Virus record (IMG/VR): IMGVR_UViG_3300045995_000108
Span: 51,429 to 115,428 of that record
Source: a virus
DNA: 64,000 nucleotides
Direction: 5' to 3' (one strand)
The translations under genes and the position numbers were made by a program. Positions 1 to 64,000 of this stretch are shown here, piece by piece (within the stretch, counting starts at the first letter, position 1; every line of letters begins with the position of its first letter). The notes beneath the pieces are model-generated. The model saw nothing but the letters and a program-made list of their open reading frames with translations, searched no databases and was not told the DNA's origin.

Positions 1-2
1 AA

Positions 3-104
3 CTTGGCGACATCAAGCGTTACACTGACATCCAGGCACGTAATAACTTGGCTAACCCCAACTTTATTGCAGTGGGCCAGAAGCTGGTTATGCCTGCTAA
101 GTAA
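3..104 (+). CDS. C-terminal end of LysM-domain protein (partial)
   Basis: Manual translation ...YTDIQARNNLANPNFIAVGQKLVMPAK* matches the LysM pattern I...N.l.npn.I.vGQ.L..P. Confidence 0.8.
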   Translation, partial: LGDIKRYTDIQARNNLANPNFIAVGQKLVMPAK

Positions 105-120
105 GCTGGTTTAACGCAGA

Positions 121-144
121 GAAAGGGCTGAAATATGCCCTTTC
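121..144 (+). terminator. Stem-loop/intrinsic terminator after LysM gene
   Basis: GAAAGGGC-tgaaatat-GCCCTTTC perfect 8-bp stem. Confidence 0.65.
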
Positions 145-149
145 GTCAC

Positions 150-215
150 GATTTGACGATTAAATCCACTTAATGTACAATAGTGGCTTAGTAAGTAAAC
201 AAGGCGATAGAGATG
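150..215 (+). repeat. Early promoter/leader module, copy 1
   Basis: TTGACG(153)-17-TACAAT(176); 174-215 identical to 397-438 (42 bp); 150-196 identical to 54272-54318 (47 bp). Confidence 0.9.
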
Positions 216-374
216 AACAAAGCACTGTACTACATTAACCTGCCACTCCTGCCTGCGTTCTTTGCAGTATCGTTTGCGCTGAACATGTATAAACTCACAA
301 AGCAAGCTTTCCGCTGGTCAGTAAGCGAGACAAAAGACACTTATCGTTCCAATCGCCGCCACTACAATGTCTGA
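213..374 (+). CDS. Small early hypothetical protein (53 aa)
   Basis: ATG at end of repeated promoter module; MNKALYYINLPLLPAFFAVSFALN... Confidence 0.6.
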   Translation: MNKALYYINLPLLPAFFAVSFALNMYKLTKQAFRWSVSETKDTYRSNRRHYNV

Positions 375-375
375 T

Positions 376-438
376 TTGACCATTTAATGGTTTTATTGTA
401 CAATAGTGGCTTAGTAAGTAAACAAGGCGATAGAGATG
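376..438 (+). repeat. Early promoter/leader module, copy 2
   Basis: TTGACC-17-TACAAT; 42-bp identity to copy 1 through the ATG. Confidence 0.9.
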
Positions 439-633
439 CAAATTTTTAAAAACACAGTTATCCAGTCCACTTTGCGTTTCGCTAAGGACTTCACTGTTGT
501 CCAGATTCTGGGTTGCGGCTTTGTTGTCATCCATTCTGCCTTTGCGTTGAATGCTGCTAAAGAGACAGGACACAAGGTGCGCACTATCTGTGGCAAGAGC
601 TTTGGTCTCTCCCTGTTCACCCGCGCCGTTTGA
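436..633 (+). CDS. Small early hypothetical protein
   Basis: 65-aa ORF starting at the repeated module ATG. Confidence 0.55.
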   Translation: MQIFKNTVIQSTLRFAKDFTVVQILGCGFVVIHSAFALNAAKETGHKVRTICGKSFGLSLFTRAV

Positions 634-658
634 CACTTTAATAGGTTTAATGTAGAAT
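630..658 (+). promoter_or_regulatory. sigma70-type early promoter
   Basis: TTGACA-17-TAGAAT; ATG 6 nt downstream. Confidence 0.8.
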
Positions 659-664
659 ACTTAC

Positions 665-1576
665 ATGATGCAAAAGCGACTAAAACAATTTGTTCAAGAC
701 AATCCTAAGCTGGTTACCATGCGCGAGTGTGGCGACGGCATTTTTGTCTTGAAGTACAAGAAGACTGTCTTCTTTGACAATCTGTGGAACGAGTATTTGG
801 AAGAATGCCGTGGCACGATTGTGGATGCTGACTTCAATGTCGTGTCCCGTCCCTTCACCAAAATCTACAATTACGGAGTGGAAGCTAAGGCTCCTGTTCT
901 GTCTGACGACACCCCTGTTACTGCTTACCGCAAGGTAAACGGTTTTATGGTAGCAATGACTTGGTACAAGGGTGACATCCTTGTGTCCACTACTGGCTCC
1001 ACTGACAACGACTACACTGCTATGGCAAAAGAGTTGATGTTGAAGCACCAGTGCTGGGAAGATTGGCAATTTGAGTTGCGGGCTGCTGAAGGCGTGACTC
1101 TGATGTTTGAATGCTGCCACAAAAACGATCCGCACATTGTTGTGGAAAACGAAGGTCTGTACTTTTTGGGACTGCGCGAAAACTCGTGGGATTCCAAAGT
1201 AAAGATGTTTGGTCCTGAGATGACTGAGTGGGCACGTGATTACGCTCTGTCGCATTTGAAGTGTGGATATTCCGAAGCTTTCCATGTAACAATGGGTGAG
1301 CTGAAGGAAATGTCTGCTAAAGTGCAACATGAAGGCTTCGTGCTTTATACTAAGGATGGCGTATCTTCCAAGATCAAGTCTCCTTACTACCTAACATCAA
1401 AGTGGGTAGCACGTAACCCTCGCACTGACAAGTTGGTTAACCCTGACTTCAAGAAGCAAATCGACGAGGAATATTACCCACTCGTGGATGCAATCAACGC
1501 CAACATCGTTGAATATACTGCAATGGACGAGCAAGGTCGCCTTGCTTGGGTACGTAAATTTTTGGGAGTAGTGTAA
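665..1576 (+). CDS. RNA ligase (T4 Rnl1-like)
   Basis: Motif I KVNGFM, TLMFE, HEGFVL, KIKSPYY; next to a P-loop kinase. Confidence 0.8.
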   Translation: MMQKRLKQFVQDNPKLVTMRECGDGIFVLKYKKTVFFDNLWNEYLEECRGTIVDADFNVVSRPFTKIYNYGVEAKAPVLSDDTPVTAYRKVNGFMVAMTWYKGDILVSTTGSTDNDYTAMAKELMLKHQCWEDWQFELRAAEGVTLMFECCHKNDPHIVVENEGLYFLGLRENSWDSKVKMFGPEMTEWARDYALSHLKCGYSEAFHVTMGELKEMSAKVQHEGFVLYTKDGVSSKIKSPYYLTSKWVARNPRTDKLVNPDFKKQIDEEYYPLVDAINANIVEYTAMDEQGRLAWVRKFLGVV

Positions 1577-2043
1577 TGCCAACTTTATACATGCTTATTG
1601 GTGTTCCTGGTTCAGGCAAGTCTACCTGGATCAAAGCGCAAAACTTTGATATGTCTAAGACATTGATCGCGTCCACTGACGACCAAATCGAGCGACTTGC
1701 AGCCGCAGCAGGCAAGACTTACAGCGAGGTGATTAATGACCTCATTAAGCCTGCCACTAAGGTTATGAATCAACAGGTCCTTGAAGCCATTCAAGTGGGT
1801 GCAGATGTTGTGTGGGATCAAACCAACATAAGCGTTAAAAGTCGTGCACCCAAGCTGGCAGTGTTTCCAAAAGAATACAAAAAGGTAGCAGTAGTATTTC
1901 CTACGCCAGGCGCAGTTGAACTGGGCCGTCGTCTCGCAAGCCGTGCAGGGAAGAACATTCCCGACTATGTTATGCGCAGCATGATTGCTAACTTGCAACC
2001 TCCTTCCGCAAGGGAAGGCTTTGACAAGATTATAACGGCATGA
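1576..2043 (+). CDS. Polynucleotide kinase-like P-loop kinase (AAA_33)
   Basis: GVPGSGKST, STDD, DQTN...R motifs. Confidence 0.8.
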   Translation: MPTLYMLIGVPGSGKSTWIKAQNFDMSKTLIASTDDQIERLAAAAGKTYSEVINDLIKPATKVMNQQVLEAIQVGADVVWDQTNISVKSRAPKLAVFPKEYKKVAVVFPTPGAVELGRRLASRAGKNIPDYVMRSMIANLQPPSAREGFDKIITA

Positions 2044-2282
2044 CAAACCCGGTTGACATTATTGGGCGTGAACTCAACATAGGCGACTTTGTTGTGTTTA
2101 CGAACAGCGTATATGAAGTAAAGGGATTGGGCAAGGCCAACCCAAGCTATCACGGTTATGGCACTGTGCAAATTATGTTGGCAAACCCGTCCAAGACTAC
2201 ACGACCGCAAAAGAAAAACAGCGGGGATATGTGCCTTATTCCCAAAGAAGAATACTTGATTTACTTACTGAAAAAGAAATAA
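2040..2282 (+). CDS. Hypothetical protein (SH3-like beta barrel)
   Basis: ATGA-coupled ORF; DIIGRELNIGDFVVF pattern. Confidence 0.6.
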   Translation: MTNPVDIIGRELNIGDFVVFTNSVYEVKGLGKANPSYHGYGTVQIMLANPSKTTRPQKKNSGDMCLIPKEEYLIYLLKKK

Positions 2283-2283
2283 C

Positions 2284-2451
2284 ATGACAAAAACAGTTTA
2301 TATTGTATTGGCAATCTTAGTAGTGGTTGCTGGTGTAAAGCTTTCCGACAACAAGGAAAAAGCCAATGAGCAACTGGCGCAATGTATTGCATCCGGCGGC
2401 ACCGCATTGCGCGGTAGTACGTGCGTAAATTTTTCAACTCAACCCAAGTAA
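2284..2451 (+). CDS. Small membrane-anchored hypothetical protein (55 aa)
   Basis: Manual translation, N-terminal hydrophobic helix, fills gap. Confidence 0.55.
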   Translation: MTKTVYIVLAILVVVAGVKLSDNKEKANEQLAQCIASGGTALRGSTCVNFSTQPK

Positions 2452-2456
2452 CAAAT

Positions 2457-2804
2457 ATGGAACAAGTATCAGGATTTATGGTTTTTTGGACGCATCAGCC
2501 ACACGGCGCTGATTGTATGCAACCAAGCGCAAGCCATTTTGAAATGAACGAAATGAGCGCAGCACTTGCGTTCATGGAATCACTGCGCAAGGAAGGCCTC
2601 GCCCAGTTTGTGACGATGGTTTCCCAAAATTCCAACTCAGTTGGTAAGGCTGGTGTCGCTTCCATTGTTGACGGCAAGACTCCTGACGGATTTGCCTATG
2701 AATGGTCTAAGGCTGGTCGCGCAGGCAAGATGAAGCGTTCTGAGCGTACAGTGTCTGCACTGCAAGGCACTGATGCTGTGGAAGTGAAACAGGACGACGA
2801 ATAA
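2457..2804 (+). CDS. Hypothetical protein
   Basis: ORF, ATG at 2457. Confidence 0.65.
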   Translation: MEQVSGFMVFWTHQPHGADCMQPSASHFEMNEMSAALAFMESLRKEGLAQFVTMVSQNSNSVGKAGVASIVDGKTPDGFAYEWSKAGRAGKMKRSERTVSALQGTDAVEVKQDDE

Positions 2805-2923
2805 TGTACGGCAATCCTTACATTGCCATTGCCATTGTAGTGGTACTTTTTGTGCCATGCCTTGTGGTGGCAATGTTGTGGCTTGCAAAAATGACGAATC
2901 ACAATGCATTGGATAAAGAATGA
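2804..2923 (+). CDS. Small membrane peptide (39 aa)
   Basis: TAATG and ATGA coupling at both ends; hydrophobic. Confidence 0.5.
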   Translation: MYGNPYIAIAIVVVLFVPCLVVAMLWLAKMTNHNALDKE

Positions 2924-3141
2924 CTTGCACCCACACAAGAGAACACAGCCGCTGGGTCACAAAAGTAGACGACTGGTACGGACACGATACAAGCGAGTGG
3001 GAATACACGACAGAAAACACCACTGTTGACATTGACTTGCATAGATATAAATGTACGCAATGTAATCAAATAATGTATTACTCTGGTGCGGCAAGAGAAT
3101 ACTACGAAACTGGTGTGGACCGCAAGGGACTATTTAAATGA
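2920..3141 (+). CDS. Hypothetical zinc-ribbon protein
   Basis: CxH...CxxC. Confidence 0.6.
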   Translation: MTCTHTREHSRWVTKVDDWYGHDTSEWEYTTENTTVDIDLHRYKCTQCNQIMYYSGAAREYYETGVDRKGLFK

Positions 3142-3335
3142 TTAATGAGCAAGACCTCGTCTACCGTCTGCGCAAACGTGCAGAGATACGCCGACAGATT
3201 CCCGGGCGGCGAAGTGTGGAAGAAGGCACTCCTGACCGCATTGCGGATATTCTGGAAGAAGCGGCAAACGAAATTGAAAAGTTGCGTAACGACATTGAAC
3301 ATTGTTGGCAAGACGCCGCAGGAGCAAGTTTATGA
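3138..3335 (+). CDS. Hypothetical phage protein
   Basis: LVYRLRKRAEIRRQI...EEAANEIEKLR, coupled ORF. Confidence 0.65.
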   Translation: MINEQDLVYRLRKRAEIRRQIPGRRSVEEGTPDRIADILEEAANEIEKLRNDIEHCWQDAAGASL

Positions 3336-3468
3336 AAGAATCTAAGAATATGCTTTATCGGGGGCATATAGACTTGGCTATGAAGTTGGTTTTACATTGC
3401 GAGCAATCGCAGCGTTTGTCGACTTCATGATGTTTCCGTTTCCTCGGTAATCAACTTTAAGGGATATT

Positions 3469-3777
3469 ATGGCAACCGCAGTACAAATGACAAACCAGAA
3501 GACTGGTATTGTTAAGCAGGGATTTTTTGGATTTAGCTGGACTTACTTATTCTTCGGATGGTTCGTTCCATTGCTCCGTGGCCATTATGCCATGGCTGGC
3601 ATTCACTTTATGATCGCAATTGTGTCAGCGTTTACGTTTGGCATTCCACAGTTGATCCTGGCATTTATGTTTAACAAGTTTTACACATTGCGCCTGCTTG
3701 AAGACGGATACACTTTCAGTGATCCAGACGAAGCACTGGTACAACGTGCAAAGCGTACTTTGGGTCTTGTTCTTTAA
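3469..3777 (+). CDS. Membrane protein (DUF2628/HrgC-like)
   Basis: GFSWTYLFFG...NKFY...LLEDGY. Confidence 0.65.
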   Translation: MATAVQMTNQKTGIVKQGFFGFSWTYLFFGWFVPLLRGHYAMAGIHFMIAIVSAFTFGIPQLILAFMFNKFYTLRLLEDGYTFSDPDEALVQRAKRTLGLVL

Positions 3778-3789
3778 CAGGTAATTATC

Positions 3790-4176
3790 ATGCGCAAACT
3801 ATTGATTGCTCTCCTGGCGTTTTCTGCTATCACTGCAACTGCACAAGTGGTTGATCAACGTGGTACTTACAACTACATTCCAAACGCGGGCGACCGTGTA
3901 CCAGACGGCGCAAGCGGTCCAGGGATTGTTTACACTCAACGCACAACAGGCACGATCATTTCAGTAGGCATGCCCGTGTACAAGAACGTGGTCAATGGAC
4001 AGCAATGTGAAGGGCAACCTGTCCAGTGCACTCCCACGTTTGAACAACGCCTGGTTGGCTATCCGTTTACAGTGCAGTACAACCACTTGCAGATGCTGGG
4101 CTTTATGACTCGTCGTCCACAGATTGGCGAAACCGCGGAAGTCATTATCCGCAGCACGTTCTACGCCGCACAGTGA
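3790..4176 (+). CDS. Secreted hypothetical protein
   Basis: Signal peptide MRKLLIALLAFSAITATA. Confidence 0.65.
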   Translation: MRKLLIALLAFSAITATAQVVDQRGTYNYIPNAGDRVPDGASGPGIVYTQRTTGTIISVGMPVYKNVVNGQQCEGQPVQCTPTFEQRLVGYPFTVQYNHLQMLGFMTRRPQIGETAEVIIRSTFYAAQ

Positions 4177-4177
4177 T

Positions 4178-4206
4178 TTGACAGTGAATGCACTTTAATG
4201 TACAAT
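4178..4206 (+). promoter_or_regulatory. sigma70-type early promoter
   Basis: TTGACA-17-TACAAT. Confidence 0.8.
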
Positions 4207-4211
4207 GTATT

Positions 4212-4442
4212 ATGACAGAGCAAAAAACATTTTACATTAACGATCACCCTTTCCTGAAGTGGACTTGCGAAAGCGTGGAAGTCGTGCTAACCGGACTGCG
4301 CGGTTTCGTGCAGGACGGTCATTGGCACATGGACTACATCGAAGCAGAAAAAGTGGTCAACGTATGTATCGGACGGATGGGCTCGGTTGATTGGGATCAC
4401 CCCATCAACGTGATGAAAGTAAAGACACTGAGGCGCGAATGA
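4212..4442 (+). CDS. Hypothetical protein (probably leaderless)
   Basis: ATG 5 nt after -10 box. Confidence 0.6.
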   Translation: MTEQKTFYINDHPFLKWTCESVEVVLTGLRGFVQDGHWHMDYIEAEKVVNVCIGRMGSVDWDHPINVMKVKTLRRE

Positions 4443-4627
4443 TCCGAAGTTTGACAAGAAAACAGGTTGACGCCGTTCATGCTCTTATGCTAGAGTATGA
4501 TGACGCTAGAGAAGTAACCTTTAGTACCGAAAGCAACAGCGGAATTGGCACTAACATTTACGCAACCATAAAGTATCTTGGCTATCGTGAAGTTACAATT
4601 GACATAACAGACTACGAGAATTGGTAA
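4439..4627 (+). CDS. Hypothetical protein
   Basis: ATGA-coupled; ends TIDITDYENW. Confidence 0.6.
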   Translation: MIRSLTRKQVDAVHALMLEYDDAREVTFSTESNSGIGTNIYATIKYLGYREVTIDITDYENW

Positions 4628-5103
4628 TGCCATTTATTGAGAACATAGCAGCAAGTGATGTGCCTCGTGGGTTACACCGTGACCCAGGGCCAAATTCTAT
4701 GCTGATCCAAATTACAGATCCAGGTGGATGGAAGCCTGATCCAAAGCACGTATTCAAGGAGCGTCACTTTTTTGAGTTCCTTGACGTTGAGAAGGACACT
4801 GAGGTGGACGACGAAGAAATGCGTTGCTCACAGGAACAGGCGTCTCAACTTGCTGCTTTGTTAAAGAAGGCTCTCGCTGAAGACATGAACGTTATTGTGC
4901 ACTGCTATGCCGGCGTAGCACGTTCTGGTGCAGTAGCAGAGGTAGGTGTGATGATGGGGTTCGACGATACCTATACATACCGTGCACCTAACTTGCATGT
5001 CAAGCACAGGATGCTGCATTACTTAGGTATGCAGTATGATCCAGACGAGGTGCTGGACGAGGAATTTTGCTGGAAACATACTAAAATAGGATGGGAACGA
5101 TGA
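4627..5103 (+). CDS. Dual-specificity/tyrosine phosphatase family protein
   Basis: VHCYAGVARS (HCx5R) active-site loop. Confidence 0.8.
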   Translation: MPFIENIAASDVPRGLHRDPGPNSMLIQITDPGGWKPDPKHVFKERHFFEFLDVEKDTEVDDEEMRCSQEQASQLAALLKKALAEDMNVIVHCYAGVARSGAVAEVGVMMGFDDTYTYRAPNLHVKHRMLHYLGMQYDPDEVLDEEFCWKHTKIGWER

Positions 5104-5261
5104 AACTTAAACGAGATACCAAAGACGCATTGAAGCTGGGTGGCATAGTAATTGCCGTGGTTGCATTTTTTGCAATTGGCATTTACTACGAGATGGCCGT
5201 GTGGCAGGAATGCCGCCAAACCAACTCTTGGTTTTATTGCATGAGGGTACTAAGCAAATGA
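5100..5261 (+). CDS. Small membrane protein (53 aa)
   Basis: Manual translation, coupled at both ends. Confidence 0.5.
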   Translation: MKLKRDTKDALKLGGIVIAVVAFFAIGIYYEMAVWQECRQTNSWFYCMRVLSK

Positions 5262-5854
5262 AGCGCAAATTTAAAAATCTAATCCTTACTGACGCGGATG
5301 GCGTGCTACTAGATTGGGAGTGGGCCTTCTCAGTATGGATGCAGGAAAAAGGTTATAAGCTGGCAGAGGGCCATAAAAAAACATACGCACTGCATCACTG
5401 GTTTACTGACCTTGAATTACCTGACGCACGGAAGCTGATTATCCAATTCAATGAATCCGCAGCGATTGGCTTTTTGCCTGCGTTCCGTGACAGTATGTTC
5501 TACGTTAAGCGGTTGTATGAGGAACACGGATTTAGATTCCACGTAATCACAAGCCTTAGCCTGGATGCCAATGCGGGCAGATTGCGTGAGATGAATCTAC
5601 ATAAACTGTTTGGTGACGCGATTGAAACTGTTACATGCCTTGACACCGGTGCTGACAAAGATGAAGCACTAGAACCCTTCAAGGGGAGTGGGTTGTATTG
5701 GATTGAAGATAAGCCAAGCAATGCTGACCTGGGTCTTGAACTTGGGCTAAAGAGTTTGCTTGTTGAACACGGGCACAACATGGGACACGACAATCCTCAC
5801 TTGCCAGTTGTCAAAAGCTGGAAAGAAATTTACGACATAATTACCAAGAAGTAA
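5258..5854 (+). CDS. HAD-superfamily hydrolase (T4 gp30.2-like)
   Basis: DADGVLLDW motif I, ITS, IEDK. Confidence 0.8.
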   Translation: MKRKFKNLILTDADGVLLDWEWAFSVWMQEKGYKLAEGHKKTYALHHWFTDLELPDARKLIIQFNESAAIGFLPAFRDSMFYVKRLYEEHGFRFHVITSLSLDANAGRLREMNLHKLFGDAIETVTCLDTGADKDEALEPFKGSGLYWIEDKPSNADLGLELGLKSLLVEHGHNMGHDNPHLPVVKSWKEIYDIITKK

Positions 5855-5866
5855 TTTATTGAACTC

Positions 5867-5897
5867 ATGACAAAGCGGGCTCGGGCCCGCTTTTCAT
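5867..5897. terminator. Bidirectional intrinsic terminator
   Basis: AAAGCGGGC-tcgg-GCCCGCTTT between convergent genes. Confidence 0.85.
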
Positions 5898-5922
5898 TGT
5901 GTTATTGCAATGTAATCAAATA

Positions 5923-6711
5923 TTAATTCTCCCCGTAAAGTCTTAATACTTCACGCATTGCGACACTACGTTGTGCGTCTTTTGCAGCAAACTTCGTGTA
6001 GCCGAAGATGTCTGAACCATCCGCTACGATCTTGTCAATGAAATCCAACAGTCCATTGTCGCGGGCAAACTGATTATCCGTTTGGTTCAGGTCACCTGTT
6101 ACAACCATCTTCGAGTTCTCACCGAGGCGTGTTAAAATCATCTTCATCTGATTAATGGAAGAATTTTGGGCTTCATCAAAGATGATCCAAGCATTCTTAA
6201 AGGTACGTCCTCTCATAAAAGCTAGGGGAGCGAGCTCAATTTGTTGTTCTTCTAGCATTTTAGTGACCTCGATTGGTCTGTAGTATTCCAAGACATAATC
6301 CATAATTGGCTTAGTCCATGGCTCCATTTTCGCATTCAAGTCTCCTGGTAGGAAACCATGCTTCTCATCGTCTACGCCGACGGCTGGTCGTGTAATGATG
6401 ATCTTCTTGCAAGTGCCGTCTCTGAATGCTTGTAGAGCTGCGAGCACTGCAATCATAGTCTTACCTGTACCTGCTGGGCCTGTGGCAAAGACTACGTGTT
6501 TGTCTGGGTTTTGTAAATCGTCAATGTAATCCTCTTGTGCGCGAGATTTAGGAGTAAGGTTAATCGGGCGTTGGCGTTGAGGTCTATAGTTATCAATATC
6601 TATCGTATTATTCGCGTTTGTTTGTGTTGCGTTGTGGCGGTTGTATGTGTTGCTACGGGATTGAGTTTGGAACTCAGGTTGGGCTAGAGCCCTATTCTTA
6701 CGCTTGGACAA
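5923..6711 (-). CDS. phoH: PhoH family ATPase
   Basis: GPAGTGKT, GFLPGDL, LAFMRGRTF, DEAQN, TGDLNQ; likely TTG start at 6711 after AAGGAG. Confidence 0.9.
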   Translation of the reverse strand: MSKRKNRALAQPEFQTQSRSNTYNRHNATQTNANNTIDIDNYRPQRQRPINLTPKSRAQEDYIDDLQNPDKHVVFATGPAGTGKTMIAVLAALQAFRDGTCKKIIITRPAVGVDDEKHGFLPGDLNAKMEPWTKPIMDYVLEYYRPIEVTKMLEEQQIELAPLAFMRGRTFKNAWIIFDEAQNSSINQMKMILTRLGENSKMVVTGDLNQTDNQFARDNGLLDFIDKIVADGSDIFGYTKFAAKDAQRSVAMREVLRLYGEN

Positions 6712-6862
6712 ATGTAACTCCTTAGTTGTTATAACTTTGTGCATTTCGATTACAAGCTCAGTTTGTTTGCTTGTACTATTATTTAAAGATAGGGTTAACA
6801 TAGTTTAAACATAGTACATAACTTTGTCGTCGCAGCATAAGTATTAAGCTAAGTGCGACGTG

Positions 6863-7393
6863 TTAGCGTTTCCATTCAGCGTAGATTCTATTGTTTGTGT
6901 CCCATACACATTCTACTAACTTAAACCCAAACTTGTCAGATAATCGCACATGCTCTTCCACAGTCCAAGGATAGAAGTTGATGTCTTGACATTCAACGTT
7001 TAGGTGATCCTTGCTACCTGGGTTGCAGCGCCAATAGATTCTAGCTTTGTCGGTTAACAGTGATACTACTTTAGTAGTTTGTCTTTCAACATCCTCTACT
7101 GTGCCAAAATTGATAGAGCCTAAGCAAAATGCAACATCAAACTTCTTGTTCGTTTGGAGGTCGTCGATTCCTACTTTCATATCAGCTTGGTCAAATGCAG
7201 GGTCAATGCCAAATAGATTTGGTATCAAACCTTTGAACGGATTTGCTCCGCAGCCAACGTCAATTACGGACTCACCGTAGTTAACTTTTTTAACCAGCGC
7301 GAGGCCAGATTTTTCGTATTGCGCTAGTGAGCCGTTTTTACGGTACCAGATGGTACCAAAGTAATGGTTGAGATATTCTTGATTTACAGTCAT
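6863..7393 (-). CDS. Class I SAM-dependent methyltransferase-like
   Basis: VIDVGCG, GID, FDVAFCLGSINF. Confidence 0.7.
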   Translation of the reverse strand: MTVNQEYLNHYFGTIWYRKNGSLAQYEKSGLALVKKVNYGESVIDVGCGANPFKGLIPNLFGIDPAFDQADMKVGIDDLQTNKKFDVAFCLGSINFGTVEDVERQTTKVVSLLTDKARIYWRCNPGSKDHLNVECQDINFYPWTVEEHVRLSDKFGFKLVECVWDTNNRIYAEWKR

Positions 7394-7432
7394 GATTTAG
7401 TGTATAATGTAATTAACTATGTATTTATTTCT

Positions 7433-8890
7433 ATGGACATCTACTTAAACTATCTTCCCTACGTGCTTGCTGGTACGTTGTACGGATTCATATTCGGGCT
7501 CATTCCTGTAGCAGGTGCACTAACTGGGCTAATCACCATTTACGGATTCATTGACGTATTTCATAACTCACCCTACGGATTGGTTGTGTTTACCACCGCC
7601 CTAGTTGTCAGTTGTAGCATAGGTGACTTATTCTCGTCTATCGTTATGAACATTCCCGGTGCTGCGGGCAGTGCAGCAACAATGGTAGATGGGTTTCCAA
7701 TGTCTAAGAAAGGACAAGCGGCAAGGGCACTTAGCGCAGGTATCTTCTCTAGCGTGGGGCAAGGTGCAATCTGGGGCATACTCGTTTTTGCTTTCCTTCC
7801 GTACTATGCGCCTGTGGTGTTAAGTTTTGGTATACCAGAAATGCTGTGCTTCCTAATACTTGCAATGACTTGCGTTACCTTTATCAACAGTCATTATTGG
7901 GTGCGTGGACTTATTGCATTGGCCGCAGGCATCTTTGTTGGGCTAATTGGTATGGACCCAAACACAGGTGCAGCACGATTTACGGGTGGCTGGTACTACT
8001 TACAAGATGGTGTTCAGATTGTCCCTATTTTGGCAGGCTTCCTGGCTATACCAGAATTGCTAGAAGCACTGTACTTTCAAGTCAAACACATCCCACCACC
8101 AAAGGATACATGGGAACAGATTAAGCAAGGTATGCGTGATGCGTGGCGTTACAGAAATGACAGTGCAAGGGCAGGATTGATTGGTGGTGTGATTGGTTTA
8201 CTGCCTGGCATTGGTGGTAGCATTGTGGATTGGCTAGCGTATGGGCAAACATGTGCACTAGCGAAGAACGACAAGATTCCGTTTGGCGAAGGTAATGTGC
8301 GTGGTGTAGTGGGAGCAGAGGGTGCGGGTATGGCACAGAAGGCAACTGCTTATGTCCCCACAGTTTTGTTTGGTGTCCCAGCAGCGCCGTTTGAAGTTAT
8401 CATCATGTCACTGTTCATGATGGTAGGGTTGGAAATGGGATCAGTGCAGTTACTCACTGATAGGACGTTCTTTAATGCGCTAAGTTATGGTTACATGGTA
8501 AGCCTTGTACTTACATTCTTCATATCTATCGTGTTCATTAAGTATGCGTCAGGCATAACAAAAGTGCCCATGAAGTATTATTTCATCCCTATCCTGGGCG
8601 TAATTGTGTGGTCGTCCGTGCAGTACACAGGTGGGTGGGAAGACTATGTCATCCTTGCAATTTGCTCTGCCCTGGGTATGTTATTCAAGCACTTTAAATT
8701 TAGCCGTGCATGTCTTATCGTGGGTGTTGTATTGGCAGGTAGATTGGAAAAGACATCAATTCAGTTTAATACACTGTACACCTGGCAAGAAGTTATTACT
8801 CGTCCTATTGCAATGGGCTTGCTTGCATTTACTTTGGTTGCCATAGTCTATGGGATATTTTTCAGTAAGTCTAAGATAAGCTACACATAA
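7433..8890 (+). CDS. tctA: Tripartite tricarboxylate transporter large permease TctA family
   Basis: Many TM helices; NIPG...AATMVDGFPM.KKG.A.RAL; GLLPGIGG; FGEGNVRGVV. Confidence 0.85.
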   Translation: MDIYLNYLPYVLAGTLYGFIFGLIPVAGALTGLITIYGFIDVFHNSPYGLVVFTTALVVSCSIGDLFSSIVMNIPGAAGSAATMVDGFPMSKKGQAARALSAGIFSSVGQGAIWGILVFAFLPYYAPVVLSFGIPEMLCFLILAMTCVTFINSHYWVRGLIALAAGIFVGLIGMDPNTGAARFTGGWYYLQDGVQIVPILAGFLAIPELLEALYFQVKHIPPPKDTWEQIKQGMRDAWRYRNDSARAGLIGGVIGLLPGIGGSIVDWLAYGQTCALAKNDKIPFGEGNVRGVVGAEGAGMAQKATAYVPTVLFGVPAAPFEVIIMSLFMMVGLEMGSVQLLTDRTFFNALSYGYMVSLVLTFFISIVFIKYASGITKVPMKYYFIPILGVIVWSSVQYTGGWEDYVILAICSALGMLFKHFKFSRACLIVGVVLAGRLEKTSIQFNTLYTWQEVITRPIAMGLLAFTLVAIVYGIFFSKSKISYT

Positions 8891-8977
8891 ATACTTGGCT
8901 TGCACAGTAAGTACACTCAACACCAAGGTTGCGAGAGTACAGTTATTAACCAAGCTGACACTTCAAAAGGAAAAATC

Positions 8978-10045
8978 ATGTCATTATTTAAACGTGCCAT
9001 TCTGGCACTCGCGGTCTTTACGGCTGCACTTTCTGCTCACGCGGATTATCGTTTCATCGTACCACAAGAACCCGGAAACGGAACAGACATTTGGGCACGT
9101 ATCATTGCTAGAGAAATGGAAAAGAAGCTAGGTGAGAAAATCATCGTAGACAACATTCCAGGCGCTAACGATGTACCGGGCTTTAACAAGTTCCACAATA
9201 CACTGCGCAAAGATCCAAAGACAGTTATGGTCGCACACGGTGGCAACGCTGAATCGTTCTTGTACCAAAACGTAGATTACAACTATGCAGAGTACGACCC
9301 AATTGGTCTGCAAAACTTAACTATTATGGTTGGTCGTCGTAACGACTCTGATCCATTCAAAGATGTAGTAAAGTTTCCTAATGCGTCAGGAACCAATCCT
9401 GACATCATTGCAATGACGTTGCTTGTATGTGGACCAGGCAAGACAATGAAAGAGTATGCTGCTTGCTTCCACGAACATTTCAAATATGTTAAAGGCATGA
9501 CAGGCAATGAGCGTAAACTGTCTTACATGCGCGGTGAAGTTAACGCTATCCGCGAAACTCCATCTGCGTACTTAAAGAACATTCGGCCACAGCCTGCCAA
9601 CATTGATTGGTTTAGTGCAGGTGTCCTTGATCTGAAGACTGGAAAGGTTGTAGCAGATGTTAATTTTCCAGGAGTAGACTTCCAATCAGTTTACAAAAAG
9701 AAGTGGGGCGTTGCTCCTTCTGGTGACTTATACGATGCATGGTCGTTAATTAAGAACTATCGTGACGTATTGCAAAAGGCGCTGTACGTTGACAAAGGCA
9801 ATCCTAACAAGGAAGTATTGCGCAAGGCATTGCGTGATACATTAGCTGATCCAGTGTCGCTTGCTATCATCGAAAAAGAAACTGGCAAGTACGAATGGTT
9901 CATTGGCGACGATGTGGCTAAGGCACACAAAGCACTTGAAGCATTGACTACCCGTAAGGCACTAAAGGATCTAGTATGGTGGGTTTCCACTGTGCTTAAC
10001 CAAGAAGCTATCTACAAAGACAACATCGCTAAAGTAGCGCACTAA
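8978..10045 (+). CDS. TctC/Bug-like periplasmic substrate-binding protein
   Basis: Signal peptide; FIVPQEPGNGTDIWAR...IVDNIPGA; adjacent to tctA. Confidence 0.75.
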   Translation: MSLFKRAILALAVFTAALSAHADYRFIVPQEPGNGTDIWARIIAREMEKKLGEKIIVDNIPGANDVPGFNKFHNTLRKDPKTVMVAHGGNAESFLYQNVDYNYAEYDPIGLQNLTIMVGRRNDSDPFKDVVKFPNASGTNPDIIAMTLLVCGPGKTMKEYAACFHEHFKYVKGMTGNERKLSYMRGEVNAIRETPSAYLKNIRPQPANIDWFSAGVLDLKTGKVVADVNFPGVDFQSVYKKKWGVAPSGDLYDAWSLIKNYRDVLQKALYVDKGNPNKEVLRKALRDTLADPVSLAIIEKETGKYEWFIGDDVAKAHKALEALTTRKALKDLVWWVSTVLNQEAIYKDNIAKVAH

Positions 10046-10046
10046 C

Positions 10047-10673
10047 ATGCCCGCCTACAAATATATTTTCATTGTAGGTGCTCCTGGTAGCAAGTGGAGT
10101 GGGGTCAGTAAAAATATTTACTATTCAAAGGATATTGATCGCAGCGATTACAGCGAGGAGCGAGAATATTGGCGTAACGGGCAACTCATGCACTCAGGCG
10201 CATATTTTGACCCGGGTATGGAGTTTGGCGAGTTTTTTGATGTGCTTCACATGCACACAAAAGAAGAATGCGAAGCAGAGTTTGATCGTCCGTTCTCAGG
10301 AGAGGGTGTTCGCATCATTAAGTCGCATTGCTTTGCTAATCACATTGACTTTATCAAGGAAACATGGCCTGAGTGCCCTGTTGTGCTAGTGTACAGGGAT
10401 GATGATCAATGTTTGGGCTGGTGGGTGAAGAGTGGGCATTTTGATATTACCTATCCGCTATATAATAAATATTATGTGAACCTGCATGAAATGGGCGTGA
10501 TTATTTCGCAACAAAACGCAGGCATCCTTGAGGCTGAGCGCAAGTATTTTAAGTTTGAGTTTATGGATCTTCGTAATAATCTTCAACTATGCGATGCGTT
10601 GGACATCGCTACCCCACCAGTTGAGTACATGCAGCAATACTCGGAATCAGATGTAAAGGTATATGTAATATGA
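10047..10673 (+). CDS. Sulfotransferase-fold (P-loop-like) protein
   Basis: GAPGSKWS, IIKSH, VLVYRD. Confidence 0.5.
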   Translation: MPAYKYIFIVGAPGSKWSGVSKNIYYSKDIDRSDYSEEREYWRNGQLMHSGAYFDPGMEFGEFFDVLHMHTKEECEAEFDRPFSGEGVRIIKSHCFANHIDFIKETWPECPVVLVYRDDDQCLGWWVKSGHFDITYPLYNKYYVNLHEMGVIISQQNAGILEAERKYFKFEFMDLRNNLQLCDALDIATPPVEYMQQYSESDVKVYVI

Positions 10674-10741
10674 CAACAAAAAGAATGCATTCCACTTGAC
10701 CCCATAGTCCAAGCTAAATAACATATAACTGAATTAAAACT

Positions 10742-11332
10742 ATGGCACAGGACATTACAGACGTAATCAACAACGTAAAAACGCTAACTATGACGGATAG
10801 CGCCATCAATACCATGATGGACTTTGAACGTGTGATTGATGAATTAGATTTATACGCATTTGCTAACTGGAAAAAGGGCGAACTAGTAGAAGGTCCCATT
10901 TACGAAAAGTATTTCGTAACATGCACATTTATGTGGCCTTACAAGTTTATGCCCGATCCACGTGCAGCAGAGCGTTTAACTGACTATGGCTGCGAAGTAG
11001 GTTACAAGCGTGACCACTTAGAATATCCTGTTAAGATTAAGCAATCAACAGATTTTAAGCCTGGCACTAAGTTTCCCAAATCAGCTAAGGCACCTGTTTG
11101 GTTAGTAAAGATTGTTATGCCTAAGACGTTAATGCAAGAGATTCACCAAGGTTCTATGGAACTTGAAGCTGGCGACGTTGACATGGAAGACATTGAACAA
11201 GCATACGAAACTGGACAGGACGACAAACAATATAAGACCGGCACTGCCGCACCAGTAGGTGGGCAACCGGCACCAGGCGGCGCTCCGGGCGCACCTGCAC
11301 CAGGTGGAGCACCAAATGCACAGCAAGCTTAA
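10742..11332 (+). CDS. Conserved hypothetical phage protein with Pro/Gly/Ala tail
   Basis: ORF after TAAATA late promoter (~10715). Confidence 0.7.
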   Translation: MAQDITDVINNVKTLTMTDSAINTMMDFERVIDELDLYAFANWKKGELVEGPIYEKYFVTCTFMWPYKFMPDPRAAERLTDYGCEVGYKRDHLEYPVKIKQSTDFKPGTKFPKSAKAPVWLVKIVMPKTLMQEIHQGSMELEAGDVDMEDIEQAYETGQDDKQYKTGTAAPVGGQPAPGGAPGAPAPGGAPNAQQA

Positions 11333-11864
11333 TGAAGGTTTAGAGCAAAACGACTTGAAGCGCCTTGTGCACTCCGAGTTGCACATTGACGAGTTTAAGA
11401 GCAAGCTAGGTCGTGACGAAGATGTTATTGTCACAAGCTTCAAGCTAAAGGGTAAAGAACCAGCTAAAGACTTGATGAGCTTCTGCGAAAAGGGCTATAC
11501 TTGGGTATTAGACGCTGATGTTTCCTCTGGTGAAATGGACGATGGTGACTATGTTGTGTTCGTTGAATGCGAGCGTAACGAGCAGTACCCAGAGAATCTA
11601 ATGCAATTGATGTTTGACTTGATGAACTTGACTGAGCAAAAGATTGAAGACTGGCGCTTTCGCTACCACAAGTCCCACGAAGATCACGAAGTTGATACAG
11701 ACGTACTTCGCGAGATTGTTCCGTTAAGCACTAGCGCATACGAGAAGAAGTTCGGTCATACAGAGATAGACAAACTCAAAGCATCAGCTGGTGTTAAAGT
11801 AACAACCAAGGCTCCAGTCAACGCTCATACTGAATCCCTTCGTCGTGCAGCGGGCTTAATTTAA
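11316..11864 (+). CDS. Conserved hypothetical phage protein
   Basis: ATG at 11316 after GGAG. Confidence 0.7.
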   Translation: MHSKLNEGLEQNDLKRLVHSELHIDEFKSKLGRDEDVIVTSFKLKGKEPAKDLMSFCEKGYTWVLDADVSSGEMDDGDYVVFVECERNEQYPENLMQLMFDLMNLTEQKIEDWRFRYHKSHEDHEVDTDVLREIVPLSTSAYEKKFGHTEIDKLKASAGVKVTTKAPVNAHTESLRRAAGLI

Positions 11865-11901
11865 CCGAAAATCCATAAATACGGTATCAAGGAGATATCG
11901 T

Positions 11902-12543
11902 ATGGATTTCACAAAAGAGCAATTAGAGCAAATTATCGTTGGTAACGATCACGTAGACGAGTGGTACACCGCGTTGCAAACGGTAATCGAGAAGTACGAG
12001 TTAAACACTCCTAATCGTTTAGCAGGATTCCTTGCGCAATGTGCACACGAATCCAATGGATTCAAAGTAATCCGCGAGAACCTAAATTACAAGTGGGAAT
12101 CGCTACGCCGTGTGTTCCCTAAGTATTTCCCAACAGACGACTTAGCAAAGCTATACGCACACAATCAAGAGAAAATTGCTAATCGCGTATATGGCGGGCG
12201 TATGGGCAACGGACCAGAAACAACAGGTGACGGTTGGAAGTACTCTGGTCGCGGATTAATCCAACTTACAGGTCACGACAATTACAAAAATTTTGCTGAC
12301 AGCATTGGCATGACGCTGGACGAAGTAGTAGCACATTTAGGTACATTTGAAGGTGCTGCTGACTCTGCAGGTTGGTTCTGGAACTCACGCAATTTAAATG
12401 ATTGCGCTGATGCGGATGACATTCTCACAATGACTAAGAAGATCAATGGCGGCACAATTGGATTAGAAGAGCGTACTAAAAATTACGAACACGCCAAGGA
12501 AGTATTAACTCCTAAGGAAGAACAAAATGCTGTGGATTCTTAA
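11902..12543 (+). CDS. GH19 chitinase-like endolysin
   Basis: FLAQCAHES, ENLNY, YSGRGLIQLTG, TKKINGG. Confidence 0.9.
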   Translation: MDFTKEQLEQIIVGNDHVDEWYTALQTVIEKYELNTPNRLAGFLAQCAHESNGFKVIRENLNYKWESLRRVFPKYFPTDDLAKLYAHNQEKIANRVYGGRMGNGPETTGDGWKYSGRGLIQLTGHDNYKNFADSIGMTLDEVVAHLGTFEGAADSAGWFWNSRNLNDCADADDILTMTKKINGGTIGLEERTKNYEHAKEVLTPKEEQNAVDS

Positions 12544-12973
12544 TTTTTTCCCTGACTGGTTCTTTCACTTAATCCTATTAAGTGGCATTGGCATACTAAT
12601 GTTTGCCTCTGTGGTGACAAAATTTCCAGGGCTGACGCAATACGGCTTAGAGTTCAAGATTGTCGCTCTCGTGCTTATTGTTGCTGGTCTGTTATTTGAA
12701 GGTGCATTGTCACTAGAGAAAGACTATAAAGTACAGCAAGCACAGCTACAGCACGAGCTAGACTTGGCTAACGCTAAGAGTGCACAGATTGTAACTAAGG
12801 TCGTGGACCAAGTTGTCTACCGTGACCGCATTATCGAAAAGCAAGGTACTAACACTGTCACATACATTGACAAGTGGCACGACGCTATTGATAAGGGTTG
12901 TGTGTTAAGCAAAGAAGCAATAGACGGGATCAATAAGAACGCCGTTGCACCATTAATAGAGGTTCCAAAATGA
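12527..12973 (+). CDS. Inner-membrane spanin (Rz-like)
   Basis: N-terminal TM helices plus coiled coil; between endolysin and lipoprotein. Confidence 0.6.
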   Translation: MLWILNFFPDWFFHLILLSGIGILMFASVVTKFPGLTQYGLEFKIVALVLIVAGLLFEGALSLEKDYKVQQAQLQHELDLANAKSAQIVTKVVDQVVYRDRIIEKQGTNTVTYIDKWHDAIDKGCVLSKEAIDGINKNAVAPLIEVPK

Positions 12974-13245
12974 ACCTCAAACTAATCTGCATCACAGGCG
13001 TCATACTATTAAGTGGATGCGCATCTACTATTAAAGCTCAAAAATTTCCGGATAGTGATACACTTTTGACTACACCGTGTCCTGTATTGGATTTAGTTCC
13101 AGCAGACACCACCAAGTTAAGCGACTTGGAAAAAGTAGTAGGTGGTAACTATACGAAGTATCATCAATGCGCCAATCAAGTAAATGGGTGGATACTATGG
13201 TACAACGAGCAAAAGAAAAATTACGAATCAGTAGGGAAGAAATGA
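12970..13245 (+). CDS. Outer-membrane lipoprotein spanin (Rz1-like)
   Basis: Lipobox LLSGC; LLTTPCP..., NY..YHQC. Confidence 0.7.
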   Translation: MNLKLICITGVILLSGCASTIKAQKFPDSDTLLTTPCPVLDLVPADTTKLSDLEKVVGGNYTKYHQCANQVNGWILWYNEQKKNYESVGKK

Positions 13246-13562
13246 ACGAACGCAAAGCAGAACATTGGATGCAATCCACATGGCGCCCACTTATGGCGCT
13301 CCAATACATGATTACTTGTCTGTGTGACTTTGTAATCTTCCCAATCCTATGGAGCCTATTACAGGCGTACCAACACGGTGCAGTAACAGATCAGTGGGAC
13401 CCAATTACATTGTCTAATGGCGGTATGTACCACATGGCAATGGGTGCTATTATTGGTATCTCTGCTTGGGGACGCACTAAGGAAAAGGTAGATGGCGTGA
13501 GCACGTTGCCAGCGCCAGTAGCACCAAAAGCAGTGCCAGCAGCAGATCAACCTGCATTATAA
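13242..13562 (+). CDS. Holin (GTA 3TM holin-like)
   Basis: WRPLM...TM segments...GRTKEK. Confidence 0.7.
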   Translation: MNERKAEHWMQSTWRPLMALQYMITCLCDFVIFPILWSLLQAYQHGAVTDQWDPITLSNGGMYHMAMGAIIGISAWGRTKEKVDGVSTLPAPVAPKAVPAADQPAL

Positions 13563-13579
13563 TTTTGGTAACAGTGTAG

Positions 13580-13608
13580 TTGACTAGTAAATACTAGTCT
13601 GCTATACT
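13580..13608 (+). promoter_or_regulatory. Composite sigma70 + late promoter with palindrome
   Basis: TTGACT-17-TATACT, internal TAAATA, GACTAGT-aaat-ACTAGTC. Confidence 0.65.
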
Positions 13609-13618
13609 CGTTACATAC

Positions 13619-14470
13619 ATGGATAATCACTACTCTACACTAGGCGTAGCCGAAACGGCTACAGAAGACGAAATCAAAAAAGCTTACCGAAAGCTTGCGT
13701 CTAAGCACCATCCTGATAAAGGTGGCGACACCGAACAGTTCAAAACTATACAGACTGCGTACGACACGATTGGCAATGCTAACAAGCGGGCCGAATATGA
13801 CGATGTGCGTAAGAATCCTGGTCGCCATGGTGGCTTTAGGTTCAGCACAAGCGATATGGACAGTGGTGGGCCGTTCCCACCAGGAATGGAAGACATTCTG
13901 CGTGGATTTGGTTTCGGTGGCGGATTCCGTGCACAGCAGCAACGTCGTAACAAAGATGTCCAGATCCGTTTATCAATTGATTTGGCAGATACCTTACAGA
14001 AGCAAACTCGTATTGTAAAGTTCAACACTACAAACGGCGAAGAACAAACCGTAACAGTGGACATACCAAAAGGTGTACACTCTGGCAGCACAGTAAAGTA
14101 CACAGGACTAGGCGATAACTTCTTTGCCACATTGCCGCGTGGTGACTTGTATGTTCATTTAACTGTAAATCCGCACCCATTGTTCCAGATTTTCGGACAC
14201 GATTTGCTTGCGCCTATTGACATTGATGCAATAGATGCTATACTGGGAACTAAGCAAGTTTTTAAAGTGCTGGATGGCACTGAATTCGAATTAACCATTC
14301 CACCAGGAATACAAGGAGGTACAAAATTCAAAATTGCAAATCAAGGGCTGTGCTATCACCAGCAAGAACATCGTGGCCATTTATATTTGGTTGCTACTAT
14401 TAAAGTACCAACATTGTCAGAAGCCCAACTAGAAATCATCAAGCAAGTTAAACAACTCAACATAACCTAA
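13619..14470 (+). CDS. DnaJ-class co-chaperone (CbpA-like, no Zn finger)
   Basis: J domain with HPD, G/F-rich linker, GDLYV C-terminal domain. Confidence 0.9.
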   Translation: MDNHYSTLGVAETATEDEIKKAYRKLASKHHPDKGGDTEQFKTIQTAYDTIGNANKRAEYDDVRKNPGRHGGFRFSTSDMDSGGPFPPGMEDILRGFGFGGGFRAQQQRRNKDVQIRLSIDLADTLQKQTRIVKFNTTNGEEQTVTVDIPKGVHSGSTVKYTGLGDNFFATLPRGDLYVHLTVNPHPLFQIFGHDLLAPIDIDAIDAILGTKQVFKVLDGTEFELTIPPGIQGGTKFKIANQGLCYHQQEHRGHLYLVATIKVPTLSEAQLEIIKQVKQLNIT

Positions 14471-14471
14471 T

Positions 14472-16763
14472 ATGTCACTACAAACTAATCCAGAGATTGA
14501 TCACATTGTTTCCGAAGCCGTTAATATCGCTAAGGAACACAAACACGAGTACGTAACAGTAGAGCACTTGATGTTCGCTATGTGCAAGTACAAACCATTC
14601 CACAAGTTGCTTGACAATTTCGGCGTAGATGCTGCTGGCATGGTAGCAGAGTTGGACATGTACATTATGGGACTAAGTGATATCACTAAGCCTAATGTAA
14701 ACGAACCAAAGCGTACACATACGCTGGAGCGTGTGTTTAACCGTGCGTTTACGCAGGTGTTATTCTCTGGACGTACACACATTCAGATTATTGACTTGTT
14801 CCTGTCTATTCACGCAGAAGCAAACAGCTATGCACATTACTTCATGGTAAAATACGGCCTGGATCGTCAACGCTTCATCGACTTCTACAGTAAGAACTAC
14901 GCAGAAGAAAAGCAAATCAAGGAACTGTCTGCAGAGAAGGTAGACGAGTTTGTTGAGCAATATTGCGAAAATCTCAGCAAGCAAGCTAAAGCAGGTGAGA
15001 TTGATCCTGTTATTGGTCGAGACTTTGAACTGCACGAAGTTGCAGAAACACTTGCACGTCGCAATAAGAGCAATGTGCTTATGGTTGGCGATCCTGGCGT
15101 AGGTAAGACTGCTATTGCAGAAGGACTTGCACTTAACATTGTAGACGGCAAGGTGCCTGCCTTCTTGAAGGACTACACAGTCTACAGTTTGGACATTGGT
15201 GCATTGCTTGCTGGTTCTAAGTACCGCGGTGAGTTTGAAGAAAAGTTCCAAGACGTTATCAAGGGACTAAAGCTCAAGGGCAAAGCTATTTTGTTCATTG
15301 ACGAAGCACACCAGATGAAGGGTGCTGGTGCTGGGGCGCAATCAAGCGTTGACTTCTCCAACATGATTAAGCCTGCGCTGACCAAGGGCAAGATCAAAGT
15401 TATTGCAAGTACGACATGGGAAGAATACAATACTTCCTTTGAGAAGGATCGTGCACTAATGCGCCGCTTCCATCGTCTGCCTATTGACGAACCAACGATC
15501 GAAGTAAGCAAGGAAATTTTGCGCGGTCTAAAAGAGAAGTTTGAAAAGTTCCACGGTGGTTCAGTTACTGATGATGCAATCATTGCCGCAGTTGAACTAA
15601 GCGCACGTTACCAAGCAGACAAGAAGTTGCCGGACAAGGCTATTGACTTGATCGACATTTCTTGCGCACGTCTAAAGATCATGACAGAAGATTTTGAGGT
15701 CACTCGCTACCACATTGTGGATGCTATCTCGCGTATGACAAAGATTCCCGTAGAGCAGATTGGACAAAGCACAGACGCAAAAGATGCTGCACCAATCCTG
15801 CAGGGGATGGAAGGACGCATTAAGGAAAAGCTGTACGGTCAAGACAAAGCGGTTGAAGCTGTACTTGAACAAGTTTACATTGCACGTTCGGGATTGAAGG
15901 AAGTTGGTAAGCCGATTGGTAGCTTCTTGTTCCTTGGCCCAACAGGCACAGGTAAGACTGAGCTTGCTAAGTTGCTTGCTGACAACTTGGGTATGAAGTT
16001 GCTGCGCTACGATATGGGCGAGTACCAAGAGAAGCACACTGTGGCTAAATTCATTGGCGCGCCTCCTGGATATGTTGGCTTTGACGATGGTGGTGCTGGC
16101 GGTGGTAAGCTGATCAATGACATCCAGAAGAATCCAAACTCTGTATTGTTGTTTGACGAAATTGAAAAGGCTCACCCTGACGTAAGCAATGTATTGTTGA
16201 GCATGATGGACGAAGGTAAAGTTACATCGTCTGGAGACAAGGTTGCTGACTGCCGTAACTGTTACGTTATCCTGACAAGTAACTTGGGTTCCGCTGCATC
16301 CGAACAAAACGCTATTGGCTTTGGCCGTTCGTTTATTAAGGATGGCGAGGATGACAAGGCAGTTAAGGACTTCTTTAAGCCTGAGTTCCGCAATCGTCTT
16401 GATGGCATCATTAAGTTCAAGAAGCTGGACGAGTTGTCTATGCGTCGCATTGTAAGCAAGTTTATCATTGAGCTGAACACGCTGATGGTAGACAAGCAAA
16501 TCAAAGTACGCCTGTCAGAAGCGGCAGTGGACGAGATCATCAAGACTGGATTTGACGCTAAGATGGGCGCACGACCTGTTAAGCGTAAGATCAACGAGAT
16601 CGTTAAGGTCCCATTGTCCAAGAAGATCTTGTTTGAATCTGTACCGCCAAACAGCGTAGTGGTAGTAGACTTCAAGGACGGTAACTATACATTCGACTCG
16701 AATGTTGTATCTAACCTAACTGTACCATCAGTAGATGAGCGCGGATTTATCATATTGGGTTAA
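14472..16763 (+). CDS. clpA: ATP-dependent Clp protease ATPase subunit ClpA
   Basis: Clp-N, GDPGVGKT, FIDEAH, GPTGTGKT, DEIEKAHP, IGF loop. Confidence 0.92.
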   Translation: MSLQTNPEIDHIVSEAVNIAKEHKHEYVTVEHLMFAMCKYKPFHKLLDNFGVDAAGMVAELDMYIMGLSDITKPNVNEPKRTHTLERVFNRAFTQVLFSGRTHIQIIDLFLSIHAEANSYAHYFMVKYGLDRQRFIDFYSKNYAEEKQIKELSAEKVDEFVEQYCENLSKQAKAGEIDPVIGRDFELHEVAETLARRNKSNVLMVGDPGVGKTAIAEGLALNIVDGKVPAFLKDYTVYSLDIGALLAGSKYRGEFEEKFQDVIKGLKLKGKAILFIDEAHQMKGAGAGAQSSVDFSNMIKPALTKGKIKVIASTTWEEYNTSFEKDRALMRRFHRLPIDEPTIEVSKEILRGLKEKFEKFHGGSVTDDAIIAAVELSARYQADKKLPDKAIDLIDISCARLKIMTEDFEVTRYHIVDAISRMTKIPVEQIGQSTDAKDAAPILQGMEGRIKEKLYGQDKAVEAVLEQVYIARSGLKEVGKPIGSFLFLGPTGTGKTELAKLLADNLGMKLLRYDMGEYQEKHTVAKFIGAPPGYVGFDDGGAGGGKLINDIQKNPNSVLLFDEIEKAHPDVSNVLLSMMDEGKVTSSGDKVADCRNCYVILTSNLGSAASEQNAIGFGRSFIKDGEDDKAVKDFFKPEFRNRLDGIIKFKKLDELSMRRIVSKFIIELNTLMVDKQIKVRLSEAAVDEIIKTGFDAKMGARPVKRKINEIVKVPLSKKILFESVPPNSVVVVDFKDGNYTFDSNVVSNLTVPSVDERGFIILG

Positions 16764-17466
16764 GTTCAACCCAGAGGTTGCTTTTGAGCATACACAAAAG
16801 CAATTCTTTGGGAAGTTCGTATACCGCATTGCCTACAATATTCCAGCGGCTTTGTATATCAACAAGGCAGGGGACAAAACTATGCAGGCTTACATCGACT
16901 GGCGGAAGGTGCAAGCCAAAACGCAAGTTGGCGGTATAACGGGCGGGTACAACTACTACTGGACTCGCGATATTACCGACAAAACTGATCCCGTAATGCT
17001 AGAGCATTTCCGCACGTTAAAGAATAAGTACGATCTAAAGTATAGACTCGAAGCTTCGAAGTTTGGGGTTTACTCTAACGACGAAGCTGAGTTGAAAAAG
17101 TTTAACGACTCAGTGCTGCCACTGTATCACAACACTCTGCAGGAAGTAACTGGTCCCAAGGATGCTGCACATCGCAAGCTATTAGAATCAGGTCATATCA
17201 CAAGCAAAAACAAAAAAGGTTACAAGTACAAGGTGACCTTCCGTGACGGCAAGTACGATGCGAATGCCAAACTACAGTTGATTGCATACTTTGATAGTCT
17301 CGACGGAATTGTTTCCATTGGTAAGGCGACACGAAGATCGTTCACCAATGGGCACTCATATACATGGGGTAATTATATTCACACCAGTGACACTTCCATT
17401 CTGACATTTGTGGATCTCATCATTCCCGGGCTTGTAAACAAGACCTTTGAGATTACAAAAATATAA
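16735..17466 (+). CDS. Hypothetical protein
   Basis: 243-aa ORF. Confidence 0.7.
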   Translation: MSADLSYWVKFNPEVAFEHTQKQFFGKFVYRIAYNIPAALYINKAGDKTMQAYIDWRKVQAKTQVGGITGGYNYYWTRDITDKTDPVMLEHFRTLKNKYDLKYRLEASKFGVYSNDEAELKKFNDSVLPLYHNTLQEVTGPKDAAHRKLLESGHITSKNKKGYKYKVTFRDGKYDANAKLQLIAYFDSLDGIVSIGKATRRSFTNGHSYTWGNYIHTSDTSILTFVDLIIPGLVNKTFEITKI

Positions 17467-17514
17467 TCGCTGCTTTCGCTCCCAATAAATACTACTATAA
17501 CTAAGGAGCCTAAC

Positions 17515-17673
17515 ATGGCAAAGCTATTAACTGAAACAATCACAATTACCCTAAGCAAAATGATCCGTAACGACGAAAAGTCTACAACAGTGTTGGACGA
17601 GGAAACGCTTGCTGGGCTCGTATCTGTAGTCACTGAGCTCGCTGGCGACGGCGTAATGGTAGAAGTCGAATAA
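17515..17673 (+). CDS. Small hypothetical protein (52 aa)
   Basis: TAAATA late promoter and AAGGAG RBS; MAKLLTETITITLSK... Confidence 0.7.
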   Translation: MAKLLTETITITLSKMIRNDEKSTTVLDEETLAGLVSVVTELAGDGVMVEVE

Positions 17674-17678
17674 ACATC

Positions 17679-18017
17679 ATGCGTAAATTTGCAATTACAA
17701 CAATCCTGGATCGCAATACGTTCCAAACTACACAAACTATTATGGAACGTGATGACGCCGGTGTAATTACTGAGCTGTACTCCGGTCCGTCATTGGATGT
17801 GTACCCAAAGTACACAGCAGCACAATTAGGTAAGATCGATGCAGTGAACTCAGTGTTAGCTACTAAAGGTGAGGCACCATTGACTGAAGCAGAGATTCAA
17901 TTCCTGATCGACCCAATGCACGATGCATCTGCGGAAAAGCTTAAGGCAGAAGACTTACAGCGCCTAGCAGGCTTCACTGTAGAAAAGAAGATCGTATACC
18001 TAGACAAACAATCATAA
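17679..18017 (+). CDS. Hypothetical protein
   Basis: ORF. Confidence 0.65.
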   Translation: MRKFAITTILDRNTFQTTQTIMERDDAGVITELYSGPSLDVYPKYTAAQLGKIDAVNSVLATKGEAPLTEAEIQFLIDPMHDASAEKLKAEDLQRLAGFTVEKKIVYLDKQS

Positions 18018-18029
18018 ACGAAAGAGATC

Positions 18030-18926
18030 ATGGTCAAGAAAGTAACTAAACATTCAAACACTACGGCACAAGCTAAGACAGCGGATGCAGTAGCACAAAT
18101 CAAAGCAGCCGCAGAAGCTGCAAAAAATGCTCCAGTAGCACAACCAGAAGGTACTCGTTACGACTTTAAGAAGTCGCACCTACACATTGGTATCCCTTGC
18201 TACGGTGGATTAATTTCTGAACCAACGATGACATCATTAATCCGCTTCATTCTGCTTGCTAACCAAGTAGGCTTGAACTGGTCGTTAGACACGATGGTTA
18301 ACGAATCTCTTATCACTCGCGGCCGTAATAACTTGATGGCTAAGATGATGACTAACAAGAAAGCTACTCACTTCTTCTTCATTGACGCAGACATCCGCTT
18401 TGAACCAGATGCTCCTTTGAAAATGATGGTATGTGACAAAGAAGTTATTGGTGGTTTGTATCCTAAGAAGAGTTTGCCTGTATCGTACAACATCAACTTA
18501 CTGGCACAAACAAAGGTACAAGGCGATATCTTTACGGTTGACACAATGGCAACCGGCTTCTTGATGTTCAAGCGTACAGTGTACGAGCAATTGATTGCTG
18601 CACATCCTGAATGCAAGTATGTAGACGATGTTGGCCTTGGTAAGCAATACGAACCAATGATGTACTCCATCTTCGATTGCAAGATTGATGCTAAGGGTCA
18701 TTACTTGTCCGAGGACTGGTTGTTCTGCCGTCGTTGGCAAGAGCTTGGTGGCGAGATTTGGGCACACGGTAAGGTGTTGTTGAACCACATTGGACACTAT
18801 GAGTTCAATGGTAACCTCGACAAGATGCCACAATTTGGTCAGCAAGTTGGCGTAATGCCTGATGCGTTGAATGCAGCTATGCACCAAGCTAAGACTGAGC
18901 CTAAAGAAGTAGCTAAGGCTGAATAA
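18030..18926 (+). CDS. GT-A fold glycosyltransferase-like protein
   Basis: IGIPCY, FIDADI (DxD), ATGFLM, YLSEDWLFC. Confidence 0.75.
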   Translation: MVKKVTKHSNTTAQAKTADAVAQIKAAAEAAKNAPVAQPEGTRYDFKKSHLHIGIPCYGGLISEPTMTSLIRFILLANQVGLNWSLDTMVNESLITRGRNNLMAKMMTNKKATHFFFIDADIRFEPDAPLKMMVCDKEVIGGLYPKKSLPVSYNINLLAQTKVQGDIFTVDTMATGFLMFKRTVYEQLIAAHPECKYVDDVGLGKQYEPMMYSIFDCKIDAKGHYLSEDWLFCRRWQELGGEIWAHGKVLLNHIGHYEFNGNLDKMPQFGQQVGVMPDALNAAMHQAKTEPKEVAKAE

Positions 18927-19411
18927 TGTCTAATACCAATGAAGAACTAAACTTCCACATTGGTATCTCTGGTACTTACTGGAATAAGAAACCACGATAC
19001 TTGGTTTCTATTCAGGCTGTTGACGGATCTAATGCTGGTGGCATTCCTGGGGAACTAACCATCACAGCAGAGTCAGACAAAGTTGAGTACGTAGATTTTG
19101 TTGCTGATTTACCTGATGGTGAGTACGAGTTGCGCATTCACTTATGCAACAAGGACGATTACGATGTAGTTAAAGCCGGTGACGGCAGAATTGCATCTGA
19201 CATGTTGCTTAACATTGAGAGCATTGAGGTGGATGATATTGATCTTGGTACACTGCGCCACAGTGCAAGTGTATTCAAGCCTAAGGTTGCGCAAGTGTAT
19301 AAGGGCGAAACTATTACCGAGTTAAAAAACTGTGTCAACCTCGGTTGGAATGGTGCTTATACCTTGCCTTTTACTGTTCCTTTCCACTACTGGTTGCTTG
19401 AGAATCTCTAA
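18926..19411 (+). CDS. Hypothetical protein
   Basis: Coupled ORF. Confidence 0.65.
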   Translation: MSNTNEELNFHIGISGTYWNKKPRYLVSIQAVDGSNAGGIPGELTITAESDKVEYVDFVADLPDGEYELRIHLCNKDDYDVVKAGDGRIASDMLLNIESIEVDDIDLGTLRHSASVFKPKVAQVYKGETITELKNCVNLGWNGAYTLPFTVPFHYWLLENL

Positions 19412-19463
19412 GTTAACTATATAGCTTAATCCGTGCTAAATACTGCAATAAGACGGAATTTCA

Positions 19464-20846
19464 ATGTATATTGCAGAACTATTTCATGGTGGCCCTGAGC
19501 AACCAGAAGAAAAACAAGCTGATTTGGTCGAAACAAGCCAAACTCAGCTTGTCGTACTCTACCCTGGGCGCTTCCAACCTTTCCACTTAGGTCATGCAGA
19601 TGTATTCCGTACATTGCAAGCTAAGTTCGGACGCGATAATGTTTTCATCGCAACATCTAACAAAGCAGACGGCGGCAAAAGCCCCTTCAACTTCACAGAC
19701 AAAGTAACGATCATGCACGCCGCTGGCGTTCCTAGCGATCGTATACTGGAAGTCCAATCCCCATACAAGTTACCTGCACAATTTGACGCTACTACAACCG
19801 TATTAGTTGTTACAGTAGGTGCGCCTGATGCTGAACGCCTGCAAGTAGATGGTGTTAAGAAGGATGGCAACCCAGGTTACTACAAAACATTCAAGAGCTT
19901 AGACGAATGCGTTACTGCTGACAAGCATGGCTATGTAGTCATCGCAGCAGAGCGTCAAAAGGTTATCACATTGAACGGTCAGCAAGTGGATGTATCGCAC
20001 GGTACACCATCTCGTGCTGCCTGGAACTCTGTGCGCAAGGACCCTAAGGGCCGTGCAGAGTATATGAATCAAATGTTTGGTCGTGCTGATCAAGAGCTTG
20101 GTTTAGTATTAGACAAAATCCCAGAATCCGTTCAAGCAACAGAAAGTATAGATATGCAACGCAGAGTACCACCAACTAAAACACAACCAATTCACCCTGA
20201 AGAATTGGATAGCTTAATAACAAGCATTGGACAAAAAGCAAAGCAAGGCCCAATGAAAACAGTGTGGAACCCGCTTACCCGTAAGTACAAGGTAGTGCCA
20301 GAGCATGAGGCTGCATTGGAAGAGGACGATATGGCTCCTATGTCTCGTGAAGAGTACAATCACCGTCGTAAAGCATTGCAGCAAATTCAAATGGACCCAC
20401 AGTTAACTAAAGATCCTACGTTACGCAAAGAGTTGATTAAGAAGATTGCACAGTTAACTATGCAAGCACGTTCTGCAGGTGTATTGCCTGAGTCTGTTCA
20501 CGCTGCACACGTACAAGAAAACAAAATGTACTCTGCAAGAGCTATTGTAGAGACTATCAAATACCTAAAGGAAAGTATGTTGCAGGAAAGCATCAAGTCT
20601 AAGATGGCTGCTGGTGCTTTAGCTGGTGCAATGGCGACTGGGGCCGCAGCATATATGCCAGCATCTGCATACACTCAAAATCACTCTAAGAATCTTGCAC
20701 CTGTGTCACAGTCAGAACGAGATAAGAATAACTATGACGCTCCGTGGACTGCTTATAGCAAAAAGAAAGCTCTTGATAAAGCCAATACCGAGGTAGATGC
20801 AGAGCAACGTAAGAACTACCACAAGCACCCAGTGAGTAAAAAATGA
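19464..20846 (+). CDS. HxGH nucleotidyl(cytidyl)transferase-like domain fused to modular internal-protein tail
   Basis: YPGRFQPFHLGH, SPF; C-terminal modules separated by xxE sites; late promoter upstream. Confidence 0.7.
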   Translation: MYIAELFHGGPEQPEEKQADLVETSQTQLVVLYPGRFQPFHLGHADVFRTLQAKFGRDNVFIATSNKADGGKSPFNFTDKVTIMHAAGVPSDRILEVQSPYKLPAQFDATTTVLVVTVGAPDAERLQVDGVKKDGNPGYYKTFKSLDECVTADKHGYVVIAAERQKVITLNGQQVDVSHGTPSRAAWNSVRKDPKGRAEYMNQMFGRADQELGLVLDKIPESVQATESIDMQRRVPPTKTQPIHPEELDSLITSIGQKAKQGPMKTVWNPLTRKYKVVPEHEAALEEDDMAPMSREEYNHRRKALQQIQMDPQLTKDPTLRKELIKKIAQLTMQARSAGVLPESVHAAHVQENKMYSARAIVETIKYLKESMLQESIKSKMAAGALAGAMATGAAAYMPASAYTQNHSKNLAPVSQSERDKNNYDAPWTAYSKKKALDKANTEVDAEQRKNYHKHPVSKK

Positions 20847-21133
20847 AAACAGTAAGCATAAGCGTAGATGTATGGTGTGATTACGATGACTTTGTTAAGC
20901 CAGCGTACCGTGTCTACGTAAATTCGGATATGTTGACAGAGCGCTCATTCATTTGGAAGAGTGCATCGCAGTATATCCGTGAGCATATTGAAGTGAACCT
21001 ATCACCAGGCACACATCATATAACCATAGAAAACTTAACGCCAGAGATGGCAGCGTATCGTATTGAGAATGTGCAAGTGGACGGCGTTACTGTAGCTGCA
21101 ACTTCGCCAACCATTGCAATCTTTACAGTATAA
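20843..21133 (+). CDS. Hypothetical protein
   Basis: Coupled ORF. Confidence 0.6.
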   Translation: MKTVSISVDVWCDYDDFVKPAYRVYVNSDMLTERSFIWKSASQYIREHIEVNLSPGTHHITIENLTPEMAAYRIENVQVDGVTVAATSPTIAIFTV

Positions 21134-21136
21134 ATA
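21129..21136 (+). promoter_or_regulatory. T4-type late promoter TATAAATA
   Basis: Exact consensus; TAAATA cores also near 8888, 10715, 11877, 17486, 19437, 26776, 31676, 38720, 41087, 50102/50122, 58047. Confidence 0.8.
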
Positions 21137-21156
21137 TACAAAGACCCGGAATTAAC

Positions 21157-23163
21157 ATGAAAACAACTGAATTTATCGTAGAATACGCTGGCATCGGCGA
21201 CGATGCAGACGCAATGAGCAGTGACCATGAAGTGCAACTAGCCAGACAACAATGCTATAATGCTGCTCGTGATGCTATTGCATTGCACCACATACTCAAA
21301 GATACACCTGAGCAAGAAAATCTTGAAGATTGGGTTGTTGAAAAACTAACACAAGCTGCTTCTAACTTAAAGGATGTTATTGAACACTTAGAAGAGCAAC
21401 GTAACGGCGGCGATGGCGAAGAAATGGACATCATGTCTGCGTTTAGCTTTGAAAGCGCAGAGGCAAAGTATGCAGAGTTATTAAGCGAGTCCGAACAGAT
21501 TGATGAATTGTTAAAAATGTCTCCTGCGCAGGCAGACATGGGAGAAAGAATCAGCACGTTAAACAAAGCTTATATTTCTGCAAGGAATTTAAACGACTTG
21601 GTAACAATGCGAAAAATTAAAGCTCAATTGAGTCAATTAGCTGCGCGAAAAGCATCAATGGCGCCAATTGGCGAAGAGCAAGTTAACGAACTGTATGCAG
21701 ACCGTGCAGCAGAAAACGAATGGCATCAACAAGAACGTCCACGTGGACAAGTAGTTGGTGCGCCAGTACAAGCAGCACGCTCGTTCTTTATAGTGGACCG
21801 TGCGACAGGTAAAAAGCTAAAAGCATTCAATGTTCGCTCCGAAGCTGAACGTGCTGCGGCTCGTATGGGTGGCTTCTCTAAATTTAAAGTTGCTGCTGAA
21901 GGCGAAGAAATTGAGAACGATGCTGACCCTATTACAGAATTAAAATTGAAGCCTGAGTTTGCGGGCGATTCAGGTGAAGGTATTGATATGCCAGCACGTA
22001 AGCCAGTTGCTGCAACTCCTGGTGTTAAGGTTACTAAGGTTGGTACAGATACATATCGCGTGTCGTATAAAGGCAAGTCAATTGAATGCTCGCGTCGTGA
22101 AGTACCACATTACAAGCAAGAGATCATGGGCGAAGGTCAAGTTAACGAGTTAGACTCTTCCACTATGAAGTCGTATATGCAGAAGCGTAAAGAATCACCT
22201 ATGCCAAAGACAGTGCACAAGGCAGTTAACCAAGCTAACGGTGTACGCTCTGCAAGCGAGAAGATCCACGATCAGTTAGTTAAGAAGCATGCCATTGCCG
22301 GTGGCGATACTCGCGTTCGCGAAGAGAAAGATGTCCCTGGCTACGCTGATTGGCACAATGCTCGTCAAGACAAGAAGGATAAGGCAGCAGCTAACCGTAA
22401 GAACACTAAGGATGCACAAGCAGCTAAGATTGATATGGCTAAGAAGCCAGTTAAAGAAGCATTTAAGGAAGTGCCTACACACGGTAAGACAGGTAAGCCA
22501 AATGCTAACCATCCTAACTTTGCTAAACACGATGCAGACTTTAAGGCGCAACAAAAAGCAATGCGTCCACCAGCACAACCTAAGCTAACATTGAACGATG
22601 TATGGCGCCAAGTTGAGCATGTCATTGGTCAAATCTTCCCAGACGGCGACCCTATTGACTGGATGGGTCCATGGTTGCAAAAGCGTGGCTATAAAGATTT
22701 CCAAGTTGGTGACATCATCAACCGTGCTGCCCGCGCAAACGGTTACAAAGACATGTATGCTTACTACGATGAGTTGAAGCAACAACATGCAGACGATCAA
22801 GCTTACGATGCACAAATGGGCGAGTCCGAACAAGTTGACGAACTAAGCTCTGCTACGTTAAAATCGTATGTGCCTAAGGCTAACCGTTCCCGTGAAAAGG
22901 CAACTGATGATATGCGCAAGCAAGGCGGATACGATGCCAAGGTAGACGACAAGATGGGTCGCCGTGCTGAGTTTACAATGAAGGCTGCTAACAAGCTTAA
23001 CCAACCAGTTAAAGAAGATGCGTCCGCTGGTGGCACAAGCGTAGGTGGCATTGCTACTGGAATCGCTGGTGCTAAAGGTGGTAAGCCAGGTACAGGTAAG
23101 CCAAAAGAATTAGGTAACAAAGTATCCCGCAAGCAAGTGCAAGTGGGCAAGGGAGTATATTAA
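21157..23163 (+). CDS. Putative head internal polyprotein
   Basis: N-terminus MKTTEFIVE (capsid-targeting-like); repeated QIDE/QVNE/QVDE/VKE junctions. Confidence 0.6.
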   Translation: MKTTEFIVEYAGIGDDADAMSSDHEVQLARQQCYNAARDAIALHHILKDTPEQENLEDWVVEKLTQAASNLKDVIEHLEEQRNGGDGEEMDIMSAFSFESAEAKYAELLSESEQIDELLKMSPAQADMGERISTLNKAYISARNLNDLVTMRKIKAQLSQLAARKASMAPIGEEQVNELYADRAAENEWHQQERPRGQVVGAPVQAARSFFIVDRATGKKLKAFNVRSEAERAAARMGGFSKFKVAAEGEEIENDADPITELKLKPEFAGDSGEGIDMPARKPVAATPGVKVTKVGTDTYRVSYKGKSIECSRREVPHYKQEIMGEGQVNELDSSTMKSYMQKRKESPMPKTVHKAVNQANGVRSASEKIHDQLVKKHAIAGGDTRVREEKDVPGYADWHNARQDKKDKAAANRKNTKDAQAAKIDMAKKPVKEAFKEVPTHGKTGKPNANHPNFAKHDADFKAQQKAMRPPAQPKLTLNDVWRQVEHVIGQIFPDGDPIDWMGPWLQKRGYKDFQVGDIINRAARANGYKDMYAYYDELKQQHADDQAYDAQMGESEQVDELSSATLKSYVPKANRSREKATDDMRKQGGYDAKVDDKMGRRAEFTMKAANKLNQPVKEDASAGGTSVGGIATGIAGAKGGKPGTGKPKELGNKVSRKQVQVGKGVY

Positions 23164-25325
23164 TGGCTGATTTACGCAAGCTCATTGCGAGCATGGACAA
23201 AATGAACGAAAGCATTGCGCCAGTCGCTAAGACTGTTATTGCAGAAGGCTCCATGCTTAAAGCATTGAACATGGTAACCAAGTCTGTCGCTCCCGCTGCT
23301 GAGTTAGCTAAAGAGTTTAAGATGTTTAAGGAAGGTTATTGGGACCAAGCAATGGCCAATGTTGAAAAAGCCCGTAAAGAACGTGCCGGCAAGCCATTCG
23401 AGAAGAACCCTGCATCCCACGACGCAAACGGTGTATACAAGGGTGACAAGGACTTAGCTGGGCGCATTGCAAAGTTACCAAAAGGTGGATTCTCTGACGA
23501 GGCACATCCTATTGTTGACGAAAGCGCAGGCGAACCAAGCGTAGATGACATCTTGTATTACTTGACAAGTGCATACCGTCACTTGCAACAATACGCTGAC
23601 CAGTATCAAGACTTCAGCGTTATCTCTCGCGTTTACGACAACTTGCGCTATGACTTAAAAGCTGGAGACTATAATGCATTCCAAACTACTTACGAGCAAT
23701 GCCTAAATAAGTACCCAGATGCTTCTGTTGAGTTGTTTGATGCAATGTTCGTTGAAGCTGGCTTACCAGAAGAGCAAGGCACTATTGAGCAGTTCATTGA
23801 GAAGTGCAGCGGTATGAATGAAGGCATTGGCGATACAATCAAGCGTGGAGTAAAGCAAGTCAAGCGTGGTATGCAAGGTTGGGGTGGTGCTCATGGTAAG
23901 CCTGGTGAGATTGTCAAGCGTAACAAAGGTCACGATGACAAAACAATTAAGAACTTAGATCTTAAGGGCAAAATATACAAGGATGTTGATGGTCCAGCAC
24001 CTGCACACAGCCCACAAGCATTGCAAAATCGCGTAGTTGACCGTGAAATGAAAAAGCGCGGCTTAGGTGAAGAAGAGCATAAGTTTGGTCACGAGTTTGC
24101 GGCATTTAAAAACCAATTAGAAAAGAAGCACGGGCCAGGGAACGTAAAGTATCAAGGCGACGGAAATGTTACTGATGCATACCATGTGAAAACAGGAAAG
24201 CACTTAGGCTTCATTGACGGGCAACATGCCGAAATAAGCGAAGGCCCTGCTAATGATCGTTTGAAGGCACATGCTGGTGCAATGGTAGACAAGCTTAAAA
24301 ATGCTGGCAAGAAATTAGTTGCTCCGGTTAAAGATCCTATTCTTGATCAAATGAAGGCTATCACTGACACTGCTAACAAACGAGCACACGATGCGCAGAA
24401 CAAAAAGTATGCACCATCTAAAAAGACAGACGAAGCTATTATTCCAGACGGTCCTAATGACAAATGGGGCAAGGATATGCCTTCTTTTGGTTACAATCCA
24501 GAAGAGGAAAAGAAGGATAGCAAATTCTTTAAACAAGCATTTGCAGCACCTAAGTTCGGCGTATTCCGTCGCGGTGGCGCAATTGGCGACAAAGCACCAC
24601 ACGCTATCAAAACTTTTGATTCAAAAGAAGAAGCGTTGGCTATGTGCAAGCGTTACAACAATTTACTAAGCCCTGGTGAAAAAGAATACTACGGTTTGAA
24701 GTATGTTGTCCGTAATGTCCCTGCGGAAGCAATGGACGAGGCTGATAAGCATTCGTTTGTTGGTAAGATCCAACGTGGGCACGAGCTAAAGAAGAAGGTA
24801 GACTCTACTTACAAGGATATCGGTGCAGCACAGCAAAAGGGCGACCACCCAGAAGCAAGCAAGGCGTTCCGTAAGCACGAGCGTTATGCTAACTTAGAGC
24901 GCCCAGGTACATGGACTAAGGTTAAAGAAGCAATGCCTGCGGCAGTGGCAACAGCGACACAAAAGATGAACCCGGGTGCTGCGGCTCCTGCTCCGGTAGC
25001 TGGTACAAGTTCTCCTTCCGCCCCTGGCGCACCATCAGCACCTAAGGTTCCGGGCAGTGTAGGCGCAGTTGACCCAGCTATCGCTAAAGCACAGCAATCA
25101 GCTTACCAAAAGAACATCGCTAAGTTGGGATTAAAGAATGTCAATGCTGCACAAGCTGGTGTAAGTATGCAGAAGCAAGCAGACGACATGCAAATGAATC
25201 CTACTGACAATACAAACAATGCAAAGATTGCAGGTACATTAGCTAATGTACTTAAAGATCCTGCGGGCGCACAACAACTAAAAACGCTAACTGACAAGTT
25301 TGCTAAAAAGCCAGGAATGCAATAA
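23163..25325 (+). CDS. Putative head internal polyprotein
   Basis: Modules bounded by MNE, IAE, FKE, VDE, LGE, ISE, TDE, MDE, VKE. Confidence 0.55.
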   Translation: MADLRKLIASMDKMNESIAPVAKTVIAEGSMLKALNMVTKSVAPAAELAKEFKMFKEGYWDQAMANVEKARKERAGKPFEKNPASHDANGVYKGDKDLAGRIAKLPKGGFSDEAHPIVDESAGEPSVDDILYYLTSAYRHLQQYADQYQDFSVISRVYDNLRYDLKAGDYNAFQTTYEQCLNKYPDASVELFDAMFVEAGLPEEQGTIEQFIEKCSGMNEGIGDTIKRGVKQVKRGMQGWGGAHGKPGEIVKRNKGHDDKTIKNLDLKGKIYKDVDGPAPAHSPQALQNRVVDREMKKRGLGEEEHKFGHEFAAFKNQLEKKHGPGNVKYQGDGNVTDAYHVKTGKHLGFIDGQHAEISEGPANDRLKAHAGAMVDKLKNAGKKLVAPVKDPILDQMKAITDTANKRAHDAQNKKYAPSKKTDEAIIPDGPNDKWGKDMPSFGYNPEEEKKDSKFFKQAFAAPKFGVFRRGGAIGDKAPHAIKTFDSKEEALAMCKRYNNLLSPGEKEYYGLKYVVRNVPAEAMDEADKHSFVGKIQRGHELKKKVDSTYKDIGAAQQKGDHPEASKAFRKHERYANLERPGTWTKVKEAMPAAVATATQKMNPGAAAPAPVAGTSSPSAPGAPSAPKVPGSVGAVDPAIAKAQQSAYQKNIAKLGLKNVNAAQAGVSMQKQADDMQMNPTDNTNNAKIAGTLANVLKDPAGAQQLKTLTDKFAKKPGMQ

Positions 25326-26116
25326 TGTTTATAAGCGAGCTATTTGAAGGCAAGGGCGATGTCCCTGCCAACCCAAAACAAAAGCAAGGTCCTGCTGGCC
25401 AGTTTCGTGGCACAGACAAAGCACCTGCTCGCAATAAGTTAGTAGGCGAAGCAACTGGGTTAAAGAAGCGAGTAAAGATTGTTAAGGGACCAGCTGCTGG
25501 TCGCACTGGTTACGTGGGCGAAGTGCATCACGGTCAATTCAAAGGTGCGCCTAAGCAGTTTGTTATCGACCTTGATGGCGGTGGCAACATTATGTGCTCC
25601 AAGGATCAACTACGCTTGATCAAAGATGATATGGGCGAAGCAATGGAGCGTGAGCCACAGTACGCAGATCCTGACTTCGCTAAGCCTATGTTTGAATTTG
25701 GTGATAGCACGGGGTTAAAACCAGGTGCACTCGCAAACCATGGCCTTTTGGGTAATGTCAAAATTTTATCAGTAAAAGGTCACCACGCAGAAGTTTGCTC
25801 TGTGCGTGGTGGAAAGCATTATCACGTAGAGCTATCTAGTTTACGCACTGGACATTTAGACGAAGATACTAATCCGCAAGATGAAATCACTATGGATGTA
25901 CCATTGCTTATTCGTTTGTTAGAGTACGCCAAGGAAGACGCTAAAACAGACATGGATCTGCACAATGTAGCAGAGCGGTTGATCAAGCTAAGTGGACAAG
26001 GTTGTTTGTCTATGGACCAATACGATGCTATCGTTGGTGGTGTAAAAGAAATGGCACCAGGTCGCGAAGCTTATGCTGGCCGTATGCGTGTGCCTGGCTT
26101 TAACTCTAATAGATAA
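25325..26116 (+). CDS. Putative head internal polyprotein (KOW-like module)
   Basis: MFISELFE start; VKIVKGPAAGRTG; MDVPLLIRLLEYAKEDA module. Confidence 0.55.
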   Translation: MFISELFEGKGDVPANPKQKQGPAGQFRGTDKAPARNKLVGEATGLKKRVKIVKGPAAGRTGYVGEVHHGQFKGAPKQFVIDLDGGGNIMCSKDQLRLIKDDMGEAMEREPQYADPDFAKPMFEFGDSTGLKPGALANHGLLGNVKILSVKGHHAEVCSVRGGKHYHVELSSLRTGHLDEDTNPQDEITMDVPLLIRLLEYAKEDAKTDMDLHNVAERLIKLSGQGCLSMDQYDAIVGGVKEMAPGREAYAGRMRVPGFNSNR

Positions 26117-26778
26117 TGCGCAAGCAAGAATTCGTCACTGAGTACGAACGCCGCACTGACAACTCTAAGCAAATCTTTGCTCAGCTTGAAGAAGCTGGTT
26201 ATGTATTGCTAGGTGGCGGTCAGGATGCGACAGTATGGGGCAGAGACGAGGGTGAAGTGCTTAAGGTAATCATGCCGTCTGAGAATAAAGAAGCAGCAGA
26301 AGCAAGCTTTATGTTCTTCTTTAAGCTGTGCAAACGTTTGCGCGGCAACCCCCATGTACCTCGCTTTATTGGCGGTGATGAATCATTTGAAATTAACGGA
26401 ACACCGTACATGCAGTTTTCAATGGAAAAGCTAAAACCATTAGAACACAGTAGCATTGCAGAAGCAGCAGTGTGGATAATGAGTGACTTTGCCAATATGG
26501 CTGGAATGAAACTATCCACGCTAGTTAAAGAGGCGCCACGCAATAATTGGTTCGTTGGATATCGTGACAGCAATTCTACCCAAGACACAGGTAAAGAGTT
26601 TGCTGAAGCAATGCAAGATCCCTCTACCTTTGCCTCTTACGACAAGCTATTTAAGACAATGCAATACTTTTACAAAAATGGCAAAGCACAGGGTTTAGGG
26701 TGGGACTTGCATACTGAAAATGTTATGCAACGATCAGACGGCACTGTAGTTATTACTGACCCATATTACACCAGCTAA
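26116..26778 (+). CDS. Protein kinase-like enzyme with capsid-targeting-like N-terminus
   Basis: LGGGQDATVW, VLKVI, MEKL, DLHTENVM, ITDP; starts MRKQEFVTE. Confidence 0.75.
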   Translation: MRKQEFVTEYERRTDNSKQIFAQLEEAGYVLLGGGQDATVWGRDEGEVLKVIMPSENKEAAEASFMFFFKLCKRLRGNPHVPRFIGGDESFEINGTPYMQFSMEKLKPLEHSSIAEAAVWIMSDFANMAGMKLSTLVKEAPRNNWFVGYRDSNSTQDTGKEFAEAMQDPSTFASYDKLFKTMQYFYKNGKAQGLGWDLHTENVMQRSDGTVVITDPYYTS

Positions 26779-26785
26779 ATACTGT

Positions 26786-26884
26786 ATGCAAGGTACAGAA
26801 CCAATCCCAGGGAATGAATATCCCGTATATCCAGAACAACAAGGCGAAGAGGATCGCAAAATGAATCCTTTCTCGCCCGTTTAA
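26786..26884 (+). CDS. Small acidic/Pro-rich peptide (32 aa)
   Basis: ATG just after TAAATA; MQGTEPIPGNEYPVYPEQQGEEDRKMNPFSPV. Confidence 0.45.
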   Translation: MQGTEPIPGNEYPVYPEQQGEEDRKMNPFSPV

Positions 26885-26888
26885 AGAC

Positions 26889-26975
26889 CACACCTTAGGA
26901 CCTTATGGTTACGTGGGGGTGGCTACTACCCTAGGATGGCTGGCCGGGAATCCAGAATCCTTAAAGTGTAGCACC
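26889..26975 (+). ncRNA. Candidate structured non-coding RNA
   Basis: GC-rich intergenic segment with nested stems and possible GCTAC/GTAGC pairing. Confidence 0.4.
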
Positions 26976-27034
26976 ATTTCTCTTTACTTTTCAACCACGT
27001 TAGTGTTATACTAACAAATACTTTAGGAGACTAC

Positions 27035-27328
27035 ATGTCAGATATCGAAGATCAAGACGACGGCGCTGAAGGCGTTCGCACATTTAACGGCGCAGCAAAG
27101 ATTAAGCTCACACAATTATTCAATGATTCCCAAACTACATTGCGAGAAATTGAAGACTTGTCTGGTGGCCTAAACGACACAATCAAAGCTGTCGCGGAAG
27201 AACTTGAGATCAAACCTGGCTTGCTCAAACGTGCAGTGAAGATTGCATTCAAGGCTAAACTTGGTGAGACCAATAAAGACCATGATGAATTAAATACTAT
27301 TCTCGAAACAGTTGGAAAGACACTGTAA
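27035..27328 (+). CDS. dsDNA-binding protein (T4 DsbA/GapR-like)
   Basis: Helical, IKAVAEELEIKPGLLKRAVKI; AGGAG RBS. Confidence 0.55.
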   Translation: MSDIEDQDDGAEGVRTFNGAAKIKLTQLFNDSQTTLREIEDLSGGLNDTIKAVAEELEIKPGLLKRAVKIAFKAKLGETNKDHDELNTILETVGKTL

Positions 27329-27681
27329 TGGCTTACTTTGGGTATCATTTAATGCTGGACTGCTCTGGCTGCAAGGGGATTGATTCCAAAGAAAACATTC
27401 ATGCTTTCATTAAGCAATTGGTTCCCGACATCGACATGCTCGCATACGGTGAACCAATTATTGAATATTTGCTGCCAGGTGACCCGAAGCAAGGCTATAG
27501 TTTGATGCAGCTAATCACTACGTCAAACATTTGCGCTCACTTTATGGAACTGGATGGAACTGCTTACTTCGATATCTTCTCATGCAAAGAGTTTGATGTT
27601 GAGTTGGCCAAACAAATCGTACACCAATACTTTAATCCCGACAAAATGCGGGTCAACTTTTTAACACGAGATGCGTCTTGA
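27328..27681 (+). CDS. speD: Pyruvoyl-dependent AdoMet decarboxylase (SpeD family)
   Basis: GYHLMLD, GYS...TTSNICAH, YFDIFSC. Confidence 0.75.
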   Translation: MAYFGYHLMLDCSGCKGIDSKENIHAFIKQLVPDIDMLAYGEPIIEYLLPGDPKQGYSLMQLITTSNICAHFMELDGTAYFDIFSCKEFDVELAKQIVHQYFNPDKMRVNFLTRDAS

Positions 27682-27968
27682 CAGCTTTTATTAATGGAAT
27701 AGTTAATTGGGCAAAACGCGATTACCATGAATGGCCATTGCGATTTATTTTCGAGGTATCTGCATGGTTTGCGAGTATTGGTTGTGCGCTGACTATGGCA
27801 CTCACAATTCCTAACCCTCCCTTCCTTATTCTTTATCCACTATTCATTTCTCAATGTATGGTTTTTGGTTGGTCAGCTTGGACTCGAAAGAGTACAGGAA
27901 TGGTCGCCAACTACTTGTTACTCGTTAGCATTGACTCTGTGGCACTGGTTCGTTTATTATTGCACTAA
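27678..27968 (+). CDS. Membrane hypothetical protein
   Basis: Three hydrophobic segments. Confidence 0.6.
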   Translation: MTAFINGIVNWAKRDYHEWPLRFIFEVSAWFASIGCALTMALTIPNPPFLILYPLFISQCMVFGWSAWTRKSTGMVANYLLLVSIDSVALVRLLLH

Positions 27969-27980
27969 CAGGAGTTTATT

Positions 27981-30716
27981 ATTAGTTACGTAGACGGCAT
28001 TCACGATAGGGCAAAAGACATAATCCACGTTGTCGAACGTGTGAATGGTGAGCGGGTATACAAAGAGTATCCCGCTAACTATGTCTTTTACCAAGACGAC
28101 GCAAAGGGTAAGTTTCGCACTATCTTTGATACACCTGTAACCAGGTTCAGTTCAAGGTCTGGCAAAGAGTTTCAAAAGGAACTTGCCATGGCTAAGGGCT
28201 CTGGTAAGAAGGTATGGGAAAGCGACTTTAAGCCAATCTTCCGCTGCTTGGAAGAAAATTACCTCCATGCAGCATCCCCAAAGCTACACACAGCATTCTT
28301 CGACATTGAGGTGGATTTCCACCAAGAGAAAGGCTACTCTAAGCCTGAAGATCCGTTCAATGCTATTACTGCGTTCTCAATCTATCTTGACTGGTCAGAC
28401 AAGCTAATTACTTTGGTATTGCCACCTAAGTCGTATAGCTGGGAAACTGCGGAAGAGATTTGCAACAAGTTTGAAAACTGTATCCTCTTTGACAGCGAAG
28501 AAGAAATGCTTAAAACATTCTACGCTATCATCGACGATGCAGACATCTTAAGCGGCTGGAACAGTGAGGGCTTCGATATTCCGTACACTGTTATGCGTAC
28601 TATTCGCATACTGAGTAAGGACGATACTCGCGGCTTCTGCTTGTGGGGTCAACTACCCAAGCAACGTATGTTTGAACGTTATGGTACAGAGTCAATGACA
28701 TTTGATACCGTGGGCCGTGTGCACATGGACTATATGCAACTGTATCGCAAGTACACCTACGAAGAACGTCATTCCTATTCCCTAGATGCTATTGCTGAGT
28801 ATGAGTTGGGTGAGCACAAGACCCCATACGAAGGAACACTAGACCAATTGTACAATCAAGACTTTGCGAAGTTTATTGAGTACAACCGCCAAGATACCAT
28901 GTTGTTATCCAGGCTCGACACGAAGTTAAAATTCATCGACTTGGCGAACGAACTTGCACATGAAAACACTGTGCTATTACCAACCACGATGGGCGCGGTT
29001 GCAGTTACTGAGCAAGCTATCATTAACGATGCTCACAGTAGAGGTATGATTGTTCCTAACAGAAAGGCCAGAGATGAACAAGGTGAAACGCAAGCCGCAG
29101 GTGCCTATGTTGCTAATCCCAAGAAAGGGATTCACAAAGACATCGGAGCAATCGACATTAACTCCCTCTATCCCTCGGCTATTCGTGCCCTCAACATGGG
29201 ACCAGAAACAGTCGTCGGACAACTCCGCCCAATACTGACGGATGCATACTTAAAGAATAAGATGCTGCCTGAGGTTAAGAACGGCAGGACTTATGTGGGG
29301 TGCAGCCTGTCAGAAGCGTGGGAAGGTTTGTTTGGTTCCCTAGAGTACACTGCCGTTATGGACATGGACCCAAGCGTAGAGATTACGATTGACTGGGAAG
29401 CTGACGGCAACAGCACTACACACAGAGCAGACGAAGTTTGGCGTGCTGTGTTTGAAGGTGGTCAACCTTGGCTCCTATCTGCGAACGGTACTATCTTCCG
29501 TTACGACAAGAAGGGCATTGTGCCTGGTTTGTTGGAACGTTGGTACTCTGAACGTAAGGAAATGCAGGCTAAGAAGAAAGCTGCGACAGAGAAGGAAGAT
29601 ATTGCTTTCTGGGATAAGCGTCAGCTAGTTAAGAAGATTAACTTGAACAGCTTGTATGGTGCTCTACTTAACGGTGGTTGCAGGTTCTTTGACCATCGTA
29701 TTGGACAGTCTACTACGCTATGTGGTCGCGTTATTGCACGTCACATGGATGCACACGTTAACGAGGCAATCACTGGTGTTTATGATCACTTAGGTGACGC
29801 TGTAATCTACGGTGACACTGACTCTGTTTACTTCTCTGCTTGGAAGACGATTGAAGCAGATGTTAAAGCAGGCAATATGACATGGGACCGTGATACTTGT
29901 GTGCAACTGTACGACAAGATTGCAGACTCCGTTAACGACAGTTTCCCTACGTTCATGGAAAAAGCATTCCATTGCCCACTTGAGATGGGCGGCATCATCA
30001 AGGGCGGTCGTGAACTGATTGCGTCTCAAGGATTGTTCATTACCAAGAAGCGTTACGCTGTATTGATTTTCGATATGGAAGGTACACGCTACGACTTGAT
30101 GGACGAAGCAACTGCTAAGAAGAAGGGTGTTATCCCGCACACAGGTAAAGTAAAAGCTATGGGCTTGGACTTGAAGCGTTCTGACACACCTAAGATCATG
30201 CAAGAGTTCTTGATGGAAATTCTGACTGACTTGCTTACTGACAAGGGCAAAGACCTTATCATTGACAAGATCAAGACGTTCAAGCAGAAGTTTGCTGATC
30301 TTCCAGCATGGGAAAAGGGCACACCAAAGCGTGTCAATAACTTGACAAGCTATGGGCAAAAGGAAAAAGACTCTACTACTGGTAAAGCTAACATGCCAGG
30401 TCACGTTCGCGCAGCTATCAACTATAACAGACTGAAGCGTTTGTATGGTGATAATGTGTCGCAAAGTATCGTGGACGGTATGAAAACTATTGTGTGCAAG
30501 CTAAAGGATAATCCATTGGGTTATACTAGCGTGGGTTATCCAACTGACTTGGCGCACGTACCGCAGTGGTTTAAAGAGTTACCATTCGACCAAGACAAAA
30601 TGGAGATGACTATCGTGAACCAAAAGGTGGAAAACTTGTTGAGCGTACTTGACTGGGATATTACCGCAAGTACGGACATTAACAGCACCTTTGAATCATT
30701 GTTTAGTTTTGACTAA
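27981..30716 (+). CDS. Family B DNA polymerase (probable ATT start)
   Basis: Exo motifs DIEV, GWNSEGFD, YSLD; pol motifs DINSLYPS, KINLNSLYG, YGDTDS, KKRYA. Confidence 0.95.
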   Translation: MSYVDGIHDRAKDIIHVVERVNGERVYKEYPANYVFYQDDAKGKFRTIFDTPVTRFSSRSGKEFQKELAMAKGSGKKVWESDFKPIFRCLEENYLHAASPKLHTAFFDIEVDFHQEKGYSKPEDPFNAITAFSIYLDWSDKLITLVLPPKSYSWETAEEICNKFENCILFDSEEEMLKTFYAIIDDADILSGWNSEGFDIPYTVMRTIRILSKDDTRGFCLWGQLPKQRMFERYGTESMTFDTVGRVHMDYMQLYRKYTYEERHSYSLDAIAEYELGEHKTPYEGTLDQLYNQDFAKFIEYNRQDTMLLSRLDTKLKFIDLANELAHENTVLLPTTMGAVAVTEQAIINDAHSRGMIVPNRKARDEQGETQAAGAYVANPKKGIHKDIGAIDINSLYPSAIRALNMGPETVVGQLRPILTDAYLKNKMLPEVKNGRTYVGCSLSEAWEGLFGSLEYTAVMDMDPSVEITIDWEADGNSTTHRADEVWRAVFEGGQPWLLSANGTIFRYDKKGIVPGLLERWYSERKEMQAKKKAATEKEDIAFWDKRQLVKKINLNSLYGALLNGGCRFFDHRIGQSTTLCGRVIARHMDAHVNEAITGVYDHLGDAVIYGDTDSVYFSAWKTIEADVKAGNMTWDRDTCVQLYDKIADSVNDSFPTFMEKAFHCPLEMGGIIKGGRELIASQGLFITKKRYAVLIFDMEGTRYDLMDEATAKKKGVIPHTGKVKAMGLDLKRSDTPKIMQEFLMEILTDLLTDKGKDLIIDKIKTFKQKFADLPAWEKGTPKRVNNLTSYGQKEKDSTTGKANMPGHVRAAINYNRLKRLYGDNVSQSIVDGMKTIVCKLKDNPLGYTSVGYPTDLAHVPQWFKELPFDQDKMEMTIVNQKVENLLSVLDWDITASTDINSTFESLFSFD

Positions 30717-30717
30717 T

Positions 30718-31662
30718 ATGAAACTTAGTGAACTAGTTGGATTACGTAACCTGTTGAATGAAAGTATCGCACTAGAAGAAGTTAGGGCATCTACTGAAAT
30801 TCTTTTGCAAAGAATTAGCAGTGTGAGTGACACGATAACCAATGCTGAATATGTAGCATCTATTCATCGTATCCGAGATTATTACGGAGAGATACTTACC
30901 CTGGTAGAGAAGCCACCAAAAGAGTTGCACACCATGCTAGACCAAATTGACGCAAAGATCAATAAACTCACTAAGGATTTCCATAAACGTGGATACATTA
31001 TCAACGGGTTCTTTGCAAGCAATTCTACTGACGTAGACGGGGAGCGCAATCTTAGAACTGTGCCAGTTGCGTCTGACATAAAAAAATTGGTTGGCGCCCG
31101 TATAGATATGCACTCGTCTTGGCAGTATCCTGGCCTAGAGATTGGCCCAGGTGACGGCGAGTGGACACCTATGTTAGTGGCATCCGATCCGTTGTACGTA
31201 ATTGACAACCATCAAGAATTTTTAGATGTGACCGCTAATCAATTTCCTGACGACTACCAACGCAGGCTTCGCAAATATGTCATTGACTTCAGAACAAACG
31301 ACATAACAGAATTGCCCAAAAATCAAATTGGGTTTGCGTTTGCTTGGAATGTGTTTAACTTCTTTCCAGAATACGAATTGAGGCACTACTTAACACAGGT
31401 GTTTGCCGCATTACGACCGGGCGGAACATTGTTGTTTAGCTATAACAACTGTGATAACCCTATCCAGGCTGGATTTGCAGAAGAGGGATGGATGTCGTGG
31501 ATGCCACGCACGTTACTTACTTCTGTGTTAACTGATTTGGGTTACACTGATTTTACATTTTTTGAGCCGGCGCTGAACGTATCATTTGTTGAAGTTAAGA
31601 AGCCTGGAGAAAAGACCACAGTCAAAGCCCATCAAGTTTTAGGTGAAATAAAATTTTCATAA
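30718..31662 (+). CDS. Coiled-coil plus class I SAM methyltransferase-like
   Basis: GLEIGPGDG, LRPGGTLLFSY. Confidence 0.7.
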   Translation: MKLSELVGLRNLLNESIALEEVRASTEILLQRISSVSDTITNAEYVASIHRIRDYYGEILTLVEKPPKELHTMLDQIDAKINKLTKDFHKRGYIINGFFASNSTDVDGERNLRTVPVASDIKKLVGARIDMHSSWQYPGLEIGPGDGEWTPMLVASDPLYVIDNHQEFLDVTANQFPDDYQRRLRKYVIDFRTNDITELPKNQIGFAFAWNVFNFFPEYELRHYLTQVFAALRPGGTLLFSYNNCDNPIQAGFAEEGWMSWMPRTLLTSVLTDLGYTDFTFFEPALNVSFVEVKKPGEKTTVKAHQVLGEIKFS

Positions 31663-31727
31663 CAGTTGATAAATCTAAATACATCTGTTACAATCAACTA
31701 TCAACACGCATACATCACGGAGAAAAC

Positions 31728-32468
31728 ATGCAAGATCATCTATTAGACATCGTCAAACACGCACTGCCAATCGGAATCGAATTGGTCAAGGTTACTGGAA
31801 CTAAAACTGAAACAACTATTAACAGTATTGCAGAAGACCGTTCTGTAATTGTAGAAGCTAAATTCAAAGCGCCAGTCGCTGAATTCAACGGCGTATTCGG
31901 AATGCCAAATTTGGCAAAGCTGAATACTATTTTGGGCATTCCAGAGTACGCTAAGGAAGCTAAGTTGACAATCCTTACCCGCGATGTTGACGTAGACGGT
32001 ACTACGGTTAAGCTGCCAGCTGGCGTTAACTTCACAAACAAGGCAGGCGACTTCAAGAACGACTATCGCTTCATGGGTAAGGAAGTTGTAGAAGACAAAC
32101 TGAAGGCAGTTAAATTCCGCGGTGTTAAGTGGAACGTAGAGTTTACACCAAGCGTTGCAAGCATTCAGCGTTTGCGCTACCAAGCAGCAGCCAACAACGA
32201 AATTACAACCTTTGTGGCTAAGACAGAAAAGGGCGCTTTGGTGTTCTACTTTGGTGACGCAGCATCCCACGCAGGTAACTTTACGTTCGACAACAATGTT
32301 GCTGGTACACTGTCCAAGGCATGGTCGTGGCCCGTTAACCAAGTTATTGCTATCCTTGCACTCGCAGGTGAGAAAACATTCAAGATCTCCGACGAAGGTG
32401 CTGCAATGATTACAGTTGACAGCGGCTTGATTGAATACAGCTACATCATCCCAGCCCAAACAAAATAA
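31728..32468 (+). CDS. Probable DNA polymerase sliding clamp (gp45/PCNA-like)
   Basis: 246 aa, two-domain alpha/beta pattern, C-terminal YSYIIPA, near polymerase. Confidence 0.5.
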   Translation: MQDHLLDIVKHALPIGIELVKVTGTKTETTINSIAEDRSVIVEAKFKAPVAEFNGVFGMPNLAKLNTILGIPEYAKEAKLTILTRDVDVDGTTVKLPAGVNFTNKAGDFKNDYRFMGKEVVEDKLKAVKFRGVKWNVEFTPSVASIQRLRYQAAANNEITTFVAKTEKGALVFYFGDAASHAGNFTFDNNVAGTLSKAWSWPVNQVIAILALAGEKTFKISDEGAAMITVDSGLIEYSYIIPAQTK

Positions 32469-33593
32469 GTGGAGCAGTTTTTCTGTCCGTTACCTTGGAT
32501 ACATCAATTCATTCAAATTGATGGAATCAAGATGTGTTGCGTGAGTAGCACAAGTCTTAATATGACACCAGACGAGTTTAAACACTCTGATTTTATAAAA
32601 GATGTCAAAAAGACTATTACGGATGGAAAAATCCCACACGATTGCCAATCTTGTGTTAAGCAAGAACAACGTGGGGTCAAAAGTGTACGCGAAGGAATTT
32701 TAAAAGACTTTGCATATACTATTGAGACAGTCCCTGATCAAATCGAATATTTAGATTTGCGCCATTCCAATTTGTGCAATTTTTCGTGTCGTATATGCAG
32801 TCCAACATATAGTACCAGTATTAATAGAGAAGTCTTGTCTAATACGAAGCTACTTGCATATTACAGCCCAGTCGAGGTGGGTCTCAAATATGACATTGCA
32901 TCGTCAATTGATTCATTGATTCCCAATTTGTCTAGATTAAACTTAACTGGTGGTGAACCACTAATAATAAAAGAAAATCTGGACATTTTGCAACGCCTAT
33001 TGGATCAATGCCGTAATGATGTGCATTTGCTTATCACAACCAATGCCTCTACATTCAATCCCAAAATATTGAATCTCATTAAGCAGTTTAGTAATGTACA
33101 TTGGACCATAAGCATAGATGGTGTTGACGAAGTTGCTGAATACGCACGGTATGGTACTGATTGGCCTACCGTTCACGCCAATGTTCATCAGATTCTGCAA
33201 CTAAAGCATAGTGTTTCCATAAATGTGACAATCAGTGCATACAGCGTATTAGGATTAGCTGCAACTTGCAATTGGTTTAATTCGTTACGCAATGCGTACC
33301 AAAATCAACCATTAGAGATTATGTTCGGTGTGGCCACAAATGTAGACATTAAATTTCTGCCTATTCATATGCGTAAAAATGCAAAAGAAAATTTAGATCA
33401 GGCCATTGCAGTGATAAGTAATATCACAACCAATCCAGAATCTGAACTAGTTACTCTAAATAGCTTGCGTAATGATTTAAACGATGTTACAATACATAGA
33501 GCAACAACTAAATTCATTCAATTTACTCGTGACTTAGATGCATCAAGAAATCAAAGTTTCGAATCGACATTCAAATTACCTTTAGAAATATGA
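32469..33593 (+). CDS. Radical SAM protein with N-terminal twitch/SPASM-like Cys cluster
   Basis: CNFSCRIC, TGGEP, ISIDG; AT-richer than neighbours. Confidence 0.85.
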   Translation: MEQFFCPLPWIHQFIQIDGIKMCCVSSTSLNMTPDEFKHSDFIKDVKKTITDGKIPHDCQSCVKQEQRGVKSVREGILKDFAYTIETVPDQIEYLDLRHSNLCNFSCRICSPTYSTSINREVLSNTKLLAYYSPVEVGLKYDIASSIDSLIPNLSRLNLTGGEPLIIKENLDILQRLLDQCRNDVHLLITTNASTFNPKILNLIKQFSNVHWTISIDGVDEVAEYARYGTDWPTVHANVHQILQLKHSVSINVTISAYSVLGLAATCNWFNSLRNAYQNQPLEIMFGVATNVDIKFLPIHMRKNAKENLDQAIAVISNITTNPESELVTLNSLRNDLNDVTIHRATTKFIQFTRDLDASRNQSFESTFKLPLEI

Positions 33594-34033
33594 ACCAACA
33601 AGAACGCGACACAATTGAACGCATCAAAGAGAAGGCTGTGCGCCAAATCTTTGTCACTTTCCAAAAGGAAGGCATTCATTGCTATCCTGCCGCAGCCACA
33701 GACCCAATGCTTGCGACAGGTGACCAATACGATGTCTCCTTTTTGGGCACCCCACATCGACACATTTTCCACTTCCGCGTGGACATTGATGTGTTCCATA
33801 ACGACCGCGACATTGAGTTTATTCAATTCAAGCGTTGGCTCGAAAACCTTTACAAGGATAGCATCCTTGCGTTAGACTACAAGAGTTGCGAGATGATCGC
33901 TGACGACTTGTACATTCAAATCGCTGCACGGTATCCTGATCGTGCAGTAAAAATCGAAGTATCCGAGGACGGCGAAAACGGATGCACAATCGAATACAAC
34001 ACCCACCGTCCAAGTCAATTAATTAAGGTCTAA
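33590..34033 (+). CDS. T-fold QueD paralog, DpdL-like (putative CDG decarboxylase)
   Basis: LGTPHRHIF (LxxxHRHxF), SCE, VSEDGENG; upstream of dpdA. Confidence 0.6.
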   Translation: MNQQERDTIERIKEKAVRQIFVTFQKEGIHCYPAAATDPMLATGDQYDVSFLGTPHRHIFHFRVDIDVFHNDRDIEFIQFKRWLENLYKDSILALDYKSCEMIADDLYIQIAARYPDRAVKIEVSEDGENGCTIEYNTHRPSQLIKV

Positions 34034-34034
34034 A

Positions 34035-34292
34035 ATGGCAAAAGAACAATACATGCAAAGTCCCCGTGTACGTCAGGAAATGACTCGTCTCTTCGACGAG
34101 CTTGATGCATACTTGGAGTTCTGCAAAAAGCAGGGCTATGTATTTGACGAGTCCCATCTCTACAACGAGAAGACTCCATGGGGTGAGTGGCAACGTGTCC
34201 TGAACGGGAAGTTTCCCAAGGACAACTGGTCTCCTTACCCTAAGGAAAAGCGTGACTTTTCCAAGCCGCGTTCGCATTTCTCCACTCGTTAA
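34035..34292 (+). CDS. Hypothetical protein
   Basis: ORF in operon. Confidence 0.65.
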   Translation: MAKEQYMQSPRVRQEMTRLFDELDAYLEFCKKQGYVFDESHLYNEKTPWGEWQRVLNGKFPKDNWSPYPKEKRDFSKPRSHFSTR

Positions 34293-34298
34293 TCCTTT

Positions 34299-35933
34299 AT
34301 GCCATATAAAGACGATTTAACGGCGAAGCAAAGCGACTACGCCTACTTTCTACCAGCGTTAAGCGGATTTTATTCCTCTTACGTTGGCAAGCAAAGACAT
34401 GAACAGCACGTAGATGCTGCCCGTATTCCTAAGCGATTTGAAAATGGCATTGAGGGATTAAACTATCTCAATGAAGAAGAAGCTTACTTCAAGTATAAGT
34501 GGTCTCTGTATTCTGCAGGACACGCTAACTTGGATACCACTAAGTTTGATCCGTCTGAGGACATGATTCGCAATCGTTCTAAGAATAGCTTTGTACTTGG
34601 TGACTCTGGTGGATTCCAGATTGCCAAGGGAGTATGGGAAGGCGACTGGCGTGCTAACTCTGGTTGTGCAAAAGCTCAAAAGTATCGCACACAGGTTCTT
34701 GATTGGATGGAAAGCTACATGGACTACGGCATGGGATTAGATATTCCAGGCTGGGTTTGGCGTACCCCAAGGGGTGTGGCTGCAACCAAGATTGAAACTT
34801 ACCAAGAAGCTATGGAAGCTTCCAAGTACAACTTCGAATATTGGATTAAACATCGTCGCGGTAACTGCAAGTTCTTGACAGTTCTGCAAGGTGATAATCA
34901 CGAGCAGGCAGATGAGTGGTATGAGGAGATGAAGAAGTTCTCCGATCCTAAGCATTACCCTAACGAGCACTTTAACGGTTGGGCTATGGGATCGCAAAAC
35001 AAATGCGATGTACACCTTATCTTGAAACGCCTTGTTGCATTGATTTATGATGGATTGTTGGAAGAAGGCAAGCAAGACTGGATTCACTATCTTGGTACAT
35101 CCAAGCTAGAGTGGGCAGTTATGTTTACCGATATTCAACGTGCTATCCGGAAGAACCACAACCCAAGTCTAAGCATTAGCTTTGACTGCGCATCTCCTTT
35201 CCTGGCAACAGCGAACGGGCAAGTGTATTGGGACAACCGTCTTGAAGACGAAGACAAGTGGTCTTACCGTATGATGAAATGTGTGGATGATAAGAAGTAT
35301 GCACTAGATACTCGCATGTTCCGTGATGTGGCAGTCAATGATGGGCATTTCCCATCGTTCATTGACAGTCCAATCATCTCGCGTATGGAAATCAATGATG
35401 TATGTCATTACGGACCAAACGATGTAAACAAGATTGGTAAGATTGGCCGTACGTCGTGGGATAGTTTTGCTTATGCATTGCTGATGGGGCACAACGTCTA
35501 TGCACACATTAAGTCTGTACAAGACAGCAATGAGCGTTACGACCAAGGCATTGTTCCTGAAATGCTGATACACGACATGAAGATGAAGGGTGCGTTTAGA
35601 CAACTCGTCGACGCAATCTTTTCTGCACCGTCCCGTGCTGCCGCTGATAAGTTGGTTAACGAAGAAAGCAATTGGTACTTACAGATTACTGGATCAAGTG
35701 CAAACGGCTTGCTAGGTAAGAAAGCTGTCAATGCAGATACGATGACAGCAAAACACATGGTGATCGAAGGTACCATCCACGATAAGGTTAAGGTTGAAAA
35801 AGTAAAATTCAAACCTGTCGTGATGTCTAACTTGTTCGAGGGTGAAGGCGTGGCAGAATTTGTCCCGCATGTTGACGATTCAGAAATTGACGAAGCACCA
35901 CTTGATGACTTGGAGAAAGCAGATGAGCTGTAA
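34299..35933 (+). CDS. TGT-fold DNA deazaguanine transglycosylase (DpdA-like)
   Basis: DSGGFQ, LDIP, VLQG, WAMG, IHYLG, SFDCASP; folE/queD/queE nearby. Confidence 0.75.
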   Translation: MPYKDDLTAKQSDYAYFLPALSGFYSSYVGKQRHEQHVDAARIPKRFENGIEGLNYLNEEEAYFKYKWSLYSAGHANLDTTKFDPSEDMIRNRSKNSFVLGDSGGFQIAKGVWEGDWRANSGCAKAQKYRTQVLDWMESYMDYGMGLDIPGWVWRTPRGVAATKIETYQEAMEASKYNFEYWIKHRRGNCKFLTVLQGDNHEQADEWYEEMKKFSDPKHYPNEHFNGWAMGSQNKCDVHLILKRLVALIYDGLLEEGKQDWIHYLGTSKLEWAVMFTDIQRAIRKNHNPSLSISFDCASPFLATANGQVYWDNRLEDEDKWSYRMMKCVDDKKYALDTRMFRDVAVNDGHFPSFIDSPIISRMEINDVCHYGPNDVNKIGKIGRTSWDSFAYALLMGHNVYAHIKSVQDSNERYDQGIVPEMLIHDMKMKGAFRQLVDAIFSAPSRAAADKLVNEESNWYLQITGSSANGLLGKKAVNADTMTAKHMVIEGTIHDKVKVEKVKFKPVVMSNLFEGEGVAEFVPHVDDSEIDEAPLDDLEKADEL

Positions 35934-36987
35934 AACTATTTACATCGTGCCAATCGAACCAATCGACGCACGGTACACAAAGCAATGGTACGAGAATATT
36001 CCCAAGATCATTCTTGAAGAAGCGAACAAACGCGACGTACCAATTAAGCTAGTTACTATTGATGGTGCTAAGATTGAGGCTGGCACAACCAGTGGAGCCT
36101 TCCTTGATTTTGGGGCCACCAATGTGTACAAGGCATCGCAATGCGAAGTCGTGTCGCGTATGTTTAGCAGTGGTATTGTCAAGGCTGGTGACAAGTTTCT
36201 TATCACTGATGCGTGGAACTTTATCATCACACCTATCAAGTACATGAGCGACTTGCTTGGTATTCCTGTTGAGATTCACGGCATATGGCATGCCGGTGCA
36301 TACGATCCTTCTGACATCCTTGGATACAAGATGCAAAAGCCGTGGCCCAACCATGCTGAACGCTCGTGGTTCCACTCTTGCGACTATAACTACTACGCAA
36401 CGGACTTCCACAAGGATATGTTCCTGCGTAACTTGGGTATTGAGCCAGAGTATCATCACAAGGCGATTCGTTCTGGACAACCGCATACACCAATCATTGA
36501 ACAATGCAGTCAATATTGGCACACATACAAGACTGGAAAGATGATCTGGCCGCATCGTTATAACGACGACAAGCAACCTGCCATTGCTGAGTCTATTGCG
36601 GAAGTTATCCCCACTGTTATTACACAGAAGATGAACCTGTCCAAAGAGGCTTATTACGAGGAGTTAGGCAAGGCTTCCGTACTATTTTCGTGCAGTTTGC
36701 ATGAGAATCTAGGCATTTCCATCATGGAAGGTGTGTTAGCTGGTGTAATCCCCTTCTTGCCTGATCGCTGCTCTTATTCAGAAATGTATCTCCCAGAGTT
36801 CCTGTATCCATCAGAATGGACCAAAGACTTTGCATCTTTTGAGAAGCATCGTCCATTGTTGCTTCGCTTTATCAATCATCGAATCAATGATCGCTATAAC
36901 TACATGGATGCACTGGAACGCCAACGCGACATTCTCATTGAGAAGTACCTGCAACCAACTGTAATGGTAGACAAGTTGCTTGGCTAA
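35923..36987 (+). CDS. GT-B (GT4-like) glycosyltransferase
   Basis: WPHR...DKQP, HENLGISIMEG (Ex7E); overlaps dpdA stop. Confidence 0.8.
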   Translation: MSCKTIYIVPIEPIDARYTKQWYENIPKIILEEANKRDVPIKLVTIDGAKIEAGTTSGAFLDFGATNVYKASQCEVVSRMFSSGIVKAGDKFLITDAWNFIITPIKYMSDLLGIPVEIHGIWHAGAYDPSDILGYKMQKPWPNHAERSWFHSCDYNYYATDFHKDMFLRNLGIEPEYHHKAIRSGQPHTPIIEQCSQYWHTYKTGKMIWPHRYNDDKQPAIAESIAEVIPTVITQKMNLSKEAYYEELGKASVLFSCSLHENLGISIMEGVLAGVIPFLPDRCSYSEMYLPEFLYPSEWTKDFASFEKHRPLLLRFINHRINDRYNYMDALERQRDILIEKYLQPTVMVDKLLG

Positions 36988-37201
36988 TGTAGATCAAGTT
37001 TGGTGCGATATGTGCAGGCCGCTTTATCCTTGGTTAGAGGACAAGCGGCTTTTGGATCAACGCGACATTCTAATGCAGCTATACGAAGCTTGCACTGCAC
37101 GTGGTCAAGAAATGTACCAAAGCGAAGGCATGGACATTTATCTAGAATACTTAACTTGGTGGAAACTACAATATGTCCTTCGACCTAATCCTAAAGTTTG
37201 A
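36980..37201 (+). CDS. Hypothetical protein
   Basis: Overlapping ORF filling gap. Confidence 0.45.
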   Translation: MANVDQVWCDMCRPLYPWLEDKRLLDQRDILMQLYEACTARGQEMYQSEGMDIYLEYLTWWKLQYVLRPNPKV

Positions 37202-37775
37202 AAAAGAGTTAGCAGAGTTTACTGGCGCTCCGTATGCAATTATGACAGATTGCTGCACACACGCCATTGAACTGTGTCTTCGTTACGAACTACAAGATCG
37301 TCGCTACATAGACAAGGTTGTGTTTACTGCGTTTACATACTTGTCCGTGCCAATGACCTTCCGCAAGATAGGCATTAAGTACGAGCACATTGACTACGAT
37401 TGGACTGGCGAGTATCCGTTCTATGGCACACGTATTTGGGACTCTGCTCGTAGGTTAGAGAAAAACATGTACCGCCCACACTCCTTCCAATGTCTGAGCT
37501 TTGGACAAGGTAAGCCAATCCAGATTGGGCATGGTGGTGCTATCCTAACTGACGATAAGAATGCGTACACCACTATGCTTGCACAACGGTACGACGGTAG
37601 AGACCTAACCATATCCCCATGGCACGACCAAAAGGTGTTTAGGGTCGGCTACCATTACAAGCCAGCAATTGAAGACGCAATGCATGGTTCGGAATTGCTT
37701 AAAGCTTATGCTTGCTATCCAGCTAAACCAATGCATGTGATATATCCAGATTTAAGAAAGATAACAATATTATGA
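37173..37775 (+). CDS. Compact DegT/DnrJ/EryC1 PLP aminotransferase-like
   Basis: FEKELAEFTG, IWDSA, LSFGQGKPIQIGHGG. Confidence 0.75.
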   Translation: MSFDLILKFEKELAEFTGAPYAIMTDCCTHAIELCLRYELQDRRYIDKVVFTAFTYLSVPMTFRKIGIKYEHIDYDWTGEYPFYGTRIWDSARRLEKNMYRPHSFQCLSFGQGKPIQIGHGGAILTDDKNAYTTMLAQRYDGRDLTISPWHDQKVFRVGYHYKPAIEDAMHGSELLKAYACYPAKPMHVIYPDLRKITIL

Positions 37776-38722
37776 ACATTTTAGTATTAGGCGCGGGTGG
37801 GTTCATTGGATCGCATTTAGTAAAAAGACTCAAAAGTGAAGGTCATTATGTCGTCGGTATGGACTTAAAATATCCTGATTTTGACACAACTCACGCAGAC
37901 GAGTTTATTATCACTGACTTGGCAGATGCAAGATCTCTTGTGTTCCCATACCTTGAGTTTGATGAGGTGTACCAACTTGCTGCTGACATGGGCGGAGCGA
38001 CCTACATATTCACAGGGATAAATGATTCGAACATTATGATGCATAGTGTTCGTATAAATTTAAATGTGCTTGACCACTTTAAGGACACAAAAGCAACAAT
38101 CTTCTATTCGTCATCTGCCTGCATTTACCCAGCACATAACCAGCTTGACCCGTCAGATCCTAATTTGGAAGAGTCTTCTGCATACCCAGCCAATCCAGAT
38201 TCTGAATACGGATGGGAAAAACTATTCTCTGAACGGCTGTATCTTGCACATGCAAAAAACCACGGGACTAAGGTTCGTATTGCACGTTACCACAATGTTT
38301 ATGGCCCATATGGCACGTTCGAAGGTGGTAAAGAAAAGGCACCTGCTGCAATATGCCGCAAAGTAATTCAATCCAACGGTGAGATTGAGATCATTGGTCC
38401 AGGATATCAAACACGTTCGTTTTTGTATATTGACGATTGCGTTGATGCAACGATTCAATTAGTACGTAGTGATGTTAACTTTCCTATTAACATCGGATCA
38501 GAAGAAATGGTATCAATCAACCAATTGGTGGACATTGCATCTGCGGTAGAAGGAAAGCAATTGATTAAAAAGCATGTATCTGGACCAGTTGGTGTCGCTG
38601 GCCGCAATTCTGACAATACGTTAATTGAACATTACTTAGGTTGGGAAAGAAAGAATACGTTGTCAGACGGTATCACCAAAACATACAAATGGATTAAATC
38701 CGTCATTGACTCCCGCGTCTAA
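37772..38722 (+). CDS. GDP-mannose 3,5-epimerase-like SDR
   Basis: GAGGFIG, LAADMGG, SSSACIYP, YGWEK, EKAPAAICRK. Confidence 0.85.
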   Translation: MNILVLGAGGFIGSHLVKRLKSEGHYVVGMDLKYPDFDTTHADEFIITDLADARSLVFPYLEFDEVYQLAADMGGATYIFTGINDSNIMMHSVRINLNVLDHFKDTKATIFYSSSACIYPAHNQLDPSDPNLEESSAYPANPDSEYGWEKLFSERLYLAHAKNHGTKVRIARYHNVYGPYGTFEGGKEKAPAAICRKVIQSNGEIEIIGPGYQTRSFLYIDDCVDATIQLVRSDVNFPINIGSEEMVSINQLVDIASAVEGKQLIKKHVSGPVGVAGRNSDNTLIEHYLGWERKNTLSDGITKTYKWIKSVIDSRV

Positions 38723-38752
38723 ATACAGTACAATAAACAATAGGAACAAAAC

Positions 38753-39451
38753 ATGGATAACAGTAAAAATCTTTCTCAATTAATCCGCCGCAAAATGCAA
38801 GGAAGTGGTAAACGCTTTTGGGCAGGCGACAACATTTCTGAATTCGTTAGCGAAGATGCAAAACAACTTCTGATTGACGAAGCTGCTGAAGCATTCGAAG
38901 GAGTGCTGGACGCTTTGTTAATTGATCGGGAGAATGATCCTAACAGCAAAGGCACTGCTCGTCGTCTTGCCAAAATGTACTACAACGAGATCATGTCTGG
39001 TCGTTACGATGCACCACCAGACTGCACTGCTTTCCCAAATGACAGCGATGACCGTTATGAAGGAATGTTGGTTGTTCGTTCAGAATTGAAGTCAATGTGC
39101 TCACACCACCACCAGCCCGTTTCTGGCACTGCGTACATTGGTATCATTGCTGCGCAAAAGCTAATTGGCTTGTCCAAGTATTCACGCATCGCGCAGTGGT
39201 GCGCATTGCGCGGCACATTGCAAGAAGAGTTATGCAACGACATCGCAAAAGAAATTGAAAAGGCAACTGGTTCTGAGAACATTGCAGTTTACATACAGGC
39301 CACACATGGATGCTGCGAAAACCGTGGAATAATGGCCCATTCGTCCCTAACACAAACAACTGTGCTCAAAGGATCATTTAAAAGCGACCCAGGCACTAAG
39401 AAAGAGTTTTTCGACAACATTAATCTACAGCAACAGTTCGCTCCACGATAA
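38753..39451 (+). CDS. folE: GTP cyclohydrolase I
   Basis: SMCSHH, IGLSK, LQEE, HGCCENRG. Confidence 0.95.
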   Translation: MDNSKNLSQLIRRKMQGSGKRFWAGDNISEFVSEDAKQLLIDEAAEAFEGVLDALLIDRENDPNSKGTARRLAKMYYNEIMSGRYDAPPDCTAFPNDSDDRYEGMLVVRSELKSMCSHHHQPVSGTAYIGIIAAQKLIGLSKYSRIAQWCALRGTLQEELCNDIAKEIEKATGSENIAVYIQATHGCCENRGIMAHSSLTQTTVLKGSFKSDPGTKKEFFDNINLQQQFAPR

Positions 39452-39457
39452 TCAAAG

Positions 39458-39486
39458 TTGACTGATAAATCACTTTATTGTACACT
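39458..39486 (+). promoter_or_regulatory. sigma70-type early promoter
   Basis: TTGACT-17-TACACT with the family spacer. Confidence 0.7.
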
Positions 39487-39517
39487 GTGATAATCAACAA
39501 CTCCTGGAGTATTTCTA

Positions 39518-40759
39518 ATGCGTAAATTAGGTCTTGCACTCGCCATTGCTGCTAGTGCATTTTTGGTGGCTTGTGGTGGGGGTGGAGGCGGTGGCAGTCC
39601 TGCAGCCGTGGCACCAACGCCAGTTTCAGTAACGTACAAAGCGTCTGACTGGAATGCAACAATTGCGTGGTGGGACGATTCGACAAATTCTGGGCAGACT
39701 GATGCCTTTGTTAAAGGGATGATTGACAACATTCTGGCAACGGGTTACAGTGGTGTTACATTTTCCTACAAAAACCCAATTGATATGTCGACTGGGCATG
39801 TGCCAGCTTTTGCCACTACAATGGCAAACAACACGCGAATGTTCGCAATGATGGACTATGCGTATTCAAAAGGGCTCAAGGTCAATATCAAAGAATATTG
39901 GACAATGCCTGACAACAGCAACGTCAACCAGTGGAGTGCAAACGATGCCGCAAATTGGTACGATAGTGCAACACCCAATGCGACAAAACCTTATGCCACT
40001 ACATTGCTGGCAGACATGGACACACATTTCACAGCACTTGCAAGCGTTGCACAAGCGCACCACGTGTCAATGATTATCATGGGGTCAGAAAATGACTTCC
40101 TCGCATATAACCAATATCACGCGAATTGGGCAAGTATGGTCTCGCACTTACGTGGCAATGGGTTCACAGGCAAGCTTACTTACGATGCAATTTGGCAAGG
40201 CAAGCAAGGCGAGGCTTTTTACAGTGTCACAGTTTGGGACTTGATGGACAAAGTTTGCTTGTCATTCTTCCCTGACTTCTCTGGTATGCCGCTTACAAAT
40301 GTACAGGATGTTGTTGCACGATGGTCTAGCGTTAACCTTGCGCAAGTTACAAGCCCCTACGCTGACTTGAATGACCCAAATACCCCATTCCCTAGCTATG
40401 TCGCTGAACTACTTGCCATTAGCCAAACTTGGCAAAACAAGGAAATTGTATTTGGTGAAAATGCATACGAGAATTCAGCTACTGCGCTGATGAACTGGAA
40501 CAGTGTGACTCAACTAGTTGCTGGCGGTGTGCAACACGATCCAGTGCAACGTCAATTGGCATTTGAAGCAGAACTGATTGTTCTAAAGACTCCAGTAGCG
40601 CAAGGCGGACTGAAAGGCGTAGTGACAGGCTTTAACTTGATGGGTTACGATCCTTGGGAATACGGTCCAGGACCAATGGCTGTATGGAAAGACTGGGAGC
40701 AACTGACGGGTACTACATCAGAAGCTACTCTTAAGACATATTTGCAAGCTGGACTCTAA
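39518..40759 (+). CDS. Lipoprotein, GH113-like TIM-barrel glycoside hydrolase
   Basis: Lipobox LVAC plus poly-Gly; IIMGSE, FTGKLTY, IVFGE. Confidence 0.6.
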   Translation: MRKLGLALAIAASAFLVACGGGGGGGSPAAVAPTPVSVTYKASDWNATIAWWDDSTNSGQTDAFVKGMIDNILATGYSGVTFSYKNPIDMSTGHVPAFATTMANNTRMFAMMDYAYSKGLKVNIKEYWTMPDNSNVNQWSANDAANWYDSATPNATKPYATTLLADMDTHFTALASVAQAHHVSMIIMGSENDFLAYNQYHANWASMVSHLRGNGFTGKLTYDAIWQGKQGEAFYSVTVWDLMDKVCLSFFPDFSGMPLTNVQDVVARWSSVNLAQVTSPYADLNDPNTPFPSYVAELLAISQTWQNKEIVFGENAYENSATALMNWNSVTQLVAGGVQHDPVQRQLAFEAELIVLKTPVAQGGLKGVVTGFNLMGYDPWEYGPGPMAVWKDWEQLTGTTSEATLKTYLQAGL

Positions 40760-41086
40760 ATGATAGCGTTACCTCCCGGTTGCACTGTCCCGTACACCGT
40801 CCAAATCACAGTTAGTGCACTAACTGACGAGATGATGGAATGGTACGAGATGGTAGGCGGGGAGGTTTCGTCTGTTAACACCAATACGTACAATCGCGCA
40901 AATAAAGAGATCGTAAATAAGCTAGTGCGTTACAATAACTCAAAATGGTGCCATCGTTTTATAGATGGTACAGGCAATGTGAGATTGAACTTTAGCGGAG
41001 AGGACGCTTATGTTGCAAGCGTCTTCCTCATTAAGTTTAACGACGAAATTGTGAATCATAACTTTCGCGAGCATGAGTACAAATGA
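40760..41086 (+). CDS. Hypothetical protein
   Basis: ORF. Confidence 0.65.
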   Translation: MIALPPGCTVPYTVQITVSALTDEMMEWYEMVGGEVSSVNTNTYNRANKEIVNKLVRYNNSKWCHRFIDGTGNVRLNFSGEDAYVASVFLIKFNDEIVNHNFREHEYK

Positions 41087-41095
41087 TAAATAAAA

Positions 41096-41160
41096 GTAGC
41101 GGTCTTGGCATTCACCCCGCTTGCATAAATTCTGTGGCCATGTTACAATACAACATAGGT
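41096..41160 (+). ncRNA. Candidate cis-regulatory pseudoknot RNA (preQ1-I-like topology)
   Basis: AGCGG/CCGCT stem, loop TGGC pairs with GCCA, competing anti-SD hairpin; upstream of denV-queD. Confidence 0.4.
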
Positions 41161-41167
41161 AATCACA

Positions 41168-41569
41168 GTGACTCGCATAAACTCTAATCTTGACCCAAAA
41201 TCTCTCAAGCGTATGCATTTGGTTGCAGAGCTGCGAGAGATCACAATGGTCCCGGCTGCACTACGCCGTTCTTTGCGCACTATACAACCGCAAACCATCA
41301 AACAGAGTATTCCCAAGCAGTTTACTTTGAACGCAGGCCACGTTAAATTCTTTTACGATAAACTTGGATTCTTGCAAAAACGGTTCAACCGTTTAGCAGA
41401 TGAAATGGTGCGCAGAGGTTATTCCCCTGATCGCAGTCGCATCAAAGCATTTGACGGATTTGACAGAATGTGGTATAATGATTGGGATAGCACAGACACT
41501 GATGACAAAATTGTTGTAGAACGCATTAACTTCCGTATCTCACAAAAACCACATTTATACAAGGATTAA
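41168..41569 (+). CDS. denV: Pyrimidine dimer DNA glycosylase (endonuclease V)
   Basis: MTRIN, HLVAELREI, FTL..GHVKFFYDKL, EMVRRG. Confidence 0.9.
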   Translation: MTRINSNLDPKSLKRMHLVAELREITMVPAALRRSLRTIQPQTIKQSIPKQFTLNAGHVKFFYDKLGFLQKRFNRLADEMVRRGYSPDRSRIKAFDGFDRMWYNDWDSTDTDDKIVVERINFRISQKPHLYKD

Positions 41570-41570
41570 C

Positions 41571-42068
41571 ATGACACCCGTTTCTTACAAATTCACTTCC
41601 ACAAAAGAATACATTGACGCTTTCCCATGTGCATATCGCCAATGGCGATCTGACTCGCACTGCAACCTGATTCACGGCTACTCGTTTAGCATGAAGTTCT
41701 ACTTTGGCACAAACGACCTCGACGCACGTAACTGGGCAGCTGACTACGGTGGACTAAAAGAGCTTAAGAAGATTTTGGAATCGCAATTTGACCATACTCT
41801 CATCGTGGCGCAAGATGATCCAGATATGGAAACATTCAAGTTGCTGCAAGACAAAGGCATGGCTAAGATTGTTGTGCTGCCTGCACTTGGTTGTGAAGCA
41901 CTTGCTGACATGCTGTACAAGTATGTGAACGGTGTTTACATTCCGGAAATGTGGGGAGAAGGTGAAGCAAAGCGTCTTTGGTGCTACAAAGTGGAAGTTC
42001 GCGAGACACAAGCTAATATGGCTTATCGTGAGGGTCACCGTGAGTGGAACGAGGACTTGCTTGCATAA
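41571..42068 (+). CDS. queD: 6-carboxytetrahydropterin synthase
   Basis: HCNLIHGY, FDH, GCE, VEVRET. Confidence 0.85.
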   Translation: MTPVSYKFTSTKEYIDAFPCAYRQWRSDSHCNLIHGYSFSMKFYFGTNDLDARNWAADYGGLKELKKILESQFDHTLIVAQDDPDMETFKLLQDKGMAKIVVLPALGCEALADMLYKYVNGVYIPEMWGEGEAKRLWCYKVEVRETQANMAYREGHREWNEDLLA

Positions 42069-42241
42069 TGGATCTTAGTACAGAAGAAATGGAAAGAATT
42101 CTCACTCCTAAAGAGGAGGAGCAGACTTTCCTTATTTTGCAAAACAAATGTCCACACAATGGCGGATGGCGCCATGATGGGCACGGACATAACGATGACG
42201 CATACGTTTGCCTTAAATGTGGCGAAACTAAATGGTGGTAA
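42068..42241 (+). CDS. Small zinc-ribbon protein
   Basis: CPH...CLKC. Confidence 0.55.
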   Translation: MDLSTEEMERILTPKEEEQTFLILQNKCPHNGGWRHDGHGHNDDAYVCLKCGETKWW

Positions 42242-42242
42242 A

Positions 42243-42437
42243 ATGGACATACAAGAATTGTTAGATCAAGAAGCCACACTGAGTAACACAGGCAAAGGCA
42301 AAAGTAATGAGCGTATGGAAATACATACGCTCATTAGGCTGCAACGTTTCCAGCCTGCGCCTATGTGCTTTGGTCACGATGATTGTGGCACTGATAGGCT
42401 ATCTATGTGCCCGTGGAGAATGGATTGCGGAACATGA
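42243..42437 (+). CDS. Hypothetical protein
   Basis: Cys-rich C-terminus. Confidence 0.5.
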   Translation: MDIQELLDQEATLSNTGKGKSNERMEIHTLIRLQRFQPAPMCFGHDDCGTDRLSMCPWRMDCGT

Positions 42438-42550
42438 AAACATTTTGCAAAATAGTAACACCTATTCTTGTGGTGATAGCTGCGATTGCATCAGCTTATG
42501 CCATGGTGGTATATGGTGTCAATGACAACAACCTACCACCAAAGTTATGA
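42434..42550 (+). CDS. Small membrane peptide (38 aa)
   Basis: ATGA-coupled at both ends. Confidence 0.45.
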   Translation: MKTFCKIVTPILVVIAAIASAYAMVVYGVNDNNLPPKL

Positions 42551-42720
42551 AACGGTATACATTTGAATTGACAGTTACAGAAGGTAACAGCGAGTTTTGG
42601 GAAGAGATTCTCGAAAAAGGTAACACAGGCTGCGATGACTTGCTTGAGCAGTTGAAAGACGCTTTAGCAGAACACGGATTTGAGCCCGAGGTTAAACTTG
42701 TGAAGTACGAGGACAAATAA
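42547..42720 (+). CDS. Hypothetical protein (57 aa)
   Basis: Manual translation MKRYTFELTVTEGNSEFWEE... Confidence 0.55.
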   Translation: MKRYTFELTVTEGNSEFWEEILEKGNTGCDDLLEQLKDALAEHGFEPEVKLVKYEDK

Positions 42721-42905
42721 TGAAATACAAACTGGCTTTTGTTAAAGAGTGTAAAGAGTATCGACATGACTTTTGGTACAAAGATGAACTGAAAGAGTTG
42801 ATGGCGAGACACGGCATGAACGAGTTATACGAATCAAAAATAAAACCAGTTCGTAATAACAGGTGGAATCCTAACGAAATATTTGAAGCATTGGAACAAG
42901 AATGA
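42720..42905 (+). CDS. Hypothetical protein
   Basis: Coupled ORF. Confidence 0.55.
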   Translation: MKYKLAFVKECKEYRHDFWYKDELKELMARHGMNELYESKIKPVRNNRWNPNEIFEALEQE

Positions 42906-43129
42906 ACGAACGAATTAAAGAACTTGCTGATCAGGCTTGGCAATATGCCGACAAATACAGCCACGATGGTGATGGCAGACACGGCCACTTGTATCGTAAT
43001 AAGTTCGCCGAGTTGATTGTTCAGGAATGTTGCAGCATTGTCTTGAATACTGAAATCGAGACAAATAATAATGCAATGCTTCGTGGCGAAATTGCATCTA
43101 GGCTTGTGAAATTTATTAAGGAGAATTAA
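42902..43129 (+). CDS. Hypothetical phage protein (MNERIKELA/KFAELIV type)
   Basis: Recurrent small phage family pattern. Confidence 0.65.
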   Translation: MNERIKELADQAWQYADKYSHDGDGRHGHLYRNKFAELIVQECCSIVLNTEIETNNNAMLRGEIASRLVKFIKEN

Positions 43130-43130
43130 A

Positions 43131-44012
43131 ATTTTTGGAACTAATGAAATTATCGGCAAGAAATTTTTCCGGGACGCACCAGCAAACAGCTTGTTTGTGA
43201 CAAGTATGTTCTTCACGTTGCAAGGTGAAGGTCCATACGCTGGTATGCCTGCGTTATTCATCCGTCTTGCAAAGTGCAACCTTGATTGCAGCTTCTGTGA
43301 CACATTCTTTGACGATGGCGATTGGATGACGTTTGACGAGATCGACGAGAAAGTGATTGAAACCATTTCCCGTTACTGGACTGATAAAAACGAAGAAGTG
43401 CCAGACTGGGCAATTAGCCACAAAACATTCGGCCCAGTACATCCTGGTGTTGTGCTTGTTATGACTGGTGGTGAACCATTACTCCAAGAAAACATCTCCC
43501 TGTTTATGACTGGTATGTTGCCAATCTTCAAAGCTGTGCAAGTCGAAAGCAACGGCATTCCTGACACCGTAGTACCAGCTGGCGTTACGCTGGTCTGTTC
43601 ACCCAAGTGTATGGAAAAGAACGGTGTTGCTACTAAGTATTTCTCGCCATCCAAAACTATTTTGGACCGTGCAGACTGTCTCAAGTTTGTAATGAGCGCA
43701 GATGAAGGCAGTCCTTACCACAGTGTACCAGAATGGGCACACGAGTGGAAAGAACGGACCGGCAAAGATATCTATTGCAGCCCGATGAACATTTACAATT
43801 CTTTCCCGCAGCAAATCAAATTGCTACGAGCAGAGAAGGGTGTTATTACGATGGCAGAGCGTTCCACAGTTGACGAGGTCATCTCGTGGTGGGAACCGGG
43901 ATTGCTTGACATGGCAAAGAACGAAGCGAACCATCGTTATGTTGGGCAATACTGTATGCAGCATGGATTCAAGATGCAGATGCAGATGCACTTGTTTGCG
44001 AGTTTAGCATAA
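43131..44012 (+). CDS. queE: 7-carboxy-7-deazaguanine synthase (probable ATT start)
   Basis: TLQGEGP, FIRLAKCNLDCSFCDT, TGGEP, ESNG, CSPK, QMH. Confidence 0.9.
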   Translation: MFGTNEIIGKKFFRDAPANSLFVTSMFFTLQGEGPYAGMPALFIRLAKCNLDCSFCDTFFDDGDWMTFDEIDEKVIETISRYWTDKNEEVPDWAISHKTFGPVHPGVVLVMTGGEPLLQENISLFMTGMLPIFKAVQVESNGIPDTVVPAGVTLVCSPKCMEKNGVATKYFSPSKTILDRADCLKFVMSADEGSPYHSVPEWAHEWKERTGKDIYCSPMNIYNSFPQQIKLLRAEKGVITMAERSTVDEVISWWEPGLLDMAKNEANHRYVGQYCMQHGFKMQMQMHLFASLA

Positions 44013-44137
44013 TGCAACTTACTGCCATCCCATTAGATAAAGACAACAGAATGCTACGTATTGGCTTTGGTAAAAACAACGGCAGTTGGTTTGCTAGAGT
44101 CGATCTGTGGTGCATCGGATTTAGGATTACAAAATGA
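44012..44137 (+). CDS. Small hypothetical protein (41 aa)
   Basis: Coupled at both ends. Confidence 0.45.
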   Translation: MQLTAIPLDKDNRMLRIGFGKNNGSWFARVDLWCIGFRITK

Positions 44138-44364
44138 CACCAGGACAAATATTCAACAAGCGTGTAAGCATTCAGGTAAAGATCTCAACTTGGCAAGCAA
44201 AGATGAAAGAGTTGCAAGATCAGTGCAAGCACGTGAAGGCTGAGCATGTAAACAAAGCATCAACTGGCAACTACGATCCGTCAGCTGATTCGTATTGGAC
44301 TGATCACAAGTGTCCCTCATGTGGTAAGGTTTGGCAAACGGATCAAAAGTGGGATCGCAAATGA
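44134..44364 (+). CDS. Zinc-ribbon hypothetical protein
   Basis: CKH...CPSC. Confidence 0.6.
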   Translation: MTPGQIFNKRVSIQVKISTWQAKMKELQDQCKHVKAEHVNKASTGNYDPSADSYWTDHKCPSCGKVWQTDQKWDRK

Positions 44365-44648
44365 ATCATAACATCGGGGTAACAGGCAAAACAACTATGG
44401 GAACAGGCGCTTATTACGCTCCGTATCAGCCACTGCTGAACTTAGATAAAAACATCATGTTCTACAATAAAGCAGTTTGGAAGTTGTCATTTGCATTTTT
44501 GCCTCGTCGTTGTGCAATAAGTAATAAGCGTATATGGCTAAAGTACGGTTACGAAGGTATAGCAACCACTTATTATCGTGGAACTGCGGATACTGAGACT
44601 AGATGGCACGACAAGATAGAACACATAATTTTTCAATTAAAGAGGTAA
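44361..44648 (+). CDS. Hypothetical protein
   Basis: Coupled ORF. Confidence 0.6.
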   Translation: MNHNIGVTGKTTMGTGAYYAPYQPLLNLDKNIMFYNKAVWKLSFAFLPRRCAISNKRIWLKYGYEGIATTYYRGTADTETRWHDKIEHIIFQLKR

Positions 44649-44649
44649 C

Positions 44650-45072
44650 ATGGCAACTAAAGCAACACCAGCAGCTAAAAAAGTAGCTGCAAAGAAAGCG
44701 ACACCAGCAAAGAAGGTCGCAACACCAAAGCCTGCGGCAAAAAAGACTACAGTAAAGGGCCTTTCGCCCAAAGAACGTGCAACAAAAATCGGAGAGCCTT
44801 ATGTGGAGATCCTTAGCGTTGAGCTTGACCCAGACAATATTGGTAACGGTGCATTTGAGATTGATTGGAATGAACTCTTTCTGGCAAAGCTTATCCGCGC
44901 GGGTTACCAAGGCAAAACGGATGCTGACATTGTAGACAATTGGTTCAAGACCATTTGCCGCAACATTCTCGCAGAGGAATACGAGCAGTGGGAAGCAAAC
45001 CAACCACTTGGTGATAGACCGCGGGTAGTAGAGCGCAGGGAACTCGGAGACGGCAAAGTAGAGGTGTCTTAG
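44650..45072 (+). CDS. Conserved hypothetical protein with Lys/Ala-rich N-tail
   Basis: GAGG RBS; AKKV repeats. Confidence 0.7.
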   Translation: MATKATPAAKKVAAKKATPAKKVATPKPAAKKTTVKGLSPKERATKIGEPYVEILSVELDPDNIGNGAFEIDWNELFLAKLIRAGYQGKTDADIVDNWFKTICRNILAEEYEQWEANQPLGDRPRVVERRELGDGKVEVS

Positions 45073-46409
45073 TGGCAAATCGAGAGAACATATATTGGAA
45101 GAGTAACATCTTCCCGTATAGCTGGTTGCCATATGGGGAAACTGTGACTTGGTCAGGCACTGACACTCTGGAGAACTTCAAGAATAATCCAGATAAAAAG
45201 TATTCAATTGAAGATGTAAGTTACAAGTACAATAAGCACGGATTTAGAACTAAAAATCTAGAAGAGTATGTGGGTAAAAAAGTCAATATCGCACTTGGTT
45301 GTAGTTTCACCGAGGGCGTAGGCTTACCCGAACATGAGGTATGGCCCAGTCTAGTAGAGCAAGCGACGGACCTCCCCATGATTAACCTAGGCCTAGGTGG
45401 CGCTGCAACTGACACTGTCGCACGAATTCTTACCAACGTGGCAGATATGTTTGATGTACAAACTGTGTATATTCTCTGGCCCCCGTATGCTAGGTTTGAA
45501 TATTTTGAATGTAGCGAAGGTTTGCTAGTAATGAGTGCGGGGGAAGCTACGGTTGAGCATGTATGGAATTTAGATGAGTTTAACTCGCTCCAACGATATT
45601 ACAAGAATAAATTTATAGTAGACACAGTAGCAAAACTGCACGGATTCACAGTCGTTTCGCAGTCATGGGATCAATTCGATTTGATCTTTAGGGAGCAGCC
45701 GCTAACACACGCCCGCGACGGCAAGCACCCAGGGGCACCAAGTCAAAAGATTATTGCGGATAGATTTTTATCACATTCCAAAGAAACAATTTATGTCAAT
45801 GGTGAGGCATCTAGTTTAGCTTATCACCTTGGCGGAATGTCGGCTAGCTACGGATCAAACATAGCATTTCAGTTAAACTCTTTGCTTGTATGTGATGCAG
45901 CGCATGGCAAGACAAACGAAGAAATTGCAGAATCAACTCTGCAATATATCAAAGAAGTCAAACCTGCATATGTCATCATCGGATGGAATACATGGGAAGC
46001 CGAAATGTGGGAGCACAGTGGACAACGCTACATTATTGCTGGCGGCTGCGATGCAACTGATTATCCCAAACCTTTGCGTAGTAGATTCACTGAATGGAAA
46101 AATAGCTTGTACAGCGACAAAAGTATTCGGGTGTCAGAAGAAAAAAGTCACAACATTATTTGGGATCTGCACTGCACTTTAAAAGATGCGGGTATCAAAC
46201 ATCTATTTTTTAACACGTTGGCTCACCTTAGCACCATCAAAGACAAGCGCAATTGGGAAGGGTGTTATATAGAACCATATAATGCTAATTACACCATTCA
46301 TAAATGGTGCACCAATAATGTGAAGGAAAAATCAATCACGTATGCACTTAGCTTAGAAGATCATGACGCCTGGGCCGATTTCCTTCTACCAAAATTAAAT
46401 GAGCTATAA
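45072..46409 (+). CDS. Tandem SGNH/GDSL-like hydrolase domains
   Basis: ALGCSFTEG, NLGLGG, RDGKHPG; second domain degenerate. Confidence 0.55.
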   Translation: MANRENIYWKSNIFPYSWLPYGETVTWSGTDTLENFKNNPDKKYSIEDVSYKYNKHGFRTKNLEEYVGKKVNIALGCSFTEGVGLPEHEVWPSLVEQATDLPMINLGLGGAATDTVARILTNVADMFDVQTVYILWPPYARFEYFECSEGLLVMSAGEATVEHVWNLDEFNSLQRYYKNKFIVDTVAKLHGFTVVSQSWDQFDLIFREQPLTHARDGKHPGAPSQKIIADRFLSHSKETIYVNGEASSLAYHLGGMSASYGSNIAFQLNSLLVCDAAHGKTNEEIAESTLQYIKEVKPAYVIIGWNTWEAEMWEHSGQRYIIAGGCDATDYPKPLRSRFTEWKNSLYSDKSIRVSEEKSHNIIWDLHCTLKDAGIKHLFFNTLAHLSTIKDKRNWEGCYIEPYNANYTIHKWCTNNVKEKSITYALSLEDHDAWADFLLPKLNEL

Positions 46410-46614
46410 GTATTTCACTGTTGATATGCCTCGCCAAAAAGTGGCAGACATCTTGAGCGTTGCCATTTCCCCACAACGGTTCTACCATCATGATCGCCAA
46501 GGTGGTATAGATTGGCGGGTCGATACCATTCTAAGTGCCAACGGCCAAACCAAAATCACACTTCACGACGATGTAGATGATTCGGTGATATCGTACTTGT
46601 TGCTTAAACAATAA
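46399..46614 (+). CDS. Hypothetical protein
   Basis: ORF. Confidence 0.55.
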   Translation: MSYKYFTVDMPRQKVADILSVAISPQRFYHHDRQGGIDWRVDTILSANGQTKITLHDDVDDSVISYLLLKQ

Positions 46615-46631
46615 TATGCTATACTGGTAAC

Positions 46632-47621
46632 ATGAAATATCTTGAAATTGACCTTGCAAACACGTTCTTTCGGGCACGTCATGCCGCACACCGTGGCTCT
46701 ACCATCGAAGAACGAGTTGCCTTTTCAATCCATGTCACTTTGGCATCCATTGCTAAATGCTGGCGAGATCAAAAGGCAAATCACGTTGTAATCTGTTTGG
46801 AAGGCCGAAGCTGGCGCAAATCATTCTACGCACCATACAAGCGTAACCGTTCAGAGGCACGAGCTGCATCTACTGAGAAAGAGCAAGAAGAAGACAAACT
46901 GTTCTTTGCTGCATTTGAAGAGCTGCAAAACTTCTTCCTAAACAAATCAAACTGTACCGTGTTACAGCACCCTAATTTGGAAGCTGACGATCTTATTGGT
47001 GGCTTTATTCAACTGCATCCAGATGACGAGCACGTTATCATTTCGTCTGACACTGACTATTACCAATTGCTTGCAGAAAACGTGTCACAATACAACGGCA
47101 TCTCCGACGAGCTGCACACAATCAAAGGCATCCTAGATAGAAAAGGCAAATATGTCATCGACAAAAAGACAAAACTTCCCAAGACAATTCCCGATCCGAG
47201 TTGGATTCTGTTTGAAAAGTGTATCCGTGGGGACTCAACAGACAACGTATTCTCTGCGTATCCGGGGGTTAGAACAAAGGGTACGAAAAATAAAACCGGA
47301 CTCCAAGAGGCATATGACGACCGTACTAAAAAAGGCTTTGCGTGGAACAACCTTATGCTACAGCGTTGGGTCGACCCAGATCAGAAAGAACATCTGGTTA
47401 TGGACGACTACAACCGCAATGTGACACTGATTGATTTGACTGCCCAGCCTGACGATGTTAAAGTACAGATAGTAGAGACAATCACTGAGAAGAGCAAGCC
47501 AAGAGCTGTGCCACAAATCGGTCTCTTGTTTATGAAGTTTTGCGGTAAGCATGAGCTTAACCGTTTAGCAGACAACCCAGACAACTGTGTCAACTTTTTA
47601 GCAGCGAGCTATCCAGAATGA
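46632..47621 (+). CDS. rnh: T4 RNase H-like 5'-3' exonuclease/flap nuclease
   Basis: YKRNR, EADD, SSDTDYYQL, RGDSTDNV. Confidence 0.88.
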   Translation: MKYLEIDLANTFFRARHAAHRGSTIEERVAFSIHVTLASIAKCWRDQKANHVVICLEGRSWRKSFYAPYKRNRSEARAASTEKEQEEDKLFFAAFEELQNFFLNKSNCTVLQHPNLEADDLIGGFIQLHPDDEHVIISSDTDYYQLLAENVSQYNGISDELHTIKGILDRKGKYVIDKKTKLPKTIPDPSWILFEKCIRGDSTDNVFSAYPGVRTKGTKNKTGLQEAYDDRTKKGFAWNNLMLQRWVDPDQKEHLVMDDYNRNVTLIDLTAQPDDVKVQIVETITEKSKPRAVPQIGLLFMKFCGKHELNRLADNPDNCVNFLAASYPE

Positions 47622-47896
47622 TTTCATTTCATATTCGTCTTGCCAATCCTTGGCACAAGGATGACTTCCTACATTTTTGGGAAAAGACTTGGTTAATATC
47701 CAAGCACAAGGTCATTGAGTTGGAAGCAACAAAGTATTCGTACAATCTATTAGAAGTACAGTTCGATCTTAAGTTTAGAACTGACCACGCTGGATTGAAT
47801 ATTGTTATTGGATTGTTCGGGTACAGTGCTCACTTTGGGCTGAACGATACAAGACATTGGAACTACACTACAAACGCATGGGAAATATACGAATGA
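47618..47896 (+). CDS. Hypothetical protein
   Basis: Coupled ORF. Confidence 0.6.
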   Translation: MISFHIRLANPWHKDDFLHFWEKTWLISKHKVIELEATKYSYNLLEVQFDLKFRTDHAGLNIVIGLFGYSAHFGLNDTRHWNYTTNAWEIYE

Positions 47897-48195
47897 CTAA
47901 GAAACTATTTTTGGTAGAGACGATTACAACTTTCCGTCACAAGTATGTGATCGAAGCTGATGCATTGGAACACGCATACGATGAAGTAACAATGCAGCAC
48001 TCAGGCAACCCTGCTGACGATTTCCCTGAAGTCACTCAACGATTTCTAGGAGAGCAAATCATCGACGGTCGCAAGATTACTAAAGCAGAGTTTGACAAAC
48101 TACTCGTCACGCTCGCAAACGACAAAGACGAACTATCATCAACGTGGTTAGGTGATGAACTTATCCGCAAAATCAACTACAAGGAATCAACATGA
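47893..48195 (+). CDS. Hypothetical protein
   Basis: Coupled ORF. Confidence 0.65.
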   Translation: MTKKLFLVETITTFRHKYVIEADALEHAYDEVTMQHSGNPADDFPEVTQRFLGEQIIDGRKITKAEFDKLLVTLANDKDELSSTWLGDELIRKINYKEST

Positions 48196-48740
48196 TCTCA
48201 ATTAAACAATGGATGGAACTGGCTAACTTCCGTATTACTGAAGGTAGCGACTACTGCTGGTCGTGTTTCGGGCCTAATGCATACAGCTTAGATGCATGGG
48301 ATGGCGACAACGAGAACGGATGGTCGCTGTGCATCGTATTTGACAATAAGACACAAGCTGTCTACCAAGTCGAAGCACACGATTACAAGCGCGAAAATGC
48401 ATATCGTTACACAAACCCTGATTTCCGTGAAGCATACGATGCAGAAACAAAGGCACGCAATGCAATGCATTATGACGAGTTTGAGGACTACAAGATTACT
48501 GACCTTGAAGTGCAAGACGATTGGGAATCCAAGGCGTTTAGTATCTGCAACTACGCAGACTACGATGAAGGCATTCTCGTGCCACTAGACTTCACTGACG
48601 AAGAATTGCTACCTATCTTCAAACTTGCGCACGAAGCAAACATGTCTTTCAATGACTATGTATGCATGGCTCTACGCAGGCTCATTGACGAACGCAAATT
48701 GACAGAATGTGACAAGACCTGCGAAGGTTGCAAATGTTAA
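48192..48740 (+). CDS. Hypothetical protein
   Basis: Coupled ORF. Confidence 0.7.
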   Translation: MISIKQWMELANFRITEGSDYCWSCFGPNAYSLDAWDGDNENGWSLCIVFDNKTQAVYQVEAHDYKRENAYRYTNPDFREAYDAETKARNAMHYDEFEDYKITDLEVQDDWESKAFSICNYADYDEGILVPLDFTDEELLPIFKLAHEANMSFNDYVCMALRRLIDERKLTECDKTCEGCKC

Positions 48741-49084
48741 GCACTGTTTACAGTAACTCGCCGTACATACAGGTGTCAGCGCCTGTATTGCCTTACATAA
48801 CTCCAGGGCCAATGACAGGGCAAATGCGGTGGAATACACAAAACAACTGTGTGGAAGTTAGCAATGGTTCTGGCTGGCAGCAAATTGGCGGAGTGGCAAG
48901 TCTCAATGTAAGCGCAGAGTTTAAACAGATTATGGAGTGGGCTAAGGAAGAGATGGCTAGATCCATCAAGATGAAACAGTTGGCAGATCAGTCGCCCACA
49001 GTAGCCGCAGCACTTGCAGACTATGAACTAGCCGCAGAGAAGTTAGCAGTTATTATGACATTAGCAGACAAGGAACTAGCATGA
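48734..49084 (+). CDS. Hypothetical protein
   Basis: ORF. Confidence 0.6.
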   Translation: MLSTVYSNSPYIQVSAPVLPYITPGPMTGQMRWNTQNNCVEVSNGSGWQQIGGVASLNVSAEFKQIMEWAKEEMARSIKMKQLADQSPTVAAALADYELAAEKLAVIMTLADKELA

Positions 49085-49410
49085 AGATTTTTCGCAAGTG
49101 GCTCCTAAAGTGGGTGCAAAAAGCCAAGGATGAAGCTGACCGTGAGCAAAAGGTAGCAATGGAAGAGCCGATGAAGGCAAACTACGGCGCAACTATTGGC
49201 TCTGCTAACTATGCAACGGCAAAGGAAGATGTGCCTATGCGTATGAACTTCAATGTGATGCCAGCCATGGGCGGTGTAGTAATCAGCATAAATAATTATG
49301 ACCGCAAGACCGGTCGACACACTGAAAATCTACACGTCATTCACGATGACGAAGACGTCGCAACTAACATCGGACAAATTGTTTCTTTGGAGTTGCTGAA
49401 GTCACAATGA
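49081..49410 (+). CDS. Hypothetical protein
   Basis: Coupled ORF. Confidence 0.65.
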   Translation: MKIFRKWLLKWVQKAKDEADREQKVAMEEPMKANYGATIGSANYATAKEDVPMRMNFNVMPAMGGVVISINNYDRKTGRHTENLHVIHDDEDVATNIGQIVSLELLKSQ

Positions 49411-49889
49411 ACACATTAACTGATATGATTGCTAAACCTGTCCTGAAGAATAAATTCTGGGTCGTCGAAGACAATGGTAAAAAGATTGCAACGATACAAG
49501 CTACTGACGTTGGCTTTGTATATGTGCACAACGATGAGCGTGAAAAGTTTCCGTCCATCAAAGGATTGAGCAAGAAGTATAACATCACTTTTGAAACTGT
49601 CAAGTTCAAACCACCAAAGGAAGATTCACATCATTGTTATGGGTACCCCACTGTCGGCAAACCATACAATCAAATCTACGACGTCCAGCGCAAGATAGCA
49701 ATATACACAAAGACCGCAAAGTCTCGGAGTTTATTTTGTGCAGGATACTTCGCCATTAAGTACAATGACTCATGGGCTAGTGAGTATTGCCCAAAAAATA
49801 TTACCATCAACAGGTATGAATTTGCTGGGCCGTTTAAAACAAAGACAGAATTAAAAGTCTTTCTAGACTCCAAGAAAGCGTGGCTATAA
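49407..49889 (+). CDS. Conserved hypothetical protein
   Basis: Coupled ORF. Confidence 0.7.
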   Translation: MNTLTDMIAKPVLKNKFWVVEDNGKKIATIQATDVGFVYVHNDEREKFPSIKGLSKKYNITFETVKFKPPKEDSHHCYGYPTVGKPYNQIYDVQRKIAIYTKTAKSRSLFCAGYFAIKYNDSWASEYCPKNITINRYEFAGPFKTKTELKVFLDSKKAWL

Positions 49890-50104
49890 TGCAACTTACC
49901 ATAGCAATGCAATCCTTCAATGAGAAGGTGCGACAAATGAACCAAACGAACGGTAAACAGCTGGTTTTGAGTGCAGCAGAGGCAAGAAACCTGCATGTCG
50001 ACCTTTATGCCCTACTCGCAGAAGTAACTGTCTTAGCTAGAAATGAGAAACCCGATGATGAAACAATGCAAATAAGCATGGATGGTGGCGGGTTTAAACA
50101 ATAA
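49889..50104 (+). CDS. Hypothetical protein
   Basis: TAATG-coupled. Confidence 0.6.
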   Translation: MQLTIAMQSFNEKVRQMNQTNGKQLVLSAAEARNLHVDLYALLAEVTVLARNEKPDDETMQISMDGGGFKQ

Positions 50105-50148
50105 ATACATATATAATTGCATAAATAAGAGTGCAAGGAATATAATCA

Positions 50149-50436
50149 ATGTCGAGACCCAAGCCAACTGTTATTTTAGAAAACGTAAGTAAGACCACTT
50201 ATAAGAGTGATCAAGTGCTGTCATCTGACGGCATTTGGGCAGTGTTCTACGATGGTCAACCCGTTAACCTAAAGTCATCGCATTCGCTGGTCGCTTACCC
50301 TGGTCCGAAATATAAAAAGTCAGCCTTCTCAAATCCAGGCCATGCTATCAACTTGGCAAAGAAGCTCAATGTTCAGTTCAAGACAGACAAGTTTACTGTC
50401 ATACTGTTGAAGCAAGGTGACCAAGTCTATCCATGA
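50149..50436 (+). CDS. Conserved hypothetical protein
   Basis: Late promoters and AAGGA RBS. Confidence 0.7.
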   Translation: MSRPKPTVILENVSKTTYKSDQVLSSDGIWAVFYDGQPVNLKSSHSLVAYPGPKYKKSAFSNPGHAINLAKKLNVQFKTDKFTVILLKQGDQVYP

Positions 50437-50785
50437 CCCGCAGCTAGAGTGGATTAAAACATTCATGGCATCGTTAGTGGATTGCCCCCTAACGTTACAG
50501 CAGGGCAGAGTGCATTGGTGGGTCAATCCGTCAAACCACAATAGTCTAAGGCTGGCGGGCAAGGCTTATATGTGGTTAAAGAAGTACACACAGATTCCGC
50601 ATTGGCAGATTCCAATTAACGCTGACATTTCAAGCAAGCAAGTGATACAGTTAGAGCGAGTATTTAAGAGTCCGTATTACTTGCATAACTCGTTAAACAT
50701 AACTTTGCTGGGTGAGGAAGATGTCGTCATGCTGCAACTACATGCAGGGGATCTGGGCACGTACCTAAACAATTTACAACAATGA
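50417..50785 (+). CDS. Hypothetical protein
   Basis: ORF. Confidence 0.55.
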   Translation: MTKSIHDPQLEWIKTFMASLVDCPLTLQQGRVHWWVNPSNHNSLRLAGKAYMWLKKYTQIPHWQIPINADISSKQVIQLERVFKSPYYLHNSLNITLLGEEDVVMLQLHAGDLGTYLNNLQQ

Positions 50786-51927
50786 CACAATTTACAAGTA
50801 GAATAATTCCTCTAGTAGACGTAAACAATCCCGCATACAAAAACAGAACTCCACTCACAAGGGCAGACGTTCCTAAAGAGCATCAATGGAATTTTGTTCA
50901 GCGTAAGATGAATTTTGAAAAGGATCTTGGCTTACAAGGTCTCTACTGTTTTCACCCCTTCAACACGATAACGGTTGACCAACTTGGCGATGTGTATATG
51001 TGCACTTGCCAAGCAGACTTACCTATACCTGTTGGTAAGATATGGGACTTTGAATCGTTGGATGACATAGGGCGTTCGCCTATTGCACGTGAGTTGCAGG
51101 CAAGCATATTGGATGGTACATACAAGTATTGTAACGGCGACAACTGCGGTCTCATTCGTGGCAAGGTATTGAGTCCTGTAATCAGTCACAAGCCAGACAC
51201 TATTAACTGGATAAATTTTGCGCTTGATGCCAGCTGCAATTTAACTTGCCCGTCGTGTCGCAAAGAGTTTATCTTCCTTAACGAAGGACCAGAGTATGAT
51301 CTACGCATACGCATGGTCAACCATCTTGTTAAACTCATTGAGAAACACAACCATTGGATTAAGTTCTCCATAAGCAATGATGGCGATCCGTTTGCATCAT
51401 TAGTCTATCGCGACTTGCTGTCTAAGCTAAAAATTAAAGGCATGCCTGTTGAAATAGAGATTGTTACTAACGGCATCCTTGCCAAAGCTCACTGGCACAA
51501 GATGGAGGGTATTCACTCTAACGTCGTTGGCTTTAAGGTCAGCATGGATGCAGGTACTCCTGAAACGTATGCAGTAACACGTCGTGGTGGTTCGTGGGAC
51601 AAACTCATTGAGAGCATCAAGTTCATTGCTCAGTGGAAGAAGGATAACAACTCACAAATGGAACTCACTGCGAGCTTTGTTGTGCAGAATGCTAACTACA
51701 AGGACATGGTTGCTTACGTTGAGCTGTGCGACTCGTTGGGCTTTGACCACATCAACATGTCACGCATACAGAACTGGGGTACGTTTGACAACTTTGCGCA
51801 AGAAGCAGTGTGGGACGAAAACCATATAAACTATACAGACTTTTTAACGTGCCTCAATGACCCAGTGCTCAAAAATCCCAAAGTAAATCTAACAAATTTG
51901 ATTGATTTGACAGACAAATCCATTTAA
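50782..51927 (+). CDS. Radical SAM protein with N-terminal SPASM-like cluster
   Basis: CFHPF...CTC...C...C; CNLTCPSC; GDPF; TNG. Confidence 0.85.
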   Translation: MTQFTSRIIPLVDVNNPAYKNRTPLTRADVPKEHQWNFVQRKMNFEKDLGLQGLYCFHPFNTITVDQLGDVYMCTCQADLPIPVGKIWDFESLDDIGRSPIARELQASILDGTYKYCNGDNCGLIRGKVLSPVISHKPDTINWINFALDASCNLTCPSCRKEFIFLNEGPEYDLRIRMVNHLVKLIEKHNHWIKFSISNDGDPFASLVYRDLLSKLKIKGMPVEIEIVTNGILAKAHWHKMEGIHSNVVGFKVSMDAGTPETYAVTRRGGSWDKLIESIKFIAQWKKDNNSQMELTASFVVQNANYKDMVAYVELCDSLGFDHINMSRIQNWGTFDNFAQEAVWDENHINYTDFLTCLNDPVLKNPKVNLTNLIDLTDKSI

Positions 51928-51935
51928 TATACAAT
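51907..51935 (+). promoter_or_regulatory. sigma70-type early promoter
   Basis: TTGACA-17-TACAAT. Confidence 0.8.
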
Positions 51936-51956
51936 GGTTGTATTAAATGATTAAGG

Positions 51957-53177
51957 ATGTTTATGCCTGCGCAAGCGTTAAGTTTGGTTCCCGCAAATTC
52001 CCTCAAGAAAAAGCTCACTGTGCTTACGTATGCGCAGACGCAAAACAAGAAATACGAATCCGTAATTGACGATTACGTCAATGTCCCAGAGCGTATCAAT
52101 GCGCTCAGCGCAAAGCGCCCTGACTTGCTCGCAATCTTCAAAGAGTTTGCGCAGGAGTTCTTGGAGCGTTTCCCCTTTAAAACGTACGAAGAGATGACTA
52201 AGTCCATGGTTGGGCTTGGCAAGCAAGGGTACGAGAACATCCTGGATCTTGATATCAACGTTACGATGCAACGGGATCTGGACGGCGATTGGCTTGTCAC
52301 ATTGATGGGCACGTTTGATCCCATCCTTGTTAATGCTGTCCGTGCATACCGTGATCCAGACCGCACTGACGGTGGCAAAGCTCGTCTTATTGCATGGGAC
52401 GGCCAACATACCACCATGCTGCTTTACCTAATTGCAGTGTACGGTTTTGGTTACGAACCCAAGGACGTCAAGGTTCCCGTAAGCGAATACCCAGGGCACG
52501 ATCGTGCCTCCATCCGCCGTCAATTCGTGTATTACAATAGCGGCGCAGGTTCTAAGAAGCTTGACGCAATTGATTTGTTCATGCAATACGTGTATGGCTA
52601 CAACCACGACGGCGACCGCGGCGAGATGCACATTCGCTGCCACGAGATTCAAGCCCTTGCTGAAAAGTATGGCATGTTTTTGACTGACGAGAAGTTTGGC
52701 GATCAAAACGAAGATGGCGCTGTGTCCCGCTTGTCAGAAATCATGAACAAGAACTACAGCGTCGCAGTGATTGACAAGGTGTTTTATTACCACACTGTGT
52801 CCAAGAAGAAAGAAAGCAAGTCCCGCCCAATGTATGCATTGGAGATTGACAACCTTGCTCACTACTTCAAGGCCTGCGAAGATCAGTCCATTATGATTGA
52901 TTATGCTTACATTGACGGCATGGTTGCAGTACTCAGCAAAGTCACTGACAATACGTGGCACGTGGGCAGCAAGAAACACAAAATGGTTATCACTGCATAC
53001 GGCAACTGGTTCAAGGCTGCACAATCCAAAGGCACCATCCTAAGTAGCGAGAAGCCACGGTGCAACCAAACAGAAGTTGCTCCTGTGTGGCTTAGCCAAG
53101 TCTTGGTGCGTCACGCTAAAGCATCAGTACCGACGTTTACGCAAAGCTTCAAATTTGCAGCAAAGGACTTGGGTTAA
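51957..53177 (+). CDS. ParB/DGQHR-superfamily (DndB/DpdB-like) protein
   Basis: MQRDLD, WDGQHT, F.YYN motifs. Confidence 0.55.
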   Translation: MFMPAQALSLVPANSLKKKLTVLTYAQTQNKKYESVIDDYVNVPERINALSAKRPDLLAIFKEFAQEFLERFPFKTYEEMTKSMVGLGKQGYENILDLDINVTMQRDLDGDWLVTLMGTFDPILVNAVRAYRDPDRTDGGKARLIAWDGQHTTMLLYLIAVYGFGYEPKDVKVPVSEYPGHDRASIRRQFVYYNSGAGSKKLDAIDLFMQYVYGYNHDGDRGEMHIRCHEIQALAEKYGMFLTDEKFGDQNEDGAVSRLSEIMNKNYSVAVIDKVFYYHTVSKKKESKSRPMYALEIDNLAHYFKACEDQSIMIDYAYIDGMVAVLSKVTDNTWHVGSKKHKMVITAYGNWFKAAQSKGTILSSEKPRCNQTEVAPVWLSQVLVRHAKASVPTFTQSFKFAAKDLG

Positions 53178-53178
53178 T

Positions 53179-53643
53179 ATGTTCCGCGATTTTAAAAAAG
53201 ACGAACTCAAAAGTTCAGCTGAAATCTTCAAGGCTGCGAAAATGAAATGTGTCAACTGCGGCGACCCTGTTACTAAGTACAAGGGCCCAGGTGATTCCAC
53301 ACTTTGCCGCAAGCACCAGAAAAACCTCGTTGAGTATGGCGGCACTGGCAAAGTTGGTGTTGATCACTCCCACTCACGTGGCAAGGTGTGTGTATGCTGC
53401 GGCTATGACCCGCAAGCAGATCAGGCAATCATTGATGCTGCAAACGGCGACGCAGTCGTGCTAAATCAAATTTTGCGGAAGCTCATTCACGTTGACCACA
53501 TTGATGGCGATCACGAGAATAACGATCCGTCCAATCACCAAACACTGTGCTATAAGTGCCACGCAATCAAAACGATTATCAACAAAGATTACTTGCCCAA
53601 ATCTCTGCGTCCAAGATTCTTGGCAGAGGAATTTGACGAGTAA
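53179..53643 (+). CDS. HNH endonuclease with zinc fingers
   Basis: CxxC; VDHIDGDHENNDPSNHQTLCYKCH. Confidence 0.8.
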   Translation: MFRDFKKDELKSSAEIFKAAKMKCVNCGDPVTKYKGPGDSTLCRKHQKNLVEYGGTGKVGVDHSHSRGKVCVCCGYDPQADQAIIDAANGDAVVLNQILRKLIHVDHIDGDHENNDPSNHQTLCYKCHAIKTIINKDYLPKSLRPRFLAEEFDE

Positions 53644-53661
53644 ATCCACTTAATGTACAAT
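53633..53661 (+). promoter_or_regulatory. Early promoter (near-identical to copy 1)
   Basis: TTGACG agtaaatccacttaatg TACAAT. Confidence 0.85.
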
Positions 53662-53686
53662 GATAGCTTATTAATTAGGGGTGATT

Positions 53687-54067
53687 ATGAGCTTGTTCCG
53701 TCCAACCTGTATCAACCACGGCTGTAACGAGCCAGTCACATTCCAACGAACTAACGCTGACGGATCAAAACGGTGGCGTGTCCATTGTGGACATTGTCAA
53801 AAGGCAAGCTATGGTAAAGTAGAGCATCGTGACGGTGTTACGCCCTATAAAACTGGAAAATGCGCAAACCAAAATGGGCACCTTAAATTCAAGTGCCCAA
53901 CAAGTTACAGGCGTGGCAGCGTGGCATTTGGCATCACTGAAGTTGACCACATTGATGGTGACCATTGCAATAATGCACATTCTAATTTGGATGAACTGTG
54001 CCCAATTTGTCACAAAGAAAAAGGCAAGCGTGAGGGAGACCACAATAACCAAAAGCACTTTGCGTAA
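53687..54067 (+). CDS. HNH endonuclease with zinc fingers
   Basis: VDHIDGDHCNNAHSNLDELCPICH. Confidence 0.8.
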   Translation: MSLFRPTCINHGCNEPVTFQRTNADGSKRWRVHCGHCQKASYGKVEHRDGVTPYKTGKCANQNGHLKFKCPTSYRRGSVAFGITEVDHIDGDHCNNAHSNLDELCPICHKEKGKREGDHNNQKHFA

Positions 54068-54068
54068 T

Positions 54069-54097
54069 TTGACGCTTAATTGATCTTAATATACAAT
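54069..54097 (+). promoter_or_regulatory. sigma70-type early promoter
   Basis: TTGACG-17-TACAAT. Confidence 0.8.
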
Positions 54098-54103
54098 GAC
54101 AGC

Positions 54104-54295
54104 ATGAACACTAAAATCCGTACTGTACTCAGCGACATTGCTCGCAAAGAAATGGGCATTGAAACGCTGGAAACCCAACGCTCTGACCGCTTGGATTTTC
54201 ATGAAGTTGCAGTGTGGACCATACTAAATGCTCTTGAAGCCGCATACTTGCAAGGCTTGAAGGACGCAAAGGATTTGACGATTAAATCCACTTAA
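54104..54295 (+). CDS. DUF6900-like small protein
   Basis: IETLETQRSDRLDFHEVAVW...ALEAAY. Confidence 0.65.
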   Translation: MNTKIRTVLSDIARKEMGIETLETQRSDRLDFHEVAVWTILNALEAAYLQGLKDAKDLTIKST

Positions 54296-54318
54296 TGTAC
54301 AATAGTGGCTTAGTAAGT
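54272..54318 (+). repeat. Early promoter module, 47-bp exact copy of 150-196
   Basis: Direct sequence identity. Confidence 0.9.
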
Positions 54319-54347
54319 TAGTTAACAGATTTTAAAGGAGTTAGTAA

Positions 54348-55466
54348 ATGGCTACACAAGGAACCGGCGCTTTGACAGACACCATCACCGTCACGCCCAA
54401 TGAGGCTCGCAGTCGCGTCCTCCGTGCATTCAAGGCAAAGCGCCCTGTTTTCCTCTGGGGCCCTCCCGGAGTTGGTAAGTCCGAAGTCATTACAGACCTC
54501 GGTGCAGAACTTGGTGGCTACGTGGTTGACCTGCGTCTGTCCCAAATGGAACCCACTGACCTGCGTGGTATCCCGTTTTACAACAAAGAAATTGGCAAAA
54601 TGGATTGGGCTCCCCCAATTGACTTGCCTGACGAAGAACTGTGCTCGCAGTATCCTATCGTTATCCTGTTCCTGGATGAAATGAACTCTGCCGCTCCTTC
54701 CGTGCAAGCCGCAGCATACCAGCTGACACTGGGACGCCGTATTGGTAAGTACCGCCTGCCAGACAACGTCGTGATTGTTGCTGCTGGTAACCGCGAAAGC
54801 GACAAGGGTGTGACATATCGTATGCCCACTCCGCTGGCAAACCGTTTCGTCCACTTGGAAGTGCGCCCTGACTTTGAGTCCTGGTTTACTTGGGCTGTCA
54901 ACAAAGGCGTGCACAAGGACGTCGTGGGTTACTTGAGCTTTGCCAAGAACGACATGTTTGGCTTTGACCCCCGCTCTGCTTCCCGTGCATTCAACACACC
55001 GCGTACCTGGGTTTTCACTTCGGACTTCCTGTTTGACGAAGACGCTACTGACGCTGAACTGCGCGACTTGATCGCTGGTACTATCGGCGACGGCTTGTCC
55101 AAGAAGTTTATGGCTCACCGTAAGGTGTCCGCAGACATGCCAAAGCCTGAAGATGTGCTGGCTGGCCGCGTGAAGGAACTGAAGGTCAAGGAAATCAGCG
55201 CCATGTACTCGCTGACAATTTCCATGTGCTACGAGTTGCAAGATAACTTCAAGAAGCTGGGCAAGGAAAAGATTAGCGACTGGCATGCCCAGGCAGACAA
55301 CTTCCTGCGTTTCATGATGGACAATTTCACAACGGAACTGGTTGTGATGGGTACACGGGTTGCGCTGACCACTTACAACCTGCCAATGATCCCAGGCAAG
55401 ATGAAGAACTTTAACGAGTTCCACCAACGCTTCGGCAAGTACATTGTCGCAGCATCCGGCAAGTAA
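54348..55466 (+). CDS. MoxR-like AAA+ ATPase
   Basis: GPPGVGKS, FLDEMN, AAGN, LANRF, TPRTW. Confidence 0.88.
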   Translation: MATQGTGALTDTITVTPNEARSRVLRAFKAKRPVFLWGPPGVGKSEVITDLGAELGGYVVDLRLSQMEPTDLRGIPFYNKEIGKMDWAPPIDLPDEELCSQYPIVILFLDEMNSAAPSVQAAAYQLTLGRRIGKYRLPDNVVIVAAGNRESDKGVTYRMPTPLANRFVHLEVRPDFESWFTWAVNKGVHKDVVGYLSFAKNDMFGFDPRSASRAFNTPRTWVFTSDFLFDEDATDAELRDLIAGTIGDGLSKKFMAHRKVSADMPKPEDVLAGRVKELKVKEISAMYSLTISMCYELQDNFKKLGKEKISDWHAQADNFLRFMMDNFTTELVVMGTRVALTTYNLPMIPGKMKNFNEFHQRFGKYIVAASGK

Positions 55467-55478
55467 CCTAAAATAGGT

Positions 55479-55500
55479 AACGGGGCTTCGGCCCCGTTTT
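55479..55500 (+). terminator. Intrinsic terminator, UUCG tetraloop
   Basis: AACGGGGC-ttcg-GCCCCGTT-TT. Confidence 0.88.
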
Positions 55501-55505
55501 GCATT

Positions 55506-55715
55506 ATGGACTACGATTACGATTACGAAATGCGGATTACTGATCCTGCTTATGTGGTTGAAGTAGGCATGGAACGCGATACAATGCGTGTCGCTCAAGA
55601 AATGATGGACACGTTGGGCGTTAGAGGAATTGCGATCGTAGGCAGACTGTGCTTTTTCAATATGCAGGACATGCGCCAATTTATGTTTTACTGGAAAGCA
55701 AATGGACCAATTTGA
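55506..55715 (+). CDS. Hypothetical protein
   Basis: ORF. Confidence 0.5.
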   Translation: MDYDYDYEMRITDPAYVVEVGMERDTMRVAQEMMDTLGVRGIAIVGRLCFFNMQDMRQFMFYWKANGPI

Positions 55716-55962
55716 TGAGGTGTGGCAGACGGAGAACCAAGGTCCAATCCAGGTGCGGGACATGAAGCGTTCGCACGTTCGTAATTCTCTCCAGTGGGTA
55801 TTGCGCAGACAGGACCGCACTGTGCTTGGTACTGAGTTTGATAATTTTGATGATGTTGATGCCGGCGGACCGTACAATCAAAAGGACAAGGACGGACTGT
55901 ATTACAGGGACTGGATCGCGATTTTCACTGCACGCCTGCTTGACCCGTCGCTTGACGAATAA
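55702..55962 (+). CDS. Hypothetical protein
   Basis: IQVRDMKRSHVRNSL pattern. Confidence 0.6.
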   Translation: MDQFDEVWQTENQGPIQVRDMKRSHVRNSLQWVLRRQDRTVLGTEFDNFDDVDAGGPYNQKDKDGLYYRDWIAIFTARLLDPSLDE

Positions 55963-55980
55963 ATCATCTTAATATATAAT
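55952..55980 (+). promoter_or_regulatory. sigma70-type early promoter
   Basis: TTGACG-17-TATAAT. Confidence 0.85.
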
Positions 55981-56004
55981 AGTGATAACAAATAAGGAAA
56001 GCTA

Positions 56005-57321
56005 ATGAAGCAACTCTCCCAACCCTACTTTTTGCGCACGATGAGTGATGCAGAAGTGCTTGAATACGAGAACGTATTGCGCATGGCCACCGCCGCAGTG
56101 GCAACCGCTACAGGCAAAGAAAAGGTCGAGATTGACCCCAAGATTGACGGTCCCGCACGTGAACGTCTTATCACTTCACGCATTGGCCTTTTGCTCAAGG
56201 CCCCGTTTTTTGGCAACATTGCAACCCGTTTGGAACTGCTAAACGGCAACGACTGGTGCCCCACTGCCGCAACTGACGGTCGTCGCTTTTACTACAATGA
56301 CAAGTTCGTGATGTCACTGCCCCTTAAGCAGTGCGAGTTCCTTATGGGCCACGAAGTGCTTCACGCTGTCTACGATCACAGTGCACGCCGCAACGGTCGC
56401 GATCCTAAGATCTGGAACTTTGCTTGCGACTTTGCAGTTAACCAAGACCTGATGGACCAACGCATCGGCGAGAAGATCACAGTGGTTAAGATTCTGCAGA
56501 ACGACAAGTACAAGAACATGTCTGCTGAAGAAATTTACGAAGACTTGGTGCAAAATGCATCCAAGATGGACTTGGAGCAATATGCCAAGATGCTGCTCGA
56601 CGAGCACTTGGACGCAGAGTCCGGCAATGGTCCTCAAATTTCCGACGAAGAACGCCGCGCTATCCGCGACGAATTGCAAGAAGCTGTACTGAGTGCCGCA
56701 GAAGCTGCTGGCGCTTCCAACTTGCCTGGCGGCGTGAAGCGTTTGTTGTCCCACTTGACTGCCCCAGTTATTAGCTGGAAGGAATTGTTGGAACAGCAAA
56801 TCCAAAGCACCGTGAAGTGTGATTTTTCCTTCTCCCGCCCGTCGCGTCGTAGCTGGCACATGGATGCTATCCTGCCAGGTATGATTGTTGGTGACGCAAT
56901 TGAAGTTGACATTGCAATTGACCAAAGCGGATCAATTGGACAAGAAGACGCCCGTGCGTTTTTGTCAGAAATCAAAGGCATTATGGAGTCTTACGAACAG
57001 TACAAGATTCGCGTATGGTGCTTTGACACTGAAGTTTACAATTGCCAAGAGTTCAACTCGGACAATATGGACTCCATTGAAAGCTACGAGCCAATGGGTT
57101 GCGGCGGCACTGACTTTATGTGCAACTGGCGTTTCATGCGTGAAAACGATATCCAGCCAAAGAAGTTCATCATGTTTACTGACGGTGTGCCGTTTGGTGA
57201 ATGGGGTGAAGAAGAATACTGCGACACTGTGTGGATCATCAAGGGTAACGAGAATTGCATTCCTCCTTGGGGCACCTGGGCTATTTACGAACAGAATGCT
57301 AAAGCAGCAAAGACTAACTAA
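56005..57321 (+). CDS. DUF2201-type metallopeptidase plus vWA domain protein
   Basis: TAATDG, HEVLH (HExxH), DQSGSI (MIDAS), GGTDF, FTDG. Confidence 0.88.
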   Translation: MKQLSQPYFLRTMSDAEVLEYENVLRMATAAVATATGKEKVEIDPKIDGPARERLITSRIGLLLKAPFFGNIATRLELLNGNDWCPTAATDGRRFYYNDKFVMSLPLKQCEFLMGHEVLHAVYDHSARRNGRDPKIWNFACDFAVNQDLMDQRIGEKITVVKILQNDKYKNMSAEEIYEDLVQNASKMDLEQYAKMLLDEHLDAESGNGPQISDEERRAIRDELQEAVLSAAEAAGASNLPGGVKRLLSHLTAPVISWKELLEQQIQSTVKCDFSFSRPSRRSWHMDAILPGMIVGDAIEVDIAIDQSGSIGQEDARAFLSEIKGIMESYEQYKIRVWCFDTEVYNCQEFNSDNMDSIESYEPMGCGGTDFMCNWRFMRENDIQPKKFIMFTDGVPFGEWGEEEYCDTVWIIKGNENCIPPWGTWAIYEQNAKAAKTN

Positions 57322-57329
57322 GGAATATT

Positions 57330-57713
57330 ATGTTTGAAGATACCCATGCAGCCGTTACTGAAGCTTGTGTCCCGTTGATGGACAAGGAAATGCGCGAGGA
57401 TTATGCACAGCATATGGCCCGTGCACCCGAAGGCACAACAGTAGTTGATCCCAACAAGCTGCCAAATCAAAACATTTTTGACTTTGGTGACAAGTTGCTC
57501 AATTTGCCCGAGACACTGGAAGCAGCAATCGAGCGCATTCGTGCGCTGGAAACTGCACTGGACGATTTGAATCGTGCTTCCGAGATCGCACAGTACAGTG
57601 GACAGTTTGAAGTGCTTACTTCTTTCCGTGCAGTGGCAGACGAGATTCTAGTGAACAAGATTACAGTGGACCACAGTGCGCCCACTGAAATGAACATTAC
57701 GATCATCGGTTAA
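57330..57713 (+). CDS. Hypothetical protein
   Basis: ORF with RBS. Confidence 0.65.
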   Translation: MFEDTHAAVTEACVPLMDKEMREDYAQHMARAPEGTTVVDPNKLPNQNIFDFGDKLLNLPETLEAAIERIRALETALDDLNRASEIAQYSGQFEVLTSFRAVADEILVNKITVDHSAPTEMNITIIG

Positions 57714-57714
57714 T

Positions 57715-58014
57715 ATGCCCCTAAAGTACGGCGAAGTTAATCCGCTTGTCGTGTTTGGACTGCGGCGCATGACACACATGCCGCCGCATTTCGAACCTAT
57801 CTTCTTTGATAACAAGGGCAACGACAAAGTAATCACAGACTGGGTTTGGGAAAACCTCGACGGTCGCTTCTTCTACGGTGACCATTACAGTGTTGGCAGC
57901 AATGGCGCTGTCGTACTACAAAAAGTAATCGCATTTGAGGAAAAGAGCGAAGCAAGCTACTTTGGCCTTATGCTATCCACAATCAACAATTCTACTGGTC
58001 TTCAGTTTATTTGA
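57715..58014 (+). CDS. Hypothetical protein
   Basis: ORF. Confidence 0.65.
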   Translation: MPLKYGEVNPLVVFGLRRMTHMPPHFEPIFFDNKGNDKVITDWVWENLDGRFFYGDHYSVGSNGAVVLQKVIAFEEKSEASYFGLMLSTINNSTGLQFI

Positions 58015-58088
58015 AATAAAAATATTTCGATGTGATTCTTCCTTGTTAAATAAATGTAGTTAAACATTACTTTAATAAGGAAGAATAC

Positions 58089-58322
58089 ATGACTGAAGTT
58101 CAACAAGAAACACAACCAGCTGAAGCAGCGCCAAGCTTGTCTATCAGCGATTTGATTGTACTCACTAACCTAACGCAAGCTGCCGCACAACGTGGCGCAA
58201 TTCGCGCAGATGAAATGCAATTGGTTGGTGCAGTGTATGACAAACTAATCGCATTTTTAACTGCCGCTGGTGCACTTACTCCAGCTGAAGCAGCAACAGA
58301 AACACCTGCTGAAGCAGTATAA
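58089..58322 (+). CDS. Hypothetical protein
   Basis: Late promoter and RBS. Confidence 0.7.
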   Translation: MTEVQQETQPAEAAPSLSISDLIVLTNLTQAAAQRGAIRADEMQLVGAVYDKLIAFLTAAGALTPAEAATETPAEAV

Positions 58323-58331
58323 GGAGCAAAT

Positions 58332-59039
58332 ATGAAACACGTCGGTAAACACGGAGACAAGAAAATTGTTCTCCTTTATAGGGAAGTTCCAGACGAAGGC
58401 CACATGTGCCTTTTGATTTACAGTGATGTCTTGCCCCGCATGATTCACGATGAAGTAATGAAAGTCGTGGAGAGCGATCTCGGACAAAATGCTAAGGAAA
58501 TTTCCGAAGTGTTGCACCGTTCGTTTATGCCAGACGGTCGTAAGATTCTTGAAGTCTTGCACCGTGAAGGAATGATCAAGAAGGTCCCAACTAATCAAGT
58601 GCTCATTACTCCTAACAACAAGTCAAGCGTTCGCTTAGACGAGTTGAACAAGATTCTCAATGAGATGGCACAAGGCGAACATGCAATTGCTCGCTTGGCA
58701 GAGTTGGATAAGAATGCAGGTATGACAGGCAAGCGTGGTCGCCCAGCTGACCCACGTGAAGTTGGCATGCCAGCAAATAGTCGTGCTAACGCACCAGTGG
58801 AAGGCAATACAGCGCCTGAAGCATTGGTTGCCGGCGTATTGAGTGACGCAGACTTAGCAAATCAAAGAGCAGCACAAGCAGCGACAATGCGAAAAAATGC
58901 AGAGTCTATGTTAGCAGAAGCTGCACGTTTGGAAGCAGAAGCGCAATCACTAAACCCTACACCGGTAAAAGCAAATGGCACAAGAAAAACCACAAAAACC
59001 ACAACCAAAGCCAAAGCGACCAAAAAGCAAGAAGCTTAA
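58332..59039 (+). CDS. Conserved hypothetical protein
   Basis: AAGGAG RBS. Confidence 0.7.
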   Translation: MKHVGKHGDKKIVLLYREVPDEGHMCLLIYSDVLPRMIHDEVMKVVESDLGQNAKEISEVLHRSFMPDGRKILEVLHREGMIKKVPTNQVLITPNNKSSVRLDELNKILNEMAQGEHAIARLAELDKNAGMTGKRGRPADPREVGMPANSRANAPVEGNTAPEALVAGVLSDADLANQRAAQAATMRKNAESMLAEAARLEAEAQSLNPTPVKANGTRKTTKTTTKAKATKKQEA

Positions 59040-59340
59040 TGTAGACAAGAGTGGCGTGAAGAAAGAATGGGAACGAATCCTACGTGAAGTAGACAAAGAG
59101 GACATTCCCATTGAAATGCTTGACGCCATAATGGTTACATTACAAGACGGCACACAAGTTAACATCAATATCAAAGAGCTATTGGCAGATGGAGCAGATC
59201 CTGACTCGCTAAGAGATCACATTGATGAGCGCTTGAATGCACTAGACCATATCATTGACGACGTTGACTTTTATATCAGCGTTGACTCTGTAAAGGACAC
59301 TGTGCAAAGTGCAACTGACTTGCTTCTAAAAGATTTATGA
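58975..59340 (+). CDS. Hypothetical protein
   Basis: ORF. Confidence 0.65.
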   Translation: MAQEKPQKPQPKPKRPKSKKLNVDKSGVKKEWERILREVDKEDIPIEMLDAIMVTLQDGTQVNINIKELLADGADPDSLRDHIDERLNALDHIIDDVDFYISVDSVKDTVQSATDLLLKDL

Positions 59341-59855
59341 TCCACGCAATATTCGCAGTAGACAAGTTTGGCGGAATGGGGCTCAATGGCACATTGCCTT
59401 GGCCCCACCATGCTGAAGACTTATCCTACTTTCAACACCAAACCGCGGGTCACATTGTCGTCATGGGACGCAATACGTGGGATGACCCAAAGATGCCAAA
59501 GCCTCTACCTGGTAGAGAAGTTTATGTGGCAACTAATAAACCCATTCAACATCCTAACACCATTAAAGGTGACCTCAAATCAGCATTGCTAGAGTTGGAA
59601 CGTGCTAACCCAAACAAGATTATTTGGGTTGTAGGCGGTCCTGCCATTTTAGAGCAATGCGCCGATGTATTGGACAAGATACATTTGACTCACCATAAGA
59701 GCAGTTACAAGGTAGATAGCAAGATAGACTTGAAGTCGTTCTTGTCGGGATGGATGCCACACACTGCGACATCTGCTCCTACCACTAACTGTTCATTCGT
59801 AACTTATGTCCCTATGTTTAAGAGGAAATCCTCTTCTGATATGGACCACGTTTAA
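59337..59855 (+). CDS. frd: Dihydrofolate reductase
   Basis: GTLPW...EDL, VVMGRNTW, PLPGR, VVGG. Confidence 0.92.
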   Translation: MIHAIFAVDKFGGMGLNGTLPWPHHAEDLSYFQHQTAGHIVVMGRNTWDDPKMPKPLPGREVYVATNKPIQHPNTIKGDLKSALLELERANPNKIIWVVGGPAILEQCADVLDKIHLTHHKSSYKVDSKIDLKSFLSGWMPHTATSAPTTNCSFVTYVPMFKRKSSSDMDHV

Positions 59856-60429
59856 CACCTGTTCGCATTGCGCTCATCTTAGCTCGTGCAGCAACGGTAT
59901 GAACCTTTCCATACATACCGTTGTTTTCACCTTTATTTGCTAACCCTATTTTCTCTTTAGTGGCATCTGCTACCTTAAGTCCCTTACGTGCGGCTGCTGA
60001 TTTACATTTTTGCTCATCAGTTAGTGCTTTGCCCAATTTTGCGACAGACATCTTTTTACGAGTTTCCTCTGACCTTGGGCCGCGACGTCTATTAGCTTCA
60101 CTGATTTTTGCACGATGACTTTCGGAAAACTTTATCCCAGCTGACCCTTCCCCACCATCTGTCTTGTTAAGTAAAATTCCAGTATTCAAATCTTTTCTTC
60201 CGAACCATCTTATAAGGCGTCGTTCAATTGCAAGAGATCCAATGTTGCTTAAATTGGTTTCTAATAGAACAATAAGTGATTTATCTTTTGGTAAAGTGAC
60301 ACCAGGGTGTGGCGAGAATGCTCTTAGGTCTTTACCTTTTCCGATATAATACGGTGTTCCTGCTTTGGCAGTGATTGAATCTTTGCTGCGTAGGTATGCA
60401 TAGACGTAATAAATATTAGTGTTGGACAT
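59818..60429 (-). mobile_element. Free-standing GIY-YIG homing endonuclease with NUMOD3 repeats
   Basis: YYVYAY...YYIGKG, ERRLI, LLNKTDGG, SEETRKKMS repeats; antisense insertion between frd and thyA. Confidence 0.85.
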
Positions 60430-60452
60430 ATAGCCTTTCTGGGTTGTCTAAA

Positions 60453-60496
60453 GTAGTTGGGAACGCCACATTCCGCGAGCTACACTAATATTTATA
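60453..60496 (-). promoter_or_regulatory. Late promoter TATAAATA plus leader hairpin for the homing endonuclease
   Basis: Minus strand TATAAATA(60496-60489), then GUAG...GGAA/UUCC...CUAC. Confidence 0.6.
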
Positions 60497-60540
60497 CCGA
60501 ATCTATTTACAATCAAATTTGATTCCTGTATAATTTACTA

Positions 60541-61392
60541 ATGAAACAATACCTCGACGCACTTCAATTAATTCTCGACAGCGGAAAAGTTAAAATGGAC
60601 CGCACATCAACAGGCACTATCAGTTACTTTGGGATGATGCAACGCTATATCTTAGCAGACGGCTTCCCGCTAGTAACAACAAAACGAGTCCCCTTCAAAT
60701 CAGTCCTCACAGAACTACTATGGTTCCTGGAAGGATCTGGTAACGAGCGGCGTTTAGCAGAGCTGCTATACGGCGAAGGGAACACTGAAGGTAAGAAAAC
60801 AATATGGACAAAGAATGCAGAAGCACCATATTGGATTGACAAGGCACAGTACGAAGGCGATCTTGGTCGCGTATACGGTGTGCAATGGCGCAACTGGACT
60901 AACCAGTTTGGCGAAGTAACAGATCAACTCTTGGAGTTAGTCAAGGGAATTAAGCAAGACCCGCACGGACGTCGACATATTATTACTGCATGGAATCCAG
61001 GAGAGCTATCTAAAATGGCACTCCCACCGTGTCATTGTTTTGCTCAATTTAACGTCGTTGATAATAAACTAGACTGTCTCATGTATCAACGATCCAACGA
61101 CTTCTTCTTGGGTTGCCCTTTCAACATCGCATCGTATGCACTGCTGACGCACATGGTTGCTCAAGTGTGCGGATTGCGAGTTGGCGAGCTAATTCACACC
61201 ACAGGCGATGCTCACATCTACTCCAATCACATGGAGCAAGTTAAAGAGCAGCTATCACGCACACCACACCCATTGCCTAAGCTGCACATGAGGATGAGAC
61301 CAGATGCCGACATTACAAAGTTCACTATGGACGACTTTATATTGGCAGACTACGTGCACCACGAAGAGATCAAAGGCGCAATGGCGGTATAA
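60541..61392 (+). CDS. thyA: Thymidylate synthase
   Basis: ELLWFL, YGVQWR, ALPPCH, YQRSND, PFNIASY, HIYSNH. Confidence 0.95.
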   Translation: MKQYLDALQLILDSGKVKMDRTSTGTISYFGMMQRYILADGFPLVTTKRVPFKSVLTELLWFLEGSGNERRLAELLYGEGNTEGKKTIWTKNAEAPYWIDKAQYEGDLGRVYGVQWRNWTNQFGEVTDQLLELVKGIKQDPHGRRHIITAWNPGELSKMALPPCHCFAQFNVVDNKLDCLMYQRSNDFFLGCPFNIASYALLTHMVAQVCGLRVGELIHTTGDAHIYSNHMEQVKEQLSRTPHPLPKLHMRMRPDADITKFTMDDFILADYVHHEEIKGAMAV

Positions 61393-61395
61393 ACA

Positions 61396-62364
61396 ATGAA
61401 ATTTTTAGTAACAGGCGGTGCCGGCTTTATCGGGCACAATGTAGTAAGACAACTAGAAGAGATGGGACACGATTGTGCAATCATTGACTCGTGTACAAAC
61501 TATAACTTCGTTCCGCAAGCGGAAATGGATTACTTGGTCGAGGCACGTTGCAAACGCATTAGTGCAGGGGTTGACTATGTTGACCTCCGCGAATATGATT
61601 CAGTAGCAGAGAGTCTTAGGCTTGCGCAACCAGAGACAGTCATTCACCTTGCATCCTTTCCTCGACAAAAGGTAGTAGGCGAACAGCCTGTATGGGCGTC
61701 TGAAGTAATGTGCTGTGCCCTTGTCAACTTGCTGGAAGAGTGCACCAAGAACAACGTCAAGCGTTTTGTGTACATTAGCTCAAGCATGGTATACGGCGAC
61801 TTTGCAAATGACGTCACCGAGGCTGCGGATTGCAACCCCCAAGGCTTGTACGGCATCATGAAGTACATGGGCGAACATATCGTTAAGGATTATGCAAAGC
61901 GTACTGGGATGGAATATGTAATCATTCGTCCAAGTGCAGTGTACGGTGAATGGGACGTAGAAGATCGTGTCGTCTCTAAGTTCATGCTTAACGCTATGCG
62001 TGGTGGCATTCTTAAGGTAAACGGACCAGACGAGGTATTAGACTTCTCTTACGTAGAAGAAACTGCGATGGGCATTGTGCTTGCTGCTACTCAACAATCT
62101 GCATCCAATAACATCTTTAACATCACACGCTCTGACACTAAGCTGTACACGTTGCTGGATGCAGCGAGTATTGCTATCAAAATTGCAGGCAAGGGAACTG
62201 GCATTGCAGGTGCCCGTGACCTCAACTTCCCTAAGCGTGGACGGTTGAACATTGACAAGGCACGTACACTGCTTGGTTACAATCCAAGGATCAGTGTAGA
62301 GGAAGGGTTCCAACGCTATCACGATTGGTTCAAGAACGATCCATATTGGAGCAAGACCATATAA
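61396..62364 (+). CDS. NAD-dependent sugar epimerase/dehydratase
   Basis: TGGAGFIG, SSSMVYG, YGIMK. Confidence 0.88.
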   Translation: MKFLVTGGAGFIGHNVVRQLEEMGHDCAIIDSCTNYNFVPQAEMDYLVEARCKRISAGVDYVDLREYDSVAESLRLAQPETVIHLASFPRQKVVGEQPVWASEVMCCALVNLLEECTKNNVKRFVYISSSMVYGDFANDVTEAADCNPQGLYGIMKYMGEHIVKDYAKRTGMEYVIIRPSAVYGEWDVEDRVVSKFMLNAMRGGILKVNGPDEVLDFSYVEETAMGIVLAATQQSASNNIFNITRSDTKLYTLLDAASIAIKIAGKGTGIAGARDLNFPKRGRLNIDKARTLLGYNPRISVEEGFQRYHDWFKNDPYWSKTI

Positions 62365-63263
62365 TGTCGTTCGCAAAAGAGAACACCAAAGTATTGCACT
62401 TAGAGTTAACTACTCGATGCAATGCTTCTTGCCCACAGTGTTCTCGCATGGACCCATCAACTAAATACACTGAAGACTATGACCTCACTTTAGACAGAAT
62501 TAAAGAACTGTTTTCTGAGGACTTCGTGCGACAGTTAGACAAGGTGTTTGCATGTGGTGACTTTGGTGATCCCGCTGCTGCAAAAAACTGTTTACCTATA
62601 CTCGAGTGGTTCAGGGAAGTAAATCCTGATATAACGTTAGGCATGAACACTAACGGCGGAATACGTAACACTGTATTTTGGACTGCGCTGGGACAGCTAC
62701 TAAACAAGCCATCAGACTACGTTGTATTCAGCATTGACGGGCTTGAGGACACCAATCACATCTACCGGGTCAACGTGCAGTGGAAACAAGTTATGTCCGC
62801 CGCTAAAGCGTTTATAAGTGCCGGCGGCTCTGCGCATTGGGATATGCTAGTATACGAGCATAACGAGCACCAAGTAGAAGAGTGCAAGAAGCTGGCAAAA
62901 GACATGGGGTTTACATGGTTTAGATGCAAGGTTAGCTCTAGATTTGCTACAAAACCCGTGCAATTCCTGAACCCACCCAAGAGCTACGCACCAGTGCACA
63001 GCGACGGCCCGGTTAAATGTCATGCACTGGAAGAGAAAAGTTTGTATGTTGCGGCAACAGGCAAACTCATGCCTTGCTGCTTTATGGGGCACAAGGTGTT
63101 TACTCTTACTGAGCCATTGAAAGGATTCCTTGACGATCCTGATTTTAAATCCATTTCAGAAGCATTAGCGACCACACCGCTTACAGTATGTAAAGAGTAC
63201 TGTAGCACCAACAACAATGTTAATCGGTTAAACAATCAATTTAGAGAGAATACACGACTATGA
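62364..63263 (+). CDS. Radical SAM protein with C-terminal SPASM-like cysteines
   Basis: CNASCPQC, GDP, TNGG, FSIDG, PCC. Confidence 0.85.
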   Translation: MSFAKENTKVLHLELTTRCNASCPQCSRMDPSTKYTEDYDLTLDRIKELFSEDFVRQLDKVFACGDFGDPAAAKNCLPILEWFREVNPDITLGMNTNGGIRNTVFWTALGQLLNKPSDYVVFSIDGLEDTNHIYRVNVQWKQVMSAAKAFISAGGSAHWDMLVYEHNEHQVEECKKLAKDMGFTWFRCKVSSRFATKPVQFLNPPKSYAPVHSDGPVKCHALEEKSLYVAATGKLMPCCFMGHKVFTLTEPLKGFLDDPDFKSISEALATTPLTVCKEYCSTNNNVNRLNNQFRENTRL

Positions 63264-64000
63264 TACAATTTACAGACTTACACGCACAATACGCAGAAGC
63301 AAAGACAGAGATTGATGCTGCTATAGCAAACGTCATTGCCAAGTCAAGCTTTATCACTGGCCCGTTAGTAGAACAGTTTGAAGCAGACTTTGCATCGTAC
63401 GTTGGGTCAGATGCTTGCTGCGCGACTGGATCAGGAACCAATGCTCTAATGTGCGCAATGATGGCAATAGGCATAGAAGCAGGTGATGAAGTTATTACAA
63501 CACCGCATACATTTATCTCTACATCAGAAGCAATCATCTGGCAAAATGCACGGCCTGTATTTGTGGACATTGACGAGCAGTATCAGATTGATGTAAACAA
63601 AATTGAAGCTGCCATTACTGATAAGACAAAGGCCATCTTGTTTGTTGACATGTATGGACAAACACCTGACATTGACAGATTAAAGGAAATTGCTGACAAG
63701 CATGACCTATGGTTAATCGAGGATGCTGCTCATGCAATTGGGTCATCGTACAAAGGTCAGTTGGTTGGCAGTCTAGTAGACTTGACTTGCTTCAGTTTTA
63801 ATCCAGTGAAGAATCTTGGTGCAATGGGCGATGCTGGTGCATTAACTGGTGACCCAGAACTTATTAAGAAAGCTAAGATGTACCGCGACCACGGTCGCGT
63901 GATTAAGTGGGACTTTGACCTTCGCGGCATTAACGCACGAATTGACAATTTTCAATCGCAAATTGTACGTGCCAAGTTACCTTACTTAAAGGGATGGTTG
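63260..64000 (+). CDS. DegT/DnrJ/EryC1 sugar aminotransferase (partial, runs off window)
   Basis: Manual translation: SGTNAL, GDEVI, EDAAHAIG, SFNPVKNLGAMGDAG. Confidence 0.88.
   Translation, partial: MIQFTDLHAQYAEAKTEIDAAIANVIAKSSFITGPLVEQFEADFASYVGSDACCATGSGTNALMCAMMAIGIEAGDEVITTPHTFISTSEAIIWQNARPVFVDIDEQYQIDVNKIEAAITDKTKAILFVDMYGQTPDIDRLKEIADKHDLWLIEDAAHAIGSSYKGQLVGSLVDLTCFSFNPVKNLGAMGDAGALTGDPELIKKAKMYRDHGRVIKWDFDLRGINARIDNFQSQIVRAKLPYLKGWL

Follow-up and report, generated by a model that had tools for sequence, protein, structure and literature searches.

A putative 7-deazaguanine DNA-modification module that lacks QueC and includes a QTMAN-related glycosyltransferase in a giant freshwater phage

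The alpha- and beta-glucosyltransferases of phage T4 transfer sugar onto 5-hydroxymethylcytosine in DNA, evading restriction, and the animal enzyme QTMAN, an alpha-mannosyltransferase, transfers mannose onto the tRNA base queuosine. The donor of QTMAN is GDP-mannose, and its acceptor is queuosine in tRNA (bioRxiv 10.64898/2026.06.28.735034). The acceptor of the N-glycosyltransferase HuiG, from the huimycin pathway of Kutzneria albida, is a free 7-deazaguanine base (PMC7439116), and glycosyltransferases of huimycin-family clusters are annotated as PF13439 (bioRxiv 10.64898/2026.04.15.718813). The DpdL/DpdA3 system for 7-deazaguanine (dDG) in Cellulophaga phage phiST (Nucleic Acids Res 2023, PMC10516641) comprises FolE, QueD, QueE, a DpdL with the LxxxHRHxF signature and a TGT-fold transglycosylase, and has no QueC. 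No account of a glycosyltransferase-bearing deazaguanine module, or of a sugar-bearing deazapurine in DNA, was found in the searchable literature.

Here we describe a 64,000-nt window (positions 51,429 to 115,428 of IMG/VR record IMGVR_UViG_3300045995_000108; coordinates below are those of the window) from a 115-kb fragment of an uncultured giant freshwater phage. The locus is likely, though by no means certain, to be a module for 7-deazaguanine modification of DNA that does without QueC and has a glycosyltransferase (GT) of its own. It shares with the phiST system a predicted role in replacing G in phage DNA, as well as FolE (GTP cyclohydrolase I; 38753..39451, PF01227 E 3e-38), a QueD-like 6-carboxytetrahydropterin synthase (41571..42068, PF01242 E 4e-15, phrog_2389 E 1e-35, CxxxHG motif kept), a QueE-like radical SAM CDG synthase (43191..44012, phrog_2076 E 1e-43) and a homologue of DpdL (33590..34033), a T-fold QueD paralogue and proposed 7-carboxy-7-deazaguanine decarboxylase. 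The latter is 36% identical to the phiST DpdL gp040 (E 2e-18), and the DpdL signature LxxxHRHxF, defined in PMC10516641, reads L-GTP-HRH-I-F here. No QueC was detected, either in the 115-kb fragment or in three complete phage genomes (ACP17, Phosso and the PA5oct-like PAC2). All genes described by the original prediction lie on the + strand where it had placed them, and the additional genes considered below are on the + strand too.

The 544-aa product of ORF 34299..35933 has no match in Pfam, PHROG, NCBIfam or PDB sequences. Its AlphaFold (AF2) model (pLDDT 86.6) confirms a DpdA-like tRNA-guanine transglycosylase fold: all of the top 50 Foldseek matches are tRNA-guanine transglycosylases (E about 1e-6, probability 1.0). 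Residues D102 (in DSGGFQ) and D296 (in FDC) never vary, and D148 hardly does. The protein represents a divergent subfamily, aligning with DpdA of ACP17 (hhalign 95%) and weakly (hhalign 75%) with the phiST DpdA3, which has only 259 aa; it has a disordered stretch (residues 467–529) and an acidic C-terminal tail. The phiST system also differs in that it has no GT of this family and its DNA holds plain dDG, while the source phage additionally encodes the GT, the small protein p85 and sugar-nucleotide genes.

As the original prediction had it, the GT ORF (35923..36987) overlaps dpdA; the overlap is 11 nt, from the ATG at 35923 to the end of the dpdA stop codon (TAA, 35931–35933), and a GGAG sequence lies 7 nt upstream of the ATG. 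This start is backed by the N-termini of homologues. The AF2 model (pLDDT 92) has the GT-B/GT4 fold of retaining glycosyltransferases (VIA Z 21–26 against SPS, BshA and MshA), and PF00534 is matched by 16 of 24 relatives. R212, K217, E261 and E269 are invariant among homologues, the two glutamates forming the anticipated Ex7E motif (ExxxxxxxE), and residues on the acceptor side are strongly conserved. In a PDB sequence search, no GT4 protein reached E 1. Profile comparison identified the QTMAN family as the specific relative of the phage GT: the GT profile aligns with bacterial QTMAN_N (PF12038) proteins over 290 columns (hhalign 97%, E 5e-11), and these were the sole match when five whole bacterial genomes were searched at E up to 10.

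QTMAN/GTDC1 and the bacterial QTMAN_N proteins share with the phage GT membership in GT4 and near full-length profile homology. Moreover, QTMAN glycosylates a 7-deazaguanine derivative within a nucleic acid from GDP-mannose, and a GDP-mannose epimerase homologue is encoded two genes downstream of the phage GT. The likeness has its limits, as the Pfam QTMAN_N model misses the N-terminal (acceptor) half of the phage GT (no match at E up to 1), and QTMAN acts on tRNA, at the cyclopentenediol of queuosine, whereas the gene of the phage GT is found among those for DNA replication. HuiG, by description, is similar in its genetic setting, which includes homologues of FolE, QueD and QueE as well as a SAM methyltransferase, and in placing a sugar on a 7-deazaguanine-derived base; it differs in belonging to secondary metabolism, with QueC present and DpdA absent, and in transferring GlcNAc to the 2-amino group of O6-methylated preQ0. 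The T4 glucosyltransferases, which are likewise GT-B fold enzymes of a phage and add sugar to a pre-modified DNA base, provide a functional model for glycosylation after base insertion, but they belong to other GT families, modify a pyrimidine with a defined hydroxymethyl group, and are absent among the structural matches listed for the phage GT.

Several smaller or accessory genes surround this core. The small basic protein p85 (34035..34292), without a family or Atlas match, typically separates dpdL from the GT gene; its homologues were identified by tblastn in 58 related loci, and the spacing between DpdL and the GT (median about 236 nt) is consistent with such an ORF. The small ORF noted earlier downstream of the GT exists (p73, 36980..37201, TTG start), but its status as a gene is doubtful, since none of 157 related loci contains a homologue; it has no family match either. 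It overlaps by 29 nt the ORF of a compact DegT-like PLP-fold protein (37173..37775, 200 aa), which was originally called an aminotransferase. The DegT-like assignment holds (PF01041 E 5e-15, covering profile positions 26–94 and the lysine region; the lysine of the PLP motif SFxxxK is invariant in 18 homologues), but, with some 70 internal residues and the C-terminal domain missing, the protein is too truncated for a confident aminotransferase label. The next ORF, overlapping by 4 nt and two genes downstream of the GT, encodes a true homologue of GDP-mannose 3,5-epimerase (GME; 37772..38722), in line with the prediction: it matches plant and other GME structures (2c59, 8sg0) over the full length with phmmer E 2e-85, compared to E 5e-24 or weaker for other SDR families. 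FolE follows immediately, also as predicted. Upstream of dpdL, and overlapping it by 4 nt, is an accessory N-terminal-twitch radical SAM protein (32469..33593; NF033640, 267 bits, above the cut-off) with weak homologues (25–48%) in six related loci, and an accessory class I SAM methyltransferase (30649..31662; PF13649/PF08241), found in 29 of 84 loci scanned, lies between PolB and the clamp.

The association of the GT with the module is far beyond chance. In a DpdA-anchored survey of viral contigs, which counted loci extending 6 kb or more downstream from DpdA, both the GT and DpdL were present in 39 of 39 loci. In a GT-anchored survey, loci with 7 kb upstream contained DpdL in 55/55 and a DpdA-like gene in 51/55 cases, and FolE was found downstream of the GT in 47/50 loci with 7 kb downstream. 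Among cultured phages, the PA5oct-like phages, ACP17, Phosso and X1/BUDD have the GT abutting DpdA and/or DpdL, and the adjoining DpdA proteins fall into at least two divergent clades. Isolate genomes of three alphaproteobacteria place the GT gene beside genes for a DpdA-like protein and a transporter-like protein whose sole family match is the queuosine-precursor transporter, with neither FolE nor QueD nearby. These data support the GT as a constant member of the module in many lineages of phage and in some bacteria. As to the dpdA–GT adjacency that the original prediction proposed to survey, linkage of the GT to the module is conserved, but the DpdA–GT overlap is one gene order among several: the tight unit in most relatives is DpdL–p85–GT–FolE rather than DpdA–GT. 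Similarly, the epimerase and DegT-like genes are present as noted but are lineage-specific extras rather than core parts; they are missing from most relatives, a DegT-like gene following the GT in about 17 related loci. Sugar-tailoring genes of the SDR and DegT-like kinds appear repeatedly in several sublineages, placed between the GT and FolE.

We favor, with moderate confidence, the reading that the GT glycosylates deazaguanine destined for phage DNA, the donor here probably being a GDP-hexose. We infer the chemical steps, acceptor atom, donor and biological role (restriction protection) along the following lines. FolE, QueD and QueE would produce 7-carboxy-7-deazaguanine, which the DpdL homologue would then convert, the proposed product being 7-deazaguanine, cf. 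phage phiST. The divergent TGT-fold DpdA-like enzyme would swap guanine in phage DNA for the deazapurine, and the QTMAN-related GT4 enzyme would move a sugar from a nucleotide sugar to the deazaguanine moiety, either before insertion (on the free base) or after it (in DNA), yielding phage DNA with a glycosylated deazapurine. In the source lineage, the adjacent GME homologue suggests a donor of the GDP-L-galactose or GDP-L-gulose type, which fits the GDP-derived sugar of the original prediction, and the compact DegT-like protein may tailor the donor sugar. The reading also agrees with an experiment in which dpdL and dpdA of ACP17 on their own produced no dDG in E. coli, for which the authors proposed that further enzymes might be needed (PMC10516641). 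Since the GT family is acidic (pI 4.9–6.3) and its nearest solved structures act on small molecules, a DNA acceptor is not favored over the free base. Plain 7-deazaguanine, if it is the DpdL product, offers no obvious hydroxyl acceptor, which counts against glycosylation by the GT; no known genes for biosynthesis of the queuosine cyclopentenediol, the QTMAN acceptor, are present in this phage. The GT is an add-on, as insertion of deazaguanine does not require it; DpdL occurs without a GT of this family in phiST, with its plain dDG, and in RHph_I1_18.

A cyanobacterial tetrahydrobiopterin glucosyltransferase makes a pterin glycoside together with FolE and a PTPS-type T-fold enzyme, and it is conceivable, though unlikely, that the phage GT likewise glycosylates a small-molecule intermediate or by-product of the pathway, e.g., to a pterin glycoside, and that this product stays out of DNA. 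The acidity of the GT family, the small acceptors of the best-matching solved GT4 enzymes, the pteridine glucosyltransferases among the structural matches (9v0l, Z 21.8; 5zes, Z 21.3) and the position of the GT between DpdL, a T-fold protein, and FolE in most loci all agree with this. However, the pterin enzymes are no nearer than about 35 other GT4 structures, the specific sequence relative is QTMAN, not BGluT, the bacterial GT retains the DpdA-like and precursor-transporter-like neighbors without FolE or QueD, and the GT is accompanied by a DNA transglycosylase (51/55 loci in the GT-anchored survey). Action of the TGT-fold enzyme and the GT on phage or host tRNA, resulting in a glycosylated queuosine-like RNA base, would match the activity of the closest characterized relatives of both (TGT and QTMAN in animals), and Pfam does not separate DpdA from TGT; we nevertheless regard it as improbable, as in every lineage the module sits among PolB, the clamp and other replication genes, DpdL-type QueC-less sets yield DNA modification in phiST, DNA is what every phage deazaguanine system tested to date modifies (PMC10516641), and the DNA of PA5oct withstands restriction enzymes whose sites contain G (PMC12191111).

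It is very unlikely that the GT acts on something unconnected with the base, such as glycans of the host envelope or a virion or replisome protein, and travels with the module via a shared early/middle operon. Phage GT4 enzymes do often modify O-antigen or proteins, but the linkage survives shuffling of gene order, exchange of the DpdA clade and transfer to bacterial chromosomes without phage genes, DpdL is present in 17 out of 17 phage records with a strong GT match, and highly conserved acceptor-side residues misfit variable host glycans. Equally slight is the chance that the GT-fold protein has other chemistry, e.g., activation of the CDG carboxylate as a glycosyl ester, or a non-catalytic role as an accessory subunit of DpdA (cf. 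DpdB and bacterial DpdA). The overlap of the GT start with the dpdA stop in the source phage and ACP17, and their abutting in PAC2, fit such a role, as does the inactivity of DpdA3 and DpdL alone in E. coli (PMC10516641). On the other hand, the donor-binding and catalytic residues are invariant, and sugar-nucleotide tailoring genes recur beside the GT.

What stands of the original glycosylated-deazaguanine proposal is that the QueC-less DpdA/DpdL module constantly includes this GT, that the GT is catalytically intact and that it has a specific relationship to QTMAN; the place of the GT within the deazaguanine gene set predicts, rather than proves, a glycosylated deazapurine in DNA. If the GT does glycosylate deazaguanine destined for DNA, these phages would have DNA with a sugar-carrying purine absent from the searchable literature.

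We rate the module as a DpdA-based deazaguanine DNA modification system with an added, predicted glycosylation step. The source is an uncultured giant phage of fresh water, represented by a 115-kb fragment whose final 64 kb contain the module, all genes being on the plus strand. The locus is present in riverine, pond and wetland metagenome sequencing runs, and megablast of the locus against phage records yields zero matches. A replication block begins with PolB (28041-30716) and continues with a class I SAM methyltransferase (30649-31662) and a clamp-like protein (31728-32468). These are followed by an N-twitch radical SAM protein (32469-33593; NF033640, above the cut-off), a 147-aa T-fold protein homologous to DpdL (33590-34033), the 85-aa basic protein p85 (34035-34292), a 544-aa DpdA-like ORF (34299-35933), a 354-aa glycosyltransferase, hereafter GT (35923-36987), a 73-aa ORF (36980-37201), a 200-aa DegT-like protein (37173-37775), a 316-aa SDR (37772-38722) and FolE (38753-39451). 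From the radical SAM gene through folE the packing is tight, neighboring genes overlapping or standing only a few bases apart; the GT ATG lies 11 nt ahead of the dpdA stop and 7 nt past a GGAG, and an N-terminal alignment of 23 homologues backs this start. A lipoprotein, a 108-aa protein and DenV, lineage-specific or unrelated, separate FolE from QueD (41571-42068), and QueE is found at 43191-44012. In a scan of the locus, promoter-like and terminator-like sites occur at background level only, and an Rfam search of 28000-46000 at E up to 1 returned a chance miRNA match alone and no preQ1 family, including at 41087-41167.

Some genes in and around the module deserve separate mention. The lipoprotein (39518-40759) is a predicted product of 413 aa, with a signal peptide that ends in LVAC and has a Gly run after it; as it has no family match and no homologue among 157 related loci, it appears to be an insertion specific to this lineage. 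The radical SAM gene overlaps dpdL by 4 nt, and of 84 loci scanned, 29 encode the class I SAM methyltransferase between PolB and the clamp. Each of these two enzymes could take part in tailoring the base or the sugar further.

The T-fold protein carries LxxxHRHxF (L-GTP-HRH-I-F) in place of the CxxxHGH of QueD, and LxxxHRHxF is the signature defining DpdL (PMC10516641), a QueD paralogue proposed to decarboxylate 7-carboxy-7-deazaguanine (CDG). BLASTP aligns it with the founding member, phiST gp040 (CGPG_00067), at 36% identity (E 2e-18), and it is accompanied in the window by FolE, QueD, QueE and the DpdA-like protein. We found no QueC in the 115-kb record, which covers only ~29% of the genome by the CheckV estimate, or in three complete genomes (PA5oct-like phage PAC2, ACP17 and Phosso), the same search being positive in 14 of 14 control genomes. 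Taken together, the signature, the homology to phiST and the failure to find QueC assign the pathway to the QueC-less, DpdL type, and in phiST, which is of this type, dG is fully replaced by 2'-deoxy-7-deazaguanosine (dDG) (PMC10516641). Two lineages have additional genes in this part of the module. In Xanthomonas phage X1 (L167:4338-4871) FolE is separated from the GT-DpdA-DpdL-QueE block by a PP-loop protein of the PAPS-reductase family, which could play a QueC-like activating role there. In PA5oct-like phages (PAC2, L001:12422-13380) a short protein with an epimerase domain and another with a phosphoribosyltransferase domain are encoded between DpdL and QueE, a pair that hints at a nucleotide-level (pre-replicative) branch in this lineage.

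The DpdA-like protein has no match in Pfam, PHROG, NCBIfam or among PDB sequences, even as a 40-sequence profile: the Pfam TGT family (PF01702) does not match the window protein and matches just two of its 40 relatives, at E about 0.007. At E up to 1e-3 its metagenomic family exceeds 7,700 proteins, none of them Pfam-labelled, and it forms 896 clusters at 50% identity. Still, the AlphaFold (AF2) model (pLDDT 86.6) has a TGT-type TIM-barrel fold, and in the PDB every one of the best 50 Foldseek matches is a tRNA-guanine transglycosylase (E about 1e-6, probability 1.0, TM about 0.5 on target). The aspartates D102 (GDSGGFQ) and D296 (SFDCASP) are invariant in the 40 relatives, and D148 (LD) is nearly so; judging by the motifs, we read these three as TGT catalytic and substrate-binding aspartates, with D102, D296 and D148 presumably corresponding, by motif similarity, to D102, D280 and D156 of Z. 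mobilis TGT. Hence the original prediction of a dpdA-like ORF is borne out by the modelled fold and the conserved catalytic-type Asp motifs, though not by any Pfam TGT match. Profile comparison with hhalign gives 95% against the DpdA of Acidovorax phage ACP17 and a weak 75% over 116 columns against phiST DpdA3; we therefore call the protein a divergent DpdA-like transglycosylase, probably of a subfamily apart from the named ones. It is putatively DNA-acting rather than tRNA-acting, given the neighborhood of replication genes and the restriction resistance of PA5oct DNA.

At the C-terminus of the DpdA-like protein (residues 467-544, window positions 35700-35933; DDSEIDEAPLDDLEKADEL), residues 467-529 are disordered in the model and are followed by a strongly acidic tail. 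By analogy, this tail resembles the partner-docking tails of phage replication proteins and may link base exchange with the replisome. Complex prediction for residues 1-466 with the GT gave scores of 0.01, 0.42 and 0.01 and was counted neither way.

Direct searches of Pfam, PHROG, NCBIfam and PDB sequences with the GT gave nothing beyond a designed Kelch repeat protein (8pjx), rejected as spurious since it rests on short repeated 6-bit segments; PF00534 (Glycos_transf_1) is below the cut-off for the window protein (E 0.065) and matches 16 of 24 relatives (best E 9e-6), and an Atlas search returned viral GT clusters only. The predicted model (pLDDT 92) is a compact GT-B fold of two Rossmann domains, which VIA-align superimposes on retaining GT4 enzymes, namely, sucrose-phosphate synthase (SPS), BshA, MshA, PglA, LmbT and PimA, with Z 21-26 over about 300 residues at 3.0-3.5 A. 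All 24 relatives keep the ExxxxxxxE residues E261 and E269 and the phosphate-binding R212 and K217, and in the N-terminal domain, on the acceptor side, many aromatic and polar positions are likewise invariant. From the model and the conservation pattern, the GT looks catalytically competent and suited to one fixed acceptor.

Comparison with the queuosine mannosyltransferase QTMAN, which transfers mannose from GDP-mannose onto tRNA queuosine with retention (bioRxiv 10.64898/2026.06.28.735034), bears on the relationships of the GT family. The QTMAN_N model (PF12038) has no match at E up to 1 among the 24 GT relatives or in the whole record; it was positive in 28 of 401 sampled Pseudomonadota genomes, from which six QTMAN_N proteins were taken. 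The phage GT HMM matches these six bacterial proteins at 25-48 bits, and hhalign aligns the two families at 97.2% (E 4.7e-11, 290 columns), including the region of the N-terminal RxxQW motif. When five whole bacterial genomes were searched in six frames, nothing but the QTMAN_N gene matched at E up to 10, and the GT profile found no GT4 enzyme in the PDB at E 1 or better. We conclude from the profile match, its uniqueness in the five genomes and the lack of PDB GT4 matches at this threshold that the relationship of the GT to QTMAN is specific.

The GT is linked to deazaguanine genes in a wide range of phages. Starting from DpdA in 80 IMG/VR loci, both DpdL and the GT were found in all 39 loci with at least 6 kb downstream and in 47 of 49 with at least 4 kb. 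Starting from the GT in 77 further loci, we observe DpdL in 55 of 55 and a DpdA-like gene in 51 of 55 loci with 7 kb upstream, and FolE in 47 of 50 with 7 kb downstream. Four loci of one sublineage that seemed to lack the GT have, within the module or close to it, a more distant homologue of ~400 aa (L074:11590-12792, L078:10631-11920, L061:12149-13327 and L067:9713-10894), in three cases at the GT's own position; the two tested with hhalign match the GT at 98%. Right after this homologue, L074 and L078 have an SDR epimerase/dehydratase and the DegT-like gene, which suggests a different sugar there. The module is abundant: metagenomes contain more than 7,700 DpdA-like proteins and 962 GTs, and each search found about 600 viral contigs.

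The commonest gene order is DpdA ... DpdL-p85-GT-FolE, and DpdA is directly upstream of the GT in several sublineages, as in the window, and directly downstream in others. Thus, of the adjacency initially proposed, the occurrence of the GT and a DpdA-like gene in the same module is widespread, whereas immediate contact between the two is one order among several. In PA5oct-like Pseudomonas jumbo phages (DpdA-GT-DpdL ... PRTase-QueE) and in ACP17 (QueD-FolE-x-DpdA-GT-DpdL-QueE), the GT gene overlaps that of DpdA or directly adjoins it; in Sinorhizobium phage Phosso it overlaps the DpdL gene, and in Xanthomonas phages X1 and BUDD it is followed by a different DpdA, annotated and of the TGT type. 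The window is set apart by the direct dpdA-GT overlap and by its homologue of GDP-mannose 3,5-epimerase (GME). Each of the 17 phage records in which the GT match is strong also has DpdL; the reverse does not hold, as phiST-like phages, RHph_I1_18 and others have DpdL and no GT. Neither protein families, nor the Atlas, nor structure gave a lead on the small protein p85. It is conserved across 58 related loci, almost always flanked by dpdL and the GT, and is possibly the module's fourth core component. PhiXhv-12-like phages have distant GT matches (23% identity) whose surroundings contain no annotated Que genes. We set these matches aside as a different system: in Xanthomonas phage PhiXhv-12 (L166:3669-6903) the homologue lies beside GlmS and a BshB-like GlcNAc-malate deacetylase, and the locus looks like a different phage glycosylation system.

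The linkage extends to chromosomes of three alphaproteobacteria, isolates of Sulfitobacter, Azospirillum and Aurantimonas (L179:5354-10309, L177:5487-10202 and L178:3685-7062), where the GT adjoins a DpdA-like gene and a small membrane protein, whose sole family match in all three, below the cut-off, is a queuosine-precursor transporter. The Aurantimonas cassette also has DpdL, while in Sulfitobacter and Azospirillum a protein of 538-585 aa without a family match is encoded beside the DpdA-like gene, the two proteins not being detectably alike. The flanks contain a STAND NTPase and signaling genes and are not phage-like, and the cassette may be a bacterial DNA-modification or defence island. 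The phage and bacterial linkage together indicate that the GT follows deazaguanine handling, with the base made de novo or possibly imported.

The SDR beside the DegT-like gene is a full-length GME homologue (E 2e-85, 290 bits, residues 2-313), the next SDR family being at E 5e-24, a margin that upholds the GDP-mannose 3,5-epimerase-like assignment of the original prediction. This adjacent gene is a hint of a GDP-hexose donor for the GT and, together with the GDP-mannose-using relative QTMAN, points to such a donor in the window's lineage. The neighboring "compact PLP aminotransferase" survives in part. Its SFGQGK lysine, invariant in 18 homologues, aligns with the lysine region of 9bgp (residues 8-78 and 104-144 corresponding to chain residues 34-102 and 175-215), so the PLP-lysine motif stands; the full two-domain aminotransferase fold does not, since the protein has 200 aa compared to about 370 for the complete fold, and its activity is uncertain because ~70 internal residues and the entire C-terminal domain are gone. 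About 17 loci have the DegT-like gene after the GT, a few have other SDRs in that place, and no GME homologue of high identity is present in the 157 related loci. Both are accessory genes. Sugar genes that recur beside the GT and yet are changeable resemble the situation in T-even phages, which vary the sugar on hydroxymethylcytosine, and such a recurring, changeable kit argues that the GT truly transfers a sugar.

Plain 7-deazaguanine has no hydroxyl, and CDG has a carboxylate. In huimycin and dapiramicin it is the 2-amino group of free deazaguanine bases that is glycosylated (PMC7439116). We lean weakly towards a free-base acceptor, followed by insertion by DpdA, given that the GT family has an acidic pI and structural neighbors of the small-molecule type and that the gene is positioned between DpdL and FolE; the analogy with QTMAN would instead favor action on the polymer. 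Expression of ACP17 dpdL and dpdA in E. coli gave no dDG, and the authors suggest that further enzymes are needed (PMC10516641); the GT encoded next door in ACP17 is an obvious candidate for the missing enzyme. PA5oct DNA resists several restriction enzymes with G-containing sites and is attacked by a nuclease family sensing hypermodified DNA (PMC12191111).

All eight described deazaguanine DNA marks lack a sugar, and to our knowledge no glycosylated purine has been reported in DNA. In the full-text literature we found no paper tying a glycosyltransferase to DpdA or DpdL or showing glycosylated deazaguanine in DNA, and the 2023 paper in which DpdL and DpdA3 were defined is silent on sugar and glycosyl groups (PMC10516641). 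We tentatively propose, with doubt slightly outweighing confidence, that in PA5oct-like phages, ACP17, Phosso, X1 and others DNA guanine is replaced by a glycosylated 7-deazaguanine, the first sugar-bearing purine in DNA, installed by a QTMAN-related enzyme; that the sugars are lineage-specific, here a hexose of the L-galactose or L-gulose type derived from GDP-mannose and perhaps further tailored; and that a related three-gene cassette (precursor-transporter-like protein, GT and DpdA-like protein) does likewise to bacterial chromosomes.

The prediction is directly testable in already cultured phages. PA5oct-type phages are candidates for use against Pseudomonas aeruginosa and targets of END nucleases sensing hypermodified DNA. 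If true, the proposed modification would be a new class of DNA hypermodification, relevant to restriction and modification-dependent defence, to sequencing and cloning of environmental phage DNA, and to the evolutionary origin of the animal queuosine mannosyltransferase.
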